Virus record (IMG/VR): IMGVR_UViG_3300050120_000230
Location: 62,001 to 126,000 of that record
Reading direction: 5' to 3' (one strand)
Length of the DNA: 64,000 nucleotides
Shown here: piece by piece, positions 1 to 64,000 of the stretch
Numbering within the stretch: position 1 is the stretch's first letter
Layout: each line of letters opens with the position of its first letter
The notes under the pieces: model-generated
Seen by the model: the letters and a program-made list of their open reading frames with translations, nothing else
Told to the model about the DNA's origin: nothing
Database searches by the model: none
Made by a program: the position numbers and the translations under genes

Positions 1-98
1 TGCTGGGCGAGTTTTTCGTCTATCCGGGCTTGGAATTGCGATTCCAATTTGTCGGCGGCGGTCTTCAGCGCACGGTCCATGATGGTGTCCTGAAACAT
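1..98 (-). CDS. hypothetical protein, runs off the left edge
   Basis: ATG at 96-98 overlaps the stop of 98..601 (TGATG coupling); frame is open to the window edge (MFQDTIMDRALK...). Confidence 0.5.
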   Translation of the reverse strand, partial: MFQDTIMDRALKTAADKLESQFQARIDEKLAQ

Positions 99-601
99 CA
101 GTCTGCCTGTGCGAGGCGAAGGCTGAGCATGAAACGCTCCCACTCGCTCATCAGGAGAGGATTCTCCTTGATGGCCTGTAGGATCACTTCGAAATCTCGG
201 CCCATATGAATGTAGGTGATGGTCGCATCGACGACTTCGGTCACCGCGTTGTCGTCGATGGCGGGCATCGTGGGTATACCGGCCGCAAAGGTTGCGGTGG
301 CGGCGCCGTAGAGCGATGGGATCACGACGTTCTTGTTGTGCAAAGCACTCTGTGCAGCCTGCCCAATTTTGGCTTGGGCGACTTGCATGGGCTCGCGCGA
401 CTCGAACTGCAAACGCAGTCGATCTTCTTGTTGGCGGAACTCTTCGAGCCATCGATTTTCGATAGCTTGTTCCCGTTCGAAGATTTGATCTTGGGTCATC
501 GGGGTAGCGTCAATTTCCAACGCTTCCATGATTTCCTTAGTATAAACAGTCCTGCTCATGAGTCCTTTGGGGTAATGTGCGTAGTTATTTAGGCTCTTCA
601 C
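98..601 (-). CDS. hypothetical phage protein with C-terminal LMSEWERF motif
   Basis: ORF track; shares its C-terminal motif with 585..848. Confidence 0.6.
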   Translation of the reverse strand: MKSLNNYAHYPKGLMSRTVYTKEIMEALEIDATPMTQDQIFEREQAIENRWLEEFRQQEDRLRLQFESREPMQVAQAKIGQAAQSALHNKNVVIPSLYGAATATFAAGIPTMPAIDDNAVTEVVDATITYIHMGRDFEVILQAIKENPLLMSEWERFMLSLRLAQAD

Positions 602-848
602 GCATTTTTAGAGCAATCGTAAACCGTTCCCACTCACTCATGAGGAACGGATCGTCATGAATAGCATCGATAATCACCTTGAAATGCAAGCCGAGTTGAA
701 AAATATCGGAGGCGTTTTCAATAGAGACCTTGCCTATATTCGTGGGCCGATGCCAGTCGGCCATATTGTTGTGGCCGGAGATGATCCGTTTGAACTCTTG
801 GGCAAAGAGAAGCTCGGTAAGTTCTTTGTCTTCCATTTTCCTATCCAA
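585..848 (-). CDS. hypothetical phage protein with C-terminal LMSEWERF motif
   Basis: ORF track; paralogous C-terminus to the neighbouring gene. Confidence 0.6.
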   Translation of the reverse strand: MDRKMEDKELTELLFAQEFKRIISGHNNMADWHRPTNIGKVSIENASDIFQLGLHFKVIIDAIHDDPFLMSEWERFTIALKMREEPK

Positions 849-854
849 CGAAAC

Positions 855-882
855 GAGGGGCGAAGCCTCAGCCTCGCCCCTC
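855..882 (-). terminator. probable intrinsic terminator hairpin
   Basis: GAGGGGCGA...TCGCCCCTC inverted repeat downstream of the clamp gene; weak U-tract. Confidence 0.5.
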
Positions 883-981
883 TGGTCGCGTCAGGCCGAC
901 TGTGAGCCCTCCTGTCGCTACCGCCACCCGCGTGTGATTGCTCACCTCCCTTTTTGGATGCTGGCAGAGCGGCAGATCAGG

Positions 982-1725
982 TTATCGGTTGGCCCGAATG
1001 AAATAGTTGTAGATGCCGTGCGGGGTCTCGACGGCGATACCCAGCACGCCTCGGTTGGTGATCTTCAGCGTGGTAGGGTGCTGGCCGGTCAGCTTCATGA
1101 TCGAGAGGAACTGATGGGTGTTCCACGTCAGGTTGCCCTTCAGGTCGCCCTTGACGCCAGCTTCGAAGACCATGCTCACCCGGTGGTTCGCGGACTCTTC
1201 GTCGCCGATGTAGAACTGAAGGTCACCGTTCTTCGTCCGGGCGCCAAAGCACTTGTCAACTTCGGCGTAGAGGCTGGCCAGTTGCGAGAACTCGGTGACC
1301 TTGGACTTGGTCGGAACGACCGTAACGTCCCACGGGATGTTCGGAATGGTGGCCTGATCGGGAATGTGCTTCGGGTCCATCATGCGGAAATCGGCGTCGT
1401 TGCCGGTCACCTTGTTGCGGAACTCGAACTGCTCGACGGTCATGAGACCATCGCGTTCCTTCTTCTTCACGTTGAAGGTCGCGTCGTCGGTCAGATAATT
1501 CGGGAAGTTCAACAGGCCGCTGAGCAGATTGATGTTGGTCACACCAAACTCGCCCTCGAACTCGGCCAACGGTTGCTTCAGCGTGGCTTCGATGAAAAGG
1601 GTCTTGGTTTCATCGCAACCCTTGATGACCGTTTCTTCGTTGGTGCCAGTGACACGCAGCGCCTCAGTCAGGCCGCCAGTCTGCTTGACCAAGTCAAGAA
1701 GAACTTCTCTCATAGGTATCTCCAA
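982..1725 (-). CDS. probable sliding clamp / polymerase processivity factor (gp45-like)
   Basis: 247 aa, beta/alpha pattern and size typical of clamps, FGVTNINLLSGLL segment, lies downstream of the family B polymerase. Confidence 0.6.
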   Translation of the reverse strand: MEIPMREVLLDLVKQTGGLTEALRVTGTNEETVIKGCDETKTLFIEATLKQPLAEFEGEFGVTNINLLSGLLNFPNYLTDDATFNVKKKERDGLMTVEQFEFRNKVTGNDADFRMMDPKHIPDQATIPNIPWDVTVVPTKSKVTEFSQLASLYAEVDKCFGARTKNGDLQFYIGDEESANHRVSMVFEAGVKGDLKGNLTWNTHQFLSIMKLTGQHPTTLKITNRGVLGIAVETPHGIYNYFIRANR

Positions 1726-1758
1726 TCAATATAGACAGTGTAAGGGGGTCAGTAAGGG

Positions 1759-1986
1759 TTAGACAATATCTTCGTGTAGGTCGCAGGTATTAAGTCGAGT
1801 AGTTGCTTTCAGGAAAGTGTGAAGGGCACACTTGCCCAATCCTGAAATAGATTTGTCTTCAGTTTCGCTGAAATGCACGCAGTCACCACAGCTTCCGGGG
1901 ATCACGCCGAAACGAATTGGGTTCTCGTGCTTGCGAAATCCAGCAAGCTTGCCCATGACAATGGAAGTATCGACTTGGACGGTCAT
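1759..1986 (-). CDS. small Cys-rich hypothetical protein
   Basis: CxxC...C...C pattern; start overlaps the upstream stop. Confidence 0.5.
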   Translation of the reverse strand: MTVQVDTSIVMGKLAGFRKHENPIRFGVIPGSCGDCVHFSETEDKSISGLGKCALHTFLKATTRLNTCDLHEDIV

Positions 1987-2471
1987 ATTTGGAACAGCTT
2001 GAACAGCATGGCTGCCTGTTCATCTTCGAAGGAGAACACAAGGAACGAATGCTTCGGGCGCTTGCGTCTGTCCGCGAAAAGTTTCAACGACCAACTGCCT
2101 CGGGTTTGGGTATGAATCCATTCCGAGATCGACGCGAAATCGTATTGTGCCGTGATTCGCTTCGAAATTACGTTCTTGAATTCCTGATCGGGAACGAACC
2201 GCGTGAGGCTTTCCGGCGAGCAATCCATGATGATTTTTAGGCGTTGGCGATGTTCCCACGAACGCCCGTCAACTTCTTCTGCGTCTGGCTCGGGTGCTTC
2301 GAGTTTCAGGATGTGACACGGAACTTCATACCGAAATCGATGTCCGAAATCGGTGGTCGTGAGAACGATGAATGTGCCCTCTTTCGCAAGTTCAAGAAGG
2401 GCTTCGTTGGTCAGTTCCTCATCAAGAGAAGACAAAGAATTCATCTCCCATGGCTTCCACGGTTTCACCAA
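1983..2471 (-). CDS. hypothetical protein of the FKxxW-like family
   Basis: C-terminus FSFEDEQAAMLFKL; exact start uncertain because it overlaps the end of the polymerase gene. Confidence 0.6.
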   Translation of the reverse strand: MVKPWKPWEMNSLSSLDEELTNEALLELAKEGTFIVLTTTDFGHRFRYEVPCHILKLEAPEPDAEEVDGRSWEHRQRLKIIMDCSPESLTRFVPDQEFKNVISKRITAQYDFASISEWIHTQTRGSWSLKLFADRRKRPKHSFLVFSFEDEQAAMLFKLFQI

Positions 2472-5223
2472 GGTCCCACTTCAGAACGCCCAACAGGTTG
2501 TCCAACTTGTTGTCGATGATGGTCTGCTCCATCGCCTGATGGTCGAAGGGTAGGTTCTTGAACCACTGCGGAATGTGCGGCTCGTCGATAGGATAGGCGA
2601 TGCTGTCGATCTTCATCAGGTTCGGCTTGAGCTTGCACACGATGATCTTGGCGCCGTCGCCGATCCGCATGGAGTAGCGGTCGCCGCTGCTCTCACACAT
2701 CGTGTTCCAGTTCATGGCTGCCTTGACGTGGCCGGGCATGTTGACCTTGGCTTTGAAACCCGCCTTCATCTTCACCGCTTCGGACAGGCTCATGTTGCGG
2801 CCTGCGGCGTAGCGTTGGACGTAGTCGGTCAGTGCCGAGACTTTCTTCGGTGTGCCTTTTTCCCAGCCCGGCCGCGTGGAGAATTCCTTGCGGAACGTGC
2901 GGATTTGGTCGAACAGCATTTCCTTCTCTTCACCGCAAAGAAGGTCCATCAGCAATTTCTCAAGGAACGCCTGCATGAACTTGGGCGTGTCGGCGCGCTT
3001 CATGTCGAGGCCCATGGCCTTCAGCTTGCCGGGCTTGCCCTTGGTGTCCTGACGCTTGCCGTCCTTGTCATACATCAGCACGGCGTATTTCTTCTTCTTG
3101 ATGAAGAGTGCCTTGGAGGCCACCAGTTCGCGGCCTGCCGCGATGATGGCGCCACGAGCCAACGTCGTGTTGAACGTTTCGTGCATGAACTCGGGGAAAC
3201 TGCCGTTCACTTCTTCCGCAATGGCGTCGTAGAGAACGATGATGTTCTCGCGGGTCCATTCGAAATCTGCGTAGCGAGGGTCGTTCTTCAGAACTTCGTA
3301 GGCGCTGAAATACGAGCTATCGGTGTCGGCATAATAGATAGCAGCACCGCGATAATCGTACTCGCCCGTGATGACTTCGTTGATCTTCGCGTTCATGTGG
3401 CGAGCGATAGAACGGCCGGTCAACGTCACCGACTGACCAAGACGTTCGTCATAGAACCGCAGACCTTCGTTCAGAAGGGCGCCGTAGAGGGAGTTCAGCA
3501 AAATCTTACGAGCTTGTTGGCGCTGGTTCCAGAAACCTGCCCAGAAGAGGTGTTCCTTCTTCTTCGCCGGGTCGGTCTCAGCGTCGGCCAAGTTTTCGTA
3601 GTGAAGCTGTTTGCCCTGCATCTCCTGACGTTCGGAATACCACTTTGCCAGAAGCAGCGGGATCATGCCTTCCTTGTCCGTGCTGAACAGGGTGCCGTTG
3701 GCGGTGATGCAGACTTTGTTCTTCGGGTTGAAGACGTAATCGAACAGGTCCCGGCCAGACATGGTCTTGCTGGTGCCGTCTTCGAAATCGAGCGTCACCG
3801 GAGCGCCGTCTTTGGCGTGCATGTGATCGACTTCGAGCGTGCGGAAAATACCTTCCCACGCTTCGGCCCGGTCGATGCCACTGGCGATGCGCTGGGCGAC
3901 AAGTTCCATGGTCTCGGTCAGCCGAACTTGGCCGATGATCGTTTCCGGGCTCATGTTCAGGGCGCGGATGGCAGACGGATACAGCGAGTTGATGTCGCAG
4001 CAGCCAATCTCGTTATGCAGGCCCTTCTTCGGGTCAGCCACGTAGGCTCCGACCACCGGTGTCCGGTCATCGTCATCGTCCGACTCGGAATCATCGTCCT
4101 TGTCGAGCGCATACTCTTTCGGGCGGCGGTTCGGCACGACGAAGCCCATGTCGTGCATTTCGTTGATGATCGCCTGCTCGACGAGGGCCACCGATCCCAT
4201 GGTGGTCTTCAGAAGCACACAATTCGAGTGCGCGACCTGATTGGCCAGTTCGATGAACTTCTTCTTCTCGTCGATCTTGACCAGCAGCATCGTGTCTTGC
4301 CGGTTGTATTCGATGAATCGCTTGAAATCCTTCTTGTAGAGATCGTCGAGCGTGCCTTCGTAGACGGTCTTGTTCTCTCCAACTTCAATCTCGCCGACAT
4401 AGTCGAGGCGATAGGAGTGAAGCTGTTGCGGGTTGTGCTTCTGATAGAGTTCAAGGTAGTCAAGGTGAACTCGGCCCACGAGATCGTAGGTCGTGTGCAT
4501 CCGCTTGAACTTCATATATTCGCGAACCCGAGGAAGCTGGTTCCACAGGCAGAGATCGCGCGTCGAATCCTTACTCATCACTCGCGTGATGCGGTTCACG
4601 AGGTATGGAATATCGAAGCCCGTCGAGTTCCAGCCGGACAGCACATCTGCGTCGTCGATCAATTCAATGAACGACTTGAGAAGGTCCACTTCGTTGTCGA
4701 AGAGCACTGTGTCTTCAAACTGATCGACGATTGCCTGTGCTTCTTCGAGGCTGTAGGTCGGCGGGCACAGCACCATGGTCATCAGGCGCTTACCCAACGT
4801 CGTGTGCAGCGTAATGGCGGTGACCGGATTGAACGGATCGTCGGTAGGCGCGAAGCCGCGTTTCGGGTCGAAATCAACCTCGATGTCGAAGAAGCCGACG
4901 TTCAGTGTCGGGGCTTCGATGCCCTTGTAGTGGTCGGCGAGCGAGCGGAACACCGGGTTGATGTCGCTCTCGAAAATGCGGGGCGGTTTCTTGTTGGTCG
5001 GGGCGAACTGGATGCGGCCGACTTCCTTACGGAACTTCTGGCCGTTGTTGCTTGTGAACTTGCGGCAAGTGTCTCCGAAAATGGAAGTGTGGCTACCCTG
5101 CGGGTGCTCGTAATAGAAAACGTGCTCGGCATCGAACTCCGTCAGGACTCGTTCGTTGTTGATCCGTTCTGCGACGTAGATTTTGTCTTTCTGACGATCA
5201 TAGATCGCATCCACATAACTCAT
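2422..5223 (-). CDS. family B DNA polymerase (T4 gp43-like)
   Basis: Exo motifs FDIE and WNSTGFDIPY; Pol motifs DINSLYPS, KILLNSLYG, YADTDS, KKKY. Confidence 0.97.
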   Translation of the reverse strand: MSYVDAIYDRQKDKIYVAERINNERVLTEFDAEHVFYYEHPQGSHTSIFGDTCRKFTSNNGQKFRKEVGRIQFAPTNKKPPRIFESDINPVFRSLADHYKGIEAPTLNVGFFDIEVDFDPKRGFAPTDDPFNPVTAITLHTTLGKRLMTMVLCPPTYSLEEAQAIVDQFEDTVLFDNEVDLLKSFIELIDDADVLSGWNSTGFDIPYLVNRITRVMSKDSTRDLCLWNQLPRVREYMKFKRMHTTYDLVGRVHLDYLELYQKHNPQQLHSYRLDYVGEIEVGENKTVYEGTLDDLYKKDFKRFIEYNRQDTMLLVKIDEKKKFIELANQVAHSNCVLLKTTMGSVALVEQAIINEMHDMGFVVPNRRPKEYALDKDDDSESDDDDDRTPVVGAYVADPKKGLHNEIGCCDINSLYPSAIRALNMSPETIIGQVRLTETMELVAQRIASGIDRAEAWEGIFRTLEVDHMHAKDGAPVTLDFEDGTSKTMSGRDLFDYVFNPKNKVCITANGTLFSTDKEGMIPLLLAKWYSERQEMQGKQLHYENLADAETDPAKKKEHLFWAGFWNQRQQARKILLNSLYGALLNEGLRFYDERLGQSVTLTGRSIARHMNAKINEVITGEYDYRGAAIYYADTDSSYFSAYEVLKNDPRYADFEWTRENIIVLYDAIAEEVNGSFPEFMHETFNTTLARGAIIAAGRELVASKALFIKKKKYAVLMYDKDGKRQDTKGKPGKLKAMGLDMKRADTPKFMQAFLEKLLMDLLCGEEKEMLFDQIRTFRKEFSTRPGWEKGTPKKVSALTDYVQRYAAGRNMSLSEAVKMKAGFKAKVNMPGHVKAAMNWNTMCESSGDRYSMRIGDGAKIIVCKLKPNLMKIDSIAYPIDEPHIPQWFKNLPFDHQAMEQTIIDNKLDNLLGVLKWDLGETVEAMGDEFFVFS

Positions 5224-5259
5224 GATAAATACCTACGGTGACGATATATTTAGGCAAGA

Positions 5260-5967
5260 ATGTCCAAGAAAAAAACTACAGAAGAATTTATTTTTCAGTC
5301 CCAGAAAATCAATGGTGACCGTTATGATTACTCTTCGACTACTTACCTAAGAGCCCATGAGCATGTTGTAATAACCTGCAAAGAACATGGGTCATTCAGT
5401 CAACGAGCATGTGACCATCTTCATCAACAACAAGGATGCCCCAAATGTGCTCATAACTATCCACTGGATCGAGATGCTTTCATCCAAAGAAGCCGTGCGA
5501 TGTATGGAATGAAATTCCAAGTCATATCGGAATTCAAAGGAGTCAAGTATTCAATAACGTTGTCTTGCGAAAACCACGGGGATTTCAAGATAAAGGTCGC
5601 CCAATCTCATTTTCAAAAAGATGGTGGTTGTCCAAAATGCGTTCTTCAAAAAAGACTTGATAACCTGAAACCCGGAAATACCAGCAAGATCGAGACTAAG
5701 TGGCTCGATGATTTAGGTGTTCCTTTGCGTCAACATCGAATTGATTTGATCGAGGGTAGCGTAGTCGTCGATGGTTTCGATCCGAACACAAATACTGTGT
5801 ATGAGTGCTACGGTTCTTATTGGCATGGCAACCCAGAACTATATTCACCGGAAGACATCAATCCAACCCTCGGTGTGAGTTTCGGCCATCTTTACCAAAA
5901 GACCCTGCGGCGGGAAACTGTTCTCCGCGCCGCAGGATTCAATTTGGTCATGCGTTGGGTTCGTTAG
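5260..5967 (+). mobile_element. free-standing homing endonuclease-like gene (Zn-ribbon repeats plus Vsr/PD-(D/E)xK-like domain)
   Basis: two CxxHG...GCPKC units; VDGFD...YECYGSYWHGNP; AT-richer than flanks; opposite strand to neighbours; TAAATA at 5226-5231. Confidence 0.75.
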
Positions 5968-6227
5968 CGGCGGCCGGTGACTTCGAGAATTTCTTCGACG
6001 GTGTCGAACTGAATCTTCTCTTCTTCGATGGACGCCTTGTAGGCAACGCGGGCGGCCTTCATCAGGGTGCCCGGCTTCCAGCCGAACTCTTCGGCGATGG
6101 CCTTGGCGGTGTCCTTGAGACCAGCCTTCAGGTCGTCGGTTTCTTGGAACACGCGCATGGCGGAATCCATGAAGTCCTTCAGCTTGACGCGGTCGGTCGA
6201 AGTCAGGGTTTCGGTGTCGATGGCCAT
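5964..6227 (-). CDS. small dsDNA-binding protein (T4 DsbA / GapR-like)
   Basis: 87-aa helical protein with DLKAGLKDTAKAIAEEFG...LMKAARVAYK pattern; TTGACA-N18-TAAGCT promoter upstream. Confidence 0.65.
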   Translation of the reverse strand: MAIDTETLTSTDRVKLKDFMDSAMRVFQETDDLKAGLKDTAKAIAEEFGWKPGTLMKAARVAYKASIEEEKIQFDTVEEILEVTGRR

Positions 6228-6336
6228 GATGGCTAATTTCCTAATGCAAATGGGTAGGACAGATGCCGGGTAATTCCGGCTGACTTCTGAAGCTTAGCGA
6301 GTCTCGGACCCGCCTGTCAAATATGGTAAACGAGAA

Positions 6337-6543
6337 TCAGAAATTGGGGCCGCAGGAGGCGAGAAAACCAGTCGCAGTCATTTCGAGAAAGATGCGACCG
6401 TTGCGAGCGTGGATCAACATCCGGGGCAACATGGCGAAAGTTTTCTCACCATCTTCGAAGAAAGCCTCGCCATCACATTCGATAATTTCATCCAAAATGA
6501 ACTCATCGACAGCAACACGCATGTTGTCAGAAATCGAAGACAT
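6337..6543 (-). CDS. hypothetical protein
   Basis: ORF with purine-rich RBS. Confidence 0.45.
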   Translation of the reverse strand: MSSISDNMRVAVDEFILDEIIECDGEAFFEDGEKTFAMLPRMLIHARNGRIFLEMTATGFLASCGPNF

Positions 6544-6558
6544 AATACTCTCTTTTGC

Positions 6559-6586
6559 TTGACGTATCGGTAATTCGTGAGAAACT
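6559..6586 (+). promoter_or_regulatory. early-type promoter TTGACG-N11-CGTGA-GAAACT
   Basis: same motif and spacing recurs at 11254-11281(-), 14266-14293(+) and 41672-41699(+). Confidence 0.75.
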
Positions 6587-6614
6587 TTGATTATAGCAAT
6601 GACGGAGGCACATT

Positions 6615-6968
6615 ATGAGCTTGGCGGACAAACTTACGGACGGACAACTGGACTGCTGCATCGCCGAGTTCAAGCAACGCGGTGGCTTTGTCATGACCCG
6701 CGAGCAGGTTCGCAACATGCTGCGGGGCGAAAACCAACGGTTCCTCTGCCGCAAGCTGATCTCGGGCTACCCGGACGCGACACCGAACTCCGACCATGGC
6801 CTCGACACCTATGAACGCCACATCCTGCTGGACATCTTCGCCGAGCGCATTCTCGGTCGTCCGGCGTGGCCGATGATCGGCGAAATCGGCACCGAACATC
6901 ACGACACGTTCACCAGCGCCATCGTCAACGCCATTCACACCGGCAAGGTCGCCGGTTACGCCAACTGA
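6615..6968 (+). CDS. hypothetical early protein
   Basis: GGAGG RBS and the conserved promoter upstream. Confidence 0.7.
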   Translation: MSLADKLTDGQLDCCIAEFKQRGGFVMTREQVRNMLRGENQRFLCRKLISGYPDATPNSDHGLDTYERHILLDIFAERILGRPAWPMIGEIGTEHHDTFTSAIVNAIHTGKVAGYAN

Positions 6969-8020
6969 TTCTTCCGCTTCGCTTTCACCGCATTCGGCAC
7001 ACCCGGCGTTTCCGGGTTGTCGATTGACGAGAGAATGACCGGAGCTTGCTTGAAACTCGGTAGGTCCCACTTCGCGGTGAAATCTCGCAGTTCTCGCAGC
7101 GACAGGCCGTGGGCCTCGGCATAAGCCTTATCCCCGCCAGCGGCCATCAGAGCCCCGGCAAACGCCACTCTAGGCGCCACGTTGGCCGCCAGCAGAGTTT
7201 GCAGCACAACCGTTTCCATCCGAGAGTTTGAAGTGGCCTCGCGGATGTAGTCGTCGAACGCTTGCAGGGCCTCCGGGTAGATCGGTTGGATCAGATCGTA
7301 GACCGCCTGCGCGAACACACGAATTTCATACTGGGCGTGCGGGTCGAGCCGCAGCTTCAGAAGGTGCATCATGTTGTGCAAGTTCTGGGTCCAGTAGAGT
7401 TCGGTATAGTTGCCGACCGGAAGCACGGTTCGCGCCATCTCACGGGCAATGCCGTTGAACTCTTCGTCGAAGAGAGCGTCATCCTCATCGTAGGGGTCGT
7501 AGATCACTTCCCCAGCCTTGAAGGCGGCGTCGTCTTTCTCACCCAGCAGAGCTTGGTAGATGTCGTAGTTGTGGTCGTAAGCCGCCTGCATCATCCAACG
7601 CACGCCGGTAGTGTTAGGGCCGCTCAGAGCCCCCGCACGACCCTGCTTGTTGTCGCTGCTCTGGGACTGGATCATATCCGGTTCGGGTAGGTAGAACTCG
7701 TCGGTCATGACGGAGTAGCGGCCGGAATATTCGTTGAGGCTGGCGGTACGGTGACGAACCCACTGCCGCATGACGAAGATCGGCATCTTGATATGAAGTT
7801 TGATTTGGCACATCTCGAACGGCGAGGTGTGCTTGTGCCGCATGAGGTAGCGGATCAGGCCACGATCTTCGAGGACAGTCTTCGTGCCGTCGCCATAAGA
7901 GACGCGGGCTGCCTGAACGATAGAAGCGTCGGTGCCCATCGTATCCACGATACCGACGAAGCCGTGATCTAGCACGGACACGTATTTGGGATCACCCGCA
8001 ACTTCAATCTGCTTCGTCAT
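6956..8020 (-). CDS. thyX: FAD-dependent thymidylate synthase
   Basis: AARVSY, HTSPFE, RHRTASLNEYSGRY, HAQYEIR motifs; has a C-terminal extension. Confidence 0.95.
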   Translation of the reverse strand: MTKQIEVAGDPKYVSVLDHGFVGIVDTMGTDASIVQAARVSYGDGTKTVLEDRGLIRYLMRHKHTSPFEMCQIKLHIKMPIFVMRQWVRHRTASLNEYSGRYSVMTDEFYLPEPDMIQSQSSDNKQGRAGALSGPNTTGVRWMMQAAYDHNYDIYQALLGEKDDAAFKAGEVIYDPYDEDDALFDEEFNGIAREMARTVLPVGNYTELYWTQNLHNMMHLLKLRLDPHAQYEIRVFAQAVYDLIQPIYPEALQAFDDYIREATSNSRMETVVLQTLLAANVAPRVAFAGALMAAGGDKAYAEAHGLSLRELRDFTAKWDLPSFKQAPVILSSIDNPETPGVPNAVKAKRKNQLA

Positions 8021-8192
8021 AATTTGCCTTCAAACAATTCAGGTATGCAATGACCGCATCGGGATAAGCTTTGCCGGTAATACGGCGCGGCCCCTCTGGG
8101 GTGGCTCGATATAATTCCAACCTACCGGGCGACCCGATCAGTTGGCCATAATATTCGACTCCGTCGATGATGATAGTTTCAGTCCGAGTCAC
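8004..8192 (-). CDS. small hypothetical protein
   Basis: GTG at 8190-8192 fills the gap in an overlapping gene string; start uncertain. Confidence 0.4.
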   Translation of the reverse strand: MTRTETIIIDGVEYYGQLIGSPGRLELYRATPEGPRRITGKAYPDAVIAYLNCLKANYDEAD

Positions 8193-8475
8193 AGCTATCT
8201 TCGGTAGCTTCCGGTGGGTCGGGTTGTTTCGCACCGTCGATGGTGGAGAACTCGGCGCGGCCGTAGTTCTTGTCCGCCTTCGCAAGGCGGGCGGAAGCAC
8301 GCGTCAGCGCCTCGACGAGGGCTTGCGTCGCACCGTTGGTCAGTTCATGCGACGTGGTCGTGTTGCCCGTCCTGATCTCAAGCGTGAGGCCATAGTGGCT
8401 CTTGAGAACGCGGACGGTGGTTCCCCACGGCGCCGCACAGGTGGCGTAGAATTCTTCGAGAAGTTGGCCGGTCAT
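8179..8475 (-). CDS. hypothetical protein
   Basis: ATGA overlap with the stop of 8472..8705. Confidence 0.55.
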   Translation of the reverse strand: MTGQLLEEFYATCAAPWGTTVRVLKSHYGLTLEIRTGNTTTSHELTNGATQALVEALTRASARLAKADKNYGRAEFSTIDGAKQPDPPEATEDSCDSD

Positions 8476-8705
8476 TTTGTCAATCCCCGAACCGCCCACA
8501 TCACCGCTTGTTCGGCGTTGGTGACACCCAGAGAAGCTTCACGGCTCGGGCCGCTAGCGACGATCACATCGATCAGGGCTTGGCCTGCATCCTTGATCGC
8601 AACCATCTGAGTTTTCTCTGCATCAGAGAGCACGCGATATTGATGGCGGGCGGCATTGTTCGTAGTGCGCTCGTCAGAGGCACTGTCTACAGTTTCGGTC
8701 ATCAT
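8472..8705 (-). CDS. Acb2/Tad1-like nucleotide-signal sponge protein
   Basis: YRVLSDAEKTQMVAIKD...SREASLGVTNAEQAVMWAVRGL resembles the Acb2 (T4 Vs.4) helical-hairpin pattern. Confidence 0.65.
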   Translation of the reverse strand: MMTETVDSASDERTTNNAARHQYRVLSDAEKTQMVAIKDAGQALIDVIVASGPSREASLGVTNAEQAVMWAVRGLTK

Positions 8706-8745
8706 GAAATCCCTAAAATATGGTAAACCATATCAGGAATTGGGG

Positions 8746-9087
8746 TCAGATGTCCGTATCTTTCGGCGGATCGAGATCGCTCAGAGCGTTGAAGATCGTG
8801 CCCATGGCGGCGTCTTCGTCGGCTTGCACGCGGCGGTTCATTTCGTCGTAGATTTCGTTCACGCCTTTTTGGATGGCGAAACGGATTTTCTGGACGTTGA
8901 GAATGACGCGAGCTTCTGCAAGGCGCTTGCGCTCGGGGCCACGCATGACCTTTGCAAGCTCTTCACCCCGAAGGATGCGCTCGTTACCAGCGAAGTCGGT
9001 AACTTTAGCCAAAACGATGAATTCCAGAGGAACTTCATCGGGGTCAATGTTCTGGATAATATCGTCGAACAAATCACTAGGACTCAT
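8746..9087 (-). CDS. hypothetical late protein
   Basis: AGGAG RBS before the ATG at 9087; TAAATA at 9112-9117. Confidence 0.65.
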   Translation of the reverse strand: MSPSDLFDDIIQNIDPDEVPLEFIVLAKVTDFAGNERILRGEELAKVMRGPERKRLAEARVILNVQKIRFAIQKGVNEIYDEMNRRVQADEDAAMGTIFNALSDLDPPKDTDI

Positions 9088-9148
9088 GGGAAAGTCTCCT
9101 TGCACTGGGAATATTTATCCCCATGCAGAAGAACTCTTCGGCTTCCCT

Positions 9149-9415
9149 TTACCGAAGAGTTCCTAAATCACGCATACTTGAAATGTGTTCAAGTGCGGCA
9201 AGTATAACTGCCGCAGCTTTGACCATGTCTGCCTCGAAATCGTCGGCCAGAGGCTTTGTGTGCTTCCGGCTGGAACCGCTCGTCAAATAGGTCGCCGAGA
9301 TGGCGATCCAATCGTTCGGAGAGTTCTTCTCATCCCATTCCGAGCCCGGCAGGTTGAAGTGCCGTTCACGTTCGGAAAGGATGAGATCGACGATCTCTTG
9401 GCGACGCTGGGACAT
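9149..9415 (-). CDS. small helical protein, possibly all-alpha NTP-pyrophosphatase-like
   Basis: ILSERERH...DWIA...DMVKAAAVILAALE pattern. Confidence 0.5.
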   Translation of the reverse strand: MSQRRQEIVDLILSERERHFNLPGSEWDEKNSPNDWIAISATYLTSGSSRKHTKPLADDFEADMVKAAAVILAALEHISSMRDLGTLR

Positions 9416-10174
9416 TTAGCCGTTGGCCTTCTTGGCACGGCTCGGTGTCGCACGCTTTGCAGACGCCTTGGCTTTCGCCTTCACGGGCGTCTTGGCTTCG
9501 GTCACTTGGACCTTGGCCGGAGGCGGCACGCGCTTGGGCTGCGGACGCAGATGCGGCGCGTGCTGATAGGCACGTTCACGCTTGTTGGCCGCGTCCTGTT
9601 CCAGCATTTGAGCTTCCATCAGCAGGCCGTTGGCGATGCCGATGTCGTTCTCACTGGCTTGAGCGTTGTGGTTCGACGTGTGGGGGTTGAACTTTTCCTG
9701 ATTCGCGAACGGATCGACCGGGGTCTTGTGCTGGCCGACCGGCGAGGTGCGCGGTTGAGACGGAGCGGTTGCCTTGGCCGACTTGGCTTCGTTCAGCGCG
9801 TCCACGGCCGCATATTCATCCGGCAGAACCTTGCCCATCGCTTGCAGGATTTGACGCAGAGCGAACGGGCGATTCGGTTCGGGGAACATGATGACGTTGT
9901 TCACCGGCACGGGGATCAGCAGACCAGCTTGGTGCAGGGATTGCAGAACGGTGTCGGTGGTGTCCGGCATCAGGCGGCGTGCGAGCACGTTGCCGAGATT
10001 GGGATCGCCTTGGCCTTCGGGGCTTTCGACGACGGACATGAGAGCCTGTTCCCAACGCGGGGGCAGGTTGTCGGTGGAAACCACGAGGGCGTGGTCTTCA
10101 CGGTCGGGGATTTGCATGAACACGACAACGATACGTTGGTCGGTGTTTGCAATACGAGCGAGGTGTCTTTTCAT
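9416..10174 (-). CDS. hypothetical phage protein with Lys/Ala-rich tail
   Basis: GGGAG RBS, biased codon usage, coupled to the next gene. Confidence 0.7.
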   Translation of the reverse strand: MKRHLARIANTDQRIVVVFMQIPDREDHALVVSTDNLPPRWEQALMSVVESPEGQGDPNLGNVLARRLMPDTTDTVLQSLHQAGLLIPVPVNNVIMFPEPNRPFALRQILQAMGKVLPDEYAAVDALNEAKSAKATAPSQPRTSPVGQHKTPVDPFANQEKFNPHTSNHNAQASENDIGIANGLLMEAQMLEQDAANKRERAYQHAPHLRPQPKRVPPPAKVQVTEAKTPVKAKAKASAKRATPSRAKKANG

Positions 10175-10201
10175 TTGGTCTCCCAGAGGGGTAATGGGCC
10201 G

Positions 10202-10456
10202 TTAAGCCGCTGCTTCTTCTTCAGCAGGAGCTTCGGCGACCGGCGGGGCGGAATTGGCTTCGGCGAAGTCGAGGAATGCGGCGATCTTTGCGCGCACGGC
10301 CCGAACTTGTTCGATGGTGTTCCAGCCCTTGAAGGCGCCCTGCTCGCACGCGAAGTCGATGATCTTCAGGGCATTGGTGATGTCTTGGAGACCAAGGGTC
10401 GGGTCTTCGGTAGTAGTTTCCGAGGTGTATTCGACCGTTTCGGTTGCGTCAGTCAT
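10202..10456 (-). CDS. small acidic hypothetical protein
   Basis: AGGAG RBS; LQDI..ALKIIDFACEQGAFKG motif. Confidence 0.7.
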   Translation of the reverse strand: MTDATETVEYTSETTTEDPTLGLQDITNALKIIDFACEQGAFKGWNTIEQVRAVRAKIAAFLDFAEANSAPPVAEAPAEEEAAA

Positions 10457-10636
10457 CTTAGAGAAATCTCCTAAAAGAATGTAATATGCTCAACGTATAT
10501 GGTTAACAGAGAGCAAGTCAAAATAAATCGTTGCCTTTCAACAGCAACGACTCAAGAAATAGTTAGGTAATGGTGGGTGAGAACTTGATGATAACGCCAT
10601 AATAGAGGGCGTTTTCTAGGAAATCCAAAAGAAACG

Positions 10637-11230
10637 TTAGGATTTCCACCCAGAGCAAACGTCGGTCCTATGCACTCTACGCAAATACGTCGATTTGCCG
10701 GTGATATTGCATGGCATGATACCGCGCCTGTATTCTTCTCTGGTCGCAATATGCGTTCGCGAGAACTTACAGGTGTGGCAAATACGAGGGACATCGACCT
10801 TGATTTCTTGGTCTCCGCTAAGAAGAAGAGCGTAATCGCCTTTGGCGTGGCCGACGAGGATCAAACCATCTTCATGCTCGATCACGGCCCAACTATGGGC
10901 GGCGAGATTTGCGGCTTGGTAGCGATTGTGCGTGCCGAGTTTCGACATCGCATTTTCCCACTGTTCCTTCGACAGTTCTCCGGGGCCTGAAACCACCGGG
11001 AGCGACGCCATGAACTCTGCCTTGGCCGCCCAATCGGTGCGGTTCTTGGCGGCTTGGGTCTTCGCCGAATCAATCGCGGCTTCGAGTGTCTCGCCATCGG
11101 ACATGCCATATTTGGCATCTTCGTCGGCTTCACGCAGTTCAATCAATCGCGGACGCATTTCGCTGCGCTCCGCGACTTCACGAGTCTCTACGACTTCGTC
11201 CGTGAGCTGATTGATGATCGCGCAGAACAT
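10637..11230 (-). CDS. hypothetical early protein with Cys-rich C-terminus
   Basis: AGGAG RBS; conserved promoter at 11254-11281. Confidence 0.7.
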   Translation of the reverse strand: MFCAIINQLTDEVVETREVAERSEMRPRLIELREADEDAKYGMSDGETLEAAIDSAKTQAAKNRTDWAAKAEFMASLPVVSGPGELSKEQWENAMSKLGTHNRYQAANLAAHSWAVIEHEDGLILVGHAKGDYALLLSGDQEIKVDVPRICHTCKFSRTHIATREEYRRGIMPCNITGKSTYLRRVHRTDVCSGWKS

Positions 11231-11253
11231 TGGGACTCCTAAATGCGATCTTT

Positions 11254-11281
11254 AGTTTCTCACGTAAGTCGATTTCGTCAA
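11254..11281 (-). promoter_or_regulatory. early-type promoter TTGACG-N11-CGTGA-GAAACT
   Basis: reverse-complement copy of the recurrent motif. Confidence 0.75.
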
Positions 11282-11309
11282 CCAAAAGAAACGGCTTGAG
11301 AGTTTCCCC

Positions 11310-11912
11310 TCAAGCCGCCGCTAGTTGTTCAAACGTGACCGAACCGTTTTTGGACTTGCCACGACGCTTCGGCTTGATGAGGATGTTCTCCTCGGGCCAC
11401 ATCAAATGTTCCACCCACGAGTGGTGCGGAACCGCGAGCGGGAACTCGCGGCGCCTTGCGACCATCTCGTAGTAGGACGGCCGATGGGGCTTGATCTTCG
11501 GTTGAATACGGAAGTCGCAGCCCTTACGGCTGTTACAATCGTAGCAGGCCGAAGTGAGGTTTTCCCAAGTCGAGCGCCCGCCGAAGGTCTTCGGCGTGAC
11601 GTGGTCGAGATTCAGGTCATCCTCGTGGAACTGGCCCTGACAGTAGGCACAGCGATAGCGGTCCCTCAGCTTGATGTTGTCCGGGCTCAATTGGACACCG
11701 AGAGACGGGCGGATGTAGCGGGTGGTCATAACGACCGCCGGAACCTGCATCTCCATGCTCGGGCTATGCACGACCCAGTCTTCGTAGGTCGCGAGCACGT
11801 TCACGGATTGAAGCCAGATGGCCTTGACCGCGTCTTGCCAGATGAGAGAGGAAACCGGAAGGACGCTCACAGGCAGTCCATCGGCGTTGAGAACCAGAGT
11901 ATCACCAACCAT
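11310..11912 (-). CDS. HNH endonuclease (McrA-like)
   Basis: TLVLNADG N-terminus; RDRYRCAYC...LDHVTPK..GG.STWEN..SACYDCNSRK; AGGAG RBS before the ATG at 11912. Confidence 0.9.
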   Translation of the reverse strand: MVGDTLVLNADGLPVSVLPVSSLIWQDAVKAIWLQSVNVLATYEDWVVHSPSMEMQVPAVVMTTRYIRPSLGVQLSPDNIKLRDRYRCAYCQGQFHEDDLNLDHVTPKTFGGRSTWENLTSACYDCNSRKGCDFRIQPKIKPHRPSYYEMVARRREFPLAVPHHSWVEHLMWPEENILIKPKRRGKSKNGSVTFEQLAAA

Positions 11913-11979
11913 TTTTCTCTCTCCTTTCTTCAGTGTCTTTTCGGGATATTTATTCCCGAAAAACCCACTGTTTCGGGAG

Positions 11980-13197
11980 CTAGTGCTTGGTGAAGTTCTC
12001 CATTTTGAGACCTTCGGGGGTGAAGCGCAGATCGACGGATGAAAGATAACCACCCTTGCCAGACCCGGTATCAAGGAAGACGGCTCGGCCGCCTTGCTCG
12101 TTGGTCTGTGTAATCGGGGCGACATACGAGCGTGCGTCATGGCCCACGAACACGGTTGTGTTCGATGGCACTGCTTCAACCCAATTGTAGGTCCGGCGCG
12201 GACGATCCGTCGCCGTGAAAGGGGTGGGCGACGGTTCGAACTCACCGAACAAGGAAAAGTTTTCCATGCTCTTGTGATCCTGTGCTGCGGTCCACCACGA
12301 GGGATGGATGGCGGCATGTGTGAATACGTAGTTATCTAAAGTGAGTGTCAGCGCGGAACGGGCAACCAAACCACGGAACCGAGCCATCCAGCGATCCCTA
12401 CGAGGATTGCCGAGATTGCTCAACGCAGTTGTGGTGACCTTATTGCCTTCACTCAAACGCATCATATGCCTGCCGCGTTCGGTTTGGTCAATCCATCGAG
12501 CGATTTTTCTCTCGTGGTTACCCACAATGAGTTCGCCGTGGCCCCGCATTACTGTCCGATAGACTTCGTCCGCGCATTCGAGCGAACCCGGTCCATAGTC
12601 AACAACGTCACCCAAGAAAATAATAAAGTGACGACGCAAACGAGCCCAATCGATGGCGGCCAACAGAGAATGGTGCATCCCATGAATGTCACCGATGACG
12701 GTGATACCTTGGAACTTCCGCGCCAAAACATTCACTTCATTGTTGGCCAGCTTCGTAACTGGTTCGAGACTGCTGGTTCGTAGATCGATGACTTCGGCCA
12801 CTCCATCACCGCGCAAGATATCTCGCTCGGCTGAAAGGAACCGTTGCCGCAATTGCGGATCAGCGGCAGAATTGTCGCAAACCAGATAAAAGACCGGAAC
12901 CCCGGCTGCCAACCCGATATTGGCCAGCGCGACACGCCCGTCTCGTCTCAGGTTGGCGGCGTTGACGATTACGCGCTCCCCAAGCTTCAGTTTAGTTTCG
13001 ACCCGCCGATGGATTTCAGAGAAGACAACCCCGTCGATGTCTCGACGATATGTGTCTCCGCTCAGTTCAAAGCGAACGGCATCTGCACTGATGATTTCGT
13101 AGGCCGGGAAATAAGAAGCCAACTTCTCTTCATTTTCAGAAGGCGTAGGGCCGACTGTAATAACGAGACAGTGCAGGGGAACTAGTTTGTTCATCAT
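11980..13197 (-). CDS. polynucleotide kinase/phosphatase-like protein (kinase-like plus metallophosphoesterase, no ligase domain)
   Basis: GDIHG, GDVVDYG, GNHE, VGH, DTG phosphoesterase motifs; N-terminal domain has Pnkp kinase layout with a degenerate P-loop. Confidence 0.8.
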   Translation of the reverse strand: MMNKLVPLHCLVITVGPTPSENEEKLASYFPAYEIISADAVRFELSGDTYRRDIDGVVFSEIHRRVETKLKLGERVIVNAANLRRDGRVALANIGLAAGVPVFYLVCDNSAADPQLRQRFLSAERDILRGDGVAEVIDLRTSSLEPVTKLANNEVNVLARKFQGITVIGDIHGMHHSLLAAIDWARLRRHFIIFLGDVVDYGPGSLECADEVYRTVMRGHGELIVGNHERKIARWIDQTERGRHMMRLSEGNKVTTTALSNLGNPRRDRWMARFRGLVARSALTLTLDNYVFTHAAIHPSWWTAAQDHKSMENFSLFGEFEPSPTPFTATDRPRRTYNWVEAVPSNTTVFVGHDARSYVAPITQTNEQGGRAVFLDTGSGKGGYLSSVDLRFTPEGLKMENFTKH

Positions 13198-13272
13198 TGC
13201 ACTCTATATACTGTGCGACTCCACGTCAAAATTGTTGTGTAAGAAACGGCACAGTCATGCTAGGGTAAGATC

Positions 13273-13917
13273 ATGAAAGATTATGCCATTTACCTCGACC
13301 TTGACGGGGTCCTCGCTGACTATGATGGAGGTTTCCGTAGGGACCACCCGACCTTCAAGATCGACCCATCTCTGAACCGATCATCTCATCTCTTGCCGGG
13401 CTCCGGCTCCGAGCGCAAACGCGCAGCCTATGAACTCATCAAGGGCACGACGTTCTACGCCAATCTGCCCCTGATGCCCGGTGCGGAGAAACTCTACAAC
13501 TTCGTGCGTGACTCGCGGCCGATCATTCTGACGGCGGCTCCGAAATTCGGGGCCGGAGAAGAAGAATTCCACATCAATCCACATTGGCTGGGCGCCGCTT
13601 TCCACAAACGGAACTGGGTTGAGACCGTCTTCCTCCCCGCCGCCTCGTATGAACGGGCGTCTCTTTGGGGCAAGATTCTGACAAACATGACCTTCGACCA
13701 GCAAACCTCCCCGCGCCCTCGTATCCGTCTCGCCGATGATCGGTTCATCTGCACGTCCAGCGCGCGCAAGTTCCAATTCATGCATCGTAAAAAGTCGGAG
13801 CACCAGATTTTGGTTGACGACCGGCCCGATAACATCGAAGCTTGGAGGAACGCCGGTGGGATCGGAATCCTACATACGAGCGTCGATGACAGTATTGAGC
13901 AACTGAAGGCGCTGTGA
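13273..13917 (+). CDS. HAD-family 5'(3')-deoxyribonucleotidase
   Basis: YLDLDGVLAD, ILT, LVDD...NIEAW..AGGIGI. Confidence 0.85.
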   Translation: MKDYAIYLDLDGVLADYDGGFRRDHPTFKIDPSLNRSSHLLPGSGSERKRAAYELIKGTTFYANLPLMPGAEKLYNFVRDSRPIILTAAPKFGAGEEEFHINPHWLGAAFHKRNWVETVFLPAASYERASLWGKILTNMTFDQQTSPRPRIRLADDRFICTSSARKFQFMHRKKSEHQILVDDRPDNIEAWRNAGGIGILHTSVDDSIEQLKAL

Positions 13918-14249
13918 TTATGGAACTTAACGCCCAAACTCAGGTCCAAGCGAAGCAATTCGCGTCGAAGCTGCGTGCAATTCTCAACAAGATCGAGAAC
14001 GGCGGCTTTCAGATCGACGGGACCGGAGATACTCTCCGGGCGTTCGTCGGCATGACCGTGACGACTCTGGGCACCGATGCCTATGAAGAGGCTCGCGAAG
14101 CCATCGAGGCCGCCGTGGGCGAACAAGCGCAAGTCGTGGCCCTGATGAAATCCATCGTGGCCCGGATCGATGGTCTCAACTCCATGAACGATCATACTCT
14201 CAGCCTTGCCGAAAAACTCGGCATTACCGGCGGGATCAAGTGGGTCTAA
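13914..14249 (+). CDS. hypothetical protein
   Basis: coupled to the upstream gene. Confidence 0.55.
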   Translation: MIMELNAQTQVQAKQFASKLRAILNKIENGGFQIDGTGDTLRAFVGMTVTTLGTDAYEEAREAIEAAVGEQAQVVALMKSIVARIDGLNSMNDHTLSLAEKLGITGGIKWV

Positions 14250-14265
14250 TACTCACCGATTATCG

Positions 14266-14293
14266 TTGACCACCTCAGTATTCGTGAGAAACT
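14266..14293 (+). promoter_or_regulatory. early-type promoter TTGACC-N11-CGTGA-GAAACT
   Basis: recurrent motif with identical spacing. Confidence 0.75.
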
Positions 14294-14325
14294 ACCTTAT
14301 CGACCGCTGATAGGGAGTTCTTCGC

Positions 14326-14712
14326 ATGACTGACAAGGCCCGCGCTGAGATCGTTGCCGGAGTCATCTACGAACAACTCGGTGGCTCGAAATTCATCGCC
14401 ATGACCGGCGCCAAGAACCTGATCTTCGGGACCGATGGTCTCGGCTCGCTGTCGTTCAGCATCGGCCGCAACAGCAGCAAGGCCAACCGGGTCAAGATCA
14501 CGCTGGCGGGCAGCGATACCTACACCGTTCGTTTCTCCCGCTTCACGGCGCCGAAGGTGACCAAGATGTTCAATGACGCCGGTGAAATGCTCGGCGTCGA
14601 TGTCGTCATGGACACCGACAAGGAACTGAAGCTGATCGACGGCGTCTACGCCAACATGCTGCGCGAGGTGTTCACCGGGTTCACCGGCCTCTACACCAGC
14701 CTGCGAGGCTAA
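14326..14712 (+). CDS. hypothetical early phage protein
   Basis: GGGAG RBS, strong codon bias, QLGG.KFIAMTGAK motif. Confidence 0.75.
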   Translation: MTDKARAEIVAGVIYEQLGGSKFIAMTGAKNLIFGTDGLGSLSFSIGRNSSKANRVKITLAGSDTYTVRFSRFTAPKVTKMFNDAGEMLGVDVVMDTDKELKLIDGVYANMLREVFTGFTGLYTSLRG

Positions 14713-14716
14713 TATC

Positions 14717-15214
14717 TTGAGGCACATCGCCCACGAACCACCGTTGGAAAACGTCTATCCAGAGTTCTGGAAGATGAACGATACCGCGCGCGCCGCGCTG
14801 CTGTCGTCGAACGACCTTCAATGGATAATGACGTGTATCTCGCGTGACTTGCGGATGACGTTCGATATCGGCAAGAGCGACCAGTGGAACGGGCTGGCGT
14901 GGTCCAACACACTCCTGCATGAAGGCAAGGACGACTTCACCAGTGGGTGGACCTTCGCACTGCATCTGCGGATGAAAGACCCGCTGACGCCAGCGATCCT
15001 TCGAGAACATCTTCTGCTCAGCCGAGTCCATGTCGGGCAGGGCGAGCATCGCATGAGCGGGCTCGATAACAACGGTCGAAATATTGTGCTACGGTGCTAC
15101 CTACTGGCCGACGATTTCGCCACGCTGATGTTTTGGAGGAAAAGCATCGGCATGGATACCGAACCCGGCCCGACGCACAGCCGTCCGCCAAAGAACATTG
15201 TCAGTCGAGTCTAG
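14717..15214 (+). CDS. hypothetical protein
   Basis: ORF in a co-directional string; start uncertain. Confidence 0.55.
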   Translation: MRHIAHEPPLENVYPEFWKMNDTARAALLSSNDLQWIMTCISRDLRMTFDIGKSDQWNGLAWSNTLLHEGKDDFTSGWTFALHLRMKDPLTPAILREHLLLSRVHVGQGEHRMSGLDNNGRNIVLRCYLLADDFATLMFWRKSIGMDTEPGPTHSRPPKNIVSRV

Positions 15215-15223
15215 GGGGAAGAA

Positions 15224-15622
15224 ATGATAAACGCAGCAGCAGTTCGCAGCCTGATGGGAGAAGTGCTGAGTGAACACGGCCTTCTCGTGCAAGGCTTTGC
15301 TCACACCTACGGAATCGACGTTGCCCTGCTTGCGCGAGATGAAGAACTCGTTCGTAGCTGGGTCGCCGATCTTCCCGGTGAGTTTCTCTTCGAAGGAGGC
15401 GGTGGCTGGTCGGCCCTCAACCTCTGTCAGAACAAAGATGGGTCCATGTGGACCGGAGCCCAGATGACGACAGAGACACTCTTCGTCTTGGCATCGGCGC
15501 TCGGCATGGCCAAGTTTTTGGCGCCAAAGGAAATGTGGTCATCGCTGCCGGGTGGGATGCCCTACGTGGTCTTCACGTTGACTGGGTTTCCCGCGACGGC
15601 AGATCAAACCGTCGAAGCTTGA
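15224..15622 (+). CDS. hypothetical protein
   Basis: AGGGGG RBS; GGGGWSALNLC...MWTG motif. Confidence 0.7.
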   Translation: MINAAAVRSLMGEVLSEHGLLVQGFAHTYGIDVALLARDEELVRSWVADLPGEFLFEGGGGWSALNLCQNKDGSMWTGAQMTTETLFVLASALGMAKFLAPKEMWSSLPGGMPYVVFTLTGFPATADQTVEA

Positions 15623-15751
15623 GATCGGCCAATCCACTTTCGCGCTTCATCTCGTTTCGAAACTTGTTACGATTCGAGCGAGCACGAACGACTTCGGGTT
15701 CCTCCAACGGAGGGAGAGCCCACGGATAGGGTTTATTCCACGGTTGCTTGG

Positions 15752-16015
15752 TCATTTTTCAATTTCCGGCAGGTTTAGTTTCAGAATGCGGACGTGGTCC
15801 ATCACTTCGTCCATGTTTTTCTGCATACCCTTGAGGACCGATTCGAGAGTAAGAAGTTCGAACTTCAGGAGTTCGTTGACTCCTCGCAGCGTGGCGCGAT
15901 CTGTTTTCAGATCGGCGATTTCTTGGTCTTTCTCAGCGAGCGCAGCTTCATGCTTGCGCTGAAGTCGAGTCAGAGGCGTATCAATCCTGTTCTGGGTCAC
16001 CTTGGCTCCATTCAC
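15752..16015 (-). CDS. coiled-coil hypothetical protein
   Basis: heptad pattern; overlapping gene string. Confidence 0.55.
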   Translation of the reverse strand: MNGAKVTQNRIDTPLTRLQRKHEAALAEKDQEIADLKTDRATLRGVNELLKFELLTLESVLKGMQKNMDEVMDHVRILKLNLPEIEK

Positions 16016-16394
16016 TCATTTGTGTTTTGAAATTGAACACATCAATCCAAGACGACAGGCCGATGAAAACGTGGCCATTCTCTCGCGGCCATAGTCGAGA
16101 TGCCCGCCATGGCCCGGTTAGATTGGCGTGACACCATTCACCGATTTCATCGACAAACTCGCAGGTTTCGAGAGTTCTGAATTCGGGATTGCTTGCACGA
16201 TCCTGCGTGCACATGCGAAGCCAAGTCTTGTAATTCAGATAGACGTATCCGGGCGGGATGGTGACCCGCAGCGAGAACGGCTCGATATGCGATAGGACCA
16301 GCGGCCCCTTCCGACGAAGCACAACCACAGGCTTGGGAGCCTTCGCCACCTTGGGCGGGAACTCATCGGAAGGGAGACGCCTGAACGGATGCAT
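15981..16394 (-). CDS. hypothetical protein (distant FKxxW-like family)
   Basis: IGEWCHANLTGPW...DVFNFK; TGATG coupling. Confidence 0.55.
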   Translation of the reverse strand: MHPFRRLPSDEFPPKVAKAPKPVVVLRRKGPLVLSHIEPFSLRVTIPPGYVYLNYKTWLRMCTQDRASNPEFRTLETCEFVDEIGEWCHANLTGPWRASRLWPRENGHVFIGLSSWIDVFNFKTQMSEWSQGDPEQD

Positions 16395-16750
16395 CAGGCT
16401 GTCGCGGCCACCTTGGGACGCGGCCTACGCCCACGCCGCTTGCCTTGGGCGATCATTCCACCGGTCTCGTTGATCCCGTAGATGCCGCCCAGACGATCCA
16501 GAGGCATACCGTCCACCGCGACCACGTCGTGGGACTTCAGGGTGCGCTTCTGGCCGTCCACGGTGGACAGGGTTTCGAAAATGACCGTGTTGCTGGCCTC
16601 TTGCACTCGCACCGATTGAATGAAGAATGTGCCCCGCGTGCGGGCAATGGCCCGGCCGGAGATGTCCACGCCCATGTAATAGGCGTCCAATTCGGTGTTC
16701 TGCTTGATGATTCCGGCTTCGATGAGTTTGCGGACGAGGGCAATATTCAT
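16394..16750 (-). CDS. hypothetical protein with basic C-terminus
   Basis: overlapping gene string; KRRGRRPR tail. Confidence 0.65.
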   Translation of the reverse strand: MNIALVRKLIEAGIIKQNTELDAYYMGVDISGRAIARTRGTFFIQSVRVQEASNTVIFETLSTVDGQKRTLKSHDVVAVDGMPLDRLGGIYGINETGGMIAQGKRRGRRPRPKVAATA

Positions 16751-17421
16751 TTAATATCTTTCTTCAACAATGCTTCAGTCTGACTCCGCACGTATTCGTA
16801 GAGAGCCATTTTCACGTAAAAAATGTCGTTTTCGTTCTTCAAATACAGTCTACGACGCTTCGAAAATGTGTAGAGATAGCGCCGGTCGTTCTTCTTGTTG
16901 TGGAATAGTTCGAGCACCCGTTCGTCTAGGTGATCGGCGAGAGCTTTTTCGTATTGCTCCTTGAACTCGATGCAGTAGCGATATTTGCCCCAAAACAAAC
17001 TGTCGCGAAGCAGGAGTTTATTGTTCTGAGAGAGCGCCGTGACCTGATCTAGGTTCTCCGGCCGGAACACATCTGTGATGTGCTTGCGGTTCTTCTCGAT
17101 GAAGTGTTTGGCAGCCTCCTGATCCTTGAAGAAGAAACTGAAGGTGTGGCCACCATTGTTCATCGAGCGCCAGCCGGATTTTTCCGGGCAATGCCGCATT
17201 CGGGCGTAATAAAACACCTTGCGGGCTTGTCTATGTTCCAGCCACGCTTGATAGATTCGTTTGTCTTCGACTGAGTTTCCACCCCAACAAACCTTGTCGG
17301 GACGCTTCAGGTCTTCGAATACCAGAACCTTGAAGGGATACTCGTTCCAGAAAATACGAGTGATTGGCTGATAGTTGATATTCTTGTGCTTGTCGAAATC
17401 GCCAACTAGGCTAGTCATCAA
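16747..17421 (-). CDS. hypothetical protein with internal duplication
   Basis: IFWNEYPFKV and LFWGKYRYCI repeated modules. Confidence 0.65.
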   Translation of the reverse strand: MMTSLVGDFDKHKNINYQPITRIFWNEYPFKVLVFEDLKRPDKVCWGGNSVEDKRIYQAWLEHRQARKVFYYARMRHCPEKSGWRSMNNGGHTFSFFFKDQEAAKHFIEKNRKHITDVFRPENLDQVTALSQNNKLLLRDSLFWGKYRYCIEFKEQYEKALADHLDERVLELFHNKKNDRRYLYTFSKRRRLYLKNENDIFYVKMALYEYVRSQTEALLKKDIK

Positions 17422-17500
17422 AATCTCTTAATGAAAAATGACAGCAACAGATCATGGTTAATGCCATGACCCTTAAAATAAGCACCTGAAATTGGTGCCG

Positions 17501-17539
17501 GTAGACAACCCCGAGGCCGTAATTGACCTCGGGGTCTAC
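17501..17539. terminator. hairpin downstream of clpA
   Basis: GTAGAC-AA-CCCCGAGG...CCTCGGGGTCTAC inverted repeat; no clear U-tract. Confidence 0.45.
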
Positions 17540-17551
17540 ATAGCAGTTCTG

Positions 17552-19816
17552 TTAGCTGCTGACCACGATTTTTTGGTCAACCACATCGATTTTCGCGACA
17601 CCAGAGACCTTCAGGTTCCCGGTCACCATGAGCCGAGAGAGCGGCTTCTTGATGTTGTCGTTGATGACGCGTTTCAGCGGGCGGGCGCCCATCTCTTCGT
17701 CGAAACCATTGGCGGCGAGCCATTCCCGAGCTTCCGACGACACGTCGAGGGTGACGTTGCGATGGCCGGTCATCTCGGCGAGTTGCCCGATGAACTTGTC
17801 CACGATCAGGAGGATGTGCTCACGCTTCAGACGGTCGAACTTCACGATGGCGTCGAGGCGGTTACGGAACTCCGGCGAGAACATGCGCTTGATGACCGGT
17901 TCGTCGGCATCCACGCTCTTCTGGGCTCCGAAGCCGATCTTGTTGCGAGCCAGTTCGGCCGCCCCGGCGTTGGAAGTCATGATGAGGATGACATTGCGGA
18001 ACGAAACCGTCTTGCCAGTGGACGAAGTCAGCTTCCCGTCGTCCATCACCTGAAGCAGGATATTGAACACGTCCGGGTGAGCCTTCTCGATCTCATCCAG
18101 CAGAAGGATGGAGTGCGGGTTGGTGTCCACGTCGTTGACCAGCTTGCCACCGCCAGCGTCGCCTTCACCGTAGCCGACGTAGCCCGGAGGCGCCCCGATC
18201 AGCTTGGCGACCGAATGCTTCTCCATGTATTCCGACATGTCATACTTGAGCAGCGGGATGCCGAGCGTTTCCGCAAGCGTTCGGGCGGCTTCCGTCTTAC
18301 CCACGCCGGTCGGGCCGGTGAACAGATAAGCGCCGGACGGGAGATTGGGCTCGCGCAGACCCGCGCGGGAAACGAACACCGCGTCAGTAAGCGCCGTCAG
18401 CGCCGAGTCTTGACCGATGACCTTCACCTTGAGATCGTCTTCGAGACGAGTGAGCTTTTCGGTCTCGTCTTCGGCAACTTCCCGAGCCGGGATGTGAGCG
18501 ACCTTGGCCACTTCCACTTCGATCTCGGCGACTTCGATGACCGTCTTGCGTTGATCGGCCGGGAGAATGCTTTGGCGGGCGCCCGCGTTGTCGATCACGT
18601 CAATCGCCTTGTCCGGCAATTGAGCGTTCGTCACGTAGCGCGTCGTCAGGTCCACCGCCGCGTCCAAAGCTTCATCCGTATAGGTGACGCCATGGAACGC
18701 TTCGTAGTTGCCCTTCAGGCCGCGCAGGATCAGCTTAGCGTCATCGGGCGACGGTTCATTGATGTCCACCTTCTTGAAGCGGCGCTTCAGAGCGCCGTCT
18801 TTTTCGAAGTGCTTGCGGTATTCTTCCTGTGTGGTCGAACCCATGCAGCGCAGGGTGCCCTTGGCCAGCGCGGGCTTCAGAAGGTTCGCCACGTCCAACG
18901 AACCTTGGCTACCGGAGCCAGCACCCATGACGGTGTGGATTTCGTCGATGAACAGAATGGCGCCGGGGATCATCTCGACAGCCTTGATGACTTGCTTCAT
19001 CCGCTCTTCGAAGTCGCCTCGGAAGCGAGTGCCTGCCACGAGGCTGCCGATGTCGAGCGAGAACACCTTGGACTCGGCGACCACGTCCGGCACTTCCTTG
19101 CGAACGATCTTGAGCGCCAGACCTTCGGCCAGCGCGGTCTTACCGACACCGGGTTCACCAACGAGGATCACGTTGTTCTTGGTGCGGCGGGCGATGATCT
19201 GAATGATCGTCATGATCTCGTCGGCGCGGCCGATCAGCGGATCGATCTTGGCGTCAGCGGCCTGCTTGTTCAAGTTCGGGGCGTATTGTTCGAGGAAAGC
19301 TTCTGCTTCCTCCGGCGTGCCCATCGGCACTTGTTGCTGCGGGCTATCGGCTCCGGCGTTTTCCCGCCGGTCAGCGCGCTTCGAGCCGTGAGAGAAATGT
19401 TTCTTCACCGCCAGCGGACTGACACCCATCTTCAGAAGAAGCGTAACCGCGAAATTGTCTTCGTGGGGCATTTCCAGCAGATGCAGGAACAGGTCTTGCG
19501 GGGTGGCCTTACCACGACCGGACATCGCCGCATAACCGACTGCGCGCGTGATGACTTCATCGAGACTTGCTGTGGGGCGCGGCTGGGTGAAGGTGATGGG
19601 ATAGGCGTCCGTGTCGAGATGCGCGCTGATCTCTTCGAGAACTTCCACCGCATCGACGTTCAGGGCGGCCAGTGTCGCGACCACTTCGACTCGCTCAAGA
19701 AGCGAAGCGAGAAGGTGTTCCATGGTCACATATTCGTGGCCCTTGAGACCGGCAAGCGCCTGTGCCCGGTAGATGGTTTCGACTGTGTTGTCATCGGGTC
19801 CGAGTTCATTCGACAT
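17552..19816 (-). CDS. clpA: ATP-dependent Clp protease ATP-binding subunit ClpA
   Basis: N-domain ([10 protein letters not shown]), two Walker A motifs ([16 protein letters not shown]), IGF ClpP-docking loop, no ClpB middle domain, GARPL. Confidence 0.93.
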
Positions 19817-19828
19817 AAAATGCTTCTT

Positions 19829-20320
19829 TCAAATGTTTTTCGCGCGTCGTGCCTTGGCTGTCTTGAGAGACAGTGGGCCTACCAAATCCACGAAGCGGAC
19901 CCCGTTGAGGTGATCGGTTTCATGAAGGTAGCAGCGGGCTGCGAGATTTTCAAACTTTTCGTTTACGAGATTTCCCGACGAATTCGTGAACTGAGCTTCG
20001 ATGGAAACCGGGCGGGCAATTTTCAGCCACAGGTCGGGGAAACTGAGGCAGCCCTCAAGGTCGCGATCTTTCTTGGTGGAGATCGACACCACCGTGGGAT
20101 TGAAACACGCGCGAGGTTGGCCATCCGTGTCCATGACGAACATGCGATAGAGCAGCCCGACTTGCGGTGCGGCCAATCCCACTCCCCGGTTCGAGAACAT
20201 CATCTCGAACATATCCGCCACCAAAGCTGATGGATCGGTCGGGGGCTTGGAAAAATCGAAAATAGGGGCGACGAGACTAAGGATTGGATCGTCCTCGTCC
20301 ACCAAGCGAAGCTGACTCAT
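19829..20320 (-). CDS. def: peptide deformylase
   Basis: GVGLAAPQ, EGCLS, HETDHLNG. Confidence 0.95.
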   Translation of the reverse strand: MSQLRLVDEDDPILSLVAPIFDFSKPPTDPSALVADMFEMMFSNRGVGLAAPQVGLLYRMFVMDTDGQPRACFNPTVVSISTKKDRDLEGCLSFPDLWLKIARPVSIEAQFTNSSGNLVNEKFENLAARCYLHETDHLNGVRFVDLVGPLSLKTAKARRAKNI

Positions 20321-20432
20321 TTCACCTTTCAAGACTGGCCGGGGCCAATCATGATCGAACTCACCTTACCGACTACCCGATCACGCACTCGGCCACTGAA
20401 AATCTCGTATACCAAATAGATAATACGGACAA

Positions 20433-21260
20433 TCAGTTTTGCAAGCTCTTAATTTCGCGGAGAAGTTCGATTTGGCGTTCGTTCACCAGTGAGGGAACTG
20501 TGACGCTTATTGTGACGATATGATCCCCACGCACGTCGCTGCCGATGACCGGCATCCCCCGGCCGGAAATCCTGATCTGGTGGCCGGTCTGGACACCCGG
20601 AGACGCTTCCACTTCGATCTCATCGCCGTCGATGGTCAACACTTTGAGCTTGATGCCAAGCATGGCGTCGATGGCGTTGATCGAAACGTCGGAGAACAGA
20701 TACTTGCCGTCGCGGCCGAACGGAAGGTCCGGGCGGATCGAAATGGTCACGAAGAGATCACCGGGCGGCGTGCCAGCGTGCACGTTCTCGCCAGCACCAG
20801 CCACGCGGATGCGCGTCCCGTTATCAACGCCTGCCGGAATCTTCAGACGGATTTCTCGATCCAGCAGCTTGAGGTTCACTTCGCAGCCACGGAACGCGTC
20901 GATGAATCCGATAGCGCAGTGCGAGGTGTAGTGACGGTTCGTCGTTTGCTGGCGGCGCTGCATCTCACGGATCATCGCTTCGATGTCCGGCGGCGCCCCT
21001 CCAAAACCAAAATGGAACTCATGGGCGCCATTTTGCTGACGGTGGCCAAAATCATGAGTAGGATTTCTCAGCGCGGCACGTTTTTCTGCGGTGTTGACCG
21101 CATTGTAGGCCGAGTTGATTTCTTTGAAACGACCTTCAGCACTAGGGTCACCGGCGTTGGCATCGGGGTGATGCTTCTTCGCTAGAGTTCGGAATGCAGA
21201 TTTGATTTGATCGTCGTTAGCATCCTGTGCAACGCCGAGGACGCTATAGGGATCGTTCAT
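20433..21260 (-). CDS. dnaJ: DnaJ-family co-chaperone without Zn finger
   Basis: J-domain with HPD; C-terminal KIPAGVDNG and PGDLFV; no CxxCxGxG repeats. Confidence 0.9.
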   Translation of the reverse strand: MNDPYSVLGVAQDANDDQIKSAFRTLAKKHHPDANAGDPSAEGRFKEINSAYNAVNTAEKRAALRNPTHDFGHRQQNGAHEFHFGFGGAPPDIEAMIREMQRRQQTTNRHYTSHCAIGFIDAFRGCEVNLKLLDREIRLKIPAGVDNGTRIRVAGAGENVHAGTPPGDLFVTISIRPDLPFGRDGKYLFSDVSINAIDAMLGIKLKVLTIDGDEIEVEASPGVQTGHQIRISGRGMPVIGSDVRGDHIVTISVTVPSLVNERQIELLREIKSLQN

Positions 21261-21649
21261 TTTGCTTTTGGCAAAGCCTTTGCTTCTTCTTGGAGGCGGC
21301 TGGGATCATTCACAACTCCCGTAAGGAAGTCGATGATTGCCTTCTGCTGCTTGATGTAAGTCTTAACATCAACCAGATTCCCAGACAATTTCTTAAAATT
21401 GGCCTCATCAAGGGTGAACAGAGTCACATTACCGCCATTCGCCTGAAGACTGGCGCCTAGAGCTTTCAACTCGTCAGCGTTATAGACCTTCCACTCGACA
21501 GACTGTGGCACCACGGGGTCGGCCTTGGGCACATCGATATGCGGGACAATGGAGACAGGCTGAATAACGACACGCGGCGGGGGTGCCGTGGCACATGCGG
21601 CAAGGCTCGCCGCCAGTGCGACGATCATCAAAAAACGAGGCGTTCTCAT
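21257..21649 (-). CDS. probable outer-membrane spanin (lipoprotein)
   Basis: signal peptide with LAAC lipobox, Pro-rich linker, coiled-coil; overlaps the i-spanin-like gene. Confidence 0.65.
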   Translation of the reverse strand: MRTPRFLMIVALAASLAACATAPPPRVVIQPVSIVPHIDVPKADPVVPQSVEWKVYNADELKALGASLQANGGNVTLFTLDEANFKKLSGNLVDVKTYIKQQKAIIDFLTGVVNDPSRLQEEAKALPKAK

Positions 21650-22062
21650 TTGGTGATCTCCTGAATCTCAGCAAAGATGCCGTTGGTGGTGTCGTTCGCC
21701 CACTTCTCGACGGCTTCGGGGTGGGCTACGGCGATTGTGTCCGCATCGTAGTTGTTGATCGCTTGGTGCTGCACTACACCGGTCTGACGGATATCGGCGA
21801 TCTGTGCATTTGTCGCAGCTTCGGCCGCTGCAACCCGCTTCGCCTCGTCATCCTTTGCCGCATTCAGCGCCGCGACGGTATCGGCATTGGCTTCAGATCG
21901 CCCGGCGGTGTGCGCGTCCGAGATTTCCTTCGCGATATGGGCCTCATACGCTTGGTATGCTTTGTAGGCGCCGAACAGCAGGCTGATGACGGCAAAACCG
22001 ATGCCGATCTTCAGACCCCAACTCTTGAAACCACCCTTAACTCGATCAAAGAAACTACTCAT
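21646..22062 (-). CDS. probable inner-membrane spanin
   Basis: N-terminal TM helix followed by Ala-rich coiled coil; GGAGG RBS; TAAATA at 22087-22092. Confidence 0.65.
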   Translation of the reverse strand: MSSFFDRVKGGFKSWGLKIGIGFAVISLLFGAYKAYQAYEAHIAKEISDAHTAGRSEANADTVAALNAAKDDEAKRVAAAEAATNAQIADIRQTGVVQHQAINNYDADTIAVAHPEAVEKWANDTTNGIFAEIQEITK

Positions 22063-22181
22063 GTCAGACCTCCGAGCAGAATCCAGTATTTAGTTATGGT
22101 AATCGTCGTATTTAATCGTTGACGAAACACAAATCGGAGATACCCTGAAATTCTCTTTCACTTTCAACGAGGAGGCTCAGA

Positions 22182-22595
22182 ATGGTTGTCGTGCTGGTTA
22201 TAGCAGCGATCTTAGCGTTCCTGCCTCGTTGGTTCTGGAAAGTGCTGGCCGGTGCTCTAGTCGGCCTGTTCGTCATCACTCGATTGATGATGCCGACATC
22301 GGAAGCTGAACGTTTTGGACACTTCGTTGGCCACAAAGCAGGCGGCCGTGATCTCCAAATAGAGATGGTGGCCGACAATCAGGGTCATCATGACTTCACC
22401 GTGACCAACAACAGCGGCCTGCTGGTGGAAAACGTCATGCTGGCTTGTCAGAACACCGCCGGTGATACCTACCCGGTTCGGTTGGATGCCATCATCCGTC
22501 CCCACACCACCATCACCGAGTCCACCTATGACATCCATGGTGAGCCGAGAAGCACATGTGGATTCTCTTCGTGGGATGCATATCGGGCTAGCTAG
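22182..22595 (+). CDS. membrane-anchored hypothetical protein
   Basis: two N-terminal hydrophobic helices; GAGGAGG RBS; TTGACG promoter upstream. Confidence 0.7.
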   Translation: MVVVLVIAAILAFLPRWFWKVLAGALVGLFVITRLMMPTSEAERFGHFVGHKAGGRDLQIEMVADNQGHHDFTVTNNSGLLVENVMLACQNTAGDTYPVRLDAIIRPHTTITESTYDIHGEPRSTCGFSSWDAYRAS

Positions 22596-22599
22596 AAGA

Positions 22600-23320
22600 G
22601 AGTCTGAAGGCGAACATACGTCCGCCTTCAGGGATTAGCTCGTCTCTATGCTCACTACGTTCGCATTCGTCTCGCTATCCATCTTCTGTAAGCCCGAAGG
22701 GAAGATGAACGTTATATCCTAGATTTTAAGTTGCCTTTCTCTCCCCCGCACAGCCCCGAAGGGGCGGGCAAGAGAGAGAATGACGGCTACATCCTGAGTT
22801 TCGTAGCTGCTCAACCCGTGGTGCTCCGACCTCTCGGAAGCTGGCGGTTCCCCGATACCAGCTATAGCCACGCATCTCGACCTAACTCACCGGACTGTCG
22901 GATTGGGGGCCTAGTCGAACTGGATGTGGCAAACAGCCTTTTGCATCCGCCGACGCCTTGCGTCCTCGGTAGTCATTATTTGATCTGAACGGTTTTGTGT
23001 CTCACGCGCCCGCCGGTTGAGAGACGGGTCACGTATGGGGAGGCGCCAAAGTGCTCAAGGCACACTTCCCCTCTTTGTTTTGAGCGGCTAAGCCGCCCTG
23101 CGATTTCGTGAACGAGATGTTCACCGAGCTTGCCCATCCAAAAATGTTCGCTAACATGGAGTTGCACCATGCCGGACAGAAGAGGTGGTCTCGTTTCGGC
23201 GCGCTGCCATCGAACCGGTCTTTATATTACCAGCCAGATTTGTTGGGTGGGGTGACCCTATACTTCCCCTGCGCTATGGCAAATGCCCCGGTAGGGCAGA
23301 TTGAAGTCGGACTGTAGAAT
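22600..23320 (-). ncRNA. candidate large structured non-coding RNA (~720 nt)
   Basis: no credible ORF; more than a dozen hairpins with nested long-range stems; two C-UUCG-G tetraloops on the minus strand; strand and ends uncertain. Confidence 0.55.
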
Positions 23321-23328
23321 CGAGTCAG

Positions 23329-23718
23329 ATGATGAGTCAAAATGAATCACGAAAAGACATCATCGTTCGGCATAGAGCTTACGAAGATGAGAACCTCGAC
23401 AGTTATCGTTCTTCGACGGGCGGATTTCGGATATTGGACCTCTATACAGCTAGTTATGCTCTAGTTGCACGCTCATCTTTTAACCATCCACCACCGTTTC
23501 GATACATGTTCATCAAAAATCGAGCGGGTGGAGATGCTGCGTCGATGCGGTCTTACATCCGTAGCTGCATGAGTTTCGCAATCCTTGAAAGGATCATCCC
23601 CGATATCGACTTCCTGTCCTCGGACGTTGGAACCAATGTCGATCTGGCGTTCAATAATCGACGGGATTTGGCTCTTTTCAGGGTGATGTTTCCTGATACG
23701 GCCACTCTGCGAAGATAA
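23329..23718 (+). CDS. hypothetical protein (FKxxW-like C-terminus)
   Basis: LAFNNRRDLALFRVMF. Confidence 0.5.
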   Translation: MMSQNESRKDIIVRHRAYEDENLDSYRSSTGGFRILDLYTASYALVARSSFNHPPPFRYMFIKNRAGGDAASMRSYIRSCMSFAILERIIPDIDFLSSDVGTNVDLAFNNRRDLALFRVMFPDTATLRR

Positions 23719-23752
23719 ATAAGGTCGCAGTTAAACAGGAGCGACCATCTCA

Positions 23753-23935
23753 ATGGCCCAGATTCAGAAGCAAACGATCACGATCACTCTCAGTAAGCTC
23801 GTGAAGACCGGCGACACCGCCGCAGACATGGGGCCGGAAGGCTTCGAAGCGGCTCTGGAAGCCGTCGTCACGGAATTGGTGGACGACGGCTCGGTGATCG
23901 TCGAAGTCGATAGCCTCACGCCGCCGACAGCGTAA
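23753..23935 (+). CDS. small late protein
   Basis: TAAATA at 23716-23721; AGGAG RBS. Confidence 0.65.
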   Translation: MAQIQKQTITITLSKLVKTGDTAADMGPEGFEAALEAVVTELVDDGSVIVEVDSLTPPTA

Positions 23936-24407
23936 CCACTACCGGATCGATGAGGCTGGACTGATAGTCATCTTCGATCCGGTAGATCAATTCGCGGAAG
24001 GACCGTTTGGCCTCTTCCGCATCAGAATTGGTGAGTCGGCCGTAAAGTTCGGCGACCATGTCATGGATCACTGTGCCGGGTTTCTGAGATTTTGCGATTT
24101 TCTCGCGCATCTCAGTCGGAATTTCGGTGCGATCCCAGAGCGCCTTCACGGCAGCATCACCCGCAAATTGAAAACCGGCGACCGGGTCATAGAATTTCGG
24201 CATCTGACCTTTGGATCGTTGCGGAGCGAACCGCATAGCCATGAAGAGGACGAACGCCCCATAGGGGATCGGGAGTCCTTTCATGAAAATGAAGGGCGCC
24301 AAGCTTTCCCCATCGGTGAACGTCTCAACGAACGGTCGCTCCCGTTCCATGATACTGACGACGATCCCACGATTGAGACAGTCGGACGGGATTTGTTCAA
24401 TATTCAT
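23916..24407 (-). CDS. hypothetical protein
   Basis: overlaps the end of the nucleotidyltransferase gene. Confidence 0.55.
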   Translation of the reverse strand: MNIEQIPSDCLNRGIVVSIMERERPFVETFTDGESLAPFIFMKGLPIPYGAFVLFMAMRFAPQRSKGQMPKFYDPVAGFQFAGDAAVKALWDRTEIPTEMREKIAKSQKPGTVIHDMVAELYGRLTNSDAEEAKRSFRELIYRIEDDYQSSLIDPVVVTLSAA

Positions 24408-25023
24408 CGACCGTCAACGTTTCTTTGGGGTTGAAGTTTTCCAGATCGACCCCGAACATATCTCGCAAGACGCCGGGGCCGGGCGTGAAGCCATAGGCAC
24501 AATATTTCGCGAGCCGGGCTGCGGTGGGGCGAGTGGGTGTGCGATGCAAGGTCAGCGTCTTGGCCGCCAAGGCAGCAGGCGCCCGATCATCGGCCAAGAG
24601 TGATCCGCCATCCGTGGCGAACATCGTCGCCGTCAGATCGAAATCATCGAGCAGTTCATCCGCCGAAGCGTAGTAGCGCCCCTTCACGAACTGGAAAGTG
24701 ACGATCTCTTCGACCTCACCCTCCATGAAGCCCAGTTCGAACTTGTTCGATTTCGGGTGCTTGAACTCGTTGACCACTCGCCACTGAGGCCGCTCGAAGG
24801 TCCGAACGTGTTCTCGAATCGAGGAACACACCCATTCGTGCACTTTCTCGCTCGGGGAGAAAATGTCGATGTCGGAATTACCGATGACCGTCTCACCATC
24901 GGCGAGGCGACGACAAATCCCTCCGGCGACCCACGGGCCGTATTCCAAGTTCAGAAACGGCAGCACAGTCGAGATGCGACGAACGATTGGATTGTCGTCG
25001 GCGAGAAGCGGCAAATGGATCAA
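24397..25023 (-). CDS. Pol-beta-fold nucleotidyltransferase (CCA/poly(A) head-domain-like)
   Basis: VAGGICRR...SDIDIF catalytic signature, LLDDFDLT (RDFT-like), RLAKY...GF. Confidence 0.75.
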   Translation of the reverse strand: MIHLPLLADDNPIVRRISTVLPFLNLEYGPWVAGGICRRLADGETVIGNSDIDIFSPSEKVHEWVCSSIREHVRTFERPQWRVVNEFKHPKSNKFELGFMEGEVEEIVTFQFVKGRYYASADELLDDFDLTATMFATDGGSLLADDRAPAALAAKTLTLHRTPTRPTAARLAKYCAYGFTPGPGVLRDMFGVDLENFNPKETLTVDEY

Positions 25024-25123
25024 AACAAGGCCCGTCTTGCTAATTTAATATGGTTTACGAGAATGGTTTACGGCGGCCTAAGTCCCCTGTCAACCCACCT
25101 CCTAGCTCGCATAAATACCCGTC

Positions 25124-25522
25124 ATGGGTCGTCAATCTATCGTCTTGCTGAGCGTGCAATCCTACGAAGTCATTCATGTGGGTGAACCCGTTCGAGTTGA
25201 TAATTGGTATTCAGACCCGGAACATCTTCACACAATCGCTGTGGTCGCCAGTCATTTTCGCGGCAGAGTGAGTGTAGAGGCGTCGATTAAAGTAAAGCCG
25301 ACAGAGTCGGATTGGTTTCCTGTTCCGTTGAACGATCAATACTACGTTGACTATCCACATCTAGGGTATGGACATGAAACCTCAACTCTTGGTTTCAGTT
25401 TTCCCGGTCGGTATGTTTGGCTTCGCGCCAAGATTGACAGATCGTTGGTGATCCCACTCGACGCAGGCGAACTAATGGTCGCCGCCTGTGGTTTCATTGA
25501 TCGCATTTTGCTTAACATTTGA
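25124..25522 (+). CDS. late protein, probably virion-associated
   Basis: TAAATA at 25112-25117; all-beta pattern; heads the structural cluster. Confidence 0.65.
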   Translation: MGRQSIVLLSVQSYEVIHVGEPVRVDNWYSDPEHLHTIAVVASHFRGRVSVEASIKVKPTESDWFPVPLNDQYYVDYPHLGYGHETSTLGFSFPGRYVWLRAKIDRSLVIPLDAGELMVAACGFIDRILLNI

Positions 25523-25579
25523 TCCCGACGCTACAGTATAGGCGCCGCATAAATACCGATAATATTTGGGGAGATACCT

Positions 25580-27505
25580 ATGCCTTCCGTTGACAGCAGC
25601 CGCGTTAAGACTACCGGAACCGGTGCAATTACCTATGCCGATCAAAACTCGGCCAATTCTGCCGCCGATGCGGCTGCCGCCGATATCGCACCGGATCAGG
25701 TGATTGTCCGCTCTGTTCAGGGCGACAACATCGGCGACGGAGAAGGCATTTTCGCGGGGTCGAACGGCTCCGATAGCGTCATGCTGCAATTCAAGTCGCT
25801 CCAAGCTGGCGACGGAATCAACATTGCGGACGACGGCTTCACGATCACCATCACGAACACCGCCAACAGCGGCGGTGGTGGCGGGGGCGGCGGTGGTCCG
25901 TCTGACGGATACCATCTCACGCTCGGCAATGCGGTCACCGAAGGCGACGGTTCTTGGAGCGGCGGCGCCGTGGCTCTGACCGACAGCACGTCGGTTTCGA
26001 ACGCGGTCGATAAGATCAACACGCTTCTGGGTCTCCTTGTCCCGGCTGGCCCAACCGCTTTCCCCGGCGGCTCGCTGGCTGTCATCAATACGGTCGGTAA
26101 CAACCCTGTTTTGGCGCTCAGCGCCGCAGATCACGCAAACTCCGGTATCTCGGCGGGCTCTTCCGTTACCCGTATCGTCACCTCTTCGGTGTCGAGCAAC
26201 GTCTTCAACGACGTGGGTCCGGGTGAAAGCGGAACGATCACCCTGCTCATCAACAATGCTTCGGCTGCGGCACATACGCTGAACGGCACCAGCGACAACG
26301 GCACTTACAGTGGCCTCGTCATCGCTGACCAAAAAGCGTTCCCTGTTTCTCAGCCGGGTTTCTGGAAATCCATCGACGTGTCCGTTGCGGGCGCGGGTGT
26401 GGCGCCGGGCGTCAACAAAATGAAACTGAGCCACAGCGGCGCGGGCACGACCAATGAAGTCGTGTTTGTGCGCGATGACATGGTCTCCACTCCGACGATC
26501 AGTCCGAGCAGCGTCACGGAATCGTCCAACGGCGCCGTGGCTTTCTCTTCCGGTGTTCCGCACTACGGTGCGAATGCAAACCTGCTGGTCGGGCTCTCGT
26601 TCACGAACCTGTCTGGTGAAACCTACTACGGCGGCACCGATGTCCTCACGGTCTCGGGCACCAACGGCGTGCTGGCCGATCAGACTTTCAGCTATGCAAA
26701 CCTCGGCATCAACACCCCGGTCACCCACCAGATCACTTCGGCTACGGCCGTCACCCCGGTCATCGTTCCGGTCAACGGCACGACCCACGGCTCTGGCCTG
26801 ATCCAAGGCACGATCAAGAATGTGAATGGCGCCAGCGGCGTTACTTCACTTTCCTCTTCCATCGTGTTGGTCAAGCGCGGCGCGGCTGCGAGCAACAAGG
26901 TTGACGAACTTAGCATTCCGGTTGCGGGCCTTGGCTCCGCACCGAACAACAACAATGCAATCCGTGTGAACATCGGGGCGACCGGCGATGAACCGACTGG
27001 TTCGGTTACCTCGTGGGATGCGACGGCTACTCTCCCGACCTACGAAGCGGCGGTTGTCGCGGGCATTCTGTCGAACAATCAGACGAACTATCTGACTGGC
27101 TTCCTACCGGTTGGCCCGAACCTTTCGACTGGCCGTAACGGCGCGCAATACGCCACGTTCAGCTTCCAACGTTCGGCTGTCTCCACGTTCAAGATCAACG
27201 TGACCGGCACCTACCACGGTGTCTGGATCAAGCTGCCGGGCGTCTCGGACAACGGCACGATCTCGCCCAACGCCACCAACGGCTGGTGGGATGCGACCAA
27301 GTCCTACAACGGCGCGGGCGTCCCCGGTAACGCCAGCGACCCTTCAGCGGGTTGCGCGGTCGGCTCGGTCATGGCGGGAGCAAGCGGAGCTTACTCGATT
27401 ACGTTTGGTCCCCAAACCTCCACTAACTCGAACTCGAATACGATCCTCGTTCGCATTCGTCTGGACGCTGGTCAGAGCATCACTGCTCTCAGCTTCAGCA
27501 ATTAA
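25580..27505 (+). CDS. virion structural / fibre-associated protein
   Basis: G/S/T/N-rich, TAAATA at 25550-25555, paralog of 47925..49754. Confidence 0.75.
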   Translation: MPSVDSSRVKTTGTGAITYADQNSANSAADAAAADIAPDQVIVRSVQGDNIGDGEGIFAGSNGSDSVMLQFKSLQAGDGINIADDGFTITITNTANSGGGGGGGGGPSDGYHLTLGNAVTEGDGSWSGGAVALTDSTSVSNAVDKINTLLGLLVPAGPTAFPGGSLAVINTVGNNPVLALSAADHANSGISAGSSVTRIVTSSVSSNVFNDVGPGESGTITLLINNASAAAHTLNGTSDNGTYSGLVIADQKAFPVSQPGFWKSIDVSVAGAGVAPGVNKMKLSHSGAGTTNEVVFVRDDMVSTPTISPSSVTESSNGAVAFSSGVPHYGANANLLVGLSFTNLSGETYYGGTDVLTVSGTNGVLADQTFSYANLGINTPVTHQITSATAVTPVIVPVNGTTHGSGLIQGTIKNVNGASGVTSLSSSIVLVKRGAAASNKVDELSIPVAGLGSAPNNNNAIRVNIGATGDEPTGSVTSWDATATLPTYEAAVVAGILSNNQTNYLTGFLPVGPNLSTGRNGAQYATFSFQRSAVSTFKINVTGTYHGVWIKLPGVSDNGTISPNATNGWWDATKSYNGAGVPGNASDPSAGCAVGSVMAGASGAYSITFGPQTSTNSNSNTILVRIRLDAGQSITALSFSN

Positions 27506-27520
27506 TCAAAGGCATTTGCA

Positions 27521-30500
27521 ATGACCATTTCAGATCAAGATAAGGTAGACTTCCTCTGGAAGAAAGTGATTTTCGGTTACACGAAGACTGCTTCTGGAAC
27601 TGTCAAGCTCGGCTCGAACGAGAGCATTGCCTCGCCGTTCCCTGTGAACCCGGATAACATCTGGGCTGAAGCTGACCAGATCGCGGCGTCTCCTACGGCG
27701 AACACAACCGCGCAGGTTGGTGTCTTCAAGGGTGCAACGCGTATCCAAATGACGGTGGACCCGTCTTCCCCGCCGAACCAAACGTGGTTGGCGACGGGCA
27801 CCCACAATCTGCTCACCAGCCTGATGGGCGACTTCATTTCGCCGATCTACGGCCCCGGCTACAACGTGGCTGCCTATATCGGTGATCCGAACGTCGGCCC
27901 GGCCGCGCGAATTTTCCCCGATACGACGAACGAAGAGTTCGTGTTCGATTACTCGGCGGGCGTGCTGAATTTCCTCGGAAACATTCCGGCTTCGAAGCCT
28001 GCCACTATTGGCTCTGGCACAGTCTCGGTTTCCACGAACGGCGTCTATCTTGAAGCCTATCGCTACATCGGCACCAAGGGCGGCGGTGGATCGAGCGGTT
28101 CATTCGTCTCCAAGACCGGCGACACGATGTCCGGCCCGCTGGTGTTCGACTACACCTCTAACTCTGGCCAAACCGTTTTGGTGTTCTCGAACACTACAGC
28201 AAACGCCTTCGCCGGTATCGGGTCTCTGCAATCCGGCGAAACCCGCATCTTTGCCGATAGCAACAATGCTCTGAGCTTCGGTCACGTCTCCACGACGGAT
28301 GGCGTCACCTATCACGAAGACATGCGTCTCGGCGCTGATGGCGTCCTGAACATCGGCACCGGCAGCGGAGATGGTTTCATTACCGTCGATAACGGCAATC
28401 GCATCGTGTTCGGTGATATCGCCAACGGTTCGGTCAATGAGCAGATGGTTATCGATGCCAATGGCGTCGTCTACATCGGCGGCAACATGGTCTACCACAC
28501 CGGCAACCTCGATCTTGAGTCTCTGACTCTGACGAACACCGGTGTGACCGCAGGCACCTACACCTCCACAAACATCGTGGTTGATGCTCAAGGTCGCATC
28601 CTATCCGCCAGCAATGGTTCGGGCGGCGGCGGTGGTGGCGGCAACGGCACGGTGACCGAAGTCAGCATCGGTGGCTCGACCAGTGTTTCTGTTTCGGGCG
28701 CTCCTATCACGACAGACGGCACGTTCGTCATCGATCTGACCAATACTGGCGTTTCGGCTGGCACCTATGCGAAGGTCAGCGTTGACGCCAAGGGCCGCGT
28801 CCAATCGGGTTCTGGCCTCGCCAGCGGCGACGTGACCTCGGCTCTGGGCTTCACGCCGCTTCAGCACAACGAAACGATCACTGTCTCGGGAGACGTTACC
28901 GGCTCAGGCACGTCTTCGCTTGCTCTGACGCTCACCAACTCCGGCGTCACGGCTGGCACCTACAACAAAGTCATCGTCGATGCGAAGGGCCGCGTCGTCG
29001 GCTCCGGCGCGCTGACCTCGTCGGATGTTGATACGGCGCTGGGCTATACCCCGACCAATGCCGCCACGGCCATTGTCTTCACGGGCGATGTCACGGGTTC
29101 GGGCACCAATCCGATCAACCTGTCTCTGGCCAATACTGGTGTCGCAGCAGGCACATATACTCTCGCAACTTTGGTTGTCGATGCGAAAGGCCGCGTTCTG
29201 GCAGTCTCCAATGGCAGCGCCGTTGGCGGTTCCAACGGAACGGTTACGAGCGTCTCGGCAGTCGGTTCGGCCGACATCCACGTCAATGGTTCGGCGACGA
29301 TCACCACCACGGGTACTTTCACTTTCGATCTGGCCAACACCCCGGTTGCGGCAGGCGTCTACTCGCTCGCCACGATCTCGGTTGATGCCAAGGGTCGTAT
29401 CATCGCGGCGGCCAACGGCACAGCGGGCTCCGGCACGGTTACTAGCGTGGGCGTCAGTTCCACGACGTTGAACGTCTCTGGTAGCCCGGTCACTACGGCT
29501 GGCGTCATCTCTATCGACCTGACGAACACCGGCGTCACTGCTGGCACCTATGAAAAGGTGACCGTGGATGCACAAGGCCGCATTCATGCAGGTGCTGCTC
29601 TCGCAAGTGGTGATGTGACTTCGGCTCTGGGCTTCACTCCGCTTCAACACAACGAAGCGATCACCATTTCTGGCGACGCGGCCGGAACGGGTGCATCTGC
29701 AATCGCTTTGACGTTCGCTAACACTGGCGTCGCGGCGGGCACTTATTCTGCCGCAAACATCGTCGTTGACTCCAAGGGTCGTATCCTCTCGGCTGCCAAC
29801 GGCGCGGCCGGTGGCGGAAGCGGCACGGTTACCTCTGTGGACGTTACGGGTTCGGCCGACATCTCGGCAGTTGGTGGACCAATCACAGTCTCGGGCGCTA
29901 TCGCTCTGGGTCTATCGAACACCGGCGTCGTCGCTGGCACCTATACTCTCACCAACCTGACGGTTGACTCCAAGGGTCGTATCACCTCGATCCAGAATGG
30001 CACCGCTTCCGGCGCCGGAACTGTTACCTCAGTTTCGGTCACCGGCGACGGCGCGATCTCGTCCACCGGCGGGCCGATCACCAACACGGGCACAATCGCT
30101 CTCACGTTGTCCAACACGGGCGTTGCACATGGCACCTACACGAAGGTCATCGTTGATCTCCAAGGCCGTGTGACGGGCTCTCTGGCCCTCGCAAACACAG
30201 ACGTGACGACAGCCCTCGGCTTTACGCCGATTGCCAACACGATCATCGATCTCGGCTACACCCCGCTTCAGCACAACGAAAGCATCACCGTCGTTGGTGA
30301 TGTGGTCGGCGTTGGTTCGACCACTCTTTCGCTGGCTCTGCAAAACACCGGCGTGACCGCAGGCACCTACGAAAAGGTGACTGTGGACGCAAAGGGTCGG
30401 GTTCTCTCCGGCGGCGCGCTCGCCTCCGGCGATGTCACCACGGCGCTGGGCTTCACTCCGATTTCCGGCATCGTCAGCGGAGACGTTACGACGGCGCTGG

Positions 30501-31393
30501 GCTTCACTCCGCTTCAGCACAATGAGACCATCACGGTCTCCGGCGACGCTTCAGCCACCGGCACAACGACTCTGGCTCTGACGCTGGCCACCACTGGCGT
30601 CGCGGCGGGCACCTACACGAAGTTCACCGTTGACACCAAGGGCCGCGTCCTCACCGGTCTCGCTCTGGCGAACACGGATGTAACGACGGCGCTGGGCTTC
30701 ACTCCGCTTCAGCACAACGAAACGATCACCCTGTCGGGTGACGTGGTTGGCTCTGGTGCAAATGCTATCGCCACCACGCTGACGAACACCGGCGTGACAC
30801 CGGGCACCTACACCTCCACGAATATTGTGGTCGATGCGAAGGGCCGTATCACGGCTGCTTCGAACGGCACTGGTGGCGGTGGTGGTTCTCTCGCGATCAC
30901 GAAGGCAAACGCTTCCATCGTTTCCGCAGCTTCGACGCTGAACTTCACCGGTAACGGTGTGACCGTCGTGGACCAAGGTTCTGGTGTAGCTCACATCGAC
31001 ATTCCGAGCAACGTCGAATGGGTTTCGTTCCTGTATTCGGGCACCACGCCTCAGCTTACGGGCGGTGATGCAATTCAAGCCAATTCGGCTGGCGTTGTCG
31101 CGACGATCACTGATGGTTCGACTTCGACCGTCACGTTCACGTTCACCGGATATCCTTTCCCGCCGACCTCCATTGCGGTCATGGGCCAGTCATATACTGC
31201 GAACGTCTTCAACTATCAGAACATGAACCCGACCTTCACGAGCAGTGCGATTCCGGGTGGAAACACCAGTGCGGCTCCGTCGATGTTTGGTGCGTTCTCT
31301 TCGATCTCGTTGAAAATTCCGGGTGGTGTTACGGGGGCTTCTACTACGAGCGCCCTGCAACGTCCGCGCGGTTACGTGATGTTCAAGTTCTAA
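27521..31393 (+). CDS. long fibre protein with tandem repeats
   Basis: 12 copies of L.NTGV.AGTY....VD.KGR interleaved with ALGFTP and GTVTSV modules. Confidence 0.85.
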   Translation: MTISDQDKVDFLWKKVIFGYTKTASGTVKLGSNESIASPFPVNPDNIWAEADQIAASPTANTTAQVGVFKGATRIQMTVDPSSPPNQTWLATGTHNLLTSLMGDFISPIYGPGYNVAAYIGDPNVGPAARIFPDTTNEEFVFDYSAGVLNFLGNIPASKPATIGSGTVSVSTNGVYLEAYRYIGTKGGGGSSGSFVSKTGDTMSGPLVFDYTSNSGQTVLVFSNTTANAFAGIGSLQSGETRIFADSNNALSFGHVSTTDGVTYHEDMRLGADGVLNIGTGSGDGFITVDNGNRIVFGDIANGSVNEQMVIDANGVVYIGGNMVYHTGNLDLESLTLTNTGVTAGTYTSTNIVVDAQGRILSASNGSGGGGGGGNGTVTEVSIGGSTSVSVSGAPITTDGTFVIDLTNTGVSAGTYAKVSVDAKGRVQSGSGLASGDVTSALGFTPLQHNETITVSGDVTGSGTSSLALTLTNSGVTAGTYNKVIVDAKGRVVGSGALTSSDVDTALGYTPTNAATAIVFTGDVTGSGTNPINLSLANTGVAAGTYTLATLVVDAKGRVLAVSNGSAVGGSNGTVTSVSAVGSADIHVNGSATITTTGTFTFDLANTPVAAGVYSLATISVDAKGRIIAAANGTAGSGTVTSVGVSSTTLNVSGSPVTTAGVISIDLTNTGVTAGTYEKVTVDAQGRIHAGAALASGDVTSALGFTPLQHNEAITISGDAAGTGASAIALTFANTGVAAGTYSAANIVVDSKGRILSAANGAAGGGSGTVTSVDVTGSADISAVGGPITVSGAIALGLSNTGVVAGTYTLTNLTVDSKGRITSIQNGTASGAGTVTSVSVTGDGAISSTGGPITNTGTIALTLSNTGVAHGTYTKVIVDLQGRVTGSLALANTDVTTALGFTPIANTIIDLGYTPLQHNESITVVGDVVGVGSTTLSLALQNTGVTAGTYEKVTVDAKGRVLSGGALASGDVTTALGFTPISGIVSGDVTTALGFTPLQHNETITVSGDASATGTTTLALTLATTGVAAGTYTKFTVDTKGRVLTGLALANTDVTTALGFTPLQHNETITLSGDVVGSGANAIATTLTNTGVTPGTYTSTNIVVDAKGRITAASNGTGGGGGSLAITKANASIVSAASTLNFTGNGVTVVDQGSGVAHIDIPSNVEWVSFLYSGTTPQLTGGDAIQANSAGVVATITDGSTSTVTFTFTGYPFPPTSIAVMGQSYTANVFNYQNMNPTFTSSAIPGGNTSAAPSMFGAFSSISLKIPGGVTGASTTSALQRPRGYVMFKF

Positions 31394-31405
31394 GAAAGCA
31401 ATTTT

Positions 31406-33364
31406 ATGTTCATTGACATCCCAGCGAAAGTTATTTCGGGCACAGCCGACACGATCAATGCATTTCAATTCTGGCCGTATGAAACGCCGGGTGACATCTA
31501 TTGGTCGGGCGGCTCGGCGCCCAAATACTATCAGTGGAATGTCACTGTAAACATCACGGAACAAACCCACAGCAGCAATAAGACTCGCAAACCGTTCGCA
31601 TTCAACGGTAGTGATGTGTCTGTCGGTGACTATATGGCAGATACCGTGAATGGTGTTGCGGTGAAAATTGTCAGTATTTCCAGCAAAAGTGACACGCAAA
31701 TCACATGCCTCGTCGAGGATGTGCTGCGTTACAACACTTTCCGCAACCCAAACCAATTGGCTGTTGGTATTTTCGCCGAACGAAGCAGTGTGCTGATCTT
31801 CCAATTGAACGAAGAGGGTCTACCCATCGTCGATAACTCGCCGTCATCGGTGAGTGCCAATTTCTATGCCAATCTCTCTTCTCGCTTCATCAACATGGAG
31901 CAAAGCTATAATTTCGTCCTGAACAAACCCGCTCATGGTTTTGCTTTGGGTGATCTCATCGGCGCTGATCCTCACGGTAATACGTTTGTCTTGGCGAACT
32001 CGGCATACCCGTATCTCATCGGCACGGTGACCAATGTCGATTTGGGACCGGACCAGTTCATGGTCAACCCGTTCCAAAAAGTCATAGATGGATACCCGTC
32101 GCTGATCGGTAACGTCGCGACGATCATCTATGCAGACCCAGTAGACGAAGGCGAATATTCGCTGACCGGACAACAGCCTGTTCTCATCAAGCTGCGTCAA
32201 CAGACGAATACCGTGGTCATTGGGTCCAACCTCGATAGCAATTCGTCCGTCGATGTTGGGAGCACATTCACTCTCAACGGTGAAGAAATCGTGGTCGCAA
32301 ATGTTGGTTCGCCAAATGATTTTGTGACAGCTTGTAATTTGCAGTCGTCGAATACATCGGTCATGGCTGCAATGATTGAAAACGCGCCATCCGTTACGAC
32401 TTCTCCTGCGTTGATTAATGACTTTTCGGTCGTGGCGTTGCAACTGCCAGCCTCGGCAAAAATCAATGGTGTGACGGTCACTTTCACGACTTCGACCAGT
32501 GGTTCTAGTTCTCTTGGTCCCGGTTTCGCTGACCAGTTTGATATTGCGGCCGACATCAATACCGCCGCAATTTCTGGCATTGTCGCTTCTGCCGACTCTT
32601 CCGGTTTGACTCTGCGGAATGATGATCTGGCTCCAATCGTGTTGGAAAACATCGGCGTCGATGGATTGGGAAATCCGTTTGCGGGCGCGCACTCTTCGAC
32701 CGGCTTGGCGTTGCTGACATCTCTGGGCGACAGTTTCATCCAATTGACGGGTAACGGCGCCATTGCCATCAATCTTTTCGATACGGTCAATTCTCCGACA
32801 CAAGACTTTGGCCTCATCAGTGCTGAAAACGGAATCAAAGCCGCTGCCATGACTATCGAGCAGGGCATCCGTGAAGCATCGACCTATGTAGTTTCCAATA
32901 TCGCAGCGCGTGATGCTCTTACCGCTTTTGTCGGTGACCAAGCCTATGTCACCGATCAAGGAAATGGCGAATGGGCGTTCTTCATCTTCACGCTAGATAG
33001 TGTGTGGGTTGAGATCGCCAACAAGGACTCGTCGGAAACCGACGCTCAGTCTGTCGAACTCGCAATCTCCGCGACTTCCAATGCGTCGGCGACTATTCAC
33101 ACGATTTCGAACAACCGTAGGGTCACGTTCGTAACGGTCACGGTTCTTGACGCGTTCAACGCGCCCGCCACGGTCACCGTGGGCGACAGCGCGGATCACA
33201 CACGTTTGATGACCGTAGATCAGAATGATTTGACAGCAATCGGAGATTATTCGACCACTCCGTCATATACCTATGCGGGTGGTTTTGACACCGATATCAA
33301 CCTATACTTTAATGCGGACGGTGCGACTGTCGGCAATGCAATTGTGGCCATCACGTATACTTAA
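31406..33364 (+). CDS. virion structural protein
   Basis: within the structural operon; C-terminal part paralogous to 46827..47909. Confidence 0.7.
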   Translation: MFIDIPAKVISGTADTINAFQFWPYETPGDIYWSGGSAPKYYQWNVTVNITEQTHSSNKTRKPFAFNGSDVSVGDYMADTVNGVAVKIVSISSKSDTQITCLVEDVLRYNTFRNPNQLAVGIFAERSSVLIFQLNEEGLPIVDNSPSSVSANFYANLSSRFINMEQSYNFVLNKPAHGFALGDLIGADPHGNTFVLANSAYPYLIGTVTNVDLGPDQFMVNPFQKVIDGYPSLIGNVATIIYADPVDEGEYSLTGQQPVLIKLRQQTNTVVIGSNLDSNSSVDVGSTFTLNGEEIVVANVGSPNDFVTACNLQSSNTSVMAAMIENAPSVTTSPALINDFSVVALQLPASAKINGVTVTFTTSTSGSSSLGPGFADQFDIAADINTAAISGIVASADSSGLTLRNDDLAPIVLENIGVDGLGNPFAGAHSSTGLALLTSLGDSFIQLTGNGAIAINLFDTVNSPTQDFGLISAENGIKAAAMTIEQGIREASTYVVSNIAARDALTAFVGDQAYVTDQGNGEWAFFIFTLDSVWVEIANKDSSETDAQSVELAISATSNASATIHTISNNRRVTFVTVTVLDAFNAPATVTVGDSADHTRLMTVDQNDLTAIGDYSTTPSYTYAGGFDTDINLYFNADGATVGNAIVAITYT

Positions 33365-33472
33365 CACTATACCACAACAAACCCTATAGGCGGATAAATA
33401 ACTCCACTGCTGTGGCGAGGACATTAAGCCTGTCTGACCCGCACATTCTCAAATCCTATAGGAGAATACTTA

Positions 33473-36400
33473 ATGGCTAATATCAAGAACTTCGGTATCG
33501 TTGGTGTTGGCGCCGGGGTCCAGTTTGGTAAGGGTGGCGCGCAGCTTATCCAAACCACTGGAACCTTTGCTGCGAAGAATGCTGCGGGCAATGCTTTTGT
33601 CCGTTTCCAGATCGCAGATGGCGCCAGCGACGGTGATGCTGTTACGTTCAATCAGCTTACGAACGCCGTAAGCTCGATTGGCAACACCACCACTGCCATC
33701 CAAACCGAACTCGACGCTGTCGAAGCCGGTGCTGGTCTGGGCACCGATGGCTCCTACGTGGCGCCGGTCGGCTCGAACTACCTCGCAAATGCAACGACTC
33801 TGAAGGCAGCGGACGCGCTGCTCGACGCAGCCATTTTTGCGGAAGCCACCACGCGCGCTGCTGCTGACTCGGCTCTGTCGAACGCAATCGCCAACGCGGC
33901 TGCTTCTACGGGCGGCATTCAAGCTGAACTCGACCAAGTCGAAAACTCGGTTGGTCTGGGCACCGATGGCACGCTGACCCTCGCGGCCGGTAACTACCTC
34001 GGTTCCGCAACCGATCTGGTCAATGCAATCGAAACCCTCGACGGCGTCCTCGGCGACACCGCCGCCATCGCTGCTGAAGCGAACTCCACTGCGACACAAG
34101 CGTCCTCGGACGTTGCGAACGCACTGGGTGAAATCACGCAGAACACCACTGACATCGCGAACGTCTCCACTCGTGTTGACGTTCTGGAAGCAAACGAAAC
34201 CTCGGTCACTGGCCTACTGACCGGTCTCCGTACCGATGTTGATTCCAACTCGGCCATTCTCGCTGGTGAAATCACCCGCGCCGAAGCCGCTGAAGGCAAC
34301 CTCAGCAACTCGATCACCACCGAAGTTTCACGCGCCACGGCAGCCGAAGGCGTTCTCACCAACGCAGTCGTCACCGAAACCTCGCGTGCAACTGATGCTG
34401 AAGGTGTCCTGACCACCGCAGTCGTGACCGAAACGTCCCGCGCCACGGCAGCCGAAGGCGTTCTCACCAACGCAGTCGTCACCGAAACCTCGCGTGCAAC
34501 GTCCGCTGAACTGGCTCTGGGCAACTCCGTTGCCGCTGCCAACGCTGCAATCGCCGCCGAAGTCGTCCGTGCAACTGGCGCTGAAGCGGCTCTCGATGGT
34601 CGTCTGACCACCGTTGAAACCGACTACATCAACAAGGACGGCACCGTCGCAATGACCGGCGCCCTCGACATGGGCAACAACGTTATTCATAACGTTTCGA
34701 CCCCGGTTGATGACAACGACGCAGCGAACAAGGCTTTCGTCACCGGCCTCATCGCTGGTATCGGCAACGCCTTCAACTACAAGGGCACTGTCGCACCGGG
34801 CGTCGATGCTGGTAACGCAACTGTTCTGGCTTCCACGCCCGCAGTTGGTGATTACTACAAGGCCACGAGCGACGGTTACCTGATCGGCGCCGACGATGGT
34901 TCGGTTGCTTTCCACGTTTTCCACAACGATGGTGTTGTTCGCAACACTGACGGCGGCTGGGATACGATTGGTCACACCGACTCGACCGTTGCTGGAACGT
35001 CTGGCGAAATCACCGTCACGGGTACTGTTGACACCGGCTACGTGGTTGGTATCGATGCGACCTATACGGCCGCTCGCCATCAAGAAGTGACGGACGAAGC
35101 TAACGCTCGCGCCGCCGCTGACGCCACCCTCACTGCCGCCATCGCTGGCGCTAATGCGGCTGTCGCAACTGAAACCACCCGTGCCATGCAGGCCGAATCG
35201 GACCTGACCAACTCGGTCGTCTCCGAAACGTCCCGTGCAACTACTGCTGAAGGTGTTCTCACCAACGCAGTCGTGACCGAAACCTCGCGTGCAACCGCTG
35301 CTGAAGGTGTTCTCACGAACGCCGTCGTCACGGAAACCTCGCGTGCAACCGCTGCTGAAGCTCTGATCGCAAACTCCGTTTCGACGGAAACCGCTCGCGC
35401 TGAAGGCATTGAAGCCGGTCTCCGCACCGACGTTGACGCAGCTAACGCCGCGATCATCGCCGAAGTGACCCGCGCTGAAGGTATCGAAGCCGGTCTCCGC
35501 ACCGACGTTGACGCCGCAACCGCAGCAGTTGGAACGGAAACGGCTCGCGCCGAAGCCGCCGAAGCCGCACTGGCCAACTCTATTGCTTCCACCAACTCCA
35601 ACGTCTCGACCCTGTCGGGCCGCGTGGATGTTCTGGAAGCCGCTGAAGAGCACGCCGTTTCGGACGAAGCCAACGCTCGTATCGCCGCCGACAACCTCAT
35701 CAACGCCAACGTCGCTGCTGTCGCTTCGAATGTCGCTAACGCGCAATCGGAAATCGACTCCATCGAAACCGGTGCTGGTCTGGATGCAAACGGTCACTAC
35801 GTCGCCAACACTGGTGCTCACTACATTGCGACTGCAACGAGCCTCTTCGATGCAGACAACATGCTGGACAACGCTGTCGCCGCACTGGCAACGGAACTGG
35901 CCACCCTGTCGCAAGACACCATCAAGACTGAAGACGGCCTGAACTCGGTTCACGTCGCTGACGGCCTCATCACGACGAAGTTGGACGTTGCTGGAACCGC
36001 AACCGTGGTCTCGACCATGGTCGCAACCGCCAACACCAACACGGCTCTCGCACTGGACTTCAGCGCGGCAGACGAAGTCAAGCTGGCAGCTTCCGGTACT
36101 TCGGCCGACGTTGATCTTCGCCTCACCGCGCAAGGTTCTGGCCACGTCATCATCGGTGAAACCGGTGTTGGTGTGATCCAAGCTGACGACGGCTACGACA
36201 TGACCATCGCAGGCGGCACGGGTGCAAACCTGAACCTCCAAGGCACCTTGGTCAACGTCCAAGACGGCAGCGGCACCAACGTCGCGGTCTTCGCTGGCGT
36301 TGCTGGTGCAACTGCATGGGCCACCGTCGCGAACGGCAACACCGCTGTCACCTTCGGTGCGGCTGGTGCAGCTTCCAACCTCGATCTCGTCTTCGCACCC

Positions 36401-36835
36401 AAGGGTGGCGGCGTCGTCAATATGTCTTCGGCTCGCGTCATCAACGTCGCGAACGCCACGGCATCGACGGACGCAGTCAACAAGGGTCAACTCGATGCAG
36501 CCCTCTCGACCGCTTCGGTCGGCGTGGTCAAGACTGTCGTCGCCACTCTGCCCGCCACTTCGGGCTCGGTGACCCTCGGCACGATCACGGGCACCGTCCT
36601 GCGCGTCCGCGTTCTGGTCAGTAACACCTACGACGCTGGTTCCACCATCGTTGTCGGTAACTCGACTACCGCGAACGATCTGGCCGCTGACACGGACATC
36701 GATGAAGGCACCGCTGGCATCTATGTCATCGAAACCGCGAAGGACTACTCCGCAATCACCGTCACCGCGACCGTCACGAATACGACTGGTCTGAACGGCG
36801 CTGCGAAAGTCATCGTCGAATATCTGGCTTCGTAA
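33473..36835 (+). CDS. coiled-coil fibre protein
   Basis: 18-aa ETSRATAAEGVLTNAVVT repeats, DA(V/A)N-type neck motifs, TAAATA at 33395-33400, AGGAG RBS. Confidence 0.85.
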   Translation: MANIKNFGIVGVGAGVQFGKGGAQLIQTTGTFAAKNAAGNAFVRFQIADGASDGDAVTFNQLTNAVSSIGNTTTAIQTELDAVEAGAGLGTDGSYVAPVGSNYLANATTLKAADALLDAAIFAEATTRAAADSALSNAIANAAASTGGIQAELDQVENSVGLGTDGTLTLAAGNYLGSATDLVNAIETLDGVLGDTAAIAAEANSTATQASSDVANALGEITQNTTDIANVSTRVDVLEANETSVTGLLTGLRTDVDSNSAILAGEITRAEAAEGNLSNSITTEVSRATAAEGVLTNAVVTETSRATDAEGVLTTAVVTETSRATAAEGVLTNAVVTETSRATSAELALGNSVAAANAAIAAEVVRATGAEAALDGRLTTVETDYINKDGTVAMTGALDMGNNVIHNVSTPVDDNDAANKAFVTGLIAGIGNAFNYKGTVAPGVDAGNATVLASTPAVGDYYKATSDGYLIGADDGSVAFHVFHNDGVVRNTDGGWDTIGHTDSTVAGTSGEITVTGTVDTGYVVGIDATYTAARHQEVTDEANARAAADATLTAAIAGANAAVATETTRAMQAESDLTNSVVSETSRATTAEGVLTNAVVTETSRATAAEGVLTNAVVTETSRATAAEALIANSVSTETARAEGIEAGLRTDVDAANAAIIAEVTRAEGIEAGLRTDVDAATAAVGTETARAEAAEAALANSIASTNSNVSTLSGRVDVLEAAEEHAVSDEANARIAADNLINANVAAVASNVANAQSEIDSIETGAGLDANGHYVANTGAHYIATATSLFDADNMLDNAVAALATELATLSQDTIKTEDGLNSVHVADGLITTKLDVAGTATVVSTMVATANTNTALALDFSAADEVKLAASGTSADVDLRLTAQGSGHVIIGETGVGVIQADDGYDMTIAGGTGANLNLQGTLVNVQDGSGTNVAVFAGVAGATAWATVANGNTAVTFGAAGAASNLDLVFAPKGGGVVNMSSARVINVANATASTDAVNKGQLDAALSTASVGVVKTVVATLPATSGSVTLGTITGTVLRVRVLVSNTYDAGSTIVVGNSTTANDLAADTDIDEGTAGIYVIETAKDYSAITVTATVTNTTGLNGAAKVIVEYLAS
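34316..35365 (+). repeat. two blocks of coding 54-bp tandem repeats
   Basis: GAAACCTCGCGTGCAAC...GAAGGTGTTCTCACCAACGCAGTCGT units at about 34316-34506 and 35216-35365. Confidence 0.8.
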
Positions 36836-36881
36836 GAAGTTGAGGGGGAGGCTCGGGCCTCCCCTTCTATTCAGAATTGAG

Positions 36882-36910
36882 AAAGGCGGGGATCACTCCC
36901 CGCCTTTTTT
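36882..36910. terminator. intrinsic terminator, possibly bidirectional
   Basis: AAAGGCGGGGA-TCAC-TCCCCGCCTTTTTT. Confidence 0.85.
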
Positions 36911-36928
36911 GATGCCTGAGCATCAGAT

Positions 36929-37068
36929 TGGAACCGCGTGCCGGATTTGCACCGGCTATTTCTCACTCTCGGCCAGCTTGCTGGCTTCCGCTATATGACT
37001 ACGATTACCTCGTCCGAAGTCTCAAATACTTTGGAGTCAACGACTTTCGCATCACGGAGTGACGCGGA
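36929..37068 (-). ncRNA. tRNA-like RNA (acceptor stem, T-arm, CCA) with non-tRNA interior
   Basis: 5' TCCGCGT pairs with 3' ACGCGGT-T-CCA; T-arm GCCGG-TGCAAAT-CCGGC; TTGACA-N17-CATGGT promoter upstream. Confidence 0.65.
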
Positions 37069-37135
37069 TTGAACACCCGAAGGCGAAACATCACCATGCC
37101 AATCAACGACGATCTTGTCAACGCATAAATAATGG

Positions 37136-37600
37136 ATGAGCATTCGCCAATTCATGAATATCATCGTCGAATCCTATGAGGATGAAGACGATGAGTATCA
37201 GGCTCCCACGCCAGAAGAGTATACGCTCAAGGCCGGGACGACTGTTTATCATGGCACGAATGGACGGTTTGATGAACGACACGGTCTATCGAGCCCATCG
37301 TGGGTGACCGATTCCATCGAAACCGCCAAATATTTCGCTACGTGGAAGCCAGATGAAGGCAAAGCTCGTCTCACTACGTGGAAGATAAACGGTGATTTGC
37401 GTCTGGCCATCATGACTACGGAATATCTCGACTACTGCCACGAAGACCTTTGCTACGAAGACCCCGAAGACATCCTCGCCCATCTCCGTCGAGAAGGCTT
37501 TGATGGATGGATCATCCCAGACAATTACGGAACTCGGCAGGCTGACATTCTTCTGAATGACGCCAATATGCTGGACTATGTGAAGAGCACACGCCTATGA
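37136..37600 (+). CDS. ADP-ribosyltransferase-like late protein
   Basis: VYHGT, SWVTDSIETAKYFA, GFDGWI motifs; TAAATA at 37126-37131. Confidence 0.55.
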   Translation: MSIRQFMNIIVESYEDEDDEYQAPTPEEYTLKAGTTVYHGTNGRFDERHGLSSPSWVTDSIETAKYFATWKPDEGKARLTTWKINGDLRLAIMTTEYLDYCHEDLCYEDPEDILAHLRREGFDGWIIPDNYGTRQADILLNDANMLDYVKSTRL

Positions 37601-38232
37601 ACCGCCCAGCCAATTTTTCCCACTACATCAAGATCAAAACAACGGAGCCTCTAGACAAGGCAACCATGAAGACGTGGTTCGATTGTGCGAAAGAGTTTCT
37701 TCCGGGTGGCGTTATCGCGTCGGTGCAAACTACGGACGACCAAGGGTCTCTGCGTAGCGCCACCATGGTTCATCGTGAAGTGGGTGGCGCCCACGAATAT
37801 ATCATCCCGCTGTCTCGCGATCTGCTCGACAAGGAAGTGCAACCGGTCATTGACGCATTGGCGTCAGAACTTCCCGATCTGGACTTCGATCTTGAGGTGT
37901 CGTCGGCACAAGCTGGTCTCTTGACCGAACCGGAAGTCATCGAAGTCGCGGACAACAAATACACTGACCTCTGCACTGCATGGGCGCGTAAACAGCACGA
38001 AACATGGCTGCATGATCGTACCGACGCGGGCTGGCGCTATGGCCCCAGCATGAGCGTGAAAAATAAAACTCACCCGCTCCTGCGGCCGTGGCATGATCTC
38101 CCAGATCAATTTCGAAAAATTGATACGTCTCAGCCGCAAGCATTGCTCGATCTTTTGAACGATCAGGGCTACGCGGTGATCGGCAAGGCCGAACTCGAAG
38201 GCATCATGCGTCTGCTCAAAGGCGGCGTCTGA
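37597..38232 (+). CDS. protein with C-terminal RyR repeat domain
   Basis: ARKQHETW....DAGWRYG.....KTHPLLRPWHDLP. Confidence 0.8.
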   Translation: MNRPANFSHYIKIKTTEPLDKATMKTWFDCAKEFLPGGVIASVQTTDDQGSLRSATMVHREVGGAHEYIIPLSRDLLDKEVQPVIDALASELPDLDFDLEVSSAQAGLLTEPEVIEVADNKYTDLCTAWARKQHETWLHDRTDAGWRYGPSMSVKNKTHPLLRPWHDLPDQFRKIDTSQPQALLDLLNDQGYAVIGKAELEGIMRLLKGGV

Positions 38233-38291
38233 GATTCTTATTGCACAGCTACCCTTGTTCCACCAAAGTGGGATGGTTAATTGGGGGCATA

Positions 38292-38501
38292 ATGGAAGTC
38301 GCGCTGGTAATTTGGTTGGGAGGTGGGTTTCTCCTGTGGGTCACCTATCGGTTGACGCACGGGGATGCTTCGGCTGATGTTCACGCCCCGCCACAGAAAA
38401 CCTTGCTCGGCGCCATCATGTGGCCGTTCTATCTGGGCAATTTCTTGCTCCACAAAGCCGGTCAGTTAGTCGGCCTGCGACCTAAAACCGACGACGAATG
38501 A
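38292..38501 (+). CDS. small membrane protein
   Basis: two hydrophobic segments, GAIMWPFY. Confidence 0.5.
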   Translation: MEVALVIWLGGGFLLWVTYRLTHGDASADVHAPPQKTLLGAIMWPFYLGNFLLHKAGQLVGLRPKTDDE

Positions 38502-38538
38502 TGTTGATCTGGTAAACCATACGAGATACGTTTCTGGT

Positions 38539-39894
38539 ATGGATGCTGTCTCGATCATTAATAGCCTCGCCGCCACAACCAAGCGCACCGAAAAAGAACA
38601 AATCCTCATGGGTGCGTTCATGGGTGGGCACCGTGAGTTTTTCATCGCGTCCCAGATGGCCTACGACATTCTGGTGACGTTCGGCGTCAAGAAGGTCGCC
38701 GAGATCGATGATGACGACGATAGTCCCGGCGAGTTCACGTTCGCCGATTTCCTCAGTCTGGCGGGGAAGCTCCGTCGCCGGGAACTCACCGGCCACGCTG
38801 CCCGCGACGCCATCCATGATGCGGCCGAACGCTGCCACATTCCCACTTGGAACACGTTCTATCGTCGGGTCCTTCTGAAGGATTTCCGCTGCGGTGTGGA
38901 CACTTCGACCATCAATCGGGTCCTGAAGAAACTATCGGACACCGAACCGGAAGCCCGGCAATTGATGATCCCGGTTTTCGACTGCCAGTTGGCACACGAC
39001 GGCGCCAAACCAGAACATCAGAAAAAGGTTTCCGGCACCAAGATGCTGGATATCAAACTCGATGGTGTCCGGCTGTTGACGATCCTCGATAAGGAAGAGG
39101 GCACGGTCACCCAATACACTCGCAACGGAAAGGTGAATGCCAACTTCACCGAAATTCGTGAAGGACTGGAAAGTCTGCTCACGACGTTGCCGGGGTCTAT
39201 CGTGCTCGATGGCGAAGTGATGTCGCTGAATTTCCAAGATTTGATGCGACAAGTGAACCGCCGAGAAGGCGTGGACACCAGTCAATCTCGTTTGGCAGTC
39301 TTTGATATCATCCCACTCAAGGATTTCCGTGCGGGTATCTGCAACATCCCCCAGTCCATGAGGCAGCACATTCTCGCCGATCTTGAACAGAGCGGCGATC
39401 TGAAGCAGCACACCAACGGGCTTGTCTACGTCATCCCGAAGGTGACCGTTGATTTGAACACGCCGGAAGGTCAACTAAGTTTCAAGGAGTTCAACAAGCA
39501 AGCCATAGCCGCCGGTTACGAGGGCATCATGGTCAAGGACCCTACCGCTCCCTATGAACTGAAACGCTCGTTCGCATGGTTGAAGATCAAGCCGTTCATT
39601 GAAGTCAGCTTGACCATCGTGGGCTACGAAGAAGGTTCGGGCAAATACGCCGGAATGCTCGGGGCTTGGGTCATGAAGGGCGAAGACGATGGAGTCGAGA
39701 TCGAAACCAACGTTGGCGGTGGGCTCAGCGATGCAGAACGCGTGGAATATTGGGAGAAGCGCGACAAACTGATCGGAATGATCGGCGAAGTTCGAGCCGA
39801 CGCCAAAACGCTGGAAGACGGCGGGACGGTTTATTCGCTTCGTTTCCCTCGCTGGAAGGGCTTCCGAGGCACCGTCCCCGGCGAAAAACTCTGA
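38539..39894 (+). CDS. ATP-dependent DNA ligase
   Basis: KLDGVR, LDGEV, FDII, EGIMVK, WLKIK, SLRFPR. Confidence 0.95.
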   Translation: MDAVSIINSLAATTKRTEKEQILMGAFMGGHREFFIASQMAYDILVTFGVKKVAEIDDDDDSPGEFTFADFLSLAGKLRRRELTGHAARDAIHDAAERCHIPTWNTFYRRVLLKDFRCGVDTSTINRVLKKLSDTEPEARQLMIPVFDCQLAHDGAKPEHQKKVSGTKMLDIKLDGVRLLTILDKEEGTVTQYTRNGKVNANFTEIREGLESLLTTLPGSIVLDGEVMSLNFQDLMRQVNRREGVDTSQSRLAVFDIIPLKDFRAGICNIPQSMRQHILADLEQSGDLKQHTNGLVYVIPKVTVDLNTPEGQLSFKEFNKQAIAAGYEGIMVKDPTAPYELKRSFAWLKIKPFIEVSLTIVGYEEGSGKYAGMLGAWVMKGEDDGVEIETNVGGGLSDAERVEYWEKRDKLIGMIGEVRADAKTLEDGGTVYSLRFPRWKGFRGTVPGEKL

Positions 39895-40286
39895 TGCTGG
39901 ATAGCTACACCGTTCCTATGGAGCGACATGGTCGAGCAAAGTTCAACGCTCGACATTCGCCCGACCGGTGTGAGTTCTACAACAGCGACGAACTCCGGCG
40001 GGCAGGCCATATCCAGTGGTCTCCCGCAAATCTTCGCGACAAAGAAATGCTCGGTGTGTTTCACACGATCCGAACGATAGACGAAATGTATGCTCTCGTC
40101 TCTCAACCGATCACGAGAGAAGTTCTGGAAGAGTCCATGGAGGCCGCGACAACGCTACTCCGCATGAACATGCACTTCGACGCATGGACCAGTATGGAAG
40201 TGTCTGACGGCGTTCAAAATAGGCTGGGATTTTTCTTTCGGCGCCGTGAAGACGCACTCATGTTTAAGATGGTGTGGCCGTCCTAA
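39894..40286 (+). CDS. hypothetical protein of the FKxxW family
   Basis: TGATG coupling to the ligase; ends FFFRRREDALMFKMVWPS. Confidence 0.65.
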   Translation: MLDSYTVPMERHGRAKFNARHSPDRCEFYNSDELRRAGHIQWSPANLRDKEMLGVFHTIRTIDEMYALVSQPITREVLEESMEAATTLLRMNMHFDAWTSMEVSDGVQNRLGFFFRRREDALMFKMVWPS

Positions 40287-40293
40287 ATACAGG

Positions 40294-40932
40294 ATGCGCG
40301 TTGACGATATTTTCCCGCCCGAAGTCATCGACGAAGATATTCGGAAATGGATGGGTGGCGCTCTGGCGGCCGGTGCTCTCGCCGCCGCCCCTGTGGGCAT
40401 GAAAAACGTCCACGATACCAACGCTCAAGCGTCCATCGCCCAAGACATCGCAGTGCTGGCACAGACCATGTGGGGCGAGGCCCGGAACCATGGCACGGTG
40501 GGCATGTTGGCCATCGGCAACGTCGTCAAAAACCGCGCCGAGTCAGATCGCGGCCTGACATTTGGTCACGGAATTAGGGGTGTCGCGCTGAAGCACAAGC
40601 AATTTTCTTGCTGGAACCCGAGCGATCCGAACCGCGACAAAATCGAAGAAATGAAAAAACTGGATCAAGATATCAAGAGCCATGTCTCTCCTGATCCGAA
40701 AGTTCCGTTCGATCAGTGGTTCAAGGCGTTTCAGACAACACCAGAATTCGGTGAGTTTAAGGCGTGGCGTGAAGCTTATTTCTTGGCTCAGAAAATCATG
40801 TTGGACCAAGTTCCAGACCCCACAAAAGGGGCTTTCTTCTATCATACGACCTCCGTTCACCCTCGTTGGTCTATCGGTGCTGAACCGATCAGTCAGGTCG
40901 CAAATCACGTTTTTTATCAACGAGTGCACTAA
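40294..40932 (+). CDS. SleB/CwlJ-like cell wall hydrolase
   Basis: LAQTMWGEARN, V.NR, QFSCWN, DPTKGAFFYH, NHVFY; TAAATA at 40284-40289. Confidence 0.9.
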   Translation: MRVDDIFPPEVIDEDIRKWMGGALAAGALAAAPVGMKNVHDTNAQASIAQDIAVLAQTMWGEARNHGTVGMLAIGNVVKNRAESDRGLTFGHGIRGVALKHKQFSCWNPSDPNRDKIEEMKKLDQDIKSHVSPDPKVPFDQWFKAFQTTPEFGEFKAWREAYFLAQKIMLDQVPDPTKGAFFYHTTSVHPRWSIGAEPISQVANHVFYQRVH

Positions 40933-41036
40933 TCGTCGCGCGACAATTGAATCATTTTGGTTGACGAAACCGTTTCGGTATATATTTTACGCTCCATAGT
41001 TCGCGGGTAACACCGCATACATTGGAGCAGAGCCAT

Positions 41037-41597
41037 ATGTCGCCTTTCGGAATCCGCCCTGACGAACGCGTCGCCGTTTTCATCGACGGCCCCAATCTCT
41101 ATGCGGCAGCCAAACAAGCTCAGGTCGAAATCGACTACAAGAAGATGCGTGAGCACTTCGAAACGTCGTCGCAGTTCATTCGCGCCTACTACTACACCGC
41201 CATGGCCGACGACGAGGAAGAGTTCAACCCCGTCCGTCCCCTGCTCGATTTCCTCGGCTACAACGGCTTCTCGCTGGTGACCAAGCCGATGAAGCAGTTC
41301 ACCGACGAGACCGGCCGCAAGCGCAACAAGGGCAACATGGACATCGAGATCGCGGTGGACATGCTGGGTCTCGCCGACCGCCTCGACCACATCATCCTGT
41401 TCTCCGGCAACGGCGACTTCCGCCGCGTGACCGAAGCCGTGCAGGACAAGGGCGTTCGTGTCACGGCCGTTTCCACGAAGGATGGCGGCTCCACGATGAT
41501 CGCCGATGAGCTTCGCCGTCAGGTGGACAGCTTCGTCGATGTCAAGGATTTGGCCGGTATTCTCGGCCGCGCGCCGCGAGCCGTCACCCGCGACTGA
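41037..41597 (+). CDS. NYN-domain (LabA/DUF88) protein
   Basis: FIDGPNL, KGNMDIEIAVD, SGNGDF, LRRQVDSFVD. Confidence 0.9.
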   Translation: MSPFGIRPDERVAVFIDGPNLYAAAKQAQVEIDYKKMREHFETSSQFIRAYYYTAMADDEEEFNPVRPLLDFLGYNGFSLVTKPMKQFTDETGRKRNKGNMDIEIAVDMLGLADRLDHIILFSGNGDFRRVTEAVQDKGVRVTAVSTKDGGSTMIADELRRQVDSFVDVKDLAGILGRAPRAVTRD

Positions 41598-41639
41598 ACA
41601 ACCCGATTTGCACCCTGTGCCGGTGCATTTTGGAAGACT

Positions 41640-41669
41640 GGGGCGTCCTACGGGGCGCCCCTCTTTTTT
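41640..41669 (+). terminator. intrinsic terminator
   Basis: GGGGCGTCC-TACG-GGGCGCCCC followed by a T-tract. Confidence 0.85.
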
Positions 41670-41671
41670 GG

Positions 41672-41699
41672 TTGACCAAATAGTTTTCCGTGAGAAACT
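41672..41699 (+). promoter_or_regulatory. early-type promoter TTGACC-N11-CGTGA-GAAACT
   Basis: recurrent motif with identical spacing. Confidence 0.75.
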
Positions 41700-41729
41700 T
41701 CAATCAAGAGCGAAACGCGGAGGCACATC

Positions 41730-42089
41730 ATGCAAGTCCACATCAAGAAGATGAACCGGGTGATCGAAACCACCGACGACCGTGGTGGCCTCGGCAAGAC
41801 CATCGGCTTCTACGAAATGAAGTCGGAAGCTGAAGCGGTGGCAAAAGGTCGTGGCTGGTACGGCGGCGATGCTCGCCTGATCTCGACCCGCATCCTGCAA
41901 GTGGTGGAAATCGTGGACGGCTCACCGGTCGCCAAGAATTACGTGCTGGACAACACCTTCTCCGACCCGGTGGCTCTGGAAGTCGATCTGGTGCAGGACG
42001 CCCGAGACAAGCTCGAAGCCGTCCAAGCGAAGGCCAAGAGCACGTTCACGGCTGAAGAACTCGCCATGCTGAAGCTCAATTTGCCCTAA
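41730..42089 (+). CDS. hypothetical early protein
   Basis: GGAGG RBS and the conserved promoter. Confidence 0.7.
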   Translation: MQVHIKKMNRVIETTDDRGGLGKTIGFYEMKSEAEAVAKGRGWYGGDARLISTRILQVVEIVDGSPVAKNYVLDNTFSDPVALEVDLVQDARDKLEAVQAKAKSTFTAEELAMLKLNLP

Positions 42090-42147
42090 CACATATAGGA
42101 AACAGCAGTTTTCTATGCACGTTCCAGCGACGTGTATAGAAACTGGC

Positions 42148-42756
42148 TCAAATCCACGCCAATGTGGCTTCGCCCTTATAGTCGTGGTCCCAGACGAACC
42201 ACGCGAAGGCGATCATCCCAGAGTTCTTCATTTTCTCACCGTTCCGCGTCATCGATAGACGCTTGGAGAACACATAGACGCGTTTGAGCGGTGTGCTCTC
42301 GAACATTTTCTTTCGCCTGCCGCCCTCAAGAAATTGCAGCTTGCAGAGCATGGCTACCTTGCCCGTGGTGAGTAGCAGCGATTGATAGATAAACTCTTCG
42401 GCCAGTTTGAACGGAGGATTCGTGATGATGTTCGCCGGGCGCTCACGCTCGTTATAAGTTTCGATCTCATTCAGGAAGTTCTTGTCTCCCACGCCGTAGC
42501 CCCGATAGTTCAAATCGGTAGCTCTGATCTCGTGGCCATGCGCTTCGAGCACCTTGCAGATGGCGCCGTCGCCGCAAGCAGGTTCCCAGATCAATCCTTC
42601 AAAAGTTTCGTGGGCCAGTAACGCTTCTGTCGCCTCGGGAGGCGTGGGGTAGAAATCGTCATCTGGCCGCCCGGCCGAAGTGCCTACTAGGCTCTGCGCG
42701 CGCTTGAGTTTGGGATCAATAGGAGTGTCGGGGAAAAAGATAAGGGGTTCGCTCAT
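42148..42756 (-). CDS. amino (N6-adenine type) DNA methyltransferase
   Basis: DDFYPTP, WEPACGDG, IITNPPF. Confidence 0.85.
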   Translation of the reverse strand: MSEPLIFFPDTPIDPKLKRAQSLVGTSAGRPDDDFYPTPPEATEALLAHETFEGLIWEPACGDGAICKVLEAHGHEIRATDLNYRGYGVGDKNFLNEIETYNERERPANIITNPPFKLAEEFIYQSLLLTTGKVAMLCKLQFLEGGRRKKMFESTPLKRVYVFSKRLSMTRNGEKMKNSGMIAFAWFVWDHDYKGEATLAWI

Positions 42757-42967
42757 TGCGAAGGTATTTAGTACGGACTTTACTCATCCTGAGTTAGGTG
42801 AAGTCAACGACTATTTCGGTGGTTTTCCACCAATGAAGTTCTAAGGCTGCGCGTGGCACCCCTGCGACCATGAGGGCTGCTTCCGCGTTTTCCGTGGCGC
42901 TTCGAAGAGGGTTCAATAGTTCTACTTGCATCTGAGCGAATTGATGGGGGCTGACCACGCGCAACAT

Positions 42968-44509
42968 TCACTTTTTCTCCGTAATGAGTTGCTTCAGCCG
43001 TTCTTCAACTCTTTCGAGCACACTAGACCAGTTTCGTGGTTCTTCCTGATGGAAGATTTCCACAGTCGGATACCAAGGACTATCGGTGCGATCTTTCAGC
43101 CAGCGCCAGCATCCATCAAATCGTGAAAGCAACCACGTCGGTTTGCCAAGGGCTGCTGCGAGGTGAGCCGTGGACGTATCGACAGCGATCACCAGATCGA
43201 GTTGAGAGATGACCGCTGCCGTATCCAGAAAATCGAAATCCGGTTCGAGGACTTGATGTGGATAAAGTTCTGGCGGCAAGGCAGTTAGATGATCTGTTGC
43301 ACGGTCACCAAATTGTAGACTGAAAAAATCTGCATCTAGTTCCAGTAGGCCGACGAACCACATGAGTTCAATGGATCGCCGATTATCGATGAGTTTCATC
43401 TCGTGGGCGTCACGAGATTGGCCCGCCCAGACGATGCCAACTTTGAGTCGGGAACCTTTGATTTTGCGAGTTTGTATAAGTTCATCGGGCACCGTCAAAT
43501 AGGGAACGGTTGCTGGAATCGTTTCCAATATAGTGCCTAGCAACATCGGCGCGTTCAGCATCGGGCATTCGAAATCATAGTCCAGATCATCCCGACTATC
43601 GACCACCGGAACACCGAGTGCGTCGAACAAACGAAGCAATGGTGTAGGCACAAGAATTGTGAGTTCTAGACCGGCGGCCACCAACAACGGTGCGAAGCGC
43701 ACGAATTGAATGCTGTCCCCGAAACCTTGTTCATGGCAAAACAGAACACGTTTGCCGATCCCGTCTTCCAAATTGGTGAGGATTGGTTTTTGGAACTTGG
43801 CTACATCCGGCTTTGCCATGGGGCAGTCCCAGCGCCGCCCATAGAGCCGCCACCCTGTCGAATAGTCTCCGAGCTTCAGACGTAGTGTGGCTCGATTGAA
43901 ATCCATCTCTGGACTGTCTACTGGTGAATCCGCCGCAAGCGCATCGAACGCCTCCAACGCCTCGTCCTCTCGGCCGATATCGCTGAGCGTGACGGCTCGG
44001 TTCAAGCGGGTTCGAATACGACCAGCGTTGTCATCACCGTTAAGGGCCAAGGCACGGTCGTAGAGGGCCAAAGCGTTCTCATGCTGGCTCAGGCGGCGAT
44101 AGACGTTAGCGAGGTTCATAGCGGCCTCCCAGTGCGCTGGATCGGCATCCAGAGCTTGCAGGAGAGCATCGCGTGCGTCGTCGTGTCGATTTAGAGCAGT
44201 GAACACATTTGCTGCGTTGAAGCAGAGGTTGGCGTCTGCTGAAAAATCTTTCAGACCGTTCAGGGCATAGGTGAGCGCGTGATCGGCTGCCTTTGCTTCT
44301 AGGAACCCGACACAGGCATTGGAGAACCAATCCGCACGAGGTTGCACAAGACTGCTTGCCATGAGCAAAGTGTCTGCTTCGTCAAATCGCCCCAGCGCGA
44401 TGAGCGATAGGCCGGTGACGTGCATGATCTCGGCGGACTGAGCGCCCACTTGCAGAACATCGAGATGTTCGCCTGCAAAATATTTCGTCCAAACGTCTTC
44501 CGGGTTCAT
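42968..44509 (-). CDS. TPR-repeat protein fused to a GT-B (family 9-like) glycosyltransferase domain
   Basis: TPR helices, then EQGFGDSIQFVRF, KVGIVWAG, DLVIAVDTSTAHLAAALG, SPWYP. Confidence 0.85.
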   Translation of the reverse strand: MNPEDVWTKYFAGEHLDVLQVGAQSAEIMHVTGLSLIALGRFDEADTLLMASSLVQPRADWFSNACVGFLEAKAADHALTYALNGLKDFSADANLCFNAANVFTALNRHDDARDALLQALDADPAHWEAAMNLANVYRRLSQHENALALYDRALALNGDDNAGRIRTRLNRAVTLSDIGREDEALEAFDALAADSPVDSPEMDFNRATLRLKLGDYSTGWRLYGRRWDCPMAKPDVAKFQKPILTNLEDGIGKRVLFCHEQGFGDSIQFVRFAPLLVAAGLELTILVPTPLLRLFDALGVPVVDSRDDLDYDFECPMLNAPMLLGTILETIPATVPYLTVPDELIQTRKIKGSRLKVGIVWAGQSRDAHEMKLIDNRRSIELMWFVGLLELDADFFSLQFGDRATDHLTALPPELYPHQVLEPDFDFLDTAAVISQLDLVIAVDTSTAHLAAALGKPTWLLSRFDGCWRWLKDRTDSPWYPTVEIFHQEEPRNWSSVLERVEERLKQLITEKK

Positions 44510-44554
44510 CTTTCAAGTATAAACCGCCCGCCCTTCCTCACGCTAAATATATCA

Positions 44555-45604
44555 ATGCGATACCGTGAAATCATTGGCGAACATGCCCCGACCATCGCAG
44601 ATGCGACAAAGAAGAACGGCATTGATCGGAAGATCGCGAATAAGATGGTAGACCCCAAGGGGTATTTTCATCCCAAGGCGCCCATCTCTGAGCGAGATAA
44701 TCTGTCGGCGTGGTTTTCTGGTTCGAAAGTTGTTGACGAACACGGTCAACCCAAACGAATGTATCACGGTAGTAACACCGCGTTCTCGTCATTCGACCCC
44801 GATAAAGCAAATCCCAATTCACTCGTCGGGCCGGGATTTTATTTCACGTCGAGTCCAGAAGTTGCCGGAGGAACCGGTGGCGCCCAGAACGATGAAGAGC
44901 TACGAGCGAAAGCCGCCTTCAATCAGGCAGGCTACGCTTTTCAAGGCACCAAGTTTGAAATCGCCCCGCTGACACCTCGTCAAATCGAACACTTCCGCCG
45001 TATCTTCAACAGCAAGCAGGTTGAGCACGACTGGCGAAACGATATCGGCTCTCGCGAAAGCTGGCAACGAGCCGACAAAGCGTTCGATCAAGGACCCGAG
45101 GCCCTTGCAAAATGGATCGCGAACGAAGCTCCGCAGTGGGTCAAAGATCGCATGAAATTGCAACCCGTCCAAACGACTACGCCGACCGTGTATCCGGTTT
45201 ATCTTTCGATCAAGCACCCGTTCGAAATGGACCTACGCCTCAACCCGGAAGAGGCACAGGAAATGCGTCGCCATATGTGGGAAGCTTCGAAAGAGTTTTT
45301 CGAAGGCGGCGAGCATGGTGAGACATTTGAGAACGCGACCGGCGGCTATCGTGGCACGAAGCGCGATACCTACGCCGGGGATGTCTGGGAATGGATGTTG
45401 AAGCGAGTTTTCAGTAGTGATCGTGGCCGGGCTACGGCGACCCTAAAGCGCATGGGTTATGACGGTATCCATCACACCGGCGGCCGAAACATCGGCACCA
45501 TGGGCGAACACGACGTGTGGGTGGCTTTCTATCCCAATCAAATCAAGTCGGTCTTCGCCCAGAAGTTCGATGCCGACAGCCACGACATCGGAGAATCACG
45601 CTAG
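44555..45604 (+). CDS. ADP-ribosyltransferase-like late protein (polyvalent-protein ART type)
   Basis: WFSGSKVVD..G.P..MYHGS, GPGFYFT, VYPVYL, GYDGI, VAFYPNQIKS; TAAATA at 44544-44549. Confidence 0.7.
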   Translation: MRYREIIGEHAPTIADATKKNGIDRKIANKMVDPKGYFHPKAPISERDNLSAWFSGSKVVDEHGQPKRMYHGSNTAFSSFDPDKANPNSLVGPGFYFTSSPEVAGGTGGAQNDEELRAKAAFNQAGYAFQGTKFEIAPLTPRQIEHFRRIFNSKQVEHDWRNDIGSRESWQRADKAFDQGPEALAKWIANEAPQWVKDRMKLQPVQTTTPTVYPVYLSIKHPFEMDLRLNPEEAQEMRRHMWEASKEFFEGGEHGETFENATGGYRGTKRDTYAGDVWEWMLKRVFSSDRGRATATLKRMGYDGIHHTGGRNIGTMGEHDVWVAFYPNQIKSVFAQKFDADSHDIGESR

Positions 45605-45605
45605 A

Positions 45606-46079
45606 TCATTTCGGTTTCTTGAGGTTAGCAACAGCTATCGCTAAACTAGATGGGTGAAACTTGGGGACCGACAAAGTTAGCTTTGCCTTCTCATCAGCAG
45701 CAAGGAAGACATGATGACTTCCAAACAAATATTTCCCCACAGGATTGCTTCTGAAATGGCGATGCGTGGCCACTTCTAATACAACGATCTCATCGTCATA
45801 CTCGATGTAGTAAACCCTGATATCGTTGCTGTGGAGATCGGGCAGGATAGTCAGGTGCTTTAGACCATGATCCAGTCTCAAGAAATCTTTCGATGGATCG
45901 CTGTTTCCATATTGATAGATAGGAAGAGAGTTTGCGGTGGTTACGTTCTCACGCAACTCTGCTAACGCCAGTTTGATCTCGGTTTTGAAGCGAGTAAGCG
46001 ACTTGTCGATGTGGAAAGTTGTCGCGTGACGGAAACCAAGTTTCTTCTTCGCAATCGTTTCTGTAGTCTTACGCAGCAT
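45606..46079 (-). CDS. RelE/YafQ-like putative mRNA interferase
   Basis: basic protein; LKHLTILPD...RVYY...VLEVATHRHF resembles the YafQ C-terminal core. Confidence 0.5.
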   Translation of the reverse strand: MLRKTTETIAKKKLGFRHATTFHIDKSLTRFKTEIKLALAELRENVTTANSLPIYQYGNSDPSKDFLRLDHGLKHLTILPDLHSNDIRVYYIEYDDEIVVLEVATHRHFRSNPVGKYLFGSHHVFLAADEKAKLTLSVPKFHPSSLAIAVANLKKPK

Positions 46080-46119
46080 GATACGCGCATAGTCCTAGAA
46101 AATATACTCAGAGTCTATT

Positions 46120-46401
46120 TCAATCGAAATACTTATCCAAAAACGCACTATATTCACTAGGCGTCATGCTAGTAACATCTGTTCCACGATCCACATCAGC
46201 AATATTTGCTTTTGCAATAAGATCAGACACTTTTCTAGAAGAGTCGAATACCAAAGTATCTAGTATGGGAGTGAAATCGATTGGAATACTAAAGACACCA
46301 AACAAGTTTGAGGTGTCCGTTTGCGGCATAGAAAATTGCAGTTGGCCATCGAAGGCTAACGTGGAGGTCAAAAAATCCATAGGTGCCTTGGTAGTCTCCA
46401 T
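46120..46401 (-). CDS. small acidic protein, putative antitoxin
   Basis: directly upstream of the RelE-like gene; AT-rich; TAAATA at 46407-46412. Confidence 0.45.
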   Translation of the reverse strand: METTKAPMDFLTSTLAFDGQLQFSMPQTDTSNLFGVFSIPIDFTPILDTLVFDSSRKVSDLIAKANIADVDRGTDVTSMTPSEYSAFLDKYFD

Positions 46402-46441
46402 CTGAGTATTTATGCGCGCTATCGGATGATGTTGTCTATAA

Positions 46442-46470
46442 GAAAAGGCCCCGAGGTTCGGGGCCTTTTC
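46442..46470. terminator. bidirectional intrinsic terminator
   Basis: GAAAAGGCCCCGA-GGT-TCGGGGCCTTTTC. Confidence 0.85.
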
Positions 46471-46479
46471 CTAGTTCAT

Positions 46480-46710
46480 TTACTCGTCGTTGACGAAGAC
46501 GCCGGTGACTTTCACCGATACGATGGCCGTCAGTGGAATGTAGAGTCGGGGCGCCGTATCCGGCATGTTCGAGAAGATCAGCAGGCCGTTGTCCAGAACT
46601 TCGGCCATTCCAGCGCCGAGATAGGTAGTTCCATCCACGCACACGATGTCGTAGGTATCAGTGGGATTGTCTGAAGCATAAGTGCTCAGAGCCGTAGTAA
46701 CATTCGACAT
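46480..46710 (-). CDS. small hypothetical protein
   Basis: AAGGA RBS; bounded by hairpins. Confidence 0.6.
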   Translation of the reverse strand: MSNVTTALSTYASDNPTDTYDIVCVDGTTYLGAGMAEVLDNGLLIFSNMPDTAPRLYIPLTAIVSVKVTGVFVNDE

Positions 46711-46826
46711 ATCAAAAGTCCTTTACTCGGTTAATACCGTAACTTTGTCTCAAAGCAAGACGATAGTCAAAAAGAAACGCCCCCAAGTTTCCTTGAGGGC
46801 GCCCTTTATTCATTGACGAACTTGGA

Positions 46827-47909
46827 TTAGGCCCAAGTAATCGTGATCTTCGCCGCACCTTGTGTCGGGCTACCGGTGTAGTAGACCAGAACGTCGGTGT
46901 CTTCGGCTGAATCGAACTGATAGACCGGATACACGACGTAAACGCCGAGTGTTTGCAGGTCCACTTCGGAGTTGTCCAGCAGACGGGAGTTGTTGGCCGC
47001 ATCACCAATGGTGATATCGGCGCTGCCGTCGAACACGGTCGTAACTTCGATGCTCACTTCAACGACGCGTGTGCCGTTGCCAACCGTGCCAACCAGATCA
47101 TCGCCGTCACCAACGAAGTTGCTGTTGCTGATCGGAATGGATTGGGTCAGGGCGTCGGTGCGTGCCGAAGCTTGCGTCGCGATGCACTGCCATGCAGAAC
47201 CAGTCCACAGGTAGTCAGCGAACTCACCCGTGCCAGCGTTAGCCGGATCACCGCTGGCGTCGAGGACGTGGGCGATGTCACCGACGTTCGGCACCAGAGC
47301 ATCACGAGCCGTGATGTCAGCGACGACACTGGTCTTGGAAGATTCACCGATAGCAGCGATGCTGGTGTCCAGCGTCGTGCCGATGTAGTGATAGACTTCG
47401 ATGTAAACGCTGTCCGTGGCGACGCCAACAACGCCCGAACCGATAGTGGCGGTGATGCCCGAAGGAATCGTGCCAGTGAAGTTCAGGGTGCCGGAGACGT
47501 AGTCGAAGACGTATTCTTGGCCAGTCGTATCAGGGAAGATACGAGCAGCTTTGGCGCCGTTGGGATCACCGAGCCACACGCGGACGAGATAACCCGAACC
47601 GAAGGTGGTGGGGATGAAGTTCCCCATGCCAGCGCCCCAAGTCACGTTCGCCGGAGAAGTGGTGTCCATGACCAGTGCGATACGTGCAGCGCCGTAATAC
47701 TTGTGCACGGTGGCCGTGGTCGAACTCGGCGGAATGAGAGGAATGCTCGTGGTGTCCGATTGCGTCCACACGTTCGTGGCGTAAACGGGAAGCGGCGAGG
47801 AAACGGTTTCGTTGGAACCAGACTTCGTCAGCGAAGACGCGGTCTTGGAGGTTCCGAAGATCACCTTCTTCCAGAGGAAGTCCAGTTTTTCTGTGTCAGA
47901 AATGGTCAT
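46827..47909 (-). CDS. virion structural protein (mosaic paralog of 27521 and 31406 ORFs)
   Basis: MTISD..K.DFLWKKVIFG N-terminus; VVADITARDAL and terminal beta domain. Confidence 0.75.
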   Translation of the reverse strand: MTISDTEKLDFLWKKVIFGTSKTASSLTKSGSNETVSSPLPVYATNVWTQSDTTSIPLIPPSSTTATVHKYYGAARIALVMDTTSPANVTWGAGMGNFIPTTFGSGYLVRVWLGDPNGAKAARIFPDTTGQEYVFDYVSGTLNFTGTIPSGITATIGSGVVGVATDSVYIEVYHYIGTTLDTSIAAIGESSKTSVVADITARDALVPNVGDIAHVLDASGDPANAGTGEFADYLWTGSAWQCIATQASARTDALTQSIPISNSNFVGDGDDLVGTVGNGTRVVEVSIEVTTVFDGSADITIGDAANNSRLLDNSEVDLQTLGVYVVYPVYQFDSAEDTDVLVYYTGSPTQGAAKITITWA

Positions 47910-47924
47910 TGGTCAATGCTCCCC

Positions 47925-49754
47925 TTAGTTCGTGAAGCTGAGAGCAGTGATCGACTGACCGGCATTCAAACGAATGCGGACGAGGATTTGATTGCCCGTT
48001 GCGGAGGTTGAAGAAGCGGTGCCGAAAGTCATCTGGAAGGTGCCCGAAGAACCGTTCATCACGGCGCCAGAAGCGCAACCAGCGGTCAATTCGCCAGCAC
48101 CACCGGGAACGCCAGCGCCCGCGTAGGCGACAAAGGCGTTCCACCATGCACCACCAACTGCGTTCGGCGAGACGCCGGAGTTGTCGGAGACGCCCGGCAG
48201 GCCGATCCACACACCGGCGTAGGTGCCGGTGACGGTGATCTTGAACTGCGAGAGCGCGGTGCGGTTGAAGGAGAACGTCACATACTGTGCAGCGTCTTGA
48301 CCCGAGAGGTTCGGACCAGCGGGCAGAAAGCCCGTGCTGTAGTTGGTCGTGTCGTTCTTGAGGGCGCCGCCGACGACCGTTGCATCCCAAGTGTGGATGG
48401 AAGCCGATTGGACCCAAGTGTTGGCTGCGAGGACCGGAGTGTTGCCCGTAGCTTGGCCGACGCGAACCGCGTTGCTGTTGCTCGGAGAAGAACCCAGACC
48501 AGTGACCGGGACGCTGAGTTCGTCAACGCGAGTGGTCGTGCCGTTCTTGACCAGAATGACGGAGGACGGAGAGGCAGTGCCACCCTGACCGTTGACGTTC
48601 GTGCCAGCCAGCGAAATCGTGCCCGAGTTGTGCACGTTCGAGGGGTTGACGCTGAGAGTCACCGTGGACATCGCCGTGGCCGTCGTGGTGTTTGCCGCGA
48701 TGGGGGTGGAGATACCGACGTTGGCGTAGGTGAAGGTCTGCGTCGAAAGGATCGAGTTGGTTGCACCAATCGACAACGGCGAACCGTTGAAGTAGGTTTG
48801 ACCAGCGAGGTTCGAAATCGAACCACCGACCGTCAGGGTAGCGCCCGTGTTGTAGTGCGGGACGCTCGACGAGAAGGCGACGGTGCCGTTCGAGAGTTGG
48901 GCCACAGTCGGCGACGTGATCGCCGGAGTTGCGACCAAGTTGTCACGAACGAACGTGACGAGGTTCGTAGAACCAGCGGCCGTATCGGTGATCTTGGCGT
49001 TGTTGACGCCGAGTTGCGTTGCCGCGCCAGAAACCGAGACGTTGACCGATTTCCAGAAGCCCGGAGTAGCGACCGGATAATCTGCTTGGCCGGAGATAAC
49101 GAGGCCGCCGTAGGTGCCGTTGTCTGCGATACCCGTCAGGGTGTGTGAACCAACCGAAGAGTTGTTGACCAGCAGCGAAAGCGTGCCGCTTTCACCCGGA
49201 CCCATGTTCGTGAACGAGTTCGAGCTTGCGAGTGTCGTTGATGTGATACGCGTGACGGCCGTACCGGCAGTGGTGCCGGTGCTGGCGTTGTCTTGCGCGC
49301 CGGAAGCCAAAACAGGCGAAGAACCAACCGAAGCGACGGTCAGTGCGTTTGCGTTCGGGAAGTTCGGCGGGGCGTTCGGGACGAGCTTGCCGAGGATTTC
49401 GTTGAGTTGGTCAACTGCTTCGGAAACCACGGTGCTGTTGGTCAGCGGGACCGCACCGGGGGACCAAGAACCGTCGCCGTAAGCAACGATGTCGCCAAGA
49501 ATAAGGTGGAAACCATCTGCAACGCCTGCGTTTGAGATGGAGTTGCTCAGGCTCGAATCGAGCGCGTTAAGCTGCGAAAGGGTAACAACGTCGGTATTCG
49601 CGACGGCGGCTGCCGCGCGAATAGTGGTCAACGAGATACCATCGGCACTCCGCGCCTCGACAACCGATCCATTCACCTTAAGACGAGGACCAGCCTTGCC
49701 AAGTTGAAGATCGGGGCCAACGCCCGAAAGTCCGAAGTTTTTTGTGTCTGCCAT
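47925..49754 (-). CDS. virion structural protein (mosaic paralog of 33473 and 25580 ORFs)
   Basis: MA..KNFG..GVG...Q.GK.G N-terminus; body ends ILVRIRLNAGQSITALSFTN; TAAATA at 49787-49792. Confidence 0.75.
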   Translation of the reverse strand: MADTKNFGLSGVGPDLQLGKAGPRLKVNGSVVEARSADGISLTTIRAAAAVANTDVVTLSQLNALDSSLSNSISNAGVADGFHLILGDIVAYGDGSWSPGAVPLTNSTVVSEAVDQLNEILGKLVPNAPPNFPNANALTVASVGSSPVLASGAQDNASTGTTAGTAVTRITSTTLASSNSFTNMGPGESGTLSLLVNNSSVGSHTLTGIADNGTYGGLVISGQADYPVATPGFWKSVNVSVSGAATQLGVNNAKITDTAAGSTNLVTFVRDNLVATPAITSPTVAQLSNGTVAFSSSVPHYNTGATLTVGGSISNLAGQTYFNGSPLSIGATNSILSTQTFTYANVGISTPIAANTTTATAMSTVTLSVNPSNVHNSGTISLAGTNVNGQGGTASPSSVILVKNGTTTRVDELSVPVTGLGSSPSNSNAVRVGQATGNTPVLAANTWVQSASIHTWDATVVGGALKNDTTNYSTGFLPAGPNLSGQDAAQYVTFSFNRTALSQFKITVTGTYAGVWIGLPGVSDNSGVSPNAVGGAWWNAFVAYAGAGVPGGAGELTAGCASGAVMNGSSGTFQMTFGTASSTSATGNQILVRIRLNAGQSITALSFTN

Positions 49755-49875
49755 TGTGTCTATCTCCGAAAGGGGACTCCTTTCGTTATTTAGATAGAAC
49801 AGCGTAAGGATTCACATCCCCGATTACTTCGAGAACGGACTCAGGCCAATGGTCTACTTTTATTTATACAGGAGG

Positions 49876-49908
49876 AAAAAGAGTGGAGGGGAGCCGAAGC
49901 TCCCCCTT
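49876..49908 (-). terminator. terminator after tmRNA
   Basis: GGGGAGC-TTCG-GCTCCCC hairpin followed by CTCTTTTT on the minus strand. Confidence 0.7.
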
Positions 49909-50172
49909 GGGTAATAAGGACACCATCTCTGCCCTCAAAGGAGTTACGCGGCGAGCGCGTAGTCCATGCTAACGTTGTCGTTGGCATTTAGAAATGTGAA
50001 CTGATTGGCGGTCGTTTCTTACCGGGATTCTCGCAAACCTTTTACCGTCGCCAATCGAAAGCTGTTCGCCCCCGCACTTCCCGGTGACAACGCCGGAGAA
50101 AGATTGGTGGAGGCGCGGGGATTCGCACCCCGGTCTTGCCGACTTATTCTGATGTGGTCATCAAATCCAAGG
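49900..50172 (-). ncRNA. ssrA: circularly permuted (two-piece) tmRNA
   Basis: acceptor piece ends CGCCTCC-ACCA at 50105; coding piece starts GGGGGCG at 50073 (G3-U70 Ala identity); tag ANDNVSMDYALAA-stop at 49985-49944; outer ends approximate. Confidence 0.95.
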
Positions 50173-50188
50173 CTATTTAGCGATTTTT

Positions 50189-50428
50189 CTAGGGATAAGT
50201 CAAGCGATCTTCATCGCGGATGTGTGGATGTTTTTCCAACTCCACCAGAAGTTCGAAGATTTGTAGAACGACAAGCAGGCCATCCTTTGATCCGTCGTCG
50301 TATTGCCATTTCTTGTAGATGATCTCGCGCAGCGGATTGAGTATTTTCGCCGAAGCGTTAAGGCGGTGAAATTCGGCCTCGTCCTTGAACCCGTGACGTT
50401 GGACCATTTCTTCAATTCGATTTCTCAT
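50189..50428 (-). CDS. hypothetical protein
   Basis: start overlaps the serS stop. Confidence 0.55.
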
Positions 50429-51945
50429 AGTTTCTTCTTCTTAAAGATTTCGACCAGTCCATCGACGAAATCTTCCAAACGCCCTTCGTCAGAATACCCG
50501 CCGCACATGTTCGGCCCGTCAATCGCGTAGATCGCTTTCGCTTCCGGCGGATTCAGTTCGACCCGTTCCTCAATGCCAGCCGCTTCAAGCTTCGCGTTGA
50601 GGCGTTCGATGAATGCGTTCCGCTCGGCCGCCTCATCACCGCCAATGAGCCATCGGTCATCTCGATTCGCCGTTGGGCTGTTCATATAAGGACGAAGCGC
50701 CTCGGGGATGAGAATTGAGCCATCTTCCCGTTGGTAGGTTTCAAGGATAGCCACCAGCGCGCGCCCGACGGCCACGCCAGACCCGTTGAAGGTGTGGATG
50801 AACTTAGTGCCTTTGGTTTCCCCAGCCGGGCGATAGCGAGCGTTCATGCGGCGAGCTTGGAAATCGCCGCAGTAGGAAATGCTCGAAATCTCGCGGAAGG
50901 CATTCTGGCCGGGTAGCCACACTTCGATGTCGTAGGTTTTGGAGGCCGAGAACCCCATGTCCCCGACCGACAGAAGCATGACGCGATAGTGCAACCCCAG
51001 CGCCTTCAGCATGTGCTCGACACTGCCGAGCATTCGCTCGTGTTCCATTTCGTGAAGAGCCACTTCCTCGGACACGAGTGAGACGAGTTCGACCTTGTTG
51101 AACTGATGCTGCCGGATCATCCCTCGCGTGTCGCGCCCGGCCGAACCCGCTTCCGCACGGAAGCAGGGCGTCAGGGCACAATAGCGCCCGAGTTCACCCC
51201 AGTGTAGCACGCTGTCGCGCACCATGTTCGTCAGGGACACTTCCGCCGTTGGGATCAGATAGCGGCCGTCCGTTGTCTTGAAGAGGTCTTCTTCGAACTT
51301 GGGAAGCTGCCCGGTGCCGAACATCGACTCTTCGCGGACCAACAGCGGCGGCGCCACTTCGGTGTATCCGTTATTTTCCGTGTGGAAATCGAGCATGAAT
51401 TGCCCGAGCGCACGTTCTAGCCGGGCCATTTTCCCTTTCAGGAAAACGAAGCGCGCGCCAGACACCTTGGCTCCGGTCTCGAAATCCATGCCGAGGGGTT
51501 CACCGAGATCGAAGTGTTCTTTCGGTGTGAAAGAAAACGACGGTTTCACACCTTCACGGCGAATCTCAATGTTGTGATCCGCGTCGGGTCCGAGTGGCAC
51601 GCCCTTCATTGGCAAGTTCGGCAGGCGAGACAGATGGTGCATCACGACTCGATGGTCTTCTTCTACCTGCGGGGTGAGTTTTTCGATGTCGGCTTTGACG
51701 GTGACCATCTCGGCCTTCAACGCCTCCACGATCTCCATGGCGGCCTTGTCGCGCATCAACTGCCCGATCTCACCGGAGATCGCATTGCGACGCTGCTGAG
51801 CCTTCTCAAGAGCCTGTAGACCGTTCCTGTGCCGGGCATCCGCCATCAGCAACAGCTTGATGAGCGTTGGGCTTTCCAAGCGATAGTGCAGGCGGGAAAT
51901 AACCTCGCCTTGATTCTCGCGGATATAATTCAGGTCAAGCATCAA
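50425..51945 (-). CDS. serS: seryl-tRNA synthetase with C-terminal extension
   Basis: N-terminal coiled-coil arm, [49 protein letters not shown]. Confidence 0.95.
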
Positions 51946-51993
51946 ATGTCCTCGTCGCCATATCCATAATCAATAACATGCTTCGAGCATCGA

Positions 51994-52947
51994 TCAAGCA
52001 TCCTCCCCGATCCATTCTTGGTCATGCTCGACGTTTGTATCATAAATCGAGAACTCTGAAATGGTCTTCGGCACAACGAAACCGTCTCGTTCCAAGTTCT
52101 GAACCAATCCTTCGCACTCTGTTTTGAAAGCCTCGTAAGTGCCAACGTAGTTGCGCTTCGTAGCCATCATCACGAACTCCGTGGCCGAGATGCGTTTGAA
52201 CGCATTCCGAGATAGGTGGAAGTCGTAGGCGGCCTCGCGAGAACGAAGGTCGGCCAGCGTTTTATCGGTGACCACAATATTGAAGTGGGCTTCGAAGTAG
52301 CAATCCTTCGGCATGATCGGGTTTTTGTGCACCGCAGACGGCGCCGCCGGATGCCAAGGAACGGTCTCCACTTTCTCTCGCACGACCGTAAAGCCACCCG
52401 CCTTAAGGCTCTTCGAAATGCGTCGCACTTCGGTGATGGCGCTCGTGTTGTCGCCCATGTGCAGGCTCGACGTTTGCGTATCGAGCATGATCGTCTTACC
52501 CATGGTATTGTGCATATCGATCAGCAGCGGTTTCACCCCGATCATGGCACAAGCTCGTTTGAAATCTTCGAGCCGCTCGGCCGAATCAGTAACAAGGCCG
52601 CCCGCCACGGTGACGTGGATTTCGTAGGGCAGCGGATAGACGGCCTTACTTTCTCGCGTTTGGAGTTCTTCCCAGTATGCCGCCTTGCGGAACATCATGG
52701 ACTTGATGTCCTCGTGTCCGTAGTCGAGGTCATAGGCGACCGAGAGCGCGCAGAGGATCACATCGGCGACTTCTTCAAGAATGCGCTCTTTGGCCACGAA
52801 CCGATGAGTGGTGGAATGCGCTCCCTCATAAGGAAGCACCACTTTGGCCAGTTCTCCGACTTCTTCGGCGGTTTTCAGCGCCTTTTGCCCGAGAGTTTTC
52901 CTGTCGAGCGACGACAGCTTGGCGATATAGTCGAGAAGTTCGTCCAT
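51994..52947 (-). CDS. MazG-like NTP pyrophosphohydrolase fused to an uncharacterised domain
   Basis: KTAEEVGELA...EEVADV; C-terminal YEIHVTV...REKVE...YFEAH...SRN domain. Confidence 0.75.
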   Translation of the reverse strand: MDELLDYIAKLSSLDRKTLGQKALKTAEEVGELAKVVLPYEGAHSTTHRFVAKERILEEVADVILCALSVAYDLDYGHEDIKSMMFRKAAYWEELQTRESKAVYPLPYEIHVTVAGGLVTDSAERLEDFKRACAMIGVKPLLIDMHNTMGKTIMLDTQTSSLHMGDNTSAITEVRRISKSLKAGGFTVVREKVETVPWHPAAPSAVHKNPIMPKDCYFEAHFNIVVTDKTLADLRSREAAYDFHLSRNAFKRISATEFVMMATKRNYVGTYEAFKTECEGLVQNLERDGFVVPKTISEFSIYDTNVEHDQEWIGEDA

Positions 52948-53342
52948 CACATCCATCTCAATTTGAAAAGTACCGCGTCGTTTTCGCGCTCGAACCCGAT
53001 GCTCCAAGCATCGAGATAATCTACGTCGTTCGCCGCACAATGTTTGGCTTCGAGCAGATCAAACCAGAAGATTATTTCACATGCTCCAATGTGAAACTGA
53101 TCTACCCATTCCATGAAAGACACGGTCGGCCGCAGGAGAAACGGCCCAGACCACGGAGACGGATCGTCATCCAGTTTGGGTCGATTATCGACAGGGTGAC
53201 GCTCGTAGTTTTTGAGGGCGAACTCCGGCCATTCATTCAGCATGACTCTATGGGGTAGGCGCCCAGCCCAGCGATCTACCGGTTTCCAGTTGGCTGCACC
53301 GAGACCGATAGGGTTTATGGCTGACCGCTTCATCCGATCCAT
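52947..53342 (-). CDS. FKxRW-family hypothetical protein
   Basis: ends IGFERENDAVLFKLRWM. Confidence 0.7.
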   Translation of the reverse strand: MDRMKRSAINPIGLGAANWKPVDRWAGRLPHRVMLNEWPEFALKNYERHPVDNRPKLDDDPSPWSGPFLLRPTVSFMEWVDQFHIGACEIIFWFDLLEAKHCAANDVDYLDAWSIGFERENDAVLFKLRWM

Positions 53343-53536
53343 CGCATCTTGAACAGTACGGCATCTTCATCGTTTTCAAAACGAACTGTATGCCGGGAAG
53401 GAGGATGATCGGCGAAATGAAACTCGTGAGGTGCTCGCAGGTTGCTACGACACCATTTCTCGATTTCCGGCTTCAATCTGCCGCCGATATTATCGATGCA
53501 GTCAAGATTTTCAAATGAGACAGTTTTCGATGACAT
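53330..53536 (-). CDS. FKxRW-family hypothetical protein
   Basis: ends VRFENDEDAVLFKMRWIG. Confidence 0.7.
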   Translation of the reverse strand: MSSKTVSFENLDCIDNIGGRLKPEIEKWCRSNLRAPHEFHFADHPPSRHTVRFENDEDAVLFKMRWIG

Positions 53537-53781
53537 CACGACCATCTCATTTTGAAAACGATGAAATCTGCATCACGCCCAAACGCACAATGGTAGCCAT
53601 TGAACACGGCGCCATACTGCGTCAAGTCAGCATTGATGGTGTTTTTTTGTTGTGCCCTGATATTTTTCAGAGACACGCCAAGTGTTGGGTCATACGAGAT
53701 CATATTCAAATGATCTATGAAGTTCTGCCAAAATTTCGGACTGTCATGGTAGCCATTGATTTCGAGGATCATCCGATCCAT
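53536..53781 (-). CDS. FKxRW-family hypothetical protein
   Basis: ends AFGRDADFIVFKMRWS. Confidence 0.7.
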   Translation of the reverse strand: MDRMILEINGYHDSPKFWQNFIDHLNMISYDPTLGVSLKNIRAQQKNTINADLTQYGAVFNGYHCAFGRDADFIVFKMRWS

Positions 53782-54137
53782 CTCATTTTGAACATGACAG
53801 CATCGCGCACATCAGAAAATGAAATCTGCCATCTCTTGACGCCCAATGGCGCGTCTCGATCACCCAGCCATCCGTATCGTTCCATCATGTTTTTGAAACG
53901 CATACACAACGCTTTGTATTCCGCCTCGCCGTTTTGCACCGAATATGGTGAGACTTCGATTCGCCGAAGACGATAGTTTCCGCGAAGAGACCCGGCCCAT
54001 TCTTTGAACATTGGACTGATTACGACGGACCATCTGCCCGCAACGGTTTCTGATTTTTGGAAATCCCAAAGTATCTTGCTGATCGAACGGTCAAGCACGA
54101 CGACTTTGTGCTCTAGGTCCACCGAAGTTTCACCCAC
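53769..54137 (-). CDS. FKxRW-family hypothetical protein
   Basis: ends ISFSDVRDAVMFKMRWIG. Confidence 0.7.
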   Translation of the reverse strand: MGETSVDLEHKVVVLDRSISKILWDFQKSETVAGRWSVVISPMFKEWAGSLRGNYRLRRIEVSPYSVQNGEAEYKALCMRFKNMMERYGWLGDRDAPLGVKRWQISFSDVRDAVMFKMRWIG

Positions 54138-54424
54138 AACAGATGTTCCTCTGTTTGCACGACCACGATGATCCCAGATTTCGGACTTTCGAACAGCAGT
54201 TCGTAGTCAATACCATTGAGTTTGGCCCACTCATCAAACTCGGGCGTCGCCATAGGTTCGAGACCGTAAGAAAGGTTCAATGACCCGTGTTTTTTGATAT
54301 ATTCTTCGGCATCATCCGGCATTTTCGGCGAGATAATTTTGATCCCGGCGACGGCTGGATTGGCGACGAAATGAAACTCTTTGGCCATGGTAAATTCGTT
54401 TACCAGTTCCGACAGCACACGCAA
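54113..54424 (-). CDS. FKxRW-family hypothetical protein (divergent)
   Basis: ends TEEHLLWVKLRWT. Confidence 0.65.
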   Translation of the reverse strand: MRVLSELVNEFTMAKEFHFVANPAVAGIKIISPKMPDDAEEYIKKHGSLNLSYGLEPMATPEFDEWAKLNGIDYELLFESPKSGIIVVVQTEEHLLWVKLRWT

Positions 54425-54427
54425 GCA

Positions 54428-55168
54428 TTATACGATGGGTGGAATTGGATCGCCTAAGCCGCTGTTGCTCCCATCTATGGGAGGCGGGGGCGTAACGCTC
54501 GTGGGTATGGGGTTCAAGATGGCGAGCAGAGCATCGCTACCGGCGGCGCCGATGACGCCTTTGAACGAAATGTCCGAAAACATCTGCACGAGATGCAACG
54601 CATCTGAGTAGTTGTTGAGAGTCAATGCGCTTGCTGAATTGAAATTGTCTTGAGCCGTAATCGATGCAGGCACGGTAGATGGAATGGCCAATATCTGGGA
54701 CACTCTGTCTGCCAGCGCATCCATTGCATCGCCGATTGTCAAAATCGGCAAGCTCGATGGGATCAGGTTCGGATCGCCCAGATTATCGAGAATGTCTCCG
54801 CAAGAGTCGATGGCCGCCACGAAACTTCGAGCCGCGAATTCGGCACCGAATGCAGCAGATATGGATGCAGTATCGTCTAGGTTGCTGATAGACGAGAACA
54901 CCGCCATTCGTTCAACCAACGTCGGAAGATTGGCGGCGATGTAGGTGGACAACGCAGGCATGTTTGTCGGATCGAAATCGTCGAGCATCGTTTTGTAGCC
55001 CAACAAGGTTGTGGACTCGGCCGGAAAGGCACTGGCAGCCGATTGAAGATGAGCTTGAACGTTCGACACTTCCGTAGACGAATTGGCAAGGCGCGGAGCA
55101 AGTGTGGAATCGACGTGCGTGCCAGCTTGAAGCAGAGCGAAGACGGCTGTGACAGCGTCCGTCATCAT
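54428..55168 (-). CDS. hypothetical acidic helical protein
   Basis: ATGA coupling to the upstream peptidase gene. Confidence 0.6.
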   Translation of the reverse strand: MMTDAVTAVFALLQAGTHVDSTLAPRLANSSTEVSNVQAHLQSAASAFPAESTTLLGYKTMLDDFDPTNMPALSTYIAANLPTLVERMAVFSSISNLDDTASISAAFGAEFAARSFVAAIDSCGDILDNLGDPNLIPSSLPILTIGDAMDALADRVSQILAIPSTVPASITAQDNFNSASALTLNNYSDALHLVQMFSDISFKGVIGAAGSDALLAILNPIPTSVTPPPPIDGSNSGLGDPIPPIV

Positions 55169-56022
55169 GCGCTCCTTGGAAGGTTCGCGTGGTATGGAGA
55201 ACTGCCGGTCATCGTGTAACCGATTCGCAGAGAAGAGTTGCCACCGGTCTTACGATTGGCGATGTGCATCCAACCGGGACTGCTATCTCCTTGGAACTCA
55301 AGCAAGAATTGCGTGAACGGGATGTTTGCACTGTTGAGGATTTTCTTCGCAATCTGACGAAGATCGTCCCGGCCGATTCGCGTGCCACCGTTGAAGAAAT
55401 GCAAATCGACGGCTGAGCCGATGTTGTGATCGGAACCGTTCGTGTTGTTGCGAAAACCACTACCGATTTTGAAGGACAATCCACCGCCGTTGGCAGCCAG
55501 CCAATCCTTCAGAGGATCAATAGAGTTCGTCGCAAGGAACTTGAGATTGCAGATCACATCAGCCCGCGCCATGTTTTTGGCAGTGGTGTTGGGAATCGCG
55601 TGGGACAGTGAGGATTGATAGGTCGCGGATGAGAAATCAGCCACGGTGTAGTAGCGCGAGATTTTCGTGGAGTCCGGCGAACTATTGCTGAACTCACCGC
55701 AAGTCACGTCCTTGGATTGGGCATTTGGAGCCGAAACGTTGTCTGAACCGGGGTCTTCCGCATTGGCGGTGGTTGCCCGTTCGATAGCGTCGGCGGTGCC
55801 TTCTCCATATTTCTGAGCCAGATAGGCATGACGTTCCGCAGGGGTCATGTCTTCGGTTTCCATGGAGTTACCCTCGGTCACCAACACGTCTGGCGCCACA
55901 CCGCCGGGGCCGGAGCCCGCGCCGCCGCCATCGACAAAGTGAGAGGACGCGCCGGTGATGACCGAACCCGTCTTCCCATCGACTTTCACGATGCTCCCAA
56001 CTCTGGCGACGGCGAACGACAT
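55165..56022 (-). CDS. M15-like Zn peptidase with short PAAR-like N-terminus
   Basis: SGFR...SDHNIGSAVD...WMH; N-terminus VARVGS...GSVITGASSHFVDG. Confidence 0.7.
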   Translation of the reverse strand: MSFAVARVGSIVKVDGKTGSVITGASSHFVDGGGAGSGPGGVAPDVLVTEGNSMETEDMTPAERHAYLAQKYGEGTADAIERATTANAEDPGSDNVSAPNAQSKDVTCGEFSNSSPDSTKISRYYTVADFSSATYQSSLSHAIPNTTAKNMARADVICNLKFLATNSIDPLKDWLAANGGGLSFKIGSGFRNNTNGSDHNIGSAVDLHFFNGGTRIGRDDLRQIAKKILNSANIPFTQFLLEFQGDSSPGWMHIANRKTGGNSSLRIGYTMTGSSPYHANLPRSA

Positions 56023-56024
56023 GC

Positions 56025-56363
56025 TTAGACCTTCAGCAGGCCGCCGGTCGGAATATCGAGACCGGTGGTCATCTTCACGTATTGCGAGCCCACGTCAGCG
56101 CGGGGCTTGAAGGGATCGGTGACCAAGCGGTCCCGCACGATGCGAAACTTTGTCGTGCCCTCGTCCCCAGACAGCATGAACGGCAGGAAGCCAAGGCGAG
56201 CTTCGCTCGGGCCGACCATCTGCATTTGAACGATGACGGGTTTTGACACCGTAATCGAGCCGTCGTCTTGAGCAACCAGCTTAGCGATGACTTCTTCACC
56301 CGTCGAAAGACGGAAGCCGATGGTGTCGTTGACGGCGACGCCGTCTTTCTTCTCAATGAGCAT
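56025..56363 (-). CDS. small beta-rich (Sm-like pattern) phage protein
   Basis: FRLSTGEEVIAK...KP...QY.KMTTGL; GGAG RBS. Confidence 0.65.
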   Translation of the reverse strand: MLIEKKDGVAVNDTIGFRLSTGEEVIAKLVAQDDGSITVSKPVIVQMQMVGPSEARLGFLPFMLSGDEGTTKFRIVRDRLVTDPFKPRADVGSQYVKMTTGLDIPTGGLLKV

Positions 56364-56600
56364 TACTTCAAAATCTCCAAAAGGTTACTCAATATAGTCG
56401 AGTAGAGCGGCAAATCCTAATTTCATCGGAAAAAGTGCCACCATAATATTTAGGCATTCGATAAGCCACTGACACCCGTAGGTAAATAGAAGATTGCGGC
56501 GTTTGGTTCCAGTCGCGGTCATAAACTACGGTTCTATTGACCGCCTAGAATCACCGTCCGGCTAAATACTGAAAAGCCGATTTCTCGGAGGTCTTACTAA

Positions 56601-59543
56601 ATGGCTACACTCGTTTCACCGGGCGTCGATGTCGAAATCATTGACGAATCGTTCTATGGCGGCGCTGGTCCGGGCACCGTTCCGCTCGTCGTTTTCGCGA
56701 CCGCAGCGAACAAGGCATCTCCTTCGGGAACCGGAATTGCCCCCTATACCGCTCCTTCCCAAGCAGGAAAGCTCTTCCTTGCGACTTCGCAACGTGAGTT
56801 GATCCAGAACTTCGGCACCCCGAACTTCAAGACTGTTCAGGGCACCCCGGTTCATGGCTACGAACTGAACGAATACGGGCTGCACGCAGCCTATCAGTTC
56901 CTCGGTATCTCGAACCGCTGCTACGTTCTGCGCGCAGACATTGACATGTCTCAGCTTGAGGCATCTTCCACGGCTCCGGTCGCCCCGCCGCTTCCCGGCA
57001 CCTACTGGCTCGACCTGACCCAAACCCAATTCGGTATCTTCCAGTCGAACGGTAACCCGTCGTCTGGTCTGGCTTGGGAAACGCAACCGACGCTCGCCGC
57101 GACCGCTGGCAACATCACCACGACGATGGATGACGTGGACGTTCCGTCCGCTTCTTTCGGCGCGGATGGCCAATTCGCTGTCGTCGTCACCATGTCGAAC
57201 AATCTGATCTATGAAAAGCTGAACGGTGCATGGCTGCAAGTCGGTTCGACTGCTTGGGCCGCCGCGCGCCCGACAACGGTCACCGGCCGCTCGAACCCGA
57301 GCCTGATCGCCACGACCGACACCTTCGAGATCAATGGTCACACGGTTGCATTCGATCAGATTTGGGACGGCACCGCCTACACCATTCAAGGCACTGGCGC
57401 CCTTTCGGAAATCGTCACGAACATCAACGCTGCTGCTATCGCGAACATCGTCGCCACCGTCTCCGGCGCTGGCGCTCTGGTTATTCGCGAATCGGCTGGT
57501 GGGAACATCGTTCTCAGCGCCCTGAACGGCACCCCGCTGACCACGCTCGGTTTGGCTCCCGGCCTGACGGCTGGCGTCACCGTTGACCAAACCAACACTC
57601 CGCAATACCCGGCCAACCGTGCCGCAGGTTCGGTGTGGGTCAAGGGTAATCCGCCGAACCATGGTGCAAGCTGGAAAGTCAAGCTTTGGAACGCAACGGC
57701 TGGTGCATTCGTCACCGTCCCGGCTCCGTTCTACCCGTTCAACTCTATCCTGAGCGACGGCAACTCCTCGAAGGACCAAGCTGCTTCGGCCGCATTTGGC
57801 ACTATCGCAACCGGAACGATCTACGTCGGCTTCGACGCTTCCAACGGCACGCAACAACTGCGTCGTTGGAACGGCACTGGCTGGGAAAACCTGATCTATG
57901 AAGCAGGCACGATCCCGCCGACCAGCCCTCCGGCAGACGGCACTTTCTGGTATAACACCAACTTCCGCGCCGACATCATGTATGGCGATGGCAATCAGTG
58001 GCTCGGCTACGCTCGTAAGTTCACGGCAACCGATCCCGCTGGCGTTCTGATCTCGGGCTCCGCTCCGACGACCCAGTCTGACGGCACTGCTCTGGTTGAC
58101 AACGATCTGTGGATTGATTCCAGCGATCTCGAAAACTACCCGATGCTGTATCGCTACGATACGACGTTGGCCCGTTGGAACCTGATCGACAACACCGACC
58201 AAACCTCTCCGTTTGGTATCGTGTTCGCCGACGCTCGCTCGAACTCTGGCACGAACTACACCAACAACCCGCACCCCGGCACGTACAACTACGGTTCGGA
58301 ACTCTCGGTTGATATGGTGCTGTCGAACTTCCTCGAACCCGACGCGCCCGATGCACGCACCTACCCGGATGGTATGCTGCTGTTCAACACGCGTTATTCG
58401 ACGAACAATGTCAAGGAATGGAAGCCCCTCTACTTCGCGCAGGGCGGCTTTGATCCGAACACGAACTTCACCCAATCCACCTATCACAACAGCGGCAGCA
58501 ACGCGATCTTCCCGGTGCTCGGCACCACGGGTATCTGGGTCACGGCAAGCGGCAATGACGTTGACGGCACACCCTTCATGGGTCGCAAGGCCGTTCGCGT
58601 CCTGATCGTTCGCTCGCTCGAAGAGATGATTACTCTGAACGACGATATTCGTTCGGAACTTGTCTACTTCAACCTGCTCGCGGCTCCGGGTTACCCGGAA
58701 CTGATGAACGAGATGGTGACGTTGAACACCGATCAGAAGGAAGTTGCCTTCATCGTTGGTGACACTCCGATCCGTCTGACTCCCGGTGGCACCGATGTCA
58801 CTTCGTGGGCGAACAACGGTAAGAACGTTGCTTCCACTGGTGAAGACGGTCTCACCGTCGCCAACGAATACGTCGGCGTCTACTACCCGTGGGGTCTGAG
58901 CACCGATCTGAGCGGCAATGAAGTGATGATCCCGCCCAGCGCCATCGCGCTGAGCACTCTGGCCTACAACGACCAAGTTGCTTACCCGTGGTACGCCCCG
59001 GCTGGCTTCCGTCGTGGTCTCGTGACCAACGCTTCGTCGGTCGGTTACCTGACTTCGGAAGGCGAGTTCAAGCCCGTCATCCTGAACCCCGGTCAGCGCG
59101 ACGTTCTTTACACCAACAAGATCAACCCCATCGCCTACATTCCGGGCCGTGGTCTGGTGGTCTACGGTCAGAAGACGCTCAACGCGGATCAAACCGCACT
59201 CGACCGCGTCAACGTCGCCCGTCTTGCCAACTACTTGAAGTATAACCTTGACAACATCGTCAAGCCGTTCCTCTTCGAGCAGAACGATTCGCAAACTCGT
59301 GCTTCGGCTCAAGCAACCGTTTCAGGTTTCCTGAATGGTCTGGTTGGTCTGCAAGCCCTGTCTGACTACGCAGTGATCTGCGACGACTCGAACAACACTT
59401 CGAGCCGCATCGACGCGAACGAACTCTGGATCGACATCGCCATCAAGCCGCTGCACGCCATCGAGTTCATCTATATCCCGGTGCGTATTCTCAACACCGG
59501 CTCCGACCTTGCAACGGCCGTCTCACAGACAGTCTCCCTGTAA
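56601..59543 (+). CDS. contractile tail sheath protein (gp18-like)
   Basis: LVSPGV..EIIDES N-terminus; YYPW, PPS, WYAPAG.RRG, LYTNKINPI, YGQKT, DRVNVARL, FLFEQND; TAAATA at 56563-56568. Confidence 0.95.
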   Translation: MATLVSPGVDVEIIDESFYGGAGPGTVPLVVFATAANKASPSGTGIAPYTAPSQAGKLFLATSQRELIQNFGTPNFKTVQGTPVHGYELNEYGLHAAYQFLGISNRCYVLRADIDMSQLEASSTAPVAPPLPGTYWLDLTQTQFGIFQSNGNPSSGLAWETQPTLAATAGNITTTMDDVDVPSASFGADGQFAVVVTMSNNLIYEKLNGAWLQVGSTAWAAARPTTVTGRSNPSLIATTDTFEINGHTVAFDQIWDGTAYTIQGTGALSEIVTNINAAAIANIVATVSGAGALVIRESAGGNIVLSALNGTPLTTLGLAPGLTAGVTVDQTNTPQYPANRAAGSVWVKGNPPNHGASWKVKLWNATAGAFVTVPAPFYPFNSILSDGNSSKDQAASAAFGTIATGTIYVGFDASNGTQQLRRWNGTGWENLIYEAGTIPPTSPPADGTFWYNTNFRADIMYGDGNQWLGYARKFTATDPAGVLISGSAPTTQSDGTALVDNDLWIDSSDLENYPMLYRYDTTLARWNLIDNTDQTSPFGIVFADARSNSGTNYTNNPHPGTYNYGSELSVDMVLSNFLEPDAPDARTYPDGMLLFNTRYSTNNVKEWKPLYFAQGGFDPNTNFTQSTYHNSGSNAIFPVLGTTGIWVTASGNDVDGTPFMGRKAVRVLIVRSLEEMITLNDDIRSELVYFNLLAAPGYPELMNEMVTLNTDQKEVAFIVGDTPIRLTPGGTDVTSWANNGKNVASTGEDGLTVANEYVGVYYPWGLSTDLSGNEVMIPPSAIALSTLAYNDQVAYPWYAPAGFRRGLVTNASSVGYLTSEGEFKPVILNPGQRDVLYTNKINPIAYIPGRGLVVYGQKTLNADQTALDRVNVARLANYLKYNLDNIVKPFLFEQNDSQTRASAQATVSGFLNGLVGLQALSDYAVICDDSNNTSSRIDANELWIDIAIKPLHAIEFIYIPVRILNTGSDLATAVSQTVSL

Positions 59544-59570
59544 GGACTCCTCACCTACCTCCGAAGAACT

Positions 59571-59600
59571 GGGCGGCCTCGCAAGGGCCGCCCTTTTCTT
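59571..59600 (+). terminator. intrinsic terminator
   Basis: GGGCGGCC-TCGCAAG-GGCCGCCC followed by TTTTCTT. Confidence 0.85.
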
Positions 59601-59794
59601 TAGGGATTGAAATCCCACAGCTTCATCGCCCAGTTGGTGCCGTCCGTGGCGACGTGCCAAACTTGGATGAATCCAGCCTCGGGCTTGGCGAAATGTTCGC
59701 GAAACGCGGTGGCGGCTTCGGCTCGGGTGGCAACGTCACGTTCACCGGCTGACGTTGTGATGCGATAAGCGTCTTCGCTCTTTTGCTCAGCCAT
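59600..59794 (-). CDS. hypothetical protein
   Basis: AGGAG RBS. Confidence 0.55.
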   Translation of the reverse strand: MAEQKSEDAYRITTSAGERDVATRAEAATAFREHFAKPEAGFIQVWHVATDGTNWAMKLWDFNP

Positions 59795-60101
59795 TCGAAA
59801 CTCCTATGATTGATACGTCTCTAGAGTAATGTTCCAAGGGCAGGAACGATACCACGGTTTGACTACGTTTGTCCCACCGATATCCAACAAGTTGACCTTG
59901 GATTTCGATTATTCCCTCACGATGCTTGGTGGAGTGGTAGAAAACACGTTTGTTTTGTATACGGGCTAGCACATCCGAGACATCATCATCGGACAACATC
60001 AGTCCGTATCGTTCCATCAAACGAACATGGGCGTGTTGTGTAATGCGGCTCATTTTCCGTTGGCCCGCCGAGTCTCCCACGCAGCGCGGCGGCGCTTCCA
60101 A
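59787..60101 (-). CDS. hypothetical protein
   Basis: ITQHAHVRLMERYG motif; true start probably the downstream ATG near 60053. Confidence 0.55.
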   Translation of the reverse strand: MEAPPRCVGDSAGQRKMSRITQHAHVRLMERYGLMLSDDDVSDVLARIQNKRVFYHSTKHREGIIEIQGQLVGYRWDKRSQTVVSFLPLEHYSRDVSIIGVSNG

Positions 60102-60548
60102 TCCGCATATTCAGTCTCGAATACATATCCGAGTTCTGGTGCATATACTATCTTGCGCGTAGGGTGCATTAGCGCGTGATAGGCGCCGCCGCCGCCGAAT
60201 GGTCGGCCGAAAATGTTGCTCTGTTCGTTGATGCCGCGTTCGCCGCCGAAGGTCATCCAGTGGACTAGGATACGATCCTCTTTCACCCACTTGACCCAAG
60301 CACGCGTGGTTCTCCCACCGGGATGACTTTTGTCCTGCCACGGAAACCGCACCACTACCTCGTCACCGACCTCCAATGAGTTCACCCACGCAGCCAATCC
60401 GTTTTTTCGGAGGCGCTTGATTTTACTCAGACGTTGGCGGGCTTTGCGTTCTCGTTTTCGAATGGCCTCGGGGCTATGCTCAAGTTCCCACATGAGTTCA
60501 AGGTCGCCCTTTTCACCGGGACGCAACTGCTCTGACATACCTAACATG
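60050..60548 (-). CDS. hypothetical basic protein
   Basis: GGAGG RBS before the ATG at 60548; TTGACG promoter upstream. Confidence 0.6.
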
Positions 60549-60621
60549 CGGGTCCTCCGGCTGTCTTGAGAACAAAATACCCCGCTATTAGATTTCGTCA
60601 ACGAAAATAAATACATGTGCT

Positions 60622-60882
60622 ATGCACCGGAGAGGTTCTCGACCTATCAAAGTCTTCGTCAAGTCGAAGATCGGTTTAGAGTGCTTTCTCGTGGAGAACG
60701 ACGATATTTTCGACGCGGCTCTACCTTTCATACGCCGCCTCCATGGCTTGGGCTACAGTAAAGCGATCACCTCGAAGACTCAGAATACAATGGCAAGTCT
60801 ATTGGTTCACAAAGAGACGGCCGAGCCAGCAATGGTCACAAGTTGCCGATTACATACAAAGAACTACCAAAGTAAAAGCTAA
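60622..60882 (+). CDS. hypothetical protein
   Basis: TAAATA at 60608-60613. Confidence 0.4.
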   Translation: MHRRGSRPIKVFVKSKIGLECFLVENDDIFDAALPFIRRLHGLGYSKAITSKTQNTMASLLVHKETAEPAMVTSCRLHTKNYQSKS

Positions 60883-60884
60883 AT

Positions 60885-61104
60885 ATAACTGAACGATGGA
60901 TGTCGTTCCTGCAAGGATTTCGGTCCTGAACCTATAATCTCATGTGTTGGCGACTAGGAGACGTGCGCTTAGCGTGTAAAGGTAAGGGTCGGGTAAGCTC
61001 CGACTGGCATATGGGAATGCGGGAGTTCACCCGCTAAAGCAGTTATGTTTCAACTTCGGTTGGACGTTAGGCGGTCGGGGGTCAAACCTCGGCCGTCTTT
61101 TTTC
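60885..61104 (+). ncRNA. candidate multi-hairpin ncRNA
   Basis: TAAATA at 60880-60885, closing stem ATAACTG/CAGTTAT, consecutive hairpins including two UUCG loops, terminator at the 3' end. Confidence 0.55.
61070..61104 (+). terminator. intrinsic terminator
   Basis: GGCGGTCGGGGG-TCAA-ACCTCGGCCGTC-TTTTTT. Confidence 0.8.
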
Positions 61105-61201
61105 ATTTGCAAATAAAACACCGAGTTTAATGAACTATCCTAAATAAATACACAAGCCGGATGAATAATCGGCAATCAATTTAGATACATGAGGTGATGT
61201 C

Positions 61202-61786
61202 ATCGCTACGCTACAGAATTTTGGAGTCCCTCTCGGCGGCGGTGCTGGTCGCGGTGGTTTGCTCATGCCGAAGACCCGACAGAAGTTCCGCGTGCGTGTC
61301 ACGCAGTTCGGCCCGGTCAACGGTGGACTTGAACTCACCCAACAGGTGGTAACAGTCGGTCGTCCGCAAATGCAGCAGCAAGCGCAGGAAGTCCACTCCT
61401 ACAACTCTATCGGTTACTACGCCGGTAAGGCCGTTTGGCAAGAAATCTCGATGACGGTTCGTGACGATGTTTCGAACGCCGTCAGCCGTCTTGTCGGTCA
61501 CCAGATGCAGAAGCAGATGAACTTCTTCCAACAGACTTCTGCTGAAGCAGGCGCCAACTACAAGTTCGGCATGTTCATCGAAACCCTCGACGGCGGCAAT
61601 GACGCTGTTCTGGAACAATGGATTCTGGAAGGCTGCTTCCTCGCATCCGTCAACTACGAATCGTTCGACTATTCGTCCAGCGACGCAATGACCATCGAAA
61701 TGAGCATCCGCTACGACAACGCGACCCAGCAGGGTGGCCTCATGCCCGTTAGCCCGGAACTCGGCGTCGGCCCGATGCTCGCATAA
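61202..61786 (+). CDS. tail tube protein; probable ATC start
   Basis: LMPK...FRV, RP, YYAGK..W, W.LEGCF...Y...DY, I.YDNA pattern; GAGGT RBS 6 nt before the in-frame ATC at 61202; TAAATA at 61141. Confidence 0.85.
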   Translation: MATLQNFGVPLGGGAGRGGLLMPKTRQKFRVRVTQFGPVNGGLELTQQVVTVGRPQMQQQAQEVHSYNSIGYYAGKAVWQEISMTVRDDVSNAVSRLVGHQMQKQMNFFQQTSAEAGANYKFGMFIETLDGGNDAVLEQWILEGCFLASVNYESFDYSSSDAMTIEMSIRYDNATQQGGLMPVSPELGVGPMLA

Positions 61787-61801
61787 GATCGGAATAGTCC
61801 A

Positions 61802-63208
61802 ATGGTGGATTATTTCGTTCGCAGCCCTCGGCAAGCTACTACCATCTATGGTTTGGATGGTAATAGCGCGCCGAGAAGCAGAAGTCAGTTCTACGTTCGG
61901 TTCCGCAGGACTAGCAATGGCCAAGCGAGTAGCGGATGGCAAGACAATCTGGGGTTCATGGTCAAGTCGTTGGATCGACCGTCCGTGCAACCCCAGCTTG
62001 ACGAAGTCAACCAATATAACAAGAAACGCTGGATCACTACCGGCTTCAAGCTGCAACCCATGCGGATCGTTCTCTACGATACCGCAGACAGCTTGGTCAT
62101 GCGGATGTGGGATGAGTATTCTCGTTGGTATTTCGGCGACTTCAACCAAGACGATGAAACTCAATTTCGATATGACGTGACGACCGCTGATTTCCTCGGT
62201 GATGACATCGGCTTTGGTTTCGTGCCTCGTCCATCGGCGGCGTCAACTGATGGTAAGGACTCTTCACTCGATCTGAACTCACAATTCTTCTTCGATGCTA
62301 TCGAAGTCTATCAAGTCTTCGGTGGTGAGTTCACGCAGTTCGATCTCATCAATCCCAAAATCGGCACGTTTGACCCGGACGAACTCGATTACTCGGCTTC
62401 CGAGCCCGCGACGATTTCGATGACGCTCAATTTTGAAGCGATCATCTATCGCAACGGTGGTGCACCGACACCGATCAGCAGTAATTCCGACATCGCTGCC
62501 GTGTTCGATGAAGACTTCGACGGTGACACCTTCGATGTGACCGGCGCGGCCGTGCGACACAATCTCTCGACGATGTCACCTTCGTTGATCCCGTTCGGCG
62601 TCGATGACTTTCGCCGCGATCCGATCTCGGAAGCTACCGGGCTTTTGGACAATTCGGGTAACACCATCGGCGGCGGCGCCCTTGGGCAATTCGGTAATCT
62701 GGATTTTGGATCACTGCGCGCAGCCGTGCGAGCAGGGAAGGGCATCGCGGGAGATGTCTCCTACTTGGCCAGTGGCAACATCGGCCTATCCACTCTCTTG
62801 AACTTGCCGGTTGGAGGATCGTCCTCAACGATTAACGATCTACAATCGCGCCTTGGCCTGCCGCAACAGTCCCCGCGCGCGATCCTCGGTTCCACACTTG
62901 ACGCTGCCACGGGCGCTCTTAAGGGGCGCGGCGGCGGTAGTGAGTTCGGAGACGACTACATCGACGATAATCTCGTTGGCGGTGTCGCGGCTAGTGCCTC
63001 CATCGACGACAGCAGTATCGGTGACCAATTGACACCAACTGGTCAGAGCGGATTGCTTCTGAACTCGCAGTCTTACGGCGTCATCAATGCACAACGTCCG
63101 AGTTACAGCCAAATTGGCTACAACGACAGCTATTCGACTTCATACAGCAGCAACAGTAGTGATGACAGTCTGTCAATTTCTACTGATTCGGACCCCATCG
63201 ATATCTAA
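61802..63208 (+). CDS. tube-fold baseplate/tail protein
   Basis: VKSLDRPSV....NQYNKKR, LINPKI..FD.DELDYS tube-like motifs; follows the tube gene. Confidence 0.7.
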   Translation: MVDYFVRSPRQATTIYGLDGNSAPRSRSQFYVRFRRTSNGQASSGWQDNLGFMVKSLDRPSVQPQLDEVNQYNKKRWITTGFKLQPMRIVLYDTADSLVMRMWDEYSRWYFGDFNQDDETQFRYDVTTADFLGDDIGFGFVPRPSAASTDGKDSSLDLNSQFFFDAIEVYQVFGGEFTQFDLINPKIGTFDPDELDYSASEPATISMTLNFEAIIYRNGGAPTPISSNSDIAAVFDEDFDGDTFDVTGAAVRHNLSTMSPSLIPFGVDDFRRDPISEATGLLDNSGNTIGGGALGQFGNLDFGSLRAAVRAGKGIAGDVSYLASGNIGLSTLLNLPVGGSSSTINDLQSRLGLPQQSPRAILGSTLDAATGALKGRGGGSEFGDDYIDDNLVGGVAASASIDDSSIGDQLTPTGQSGLLLNSQSYGVINAQRPSYSQIGYNDSYSTSYSSNSSDDSLSISTDSDPIDI

Positions 63209-63654
63209 TGGCAAAGTCTAAGTTCAGTCAGGGACAATATGCTCCCAATCATCCCGAAAAGATCATTGGCAAGACGCCAATTGTCTATAGGTCTAGTTGG
63301 GAAATGAGCTTGATGCGGGTATTCGATGAGAACCCCGCAGTCCTGCAATGGAGTTCCGAAAGCATTTCTATTCCGTATCAAAATCCGTTGACTGGTAAAT
63401 GGTCTTTGTATCTTCCCGACTTCTTCGTGATATATATGGATAAGAACAACGGAAAGCACGCAGAGATCATTGAGATCAAACCGTGGAAGGAAGACCCGAG
63501 AAACCCGGCCAAAGCCAGTGCTCGCACTAGACTGACACAGGCTATCAATCAAGCAAAGTGGACCGCTGCTATGGTCTACTGTCAGAAACGGAAATGGCAT
63601 TTCCGCATCATGACTGAGCGTGATCTGTTCGGCCTACCCGGTAAGAAGAAATAA
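63208..63654 (+). CDS. head completion nuclease (T4 gp4 / TnsA-N-like)
   Basis: YRSSWE, WSSE...IPY, YLPDF, EIKP, N.AKW.AA...C, F.IMTE. Confidence 0.9.
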   Translation: MAKSKFSQGQYAPNHPEKIIGKTPIVYRSSWEMSLMRVFDENPAVLQWSSESISIPYQNPLTGKWSLYLPDFFVIYMDKNNGKHAEIIEIKPWKEDPRNPAKASARTRLTQAINQAKWTAAMVYCQKRKWHFRIMTERDLFGLPGKKK

Positions 63655-63657
63655 CCC

Positions 63658-64000
63658 ATGACCAAAATGATTGAACACACCTTGAATCTTCCGAGCATGG
63701 AAGACATTCTGAAGAGCACTGAGCCCACGGGCGATGCTGACGCAGAATTGGAACTGGAATTTGACAACGCGATCAACGAAGCCGCACTGAGTTCGGCTGT
63801 CGCACTCGCGGACGCGGCGGACAGGCATTTGGCGATCCAAGATGGAGACGGCCATTCGCAAGCGATGGACGAAATCCACAAAGAGACACTGAAGACGGCC
63901 CGTGACCTCGTCGATCTTGGTTTCAACGTCGATCAACGGTCGGCCGCCACCATCTTCGAAAAAGCCAACATGATGTATAAGACCGCACTCGATGCGAAGA
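63658..64000 (+). CDS. partial acidic helical protein, possibly terminase small subunit
   Basis: open frame MTKMIEHTLNLP...DLVDLGFNVD.R.A..IFE to the window edge; function inferred only from pattern and context. Confidence 0.45.
   Translation, partial: MTKMIEHTLNLPSMEDILKSTEPTGDADAELELEFDNAINEAALSSAVALADAADRHLAIQDGDGHSQAMDEIHKETLKTARDLVDLGFNVDQRSAATIFEKANMMYKTALDAK

Follow-up and report, generated by a model that had tools for sequence, protein, structure and literature searches.

In the soil megaphage studied here, a promoter of the T4 late type that abuts the start codon is probably combined with a T4-like capsid-targeting leader, which together would deliver packaged enzymes into the host. 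The DNA analysed (a stretch of 64 kb, hereafter the window) belongs to a 415-kb record that is 72% complete, and its source is a phage of ~570 kb from the T4 superfamily, in the Atu_ph07/Rak2-like group. We propose that TAAATA would be the core of a phage-specific promoter of the T4-late (gp55) type, which has an extended -10 box but lacks a -35 element. About a third of these promoters would lie 4-5 nt from an ATG in this sub-lineage, so transcription should begin at the AUG or 1-2 nt before it, giving leaderless mRNAs. Roughly half of the abutting genes, including those at 37136 and 44555, would encode an amphipathic leader of 9-14 residues that may let its protein dock into the prohead scaffolding core. 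A gp21-type (Peptidase_S77) prohead protease would remove the leader after Glu, and the mature enzyme would stay in the head and enter the host along with the DNA. The hydrolase encoded at 40294 belongs to this set less securely.

TAAATA boxes and their distance from the start codon

The initial annotation had placed TAAATA 4-6 nt 5′ of an ATG at five sites and had described the genes behind them as devoid of a Shine-Dalgarno (SD) sequence. All five sites read as claimed; SD scores at the abutting genes are about zero, and the spacer leaves no room for such a sequence. These sites, a sixth one and a leadered gene for contrast are given below.

37126-37131, plus strand: TAAATA; ATG at 37136; spacer atgg, 4 nt
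40284-40289, plus strand: TAAATA; ATG at 40294; spacer cagg, 4 nt
44544-44549, plus strand: TAAATA in the 45-nt gap between divergent genes; ATG at 44555; spacer tatca, 5 nt
25112-25117, plus strand: TAAATA; ATG at 25124; spacer 6 nt; feature 25112-25522, a 132-aa ORF without the leader motif
46407-46412, minus strand: TAAATA; ATG at 46401; spacer 5 nt; feature 46120-46412, a 93-aa ORF without the leader motif
42765-42770, minus strand: sixth site; ATG at 42756; 8 nt; feature 42148-42770, a 202-aa DNA methyltransferase without leader
56563-59543, plus strand: contrasting leadered class, TAAATA 32 nt upstream plus GGAGG; tail sheath gene 56601-59543

The window holds 26 copies of TAAATA against 6.3 expected, a number reached by none of 100 shuffles, and the whole 415-kb record holds 140, preceded by the letters [CG][AC]. 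Distances between the motif and the next ATG that opens an ORF form a sharply bimodal distribution. One class comprises 40 sites at 4-5 nt; the other, which includes the sheath and fibre genes, lies ~20-36 nt before the ATG and has an SD site. TAAATA-N4/5-ATG occurs at 48 sites in the record and at 55 in the complete relative G005, with none in the reversed control of either, and the abutting layout covers 46-48 genes genome-wide. Thirty of the 46 abutting genes in our own gene calls have no in-frame start farther upstream, and in the remainder the upstream coding score is negative. The abutting starts accepted as gene starts are all ATG, which was the selection criterion; each of six abutting GTG or TTG candidates has an SD-linked start downstream instead. 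The layout, a trait derived in one sub-lineage, is absent from the relatives G001, Atu_ph07 and Phosso.

[CG][AC]TAAATA conforms to the T4-type late promoter pattern, with a TATAAATA-like -10 box, no -35 element and a position before virion genes. The T4 late promoter consists of a TATA box of 8 bp placed about one turn of the helix before the start, and in Aeh1 a/gC replaces TA at -13/-12 (PMC2988020). A T4 late box about one helical turn from the start makes the abutting geometry compatible with leaderless mRNA, and from this promoter-ATG geometry we infer that the abutting genes may be transcribed without a 5′ leader. No RNA run was found to contain this sequence. TAAATA also stands 5′ of the DNA polymerase gene and of a ribonucleotide-reductase-like gene, which weakens the label "late". 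Atu_ph07 has a gp55-like sigma factor; searches of the 415-kb, 72%-complete record with T4 gp55 or Atu gp694 as query gave no match to a gp55 homologue.

It is unlikely, in our view, that the abutting genes have no promoter in TAAATA and are expressed instead from longer upstream transcripts by coupled translation, or that the motif marks an RNA-processing site. Such coupling would be conceivable where a gene on the same strand ends within 15 nt, as it does at 7 of the 46 genes, and the motif before 40294 supplies, with its TAA, the stop codon on which the preceding ORF ends. However, 20 of the 46 have a divergently oriented neighbour, and another 11 have gaps of >60 nt. The motif is, furthermore, tied to one orientation and to the vicinity of starts (a start is found within 100 nt of 101 of its 140 copies, compared with 38 of 140 copies of its complement), it recurs at a promoter-like distance from the sheath and fibre genes, and the Atu_ph07 clade encodes gp55 homologues (PMC6102473).

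A short leader ending in Glu on otherwise unrelated proteins

The three N-termini quoted in the initial annotation read as written there, and the features of the genes that carry them are as follows.

37136-37171, plus strand: leader MSIRQFMNIIVE, 12 aa, ending I-V-E
37136-37600, plus strand: 154-aa protein with an ADP-ribosyltransferase (ART) fold of the H-Y-E class in the predicted structure
40294-40335, plus strand: N-terminus resembling a leader, MRVDDIFPPEVIDE, 14 aa, ending I-D-E, further from the canonical type than the other two
40294-40932, plus strand: SleB-like cell-wall hydrolase (Pfam Hydrolase_2, PF07486; phrog_938)
40348-40398, plus strand: SAR-like segment, residues 19-35, Gly/Ala-rich and weakly hydrophobic
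44555-44581, plus strand: leader MRYREIIGE, 9 aa, of the canonical type, ending I-G-E
44555-45604, plus strand: 349-aa ADP-ribosyltransferase of the ART-PolyVal family (PF18760)

Such leaders follow the consensus M-R-x-x-[ED]-[IL]-[ILF]-x-E over 9-14 residues and are borne by ~29 proteins of this genome, ~25 of them TAAATA-abutting and 4 with ordinary, SD-led starts. The leader motif was not found at 25124 or at 46401 on the minus strand, though TAAATA adjoins both. Among the 46 abutting genes, 23 have the T4 gp21 cleavage motif [LI]xE, chosen a priori, ending at residue 7-15, and 22 have an MR start; the corresponding numbers for the 565 other genes are 57 (p = 2e-10) and 37. The leader is predicted to form an amphipathic helix (helical hydrophobic moment 0.55 vs 0.31, p = 7e-9), and it is retained across orthologues while the adjoining linker changes. 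Corresponding N-termini in the T4 record are MKTYQEFIAE in IPII and IPIII, MELITELFDE in Alt, MLKEQLIAE in gp22, MNEPQLLIE in gp21 and MAKINELLRE in gp24. The leader on these ~29 unrelated proteins is probably a T4-like ticket into the phage head.

That the common N-terminus is no peptide signal at all, and reflects a nucleotide constraint of leaderless initiation or descent within one paralogous family, is scarcely tenable. In its favour, the leader in this genome is nearly confined to abutting genes (25 of ~29). This reading is largely refuted by 19 abutting genes that have no leader, by the leaders of G001 and Atu_ph07, which occur behind ordinary SD leaders, by codons for leader R, E, I and L that vary between genes, and by the mature parts, which are unrelated (blastp finds only 2 weak pairs among 25 proteins) and spread over several different Pfam families.

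The initial annotation had called two of the proteins ART-like, and this is borne out by a Pfam match for the one at 44555 and by a predicted fold for the one at 37136. The 44555 protein matches PF18760 with E 2.3e-18 and 67.7 bits (cutoff 31.2). Its type of leader recurs at at least 8 other genes of the genome. The orthologue reads MRYREIIAE and lacks ~35 residues right behind the leader, and an identical TAAATAtatcaATG stands 5′ of the orthologue on an IMG/VR contig. The 37136 protein has no Pfam match and no PHROG match. Its AF2 model (pLDDT 85, below 50 at residues 1-17) has a predicted ART fold; the top Foldseek PDB matches were the diphtheria-toxin-type ART catalytic domain, MbcT, PARPs and Tpt1 (E 2e-4, TMq 0.55), and H39-G40-T41 is invariant. 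Seven of nine homologues keep the leader, behind which the acidic linker varies with indels, and two distant homologues have neither leader nor linker. TAAATA-N4/N5-ATG is kept before the orthologues in a 569,661-bp NCBI contig and in G005.

The third protein, encoded at 40294, is a SleB-like hydrolase as first proposed, judged from its matches to PF07486 (E 3.7e-15) and to the endolysin family phrog_938. Its packaging is doubtful, because its leader is the least canonical and a SAR-like segment lies behind it. It is quite possible, at somewhat less than an even chance, that this protein alone is a SAR-type endolysin, which would be exported and set free from the membrane when the cell lyses, with an N-terminus that only resembles a leader. 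The segment WMGGALAAGALAAAPVG has the composition of SAR domains (Kyte-Doolittle mean 1.31), the PHROG matches are endolysins and MRVDDIFPPEVIDE deviates from the consensus. On the other hand, the 18 residues preceding the segment are acidic and leader-like, whereas basic residues are usual before a signal anchor, and MRV-DD-IF resembles MRVLDLFE, MRIHDLFE and T4 Alt. Furthermore, TAAATA-N4-ATG and the N-terminus are preserved in two relatives, where the orthologues begin MRVDDLFPPEVIDE and MRVEDIFPPEVIDE with synonymous nucleotide changes.

Evidence for packaging from relatives

The 415-kb record is without the head module, and no protease, portal or intact major capsid gene was found in it; as this record is only 72% complete, the packaging system cannot be demonstrated whole in this genome. 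Complete relatives of 578 kb and 524 kb both have a gp21-type protease and the same leaders. Peptidase_S77 of this type is present in Atu_ph07, Phosso and the complete genomes G001 (DNA polymerase 61-67% identical) and G005 (the same abutting layout and ~25 leaders). In the published virion proteome of Atu_ph07, 11 of 14 leader-bearing CDS were detected against 120 of 700 others (17%; p = 1.2e-6), including the entire gp53-gp63 run. This proteome comprises 131 proteins from PEG-purified particles, some replication proteins included, with head and tail proteins pooled and N-termini not reported (PMC6102473). Packaging of leader-bearing proteins is thus well supported by comparison with relatives; from the leader's likeness to that of T4 we infer that they would be cleaved, would lie in the head rather than the tail and would be injected. 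Since Atu_ph07 lacks homologues of the window's three leader proteins, packaging of these three is an extrapolation based on the leader alone. The initial suggestion of a T4-like capsid-targeting leader on effectors therefore stands on comparative evidence and extends far beyond three genes, but its assignment of the 40294 hydrolase is doubtful.

It is fairly unlikely that the leader is a tag for the virion at large, borne by tail, baseplate or whisker components or serving as an assembly propeptide with no role in delivery. Atu_ph07 virions are hairy and complex, their mass spectrometry gives no localisation for the 131 proteins detected, and the gp53-gp63 block sits in a cluster that the authors call structural. 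However, the cargo consists of enzymes (ARTs, Acb1, NUDIX, GNAT and, in Atu gp53, a Zeta-toxin kinase domain) and not of structural folds, the leader agrees with T4 head-core proteins and with the motif at which gp21 cleaves, and in Atu_ph07 the portal gene is followed, where T4 has genes 67/68, by a 77-aa gene with a leader. A degron or adaptor tag for Clp-type proteases of the phage, timing the destruction of toxic enzymes, is very unlikely, though an ATP-dependent protease of 754 aa is encoded in the window (17552-19816, phrog_4871) and seven Clp-family proteins, including ClpS, in Atu_ph07. This explanation leaves unaccounted for both the enrichment of leader-bearing proteins in virions and the match to the gp21 motif and T4 head-core N-termini.

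Comparison with known systems and the nature of the cargo

The proposed arrangement resembles the capsid-targeting sequence (CTS) of the T4 internal proteins IPI/II/III and Alt, which the prohead protease gp21 processes, in several respects: an N-terminal leader of ~10 residues ending [LI]-x-E on otherwise unrelated proteins, ADP-ribosyltransferases among the cargo (Alt in T4), TAAATA-type promoters and a gp21-type Peptidase_S77 in the clade. It differs in number (T4 has a handful of cargo proteins, this genome ~29 and G005 ~25), in consensus (MR-x-x-E-I-I-x-E against MKTYQEFIAE), in gene order (scattered here, one hyperplastic locus in T4), in a cargo that adds Acb1, NUDIX and GNAT, and in a promoter fused to the start codon in this sub-lineage; cleavage and packaging here are predicted. 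The T4 internal proteins themselves are described in a T4 review as a diverse defence protein set in which only the CTS is conserved (PMC3012670).

phiKZ and SPN3US reportedly have many ejected head proteins matured after Glu by a T4-gp21-like prohead protease (PMC5694885, PMC10052503). The phiKZ-like ejection and inner-body proteins share with the present proposal a giant phage head with many cargo proteins processed by a gp21-related protease, whereas the present phage belongs to the Atu_ph07/Rak2-like group. In phiKZ-like phages the cleaved sites are S/A/G-x-E and follow longer propeptides, and a short shared N-terminal leader is not known for them. Leaderless mRNAs are exemplified by lambda cI from PRM and are common in Actinobacteria, Deinococcus-Thermus and Caulobacter. 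The likeness lies in a start codon that coincides with the predicted 5′ end or lies a few nt from it, with no SD; here the layout is systematic, as ~48 genes have a putative T4-late-type -10 box placed 4-5 nt before their ATG.

The leader-bearing proteins contain ART-PolyVal, ADPrib_exo_Tox, ART-fold, weak Tpt1-like, GNAT, NUDIX, Acb1 (128 bits) and Hydrolase_2 domains, and they include an anti-CBASS nuclease (Acb1) and ~15 proteins with no function assigned. The same types of effector domain occur in the polyvalent proteins of phages and conjugative elements, which deliver ART-PolyVal, GNAT and nucleotide-signal-degrading enzymes with the DNA (Iyer et al. 2017; PMC7824862). A polyvalent protein is one giant multidomain polypeptide, whereas the domains here are distributed over individual small proteins that have a leader each. 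With several ARTs, Acb1, NUDIX and GNAT among them, the best explanation of these predicted domains is that the cargo would be a set of host-takeover and counter-defence enzymes.

TAAATA next to the start codon

The window spans positions 62,001-126,000 of an IMG/VR virus record of 415,409 bp (G000; 55% G+C; CheckV completeness 72%). Searching sequencing runs for this sequence gave one match, a DNA run from a peat metagenome and probably the sample of origin, and no RNA run. The family-B DNA polymerase of G000 shares 52% identity with its counterparts in Sinorhizobium phage Phosso and Agrobacterium phage Atu_ph07 and about 44% with the enzymes of Rak2-like jumbo phages; other window genes encode tail sheath, tail tube, fibre proteins and a Clp-type ATPase. 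Two IMG/VR genomes, both complete and with terminal redundancy, are more closely related: G001 (523,836 bp; polymerase identity to G000 61-67%) and G005 (578,292 bp; carrying a 53%-identical homologue of the protein at window 37136). A 569,661-bp NCBI contig is syntenic with the G000 region of interest. Neither megablast of window 37000-45700 against GenBank phages nor a query of viral contigs with the 37136 protein gave a match.

The initial annotation had placed TAAATA 4-6 nt before the ATG, with no Shine-Dalgarno (SD), at five starts. These sites are as described, with spacers of 4, 4, 5, 6 and 5 nt at 37136, 40294, 44555, 25124 and 46401(-), respectively, and at a sixth site TAAATA lies 8 nt before the ATG at 42756(-). 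The window holds 26 copies against 6.3 expected, a four-fold enrichment, and the whole record 140, mostly with [CG][AC] just before. Copies cluster near starts and in one orientation: 101 of 140 fall in the 100 nt upstream of a start on their own strand, compared with 38 of 140 for the complement. Measured across the genome, the spacing between TAAATA and the next ATG that opens an ORF falls into two classes, one of 40 sites with 4-5 nt and another of about 20-36 nt, whose sites carry a GGAG-type SD.

A codon-usage call of G000 gave 611 genes (88.6% of the record covered), 46 of which have TAAATA abutting the ATG. Their SD scores are close to zero. No in-frame start codon exists further upstream for 30 of the 46, and upstream coding potential is negative for the rest; therefore, the longer GTG-started ORFs that a mechanical ORF list offers at 40294 and 44555 are not the genes. 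Translational coupling likewise fails as a general explanation of the abutting starts, since a same-strand gene ends within 15 nt of only seven of the 46, and the neighbour of 20 is divergent. The N4 spacers between TAAATA and ATG read NNGG.

Occurrences of TAAATA-N4/5-ATG per genome, with the reversed pattern as control
G000 (own record): 48; control 0
G005: 55; control 0
G001: 7; control 4
Atu_ph07: 17; control 26
Phosso: 4; control 2

These counts across five genomes mark the abutting layout as derived: in one sub-lineage, but not in its sisters, about 48 T4-type promoters seem to have passed from an SD-led to a leaderless arrangement. Besides, one short ORF looks like a decayed promoter-leader cassette:

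G000:C1:222653 (+), outside the window: 58-aa ORF beginning MRWKEIIANE, with GAAATA-AC-ATG in front

The T4 late promoter consists of a TATA box of 8 bp, placed about one helical turn ahead of the start, and lacks a -35 element; in phage Aeh1, a/gC replaces the first TA (PMC2988020). The G000 motif has this same shape. Atu_ph07 encodes a gp55-like sigma factor (PMC6102473). With T4 geometry, a spacer of 4-5 nt would let transcription begin on the A of the AUG or 1-2 nt ahead of it, and on this geometry the mRNAs of the abutting genes would be leaderless. The description of these genes as late may hold only in part. At leader-like distance, TAAATA lies upstream of the tail sheath gene (56563 to 56601) and of several fibre genes, but it also precedes two further genes:

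Window 5247-5252 (-): TAAATA about 23-32 nt upstream of the DNA polymerase gene
G000:C1:234772, outside the window: 824-aa RNR-like gene with TAAATA 32 nt upstream

Because of these, "late" is perhaps too narrow, the motif may not be restricted to late genes, and the transcription timing of the abutting genes is presumptive.

A modular N-terminal leader and its cargo

Three of the abutting genes, at 37136, 40294 and 44555, had been noted to encode short Glu-terminated leaders. Listing the N-termini of all abutting genes bears this out and extends it to a genome-wide family with about 25 abutting members. Examples are MREFINLLE, MRDFINLVE, MREWINLVE and MREFMNIVNE; MRYREIIGE, MRYHEIIRE, MRYWEIISE and MRMREIITE; and MRAHEIMTE, MRAREIFE, MRSHEIFE, MRVLDLFE and MRDWIKLFE. 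Four further members (MRKYIDIINE, MRIHDLFEA, MRYRELVES and MKIEDLFEA) have ordinary or coupled starts. A motif fixed in advance from T4, (L/I)-x-E ending at residue 7-15, is present in 23/46 abutting genes and 57/565 of the remainder (p = 2e-10); an MR start is present in 22/46 and 37/565, respectively.

Such a peptide could be an N-terminal domain shared by paralogues, or a nucleotide-level constraint of leaderless translation. Beyond residue 15, however, the sequences are unrelated (two weak pairs only in blastp of 25 proteins), which argues against the former. The codons of the conserved R, E, I and L differ between genes, and the leader is absent from 19 abutting genes, mostly encoding large, structural-looking proteins; both speak against the latter, which is also contradicted by the same leaders behind SD-led starts in G001 and Atu_ph07. 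Furthermore, the helical hydrophobic moment of the leader is high (0.55 vs 0.31, p = 7e-9). Thus, selection acts on a modular peptide rather than on an mRNA feature or a paralogue domain, and both alternatives are rejected.

In IMGVR_UViG_3300009177_000052, the ART orthologue keeps TAAATAtatcaATG and MRYREIIAE, with about 35 residues directly after the leader deleted, and the hydrolase orthologue keeps TAAATA-N4-ATG and MRVDDLFPPEVIDE through synonymous changes. The NCBI contig keeps TAAATA-N4-ATG before MSIRQYINIIKES and MRVEDIFPPEVIDE. Seven homologues of the 37136 protein retain the leader, with an acidic linker of variable length, and two distant ones have neither leader nor linker. One homologue bears on start annotation:

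P0004, L073:10001-10495 (NCBI GCA_040384025.1, JAWVHG010000015.1): called start upstream of TAAATA, product MAKYR-MSIRQYINIIKES

Here the TAAATA-N4-ATG layout indicates that the second Met is the true start; gene callers that expect an SD may mis-start abutting genes.

Leader-bearing proteins with an assigned domain or fold
Window 44555: ART-PolyVal, 67.7 bits
Window 37136: without Pfam match; model pLDDT 85, best fold matches to H-Y-E-class ART catalytic domains (E 2e-4)
Window 40294: SleB-type Hydrolase_2
Genome 369263: ADPrib_exo_Tox
Genome 248514: weak ART-PolyVal
Genome 249665: weak Tpt1-like
Genome 196781: GNAT
Genome 128329: NUDIX
Genome 315077: anti-CBASS Acb1 domain, 128 bits

Both proteins described as ART-like are so, 44555 by profile and 37136 by predicted fold; in the 37136 model, leader and acidic linker (residues 1-17) are disordered. 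About 15 other leader-bearing proteins have no family match, and a PHROGs search with ten leader proteins matched the Acb1-domain protein alone. Polyvalent proteins injected with phage DNA are reported to carry ART, GNAT and signal-degrading domain types (PMC7824862), which the leader cargo shares. Two genes deserve separate description:

G000:C1:315077-316567, outside the window: 496 aa, leader MKIEDLFEA, Acb1 (PF23474, 128 bits) at residues 14-166; directly downstream of leader-bearing gene 313545 (MADIRKFMDMLSE)
Window 37597-38232 (+): 211-aa RyR-domain protein (PF02026); ATGA overlap with the stop of the ART-fold gene

The former may be a pre-packaged anti-CBASS enzyme. Owing to the ATGA overlap, the latter is probably co-translated with the ART-fold gene, and the pair also occurs on the NCBI contig.

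Likeness to T4, head module and virion proteins

In the T4 record, IPII and IPIII begin MKTYQEFIAE, Alt MELITELFDE, gp22 MLKEQLIAE, gp21 MNEPQLLIE and gp24 MAKINELLRE, and the cleavage site of gp23 follows L-T-E65. T4 Alt is an ART that is packaged and injected. T4 internal proteins are varied defence proteins with the capsid-targeting sequence alone in common, which routes them into the scaffolding core (PMC3012670). A leader of this kind had been proposed for the three window proteins, and the proposal is supported in part. It remains the best account of the two ART-fold proteins; the case is weaker for the hydrolase, since its residues 19-35 look like a SAR anchor. Our analysis points to a system akin to the capsid-targeting and internal-protein system of T4, with cleavage predicted; membership is not demonstrated, as the G000 record lacks the protease gene.

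Searches of that record gave no match to T4 gp21, Pfam Peptidase_S77, T4 gp55 or Pfam Portal_T4, nor to the Atu_ph07 portal, protease, gp199, gp205 or gp694, and it has no intact capsid, portal or protease gene. T4 gp23 and Pfam Gp23 matched two fragments only, in short ORFs of 183 and 252 aa:

G000:C1:252116-252265(-), outside the window: Gp23-type fragment, 49% identical to T4 gp23 residues 90-142 and nearer to T4 gp23 than the Atu_ph07 capsid protein is
G000:C1:396695-397093(+), outside the window: Gp23-type fragment

Since the record is 72% complete and complete relatives have the protease, the head module presumably lies in the missing 28%. Specifically, G005 has both Peptidase_S77 and the abutting layout ([LI]xE in 29/50 and MR in 24/50 of its open abutting starts), and Peptidase_S77 is also encoded in G001, Atu_ph07 and Phosso; a scan of genome contigs with the protease alignment gave no match. 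In G001 and Atu_ph07, leaders (MRYNEIITE, MRYFEIISE; MRLIDLLES, MRWEQLTE and others) occur with TAAATA 18-35 nt upstream and an SD present.

Matching annotated N-termini to one fixed regular expression gave 14 leader CDS in Atu_ph07, 11 of which are in its published virion ESI-MS/MS table, against 120 of 700 others (p = 1.2e-6). The detected proteins are gp43, 53, 54, 59, 62, 63, 199, 482, 548, 561 and 672. Every member of the gp53-gp63 run begins M[RK]W-x-Q-L-x-E and is in the virion table; gp53 has a Zeta-toxin kinase domain. The proteome paper does not remark on N-termini, paralogues or cleavage. A tblastn search with 25 leader proteins found no homologue in Atu_ph07, so its virion data cannot support the three window proteins themselves, and a strict NUDIX-box regex gave no useful match there. 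Two virion proteins are encoded where T4 has head-core genes 67/68 and 22:

Atu_ph07 NC_042013 161865-162098: gp199, 77 aa, leader-bearing (MKLTELFNPLTE), next after the portal gene
Atu_ph07 NC_042013 165229-165981: gp205, MDFRQIRALLE, next after the protease

We infer that the leaders are cleaved and that their proteins reside in the head and are injected.

A possible delivery platform in giant phages

The island at 37-46 kb is flanked by converging paralogous fibre-like modules, window 25580-36835 (+) and 46827-49754 (-):

Window 25580-27505 and 47925-49754(-): phrog_8578
Window 27521-31393 and 46827-47909(-): phrog_9417 N-domain
Window 33473-36835: 1120-aa protein with many copies of a TETSRATAAEGVLTNAVV-like repeat

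Elsewhere, window 17552-19816 (-) encodes a 754-aa Clp-type ATP-dependent protease / AAA+ ATPase (phrog_4871, 874 bits). Clp-family proteins number seven in Atu_ph07, and a link of the window's Clp-type protease to the handling of packaged proteins is possible.

It is conceivable, if on balance somewhat doubtful, that this 415-578-kb soil megaphage lineage has made a general-purpose delivery system out of the internal-protein principle known from T4, with a cassette of about 45 bp set on 25-30 unrelated genes and a pre-loaded head. Each copy of the cassette would join a promoter of T4-late type to a leaderless AUG and a capsid-targeting leader of 9 residues. The head would then carry ARTs, an anti-CBASS Acb1 nuclease, NUDIX, GNAT and many unknown enzymes, which would act ahead of any phage gene expression.

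The sub-lineage-specific shift from SD-led to leaderless starts would offer a clean natural case of translation-start switching in phage genes. Atu_ph07, which is in culture, has leaders of the same kind and published virion MS data. The genomes of giant phages hold hundreds of genes without known function, and the leader could allow first-strike host-takeover or anti-defence candidates to be picked from sequence only; in G000 these are about 15 unknowns together with Acb1, NUDIX, GNAT and several ARTs. If this reading is true, the leader would be a sequence tag for the injected counter-defence effectors of uncultured giant phages.

What the first reader, a model, noticed from the sequence alone, without database searches (positions are those of the whole stretch)
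49900..50180. Phage-encoded two-piece (permuted) tmRNA placed under a phage late promoter
Seen: on the minus strand the CCA-ending acceptor piece precedes the GGGGGCG coding piece, separated by a 31-nt spacer with a hairpin (50074-50104). The acceptor stem has G3-U70 and the tag reads ANDNVSMDYALAA. CCTTGG/CCAAGG and AATAAG/CTTATT could pair the outer ends. TAAATA lies at 50179-50174 and a terminator follows. Known: permuted ssrA and ANDN...AA tags typify Alphaproteobacteria, and phage tmRNAs exist but are uncommon. Inference: the host is alphaproteobacterial and the phage supplies its own ribosome-rescue RNA late in infection. No smpB is present in this window.
Basis: partly seen in the sequence, partly recalled or inferred. 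Interest (0 to 1): 0.75.

Follow-up and report, generated by a model that had tools for sequence, protein, structure and literature searches.

The report
Huge-phage two-piece tmRNA gene
A huge soil/peat phage of Alphaproteobacteria carries its own intact circularly permuted tmRNA (ribosome-rescue RNA) gene; it is real and conserved, but it is a new member of a known kind, and its promoter is the type used by the phage's tRNA operons, not a "late" one.

Summary
On the minus strand at 50168-49876 lies a permuted (two-piece) tmRNA gene. Rfam scores it 123.2 bits on tmRNA_permuted (cut-off 47) and 83.2 bits on alpha_tmRNA. It has a G3·U70 acceptor stem, an encoded CCA, a 31-nt spacer and the tag ANDNVSMDYALAA. 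The window belongs to a 415-kb phage with a contractile tail and about 50 tRNAs. Six related phage contigs carry the same gene just downstream of a phage seryl-tRNA synthetase, including a complete 578-kb genome. Compensatory base changes support the P2 helices, a 3' pseudoknot and the 3' hairpin.

The proposed outer-end pairings do not covary and mostly lie outside the predicted transcript. The promoter is not "late": it is TTGACT-N18-TAAATA, a -35-bearing class that is rare in this genome and enriched at tRNA operons. Most genes use TAAATA alone, often in leaderless form.

No SmpB, AlaRS or integrase is present, so host factors must serve the RNA. An alphaproteobacterial host is supported. 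Phage two-piece tmRNAs are already documented, so novelty is modest. Processing, charging and tagging remain untested.

The parts
50198..50203 (-). -35 box TTGACT of the tmRNA promoter
   Evidence: TTGAC(T/C) is conserved at the same place in L015, L062 and L059, and TTGTGC/TTGCGC in L100/L101. The 18-nt spacer varies in sequence. The genome-wide spacer distribution peaks tightly at 17-21 nt.
   Evidence: TAAATA is the top intergenic A/T hexamer: 76 of 140 copies are intergenic, and 57 of those 76 are co-oriented within 150 nt of a gene start. It is conserved 5 nt before the RNA's first base in 6 of 7 clade members.
50105..50168 (-). Acceptor piece (64 nt): 3' strands of P2, T-arm (50132-50116), 3' acceptor strand, discriminator A and encoded CCA. 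The predicted transcription start is G50168.
   Evidence: Rfam alignment. The outer P2 helix starting at G50168 shows compensatory changes. TAAATA-N5 geometry equals that of the leaderless ATG starts.
50074..50104 (-). Intervening spacer (31 nt, small hairpin), expected to be removed by RNase P and 3' trimming
   Evidence: Its length and sequence are not conserved (31, 71, 75, 73, 16, 33 and 38 nt in the seven records), while the flanking mature segments are near-identical.
49876..50073 (-). Coding piece: 5' acceptor strand GGGGGCG, D-loop analogue, 5' strands of P2, PK1 hairpin (50024-50009), tag frame, tag-end hairpin, PK2-like pseudoknot, 3' hairpin and U-run
   Evidence: Rfam alignment, co-fold recovering the intermolecular acceptor stem, and the covariation table.
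49944..49985 (-). Tag reading frame: resume codon GCC, 13 codons reading ANDNVSMDYALAA, stop UAA
   Evidence: Relatives differ by frame-preserving indels and by synonymous Ala-codon changes in the ALAA end.
49881..49936 (-). PK2-like 3' pseudoknot. S1 is 49936-49930 with 49922-49916. S2 is 49929-49923 with 49886-49881. The hairpin 49906-49887 sits in loop 3, and the U-run 49880-49876 follows S2.
   Evidence: S1 forms 7/7 pairs in three sequences with compensatory changes. S2 complementarity is present in all five sequences compared, with different sequences. L060 lacks the hairpin but keeps S1 and S2.
50425..51945 (-). Phage seryl-tRNA synthetase, the conserved upstream neighbour of the tmRNA
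   Evidence: Pfam Seryl_tRNA_N plus tRNA-synt_2b. SerRS-tmRNA linkage occurs in 7 phage contigs.
49862..49869 (-). TATAAATA box with no -35, the promoter of the downstream tail-module gene (47925-49754)
   Evidence: It contrasts with the tmRNA promoter class.

Best explanation
This is a functional ssrA gene of a huge myovirus-type phage. It is transcribed from its own sigma-70-like promoter (TTGACT-N18-TAAATA), starting at about G50168, and it terminates at the U-run 49880-49876.

Inferred steps follow. Host RNase P cuts 5' of G50073 and host nucleases trim back to the encoded CCA. This releases a 64-nt acceptor RNA and a coding RNA of about 195 nt, which stay base-paired through the acceptor stem and P2. 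Host AlaRS charges it through G3·U70. Host SmpB and EF-Tu deliver it to ribosomes stalled on broken or non-stop mRNAs. Translation resumes at GCC and adds ANDNVSMDYALAA, whose YALAA end is a ClpXP-type degron.

The gene shares its promoter class with the phage's tRNA operons and sits beside a phage SerRS. It is therefore best read as part of a self-supplied translation kit that keeps ribosomes free and recycles amino acids while host RNA synthesis fails.

Shown: the gene, its fold, its conservation and its promoter class. Inferred: processing, charging, tagging and benefit to the phage.
For: - Family match: Rfam 123.2 and 83.2 bits.
- Conservation: the same gene occurs in six other phage contigs at 89-122 bits. 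It also occurs in five isolated Dolichocephalovirinae at 60-88 bits.
- Selection on a processed RNA: the mature segments are conserved while the spacer varies from 16 to 75 nt.
- Covariation: compensatory changes occur in P2a, outer P2, PK2-S1, the tag-end hairpin and the 3' hairpin.
- Tags: they keep the ANDN start and the (L/V/I)AA end, with frame-preserving indels and synonymous changes.
- Promoter: both boxes are conserved and the -35 class is enriched at stable-RNA operons (Fisher p=3.7e-5).
- Expression: one soil metatranscriptome contig lies at 49967-50156 with zero depth on both flanks.
- Partners absent from phages: no SmpB in the 415-kb record, in five complete relatives, or in a complete 578-kb and a 97%-complete 561-kb sister genome. 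No AlaRS in the 415-kb record.
- Context: about 50 tRNAs plus SerRS.
Against: - There are no direct data on processing, alanylation, SmpB binding or tagging.
- The only RNA contig spans the spacer. It could be precursor or contaminating DNA, and its depth is only 2.5.
- The second stem of PK1 is short (4-5 bp) and shows no covariation.
- The middle part of P2 pairs poorly.
- The thermodynamic fold alone is unremarkable (z = -1.9) and does not recover P2.
- The record is only about 72% complete, so an smpB elsewhere in this particular genome is not strictly excluded.
Confidence: 0.72

Rival explanations
1. Competitor or re-router. The phage RNA competes with host tmRNA for SmpB so that rescued proteins receive the phage's tag rather than the host's. 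This would change their fate or damp a host response that senses trans-translation. It would not simply add rescue capacity.
For: - The phage brings no SmpB, so it must compete for the host's.
- Tags differ between phage lineages in their middle part.
- A tRNA-like-domain-only phage tmRNA (DS6A) inhibits host tmRNA (PMC4131195).
Against: - The tag keeps both ends typical of bacterial degradation tags, ANDN at the start and ALAA at the end, so the fate is probably the same as for the host tag.
- The full coding piece and pseudoknots are conserved, which is unnecessary for a mere SmpB sponge.
Confidence: 0.12
2. Coupling to stop-codon readthrough. The phage's class-II tRNA with anticodon CUA, possibly charged by the phage SerRS, causes amber readthrough. 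This creates non-stop complexes, and the phage tmRNA exists to clear them.
For: - A tRNA(CUA) with a long variable arm lies at genome 373385-373472, next to tRNA-Ser.
- SerRS is the conserved neighbour of the tmRNA in 7 contigs.
- That suppressor tRNAs raise tmRNA tagging in E. coli is my own recollection and was not checked here.
Against: - TAG still ends 122 of 572 crude gene calls, and no recoding signal was seen.
- The tRNA(CUA) was not checked in the sister genomes.
- Dolichocephalovirinae carry a tmRNA without this linkage.
Confidence: 0.08
3. Passive cargo. The gene is a recently captured host ssrA, or an integration-site (attP-type) remnant, with no role in infection.
For: tmRNA genes are common integration targets, and fragments of them occur in prophages (PMC9004378).
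Against: - It is a complete gene with its own conserved promoter and terminator.
- It is present in at least 7 divergent phage contigs (SerRS identity 51-77%) with covariation, which means long-term purifying selection.
- No tyrosine integrase is present in the 415 kb.
- No identical bacterial copy was found by the TLD pattern scan.
Confidence: 0.05

Closest known systems
Alphaproteobacterial two-piece tmRNA (Rfam RF01849 alpha_tmRNA / RF04321 tmRNA_permuted; prototype Caulobacter crescentus ssrA, Keiler, Shapiro & Williams 2000, cited in PMC9004378)
   Same: - Permuted gene order.
- G3·U70 acceptor stem and encoded CCA.
- T-arm and P2.
- PK1 hairpin.
- ANDN...AA tag.
- A 3' H-type pseudoknot.
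   Different: - It is encoded by a phage with no linked smpB.
- It is very compact: 225 nt from the first base to the stop codon, with a 31-nt spacer.
- In the window, L062 and L059, loop 3 of the 3' pseudoknot reads CCUUAU(U/C).CCCAA instead of the alphaproteobacterial CUGGCAACAGAA. It also carries an inserted GC hairpin, so the alpha model stops matching at position 270 of 355.
Two-piece tmRNAs of other phages: OM43 phage Melnitz and SAR11 myophages (PMC9004378), and the unannotated or partly annotated tmRNAs of phiCbK-like Dolichocephalovirinae
   Same: - A phage-borne permuted ssrA without smpB.
- Alphaproteobacterial type.
- Own promoter.
- A translation-related neighbourhood (tRNAs in phiCbK-like phages).
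   Different: - No glutamine riboswitch was detected (the Rfam scan found only the tmRNA families).
- It is linked to SerRS and the tail module, not to the tRNA array.
- The tag starts with a single Ala (ANDN), against AANDN in the Caulobacter and Brevundimonas phages.
- The source is soil or peat, not marine.
tmRNAs of huge phages (Al-Shayeb et al. 2020, PMC7162821)
   Same: A genome over 400 kb with a large tRNA set, an aminoacyl-tRNA synthetase and a tmRNA.
   Different: That survey used ARAGORN. ARAGORN misses this gene and 5 of the 9 related loci tested. Some huge phages there also carry SmpB, whereas this clade does not.

Membership tests
Permuted (two-piece) tmRNA, alphaproteobacterial type | Score above the curated thresholds of the family covariance models | tested here: met
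   RF04321 scores 123.2 bits (cut-off 47) over the full model 1-213. RF01849 scores 83.2 bits (cut-off 50) and is the best of its clan.
Permuted (two-piece) tmRNA, alphaproteobacterial type | Circular permutation: the CCA-ending 3' half of the tRNA-like domain lies upstream of the 5' acceptor strand and tag frame | tested here: met
   The CCA is at 50107-50105, upstream of GGGGGCG at 50073-50067 on the minus strand.
Permuted (two-piece) tmRNA, alphaproteobacterial type | Alanine identity: a 7-bp acceptor stem with G3·U70, discriminator A and CCA | tested here: met
   The pairs are G-C, G-C, G·U, G-C, G-C, C-G and G-C. They are identical in four clade members. The intermolecular stem is recovered by co-folding.
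Permuted (two-piece) tmRNA, alphaproteobacterial type | P2 helix joining the two pieces, supported by covariation | tested here: met
   P2a-ii has four different pair sets in four sequences. Outer P2 is GGAUU/AAUCC, GAGUU/AACUC or GGUGU/ACGCC, all 5/5 paired. The middle segment is weak.
Permuted (two-piece) tmRNA, alphaproteobacterial type | Pseudoknot PK1 just upstream of the resume codon | tested here: inconclusive
   The hairpin 50024-50009 is 4/4 paired in all five sequences, with one compensatory change in L060. The candidate second stem AGAA(A)/UUCU is only 4-5 bp and invariant.
Permuted (two-piece) tmRNA, alphaproteobacterial type | Short tag frame starting at a GCN resume codon and ending in a hydrophobic ...AA degron plus a stop codon | tested here: met
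   The tag is ANDNVSMDYALAA followed by UAA. Relatives read ANDNVDMAAYALAA, ANDNFVGDFALAA, ANDNVAMDYAVAA and ANDNFAFEGYAVSA, with the frame kept throughout.
Permuted (two-piece) tmRNA, alphaproteobacterial type | Processing of one precursor into two base-paired RNAs | not testable with these tools
   The only RNA-library contig (49967-50156) spans the spacer. Variability of the spacer is indirect support only.
Trans-translation system (tmRNA with SmpB) | A dedicated SmpB partner encoded by the same genome | tested here: not met
   No PF01668 match was found in the 415-kb record, in five complete Dolichocephalovirinae, or in the complete 578-kb and 97%-complete 561-kb sister genomes. The RNA must use host SmpB (inference).
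T4-type late promoter | A TATAAATA -10 element that acts without any -35 element | tested here: not met
   The box reads GCTAAATA and has a conserved TTGACT 18 nt upstream, also conserved in relatives. True -35-less TAAATA boxes precede most protein genes, including the next tail gene.
Sigma-70-type (-35/-10) promoter | Two conserved hexamers at 16-19 nt spacing, upstream of a mapped start | tested here: inconclusive
   Both boxes and their spacing are conserved. The generic TTGACA/TATAAT scanner does not call the site, because the -10 ends in A. The transcription start is predicted, not mapped.

The most novel reading that the evidence does not exclude
The tmRNA is one element of a conserved SerRS-tmRNA module in a clade of 400-580-kb alphaproteobacterial myophages. 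These phages would run a two-tier transcription programme. A rare class of promoters with a -35 box is reserved mainly for stable RNAs (tRNA arrays and tmRNA). Dozens of -35-less TAAATA boxes fire leaderless mRNAs. In this reading the phage tmRNA is specifically needed to clear ribosomes from the readthrough or non-stop products that this programme, together with a Ser-type amber-suppressor tRNA, generates.
Probability: 0.15. Interest if true: 0.6.

Novelty: new member of a known kind. Interest (0 to 1): 0.35.

Why it matters
The finding shows that an uncultivated clade of very large soil, peat and freshwater phages supplies its own ribosome-rescue RNA while depending on host SmpB, AlaRS and ClpXP. 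That gives a concrete, testable case of partial take-over of translation quality control.

The practical lesson is that ARAGORN-based annotation misses this gene here and in several relatives. It is unannotated in the GenBank records of phiCbK, CcrColossus and CcrSC, so phage tmRNAs are under-counted. The Rfam RF04321 model finds them.

The promoter analysis also gives a ready hypothesis for how this phage separates stable-RNA expression from mRNA expression.

Tried and rejected
- ARAGORN on the window, on the genome and at lowered thresholds gave no valid tmRNA call. At -ps90 and -ps80 it gave only a spurious one.
- The generic sigma-70 scanner found no promoter, because it requires T at position 6 of the -10 hexamer.
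- Megablast of 16 kb against isolated phages found nothing.
- Host inference through bacterial tmRNAs failed.
  - The tRNA-like 3' half occurs verbatim in Acidobacteriota and other phyla, so it is uninformative.
  - A phylum-wide scan from one handle gave only short T-arm hits and no taxon names.
- An exact 19-mer of the coding piece in metagenome contigs gave four chance hits without any tmRNA, plus the already known 52-kb contig.
- Thermodynamic folding alone does not recover P2 and gives only z = -1.9.
- The 570-kb NCBI contig could not be searched whole because it is not held.
- My recollection that Gill et al. 2012 reported a tmRNA in phiCbK was wrong: that paper does not contain the word.
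- A test for TAG recoding found no clear signal.

Full report
**What is there**

Reading the minus strand shows the elements in this order:
- TTGACT at 50203-50198.
- An 18-nt spacer.
- TAAATA at 50179-50174.
- Five bases, then GGAUUUG beginning at 50168.
- A T-arm at 50132-50116.
- The 3' acceptor strand CGCCUCC, discriminator A and CCA, ending at 50105.
- A 31-nt spacer at 50104-50074 with a small hairpin.
- GGGGGCG at 50073-50067.
- A tag frame from GCC at 49985 to UAA at 49946-49944.
- A GC hairpin at 49906-49887 and a U-run at 49880-49876.

Rfam places the stretch 50168-49944 in RF04321 tmRNA_permuted. It scores 123.2 bits against a cut-off of 47, with E=1.3e-23, over the whole model. The stretch 50181-49944 matches RF01849 alpha_tmRNA at 83.2 bits. 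ARAGORN finds no tmRNA in the window or the genome, even at relaxed thresholds.

**Whose genome**

The window is bases 62001-126000 of a 415,409-bp IMG/VR virus record that CheckV rates about 72% complete.
- It carries about 50 tRNA genes.
- It has a 980-aa tail sheath at 56601-59543.
- It has a seryl-tRNA synthetase directly upstream of the tmRNA, at 50425-51945.
- The gene downstream, at 47925-49754, is a tail-fibre-like protein. It is 53-57% identical to proteins of Caulobacter and Brevundimonas Dolichocephalovirinae, and matches more weakly in Agrobacterium and Sinorhizobium phages.

The phage is therefore a huge contractile-tailed phage, not a member of that siphovirus subfamily, but it shares genes with it. 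Run searches indicate a peat metagenome as the probable source, with relatives in soil and freshwater.

**Conservation**

All five isolated Dolichocephalovirinae tested have a permuted tmRNA at 60-88 bits: phiCbK, CcrColossus, CcrSC, Bajun and Domovoi. There it sits in tRNA clusters. It is not annotated in the four GenBank records I inspected.

Closer relatives of the window's gene sit immediately downstream of a phage SerRS in six further contigs:

| Locus | Contig | tmRNA score (bits) |
|---|---|---|
| L015 | 52-kb IMG/VR fragment | 118.2 |
| L062 | 30 kb | 117.7 |
| L059 | 570 kb | 113.9 |
| L060 | 163 kb | 89.1 |
| L100 | 578 kb, direct terminal repeats, CheckV 100% | 121.7 |
| L101 | 21 kb | 100.9 |

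The SerRS identities of these contigs to the window run from 77% down to 51%, so the linkage is old.

**Structure by comparison**

Between the window and its relatives the mature segments are nearly unchanged, while the spacer is 16-75 nt long and unrelated in sequence. That is the pattern expected if only the processed pieces are under selection.

A helix-by-helix count in four close sequences gives:
- The acceptor stem is invariant, including G3·U70.
- P2a-ii has four different standard pair sets.
- P2a-i has one C-G to G-C swap.
- The outermost P2 helix is GGAUU/AAUCC, GAGUU/AACUC or GGUGU/ACGCC, always 5/5 paired.
- A tag-end hairpin and the 3' hairpin both show compensatory swaps.

After the tag there is an H-type pseudoknot like the one in the alphaproteobacterial consensus. 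S1 is 49936-49930 with 49922-49916. The bases between the S1 strands pair with the 5-7 bases just before the U-run (S2). The paired sequences differ between records: GAG-UGG/CCA-CUC, GGUGG/CCACC, GCGGA/UCCGC and GGUGGG/CCCAUC. L060 lacks the GC hairpin but keeps S1 and S2, so the "terminator" hairpin lies in loop 3 of this pseudoknot.

PK1 is only half supported: its hairpin is conserved, but the second stem is short and invariant. Free-energy folding alone is not informative, with z = -1.9 and P2 not recovered, although the intermolecular acceptor stem is.

CCUUGG/CCAAGG pairs 6/6 in the window but 3/6, 4/6 and 5/6 in three relatives, with no double change. AAUAAG/CUUAUU pairs 6/6, 3/6, 5/6 and 3/6. 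CCUUGG (50172-50167) lies mostly upstream of the predicted first base, and its GG belongs to the covarying outer P2 helix. I reject both pairings.

**The promoter**

- TAAATA is this phage's general -10-like element.
  - It is the most intergenic of all A4T2 hexamers, with 76 of 140 copies in about 11% of the genome.
  - 57 of the 76 intergenic copies have a co-oriented gene start within 150 nt.
  - At least 47 of the 140 copies are followed by ATG after exactly 4-5 nt, which implies leaderless mRNAs.
- By the same geometry (TAAATA, then 5 nt, then G) the tmRNA transcript should start at G50168. That is model position 1 and the first base of the outer P2 helix. The same spacing holds in L015, L062, L059, L100 and L101.
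- The tmRNA box is distinguished by its -35 element.
  - TTGAC at 17-21 nt upstream occurs at only 12 TAAATA boxes, with a sharp spacer peak.
  - Five of the 12 precede stable-RNA genes: four tRNA arrays and the tmRNA.
  - Put another way, 5 of 7 TAAATA promoters in front of RNA clusters have the -35 box, against 7 of 133 others (Fisher p=3.7e-5).
  - The -35 box is conserved in the relatives while the spacer sequence varies.
- The tail gene just downstream uses TATAAATA without a -35 box.

The "late promoter" reading is therefore not supported. The tmRNA shares the promoter class of the tRNA operons. From my own knowledge, not tested here, the pair CTTGAC/CTAAAT resembles the housekeeping promoter consensus reported for rhizobia. 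Timing remains unknown.

**Expression**

One soil metatranscriptome holds a 192-nt contig on 49967-50156 with 3 mismatches, and nothing on the 367 and 344 nt of flanks laid with it. This suggests the gene is far more abundant as RNA than its neighbours. However, the depth is 2.5, the contig spans the spacer, and DNA carry-over cannot be excluded. Processing is not shown.

**Partners**

- No SmpB is found in the 415-kb record, in five complete Dolichocephalovirinae, or in the complete 578-kb and 97%-complete 561-kb sister genomes.
- No AlaRS and no tyrosine integrase are present in the 415-kb record.

The RNA must therefore rely on host SmpB, AlaRS, EF-Tu and proteases. An attP-type origin is unlikely.

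**Tag**

The clade's tags are:

| Locus | Tag |
|---|---|
| window | ANDNVSMDYALAA |
| L100 | ANDNVAMDYAVAA |
| L101 | VNDNVAMDYAIAA |
| L015 | ANDNVDMAAYALAA |
| L062 and L059 | ANDNFVGDFALAA |
| L060 | ANDNFAFEGYAVSA |

Indels are in multiples of three, and the ALAA codons change synonymously, so the frame is under selection as a coding sequence. The Caulobacter and Brevundimonas phage tags begin AANDN. From my own knowledge, the Caulobacter host tag also begins AANDN, and the YALAA end equals that of the E. coli tag, a ClpXP degron.

**Host**

An alphaproteobacterial host is supported by three lines of evidence:
- The alpha-type tmRNA model fits best.
- The named SerRS neighbours are all Hyphomicrobiales at 57-59% identity. 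A 60%-identical copy sits in a typical bacterial tatABC-serS-surE-pcm context.
- The tail-fibre-like gene is shared with Caulobacterales phages.

The order of the host is not resolved. Attempts through bacterial tmRNAs failed.

**What is known already**

- Phage tmRNAs have been catalogued since the mycobacteriophage cases (PMC4131195).
- Huge phages with tmRNAs and sometimes SmpB were reported in 2020, using ARAGORN (PMC7162821).
- Melnitz and other marine phages carry two-piece tmRNAs. A survey found 53 unique two-piece forms among 18,146 phage genomes (PMC9004378).
- The 2025 tmRNA database lists 79 phage sequences and introduced RF04321 (PMC11915505).
- A 2026 announcement lists one tmRNA in Caulobacter phage Shash (PMC13459779).
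- By contrast, the phiCbK genome paper does not mention tmRNA. The Brevundimonas phage paper states that none was detected (PMC10070969). In my hands ARAGORN finds 4 of the 10 loci.

**Verdict**

This is a genuine, conserved, probably functional phage ssrA. It is a new member of a known kind, in a little-studied clade of huge soil phages. It has a compact architecture, a conserved SerRS neighbour and a promoter of the stable-RNA class. The claim of late expression and the proposed outer-end helices should be dropped. Interest is moderate. The side observations on leaderless transcription and promoter classes are at least as interesting as the tmRNA itself.

Noticed in passing
whole genome; in the window e.g. 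49869-49862 and 49795-49790 (minus strand) before the gene 47925-49754: [C/A]TAAATA is a genome-wide promoter-like box. At least 47 of its 140 copies are followed by ATG after exactly 4-5 nt, which implies large-scale use of leaderless mRNAs by this huge phage. I found no paper describing this for the phiCbK-related phages in the held library.
   Followed up: partly
genome 162145(-), 166560(+), 268960(+), 381072(-) and window 50203(-): Full TTGAC-N17-21-TAAATA promoters are rare (12 in the genome) and enriched in front of tRNA arrays and the tmRNA (Fisher p=3.7e-5). This suggests a separate promoter class for stable RNAs.
   Followed up: partly
genome 373385-373472 (outside the window): A class-II tRNA with a long variable arm and anticodon CUA, a potential amber suppressor, lies next to tRNA-Ser(UGA). 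TAG still ends about 21% of crude gene calls, so no global recoding is evident. The phage SerRS could charge it, since SerRS does not read the anticodon (my own knowledge).
   Followed up: partly
window 50425-51945 (-): The phage seryl-tRNA synthetase carries a C-terminal extension of about 80 aa that its relatives lack (425-436 aa). The SerRS-tmRNA adjacency is conserved in 7 phage contigs with SerRS identity down to 51%.
   Followed up: partly
window 56601-59543 (+) and 47925-49754 (-): A 980-aa contractile-tail sheath marks a myovirus-type virion. Yet the 609-aa tail-fibre-like protein is 53-57% identical to proteins of siphovirus Dolichocephalovirinae. This suggests exchange of a host-recognition module across tail types.
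   Followed up: no
L012 2328-2814 (phiCbK JX163858) and L097 2110-2559 (462-kb IMG/VR contig): GOLLD RNA matches at 165 and 171 bits (cut-off 150). In phiCbK the match lies right next to the unannotated tmRNA and overlaps a tRNA-like element.
   Followed up: no
L009-L013, L015, L059, L060, L062 and the window: ARAGORN 1.2.41 calls the permuted tmRNA in only 4 of 10 loci that Rfam RF04321 scores at 60-123 bits. GenBank records of phiCbK, CcrColossus and CcrSC lack the feature.
   Followed up: yes
L060 6256-7041: In the 163-kb sister contig, a GIY-YIG (SegE-like) homing-endonuclease gene and a 178-aa gene are inserted between SerRS and the tmRNA. That copy lacks the TAAATA promoter and the 3' hairpin.
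   Followed up: no

What the first reader, a model, noticed from the sequence alone, without database searches (positions are those of the whole stretch)
52947..54424. Tandem array of five translationally coupled paralogs with variable N-termini and a fixed F-x4-D-A-x-x-F-K-x-R-W tail
Seen: five overlapping ORFs end in DAVLFKLRWM, DAVLFKMRWIG, DFIVFKMRWS, DAVMFKMRWIG and HLLWVKLRWT, with otherwise dissimilar sequences. Two junctions reuse the same DNA, ATGGATCGGATGA (53330-53342 and 53769-53781), which encodes W-I-G-stop and the next M-D-R-M start. Dispersed relatives occur at 1983, 15981, 23329 and 39894, including right after the polymerase and ligase genes. Inference: an expanding family with a shared docking module and diversified specificity regions, where the conserved junction may serve as a recombination point for cassette shuffling.
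Basis: partly seen in the sequence, partly recalled or inferred. Interest (0 to 1): 0.7.

Follow-up and report, generated by a model that had tools for sequence, protein, structure and literature searches.

The report
Eighty-copy small-protein family in a jumbo phage
The five overlapping genes are real members of an unnamed family of small single-domain proteins that fills about one gene in eight of this 415-kb peat phage, recurs about 50 times in a cultured Sinorhizobium jumbo phage, and has no known function.

Summary
Five stop/start-overlapping minus-strand ORFs at 52947-54424 end in the described tail. The fifth (54113-54424) is a divergent member.

The conserved part is more than a tail. 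A second motif (P...l..ev..W-C-x-x-N) lies 30-45 residues upstream. AlphaFold2 models (pLDDT 82 and 88) give one ~65-residue beta-alpha-beta-beta-alpha domain, a generic RRM/KH/ACT-like sandwich.

A profile finds 80 copies in the 415-kb genome (about 12% of genes) with no reversed-sequence decoys. It also finds 2,589 clusters among 1.84 billion public proteins and 51 ORFs in Sinorhizobium phage Phosso. Microvirga and Sphingobium genomes carry 1-5 copies, beside integrases where the context was examined.

Pfam, PHROGs, NCBIfam, PADLOC and PDB sequences do not name the family.

Paralogues are old and divergent, so the arrays are not recent duplications. A close relative lacks exactly ORF3, which is flanked by a 15-nt direct repeat unique in the genome. 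That fits cassette gain or loss at the motif-coding tail. There is no genome-wide signal of recombination between tails.

Function is inferred only. The most likely reading is a diversified binder repertoire for host takeover or counter-defence. A shared docking partner was not tested.

The parts
54113..54424 (-). ORF1, a divergent family member (TTG start at 54424, or ATG at 54391 giving 92 aa). Tail EEHLLWVKLRWT.
   Evidence: The HMMs do not detect it. hhalign against A2 gives 88%, E 3.4e-6 over 46 columns. The AF2 model has pLDDT 88 with a C-terminal b-a-b-b-a unit. An ortholog is present in L024.
53769..54137 (-). ORF2, a family member of 122 aa (GTG start). Tail DAVMFKMRWIG.
   Evidence: E 6.5e-10. 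Its L024 ortholog is 49% identical.
53536..53781 (-). ORF3, a family member of 81 aa (78 aa from the ATGA-overlap ATG at 53772). Tail DFIVFKMRWS. It is the one gene absent from the close relative L024.
   Evidence: E 6.6e-7. Only the last 21 residues align to the family profile. The one-gene gap is in alignment A3.
53330..53545 (-). ORF4, the most canonical member, 71 aa (68 aa from the TGATG-overlap ATG at 53536). It has both the W-C-R-S-N helix and the DAVLFKMRWIG tail.
   Evidence: E 7.7e-11. AF2 model md8e394bb0b68 has pLDDT 82: b1 8-12, a1 26-35, b2 40-44, b3 51-56, a2 59-70.
52947..53342 (-). ORF5, a family member of 131 aa (128 aa from the ATGA-overlap ATG at 53333) with an N-terminal extension. 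Tail DAVLFKLRWM.
   Evidence: E 1.1e-7. Outside this genome, one 90%-identity cluster (seen on 2 contigs, longest 52,004 bp) was found, 80% identical. The ortholog in L024 is likewise 80% identical.
53769..53781 (-). Junction ATGGATCGGATGA. It encodes W-I-G-stop of ORF2 overlapping the start of ORF3.
   Evidence: Only two copies exist in the genome.
53330..53342 (-). Junction ATGGATCGGATGA. It encodes W-I-G-stop of ORF4 overlapping the start of ORF5.
   Evidence: TGGATCGGATGA is also present at both corresponding L024 junctions.
53778..53792 (-). Direct repeat TTCAAAATGAGATGG (F-K-M-R-W codons of ORF2), on the upstream side of the ORF3 cassette.
   Evidence: It is one of only two copies in the genome.
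53542..53556 (-). Direct repeat TTCAAAATGAGATGG (F-K-M-R-W codons of ORF3), at the downstream end of the ORF3 cassette.
51994..52956 (-). MazG-like pyrophosphatase gene, translationally coupled to ORF5. It is a neighbour, not a family member.
   Evidence: phrog_1247, E 2.2e-38. TGATG overlap.
1983..2471 (-). Dispersed family member directly downstream of the DNA polymerase gene (2422-5223).
   Evidence: E 8.4e-6. Polymerase identified.
39894..40286 (+). Dispersed family member starting on the last base of the stop codon of the ATP-dependent DNA ligase gene (38539-39894).
   Evidence: E 3.1e-7. Ligase identified.
15981..16394 (-). Divergent dispersed member. The W-C-H-A-N-L helix is intact and the tail is degenerate (DVFNFKTQ).
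   Evidence: hhalign 96.4%, E 1.3e-9 over 52 columns.

Best explanation
The array is one of 17 tandem clusters of a hyper-expanded family of small proteins. About 80 copies lie in the 415 kb held, roughly one gene in eight.

All members are built on one ~65-residue beta-alpha-beta-beta-alpha domain. The conserved residues sit in helix 1 (W-C-x-x-N), strand 3 (h-x-F) and the last helix (D-A-x-x-F-K-[LM]-[RF]-W), and probably hold the fold together. The loops, the open sheet face and the N-terminal extensions differ freely between copies.

The family belongs to T4-superfamily jumbo phages of the Atu_ph07/Phosso lineage, to other large phages, and to integrative elements of Alphaproteobacteria.

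Shown: the family, its copy number, its fold class, protein-level rather than DNA-level conservation, tight stop/start overlaps, one whole-gene presence/absence at a repeat-flanked junction, and fast repertoire turnover.

Inferred: each copy binds a different host or defence target on a common scaffold, making a diversified host-takeover or counter-defence repertoire. Arrays gain and lose single-gene cassettes, sometimes by recombination between the short motif-coding repeats.
For: Family and copy number:
- HMM counts with zero decoys.
- 2,589 public clusters at E<=1e-3.
- 51 ORFs in Phosso.
- Arrays in unrelated-GC phage contigs.

Domain:
- Second conserved motif.
- AF2 models with pLDDT 82 and 88 share the same unit.

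Protein-level selection:
- Synonymous codons vary at D, A, K and L.
- The TTC bias before K is genome-wide.

Scaffold with variable surface:
- The conserved strand-3 residues are i and i+2, on one face, and the other face is variable.
- pI spreads from 4 to 10.

Conflict-type evolution:
- Orthologs in L024 are 49-63% identical against 85% for MazG.
- Only 17 mostly weak reciprocal pairs link this genome with Phosso.
- The family is absent from four other huge phages that share MazG.
- It is sporadic in bacteria, and beside integrases and a DUF3987 primase-like gene in the two loci examined.

Cassette turnover:
- One-gene indel flanked by a unique 15-nt repeat.
Against: - There is no functional evidence of any kind: no named homologue, no fused known domain apart from one capsid-protein fragment, and no expression data.
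- The last helix is hydrophobic or conserved at almost every position, and K is invariant. That could mean a shared contact surface rather than only a core. This was not testable without model coordinates.
- The array sits between a lysin-like gene and MazG, with no promoter signal of its own, so an 'early takeover' timing is not indicated.
- Genome-wide, tails show no excess synonymous identity between neighbours.
- Other small-gene indels nearby need no family junction.
Confidence: 0.35

Rival explanations
1. The proteins are adaptors with a common docking module. The conserved C-terminal strand-helix, ending 1-2 residues after the W, contacts one shared hub. Candidates are a phage or host protease/unfoldase such as the phage ClpP system, RNA polymerase, or another family member. 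The variable part selects the cargo.
For: - K is invariant, and nearly the whole last helix is conserved or hydrophobic in 80 paralogues and 107 homologues.
- 50 of 74 members end 1-2 residues after the W.
- The genome encodes a ClpP directly followed by a weak family-like ORF.
- A relative is reported to encode six Clp proteins (PMC11242549).
Against: - The motif is predicted to be an integral strand plus helix of a folded domain with high confidence, not a free tail.
- The same i, i+3/4, i+7 pattern is what a buried helix face needs.
- The homodimer prediction gave no answer.
- No partner is known.
Confidence: 0.2
2. The proteins are RNA- or single-stranded-DNA-binding regulators with an RRM/KH-like fold. 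They act on transcripts of the genes they are coupled to, such as the polymerase, ligase and MazG genes.
For: - The best structural neighbours are RRM and KH domains: Foldseek UPF3B RRM at E 0.048, TM 0.46, and VIA-align KH/RRM/ACT at Z 5.1-5.7.
- The strand-3/helix-2 spacing resembles RNP1 plus helix 2 of RRMs (own comparison with the Pfam RRM_1 consensus, from memory).
- The genes are tightly coupled to upstream genes.
Against: - All structural matches are in the range the tools call a common arrangement.
- There is no Pfam RRM or KH hit.
- The fourth strand is missing.
- No conserved aromatic or basic residues lie on the open sheet face.
- Most members are acidic, with median pI 5.3-6.1.
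- The closest hit, the UPF3 RRM-like domain, was solved in complex with a protein partner (the UPF2 MIF4GIII domain) in the matched PDB entries.
Confidence: 0.15
3. The proteins are virion-packaged or injected proteins whose conserved motif is a capsid- or tail-targeting signal. This would be analogous to the polymorphic internal-protein (ip) genes of T-even phages, which share a short capsid-targeting sequence.
For: - The array lies among tail-sheath, tail-tube and lysin-like genes.
- One member is fused to a 45-residue piece of the T4 gp23 capsid protein.
- The ip locus is a precedent for a conserved signal joined to variable bodies in tandem (own knowledge).
Against: - The motif is C-terminal and part of a fold. 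The T4 signal is N-terminal and cleaved.
- Eighty different cargo proteins is implausible.
- The family also occurs in small integrase-bearing elements of bacteria, with no T4-type capsid gene among the neighbours examined.
- The family is absent from other T4-type huge phages.
Confidence: 0.1
4. The genes are selfish or neutral filler cassettes. The conserved tail persists because it supplies reinitiation context and microhomology that let the cassette insert behind essential genes, with no benefit to the phage.
For: - Members sit directly behind the polymerase and ligase genes, and a weak family-like ORF follows ClpP.
- Stop/start overlaps are twice as common as for other genes, 39% against 20%.
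- ORF3 is flanked by repeats.
Against: - Conservation is at the amino-acid level with free synonymous change.
- A confident fold and a second motif far from the junction exist.
- No nuclease or recombinase is associated with the cassettes.
- Orthologs are kept intact between diverged relatives.
Confidence: 0.1

Closest known systems
Lineage-specific expansions of small domains in jumbo phages, for example the ~35-copy zinc-ribbon family of Bacillus phage G (Iyer et al. 2021, PMC7824862)
   Same: One small domain is multiplied many times within a single very large phage genome, its function is unknown, and it is thought to serve regulation or conflict.
   Different: The domain is a different fold (alpha/beta, no metal ligands). 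The copy number is more than twice the one that paper calls unprecedented. The family is shared with a cultured rhizobiophage, thousands of metagenomic clusters and bacterial integrative elements.
PeSL cassettes of T4-type phages: promoter-early/stem-loop motifs that flank small novel ORFs and mediate modular shuffling (PMC2839356, PMC4122927)
   Same: Both occur in T4-superfamily genomes, where single small ORFs are gained or lost between close relatives at short repeated sequences at gene boundaries.
   Different: Here the repeat is coding sequence (the F-K-M-R-W codons and the stop/start overlap), not an intergenic promoter-terminator. No promoter- or terminator-like excess is found in the array. 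Only one indel supports the idea, and there is no genome-wide signal.
RRM / KH / ACT-type two-layer alpha/beta sandwiches (ferredoxin-like)
   Same: The order of elements is b-a-b-b-a, and the spacing of the hydrophobic strand-3 residues and the D-A start of helix 2 is similar. These are the best fold-search neighbours.
   Different: The fourth strand is missing, there are no RNP1/RNP2 or GXXG motifs, and there is no profile hit. The scores (E 0.05, TM 0.46, Z<=5.7) show only a common arrangement.
Polymorphic internal-protein (ip) locus of T-even phages, with a conserved capsid-targeting sequence on unrelated bodies (own knowledge, not checked here)
   Same: Tandem genes in T4-type phages share a short conserved end and otherwise dissimilar sequence, and differ between close relatives.
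   Different: The ip signal is N-terminal, about 10 residues long and cleaved. Here the conserved part is C-terminal, structured, and accompanied by a second motif.

Membership tests
RRM (Pfam PF00076 and clan) | Significant match to an RRM profile | tested here: not met
   No Pfam hit at E<=1 for the window members. None of the 107 homologues matches an RRM family at E<=0.1.
RRM (Pfam PF00076 and clan) | Four-stranded b-a-b-b-a-b fold | tested here: not met
   The models end with helix 2 and have no fourth strand. 50 of 74 members stop 1-2 residues after the helix.
RRM (Pfam PF00076 and clan) | Conserved RNP1/RNP2 aromatic and basic residues on the exposed sheet face | tested here: not met
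   Only alternate strand-3 residues (h-x-F, one face) are conserved, and the intervening positions vary freely. Which face is buried was inferred, not measured.
KH domain | b-a-a-b-b-a (type I) order with a GXXG loop between the two helices | tested here: not met
   There is a single helix before strand 2 and no conserved GXXG in the alignments. The KH matches have Z<=5.7.
PeSL-type mobile regulatory cassettes of T4-type phages | Intergenic early promoter plus stem-loop terminator flanking the variable ORF | tested here: not met
   Genes overlap with no intergenic space. There are 2 promoter-like sites against 4.5 expected, and 10 terminator-like sites against 7.3 expected, across the 7-kb stretch scanned (50000-57000), so neither is enriched.
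PeSL-type mobile regulatory cassettes of T4-type phages | Single-ORF insertion or deletion between close relatives, bounded by a short repeat | tested here: met
   ORF3 is absent from L024. It is flanked by a 15-nt perfect direct repeat unique in the genome.
T-even internal proteins (capsid-targeting sequence family) | N-terminal ~10-residue targeting sequence ending in a prohead-protease site | tested here: not met
   The conserved motif is C-terminal, and the N-termini are unrelated.
Known anti-phage defence components (PADLOC) | Match to a PADLOC model | tested here: not met
   0 of 40 members match at E<=0.01.
Lineage-specific expansion in a jumbo phage | Many paralogues of one domain within one phage genome, statistically supported | tested here: met
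   80 ORFs at E<=0.01 with 0 decoys, out of about 650 genes. There are 51 ORFs in Phosso.
Any named protein family (Pfam, PHROGs, NCBIfam, PDB sequences) | Profile or sequence match | tested here: not met
   Only scattered single weak hits were seen (phrog_7840 at E 0.0012-0.075).

The most novel reading that the evidence does not exclude
The family is a previously unrecognised, very large class of phage and mobile-element scaffold proteins. A jumbo phage would carry a library of 50-100 fast-evolving binders on one tiny fold. Each binder would neutralise or redirect a different host or defence component, possibly by handing it through the invariant C-terminal helix to a common hub such as the phage Clp protease. 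This would be a bacteriophage counterpart of the multigene immune-evasion families of large eukaryotic viruses.
Probability: 0.25. Interest if true: 0.85.

Novelty: new variant of a known kind. Interest (0 to 1): 0.62.

Why it matters
About one gene in eight of a half-megabase phage belongs to a single family that no database names. The family also makes up about 50 'hypothetical proteins' of a cultured Sinorhizobium jumbo phage and at least 2,589 protein clusters in public metagenomes.

Defining it turns a large block of phage 'dark matter' into one testable object. Phosso and S. meliloti offer a laboratory system for that work.

If the copies prove to be target-specific binders or counter-defence factors, this would be the largest such repertoire known in a phage. 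It would also help explain what very large phage genomes spend their extra coding capacity on.

If the family proves to be a neutral hitch-hiking cassette, it would still be a clear case of coding-sequence microhomology shaping gene arrays.

Tried and rejected
- Megablast of 15 kb against GenBank phages found no match. tblastn of ORF4 and of P0019 against phages found nothing useful.
- phrog_7840 as a possible named relative gave only one weak 21-residue hit in the genome and rings in control genomes, so it was dropped.
- The 570-kb NCBI relative (JAWVHG010000015.1) could not be searched whole because the record is not held. It was not found in genome contigs.
- The homodimer prediction returned 'no answer' and is not used as evidence.
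- dN/dS between the window and L024 could not be used because synonymous sites are saturated.
- The search for fused known domains in long members and long homologues found none, apart from one Gp23 fragment.
- No sigma-70 promoter or terminator enrichment was found in two arrays.
- No Rfam family matches in 51500-56500.
- No RNA sequencing run was listed for the array.
- DNA-level conservation of the tail, such as a hidden RNA or DNA element, is rejected. Synonymous codons vary, and the TTC bias is genome-wide.
- Recent tandem duplication is rejected, because best paralogues are distant and rarely adjacent.
- The ORF at 23329 is rejected as a relative.
- The Methylotenera hits of the DNA pattern scan are not confirmed by the HMM.
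Full report
**1. The observation**

The window is bases 62001-126000 of a 415,409-bp viral contig. CheckV estimates it at 72% complete, and G+C is 55%. It comes from a peat metagenome.

The five minus-strand ORFs are present exactly as described, with the quoted tails.

| ORF | Coordinates | Length (longest start) | Tail |
|---|---|---|---|
| ORF1 | 54113-54424 | 103 aa | HLLWVKLRWT |
| ORF2 | 53769-54137 | 122 aa | DAVMFKMRWIG |
| ORF3 | 53536-53781 | 81 aa | DFIVFKMRWS |
| ORF4 | 53330-53545 | 71 aa | DAVLFKMRWIG |
| ORF5 | 52947-53342 | 131 aa | DAVLFKLRWM |

Each stop overlaps a possible start of the next gene.

| Junction | Overlap |
|---|---|
| ORF1 to ORF2 | GTG start, 10 nt before the end of the stop |
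| ORF2 to ORF3 | ATGA |
| ORF3 to ORF4 | TGATG |
| ORF4 to ORF5 | ATGA |
| ORF5 to MazG-like gene | TGATG |

The MazG-like gene matches phrog_1247 at E 2e-38. Translational coupling is inferred from these overlaps and was not measured.

The 13-mer ATGGATCGGATGA lies at both quoted positions and nowhere else in the genome. It reads W-I-G-stop with an ATGA overlap. The public gene call for ORF5 uses the second ATG, giving 128 aa. TGGATCGGATGA is also present at both corresponding junctions of a diverged relative. The identity is therefore explained by the shared protein ending plus the overlap.

**2.

An HMM of the last ~30 residues finds 70 stop-to-stop ORFs in the whole genome at E<=0.01. It finds 82 at E<=1. 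No reversed-sequence decoy scores at E<=1.

An HMM of the last ~70 residues finds 80 ORFs at E<=0.01, with no decoy at E<=0.1. A rough gene count is about 650, so the family is about 12% of the genes.

The 80 members form 51 clusters: 34 singletons, 12 pairs, two triplets, two quadruplets and one run of eight at 272.8-275.1 kb.

| Position | Result | Context |
|---|---|---|
| 1983 | Confirmed, E 8e-6 | Directly follows the DNA polymerase |
| 39894 | Confirmed, E 3e-7 | Directly follows the ATP-dependent ligase |
| 15981 | Divergent member, hhalign 96% | - |
| 23329 | Not supported, hhalign 12% | - |

ORF1 of the array is missed by the HMMs. It aligns to the family profile over 46 columns (88%, E 3e-6).

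**3. What the conserved part is**

Aligning the members shows a second conserved block 30-45 residues before the tail. The pattern is P...l..ev..W-C-x-x-N..g.w, followed by a variable stretch, then f-x-F-x-d-e-x-D-A-l-l-F-K-m-r-W.

AlphaFold2 with 40 paralogues as the alignment gives ORF4 a mean pLDDT of 82. Its elements are strand 8-12, helix 26-35, strands 40-44 and 51-56, and helix 59-70.

ORF1, modelled with 100 family sequences, has pLDDT 88. It shows the same b-a-b-b-a unit at its C-terminus after an extra b-b-a. That alignment was fitted to the family, which biases the model toward the family fold.

The 'tail' is therefore strand 3 plus the final helix of a ~65-residue domain.

Synonymous codons vary freely at the conserved D, A, K and L positions. 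The near-exclusive TTC before K is a genome-wide habit: TTC-AAR occurs 212 times against 10 for TTT-AAR, and TTTAAA is absent from the genome. Selection is therefore on the protein.

**4. Fold comparisons**

- Foldseek against the PDB gives RRM domains at best, with UPF3B at E 0.048 and TM 0.46.
- VIA-align gives KH, ACT and RRM domains at Z 5.1-5.7. The tool itself calls that range a common arrangement.
- In AlphaFold DB, BFVD and the ESM Atlas, the nearest models are uncharacterised proteins of Pseudomonadota and of tailed phages, two of them from Agrobacterium phage Atu_ph07. TM-scores are 0.6-0.76, and RRMs come next.

The family has no fourth strand and no RNP or GXXG motifs. The conserved strand-3 residues alternate, so they lie on one face, and the other face is variable. 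pI ranges from 4 to 10 with a median near 6.

I therefore describe it as a generic ferredoxin-like two-layer sandwich and not as an RRM.

**5. Databases and literature**

The following give no name:
- Pfam
- PHROGs
- NCBIfam
- PADLOC
- PDB sequences

A full-text search for the motif strings found nothing relevant.

A profile search of 1.84 billion cluster representatives gives 2,589 proteins at E<=1e-3. Some carry two or three copies of the domain. Of ten of the top hits looked up, five carry a source name, and each is 'hypothetical protein'.

**6. Who carries it**

- By DNA polymerase, the nearest cultured phages are Sinorhizobium phage Phosso (469 kb) and Agrobacterium phage Atu_ph07 (490 kb), both at 52% identity.
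- Phosso has 48 matches by the genome search and 51 ORFs by my HMM. Many lie in runs of overlapping small genes, and in the 9-kb stretch checked all but one of the CDSs are annotated hypothetical. Atu_ph07 has only three weak matches.
- Arrays of five members, and of nine genes carrying ten domains, occur in phage contigs of 48% and 37% G+C. One of these contigs also carries T4 gp13/gp15-type genes.
- Four other huge phages (306-508 kb) that share the MazG-like gene have none.
- A degenerate DNA pattern scan of one genome per prokaryotic species, checked with the HMM, found true members in four Microvirga species and a Sphingobium MAG.
- The four of these genomes searched whole hold 1-5 copies each. 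The Sphingobium MAG has four in tandem.
- In the two loci examined (the Sphingobium MAG and M. aerilata), the members sit beside tyrosine integrases. In the Sphingobium locus they also lie near a DUF3987 primase-like gene.
- None was found in 200 other genomes sampled from the same order at E<=1e-4.

The family is therefore cargo of large phages and of integrative elements, mainly of Alphaproteobacteria.

**7. How the arrays evolve**

- Paralogues are old. The best within-genome hit has a median of 32 bits and 35% identity, and only 6 of 70 best hits are within 2 kb. Arrays are not recent tandem duplicates.
- Between this genome and Phosso there are only 17 reciprocal best pairs, most of them weak.
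- The close relative L024 (a 52-kb contig) is collinear with the window at 67-86% nucleotide identity. It has orthologs of ORF1, 2, 4 and 5. These are 55, 49, 63 and 80% identical, against 85% for MazG.
- L024 lacks ORF3 as a clean ~239-nt gap that starts right after TGGATCGGATGA.
- In the window, ORF3 is flanked by a perfect 15-nt direct repeat, TTCAAAATGAGATGG, at 53778-53792 and 53542-53556. These are the only two copies in the genome.

That is the signature expected for gain or loss of a one-gene cassette by recombination between the motif-coding tails.

Three limits apply. It is one event, and its direction is unknown. At least two other small-gene indels in the same 21 kb involve no family member. 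Across the genome, adjacent members do not share synonymous codons in their tails more than non-adjacent ones (0.571 against 0.537; 382 of 2000 random sets reach the adjacent value).

**8. Function**

Nothing here measures function. No promoter or terminator excess, no Rfam family and no listed RNA run bear on expression. The homodimer prediction returned no answer.

I rank the readings by four features:
- a conserved scaffold with free surfaces
- fast turnover
- a wide spread of charge
- presence in unrelated kinds of mobile element but not in host cores

The ranking:

| Reading | Confidence |
|---|---|
| Diversified binder repertoire for host takeover or counter-defence | ~0.35 |
| Common docking module on a shared hub | ~0.2 |
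| RNA/ssDNA-binding regulators | ~0.15 |
| Packaged or injected proteins | ~0.1 |
| Neutral hitch-hiking cassettes | ~0.1 |

For the docking-module reading, the invariant K, the almost fully conserved last helix and the fixed distance to the C-terminus remain unexplained. The genome also has a ClpP.

**9. Novelty**

Lineage-specific expansions in jumbo phages are a known phenomenon. Iyer et al. called a ~35-copy zinc ribbon in phage G unprecedented (PMC7824862).

This family is unnamed and has more than twice that copy number. It is widespread in metagenomes and is present in a cultured phage. The genome paper on the related phage AP-J-162 does not mention paralogue families (PMC11242549).

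I rate it a new variant of a known kind, with moderate-to-high interest.

Noticed in passing
whole genome G000:C1 (window included): The hexamer TTTAAA (DraI/AhaIII site) occurs 0 times in 415,409 bp, against about 50 expected from base composition. F-K codon pairs are TTC-AAR 212 times and TTT-AAR 10 times. This looks like restriction-site avoidance.
   Followed up: partly
G000:C1:252032-252610 (-) = L013:13035-13547: One family member carries its domain in the N-terminal half. It is followed by a ~45-residue segment matching positions 3-45 of Pfam Gp23 (T4 major capsid protein) at E 7.5e-18. A separate 252-aa gp23-like fragment lies at G000:C1:396617-397375. This is either a chimeric ORF or split capsid-gene pieces.
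   Followed up: partly
G000:C1:406512-407051 (+) and 407076-407471 (+): The phage encodes a ClpP protease (E 1.6e-78). It is directly followed by a weak family-like ORF (E 0.016), as also happens behind the polymerase and ligase genes.
   Followed up: no
window 55165-56022 (-) and 54428-55168 (-): The gene upstream of the array has a weak endolysin hit (phrog_894, E 2e-4). By eye I read an SDHNIGSAVDLHF motif in it as M15-peptidase-like. It is followed by a 246-aa ORF with no family hit. Both diverge from the tail-sheath gene at 56601-59543, so the array sits in a tail/lysis neighbourhood.
   Followed up: partly
window 45597-46531 and 59604-60059, compared with L024: Two further small-gene indels separate the window from its close relative within 21 kb: about 950 nt extra in the window and about 850 nt extra in L024. 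Neither involves the family.
   Followed up: no
window 50425-51945 (-): A 506-aa protein matches phrog_16140 (E 3e-142) and has a weaker histidyl-tRNA-synthetase-like match.
   Followed up: no
L071 1949-3863 (Sphingobium MAG contig JBPPMC010000261.1): Four family members lie in tandem inside what looks like a small integrative element, between a DUF3987 primase-like gene and a tyrosine integrase with an Arm DNA-binding domain.
   Followed up: partly
window 53766-53779 (+): The ORF2/ORF3 junction forms a small inverted repeat, GGATC-ATCC-GATCC, around the stop/start overlap. The ORF4/ORF5 junction does not. The terminator scan listed it, but it is probably incidental.
   Followed up: no
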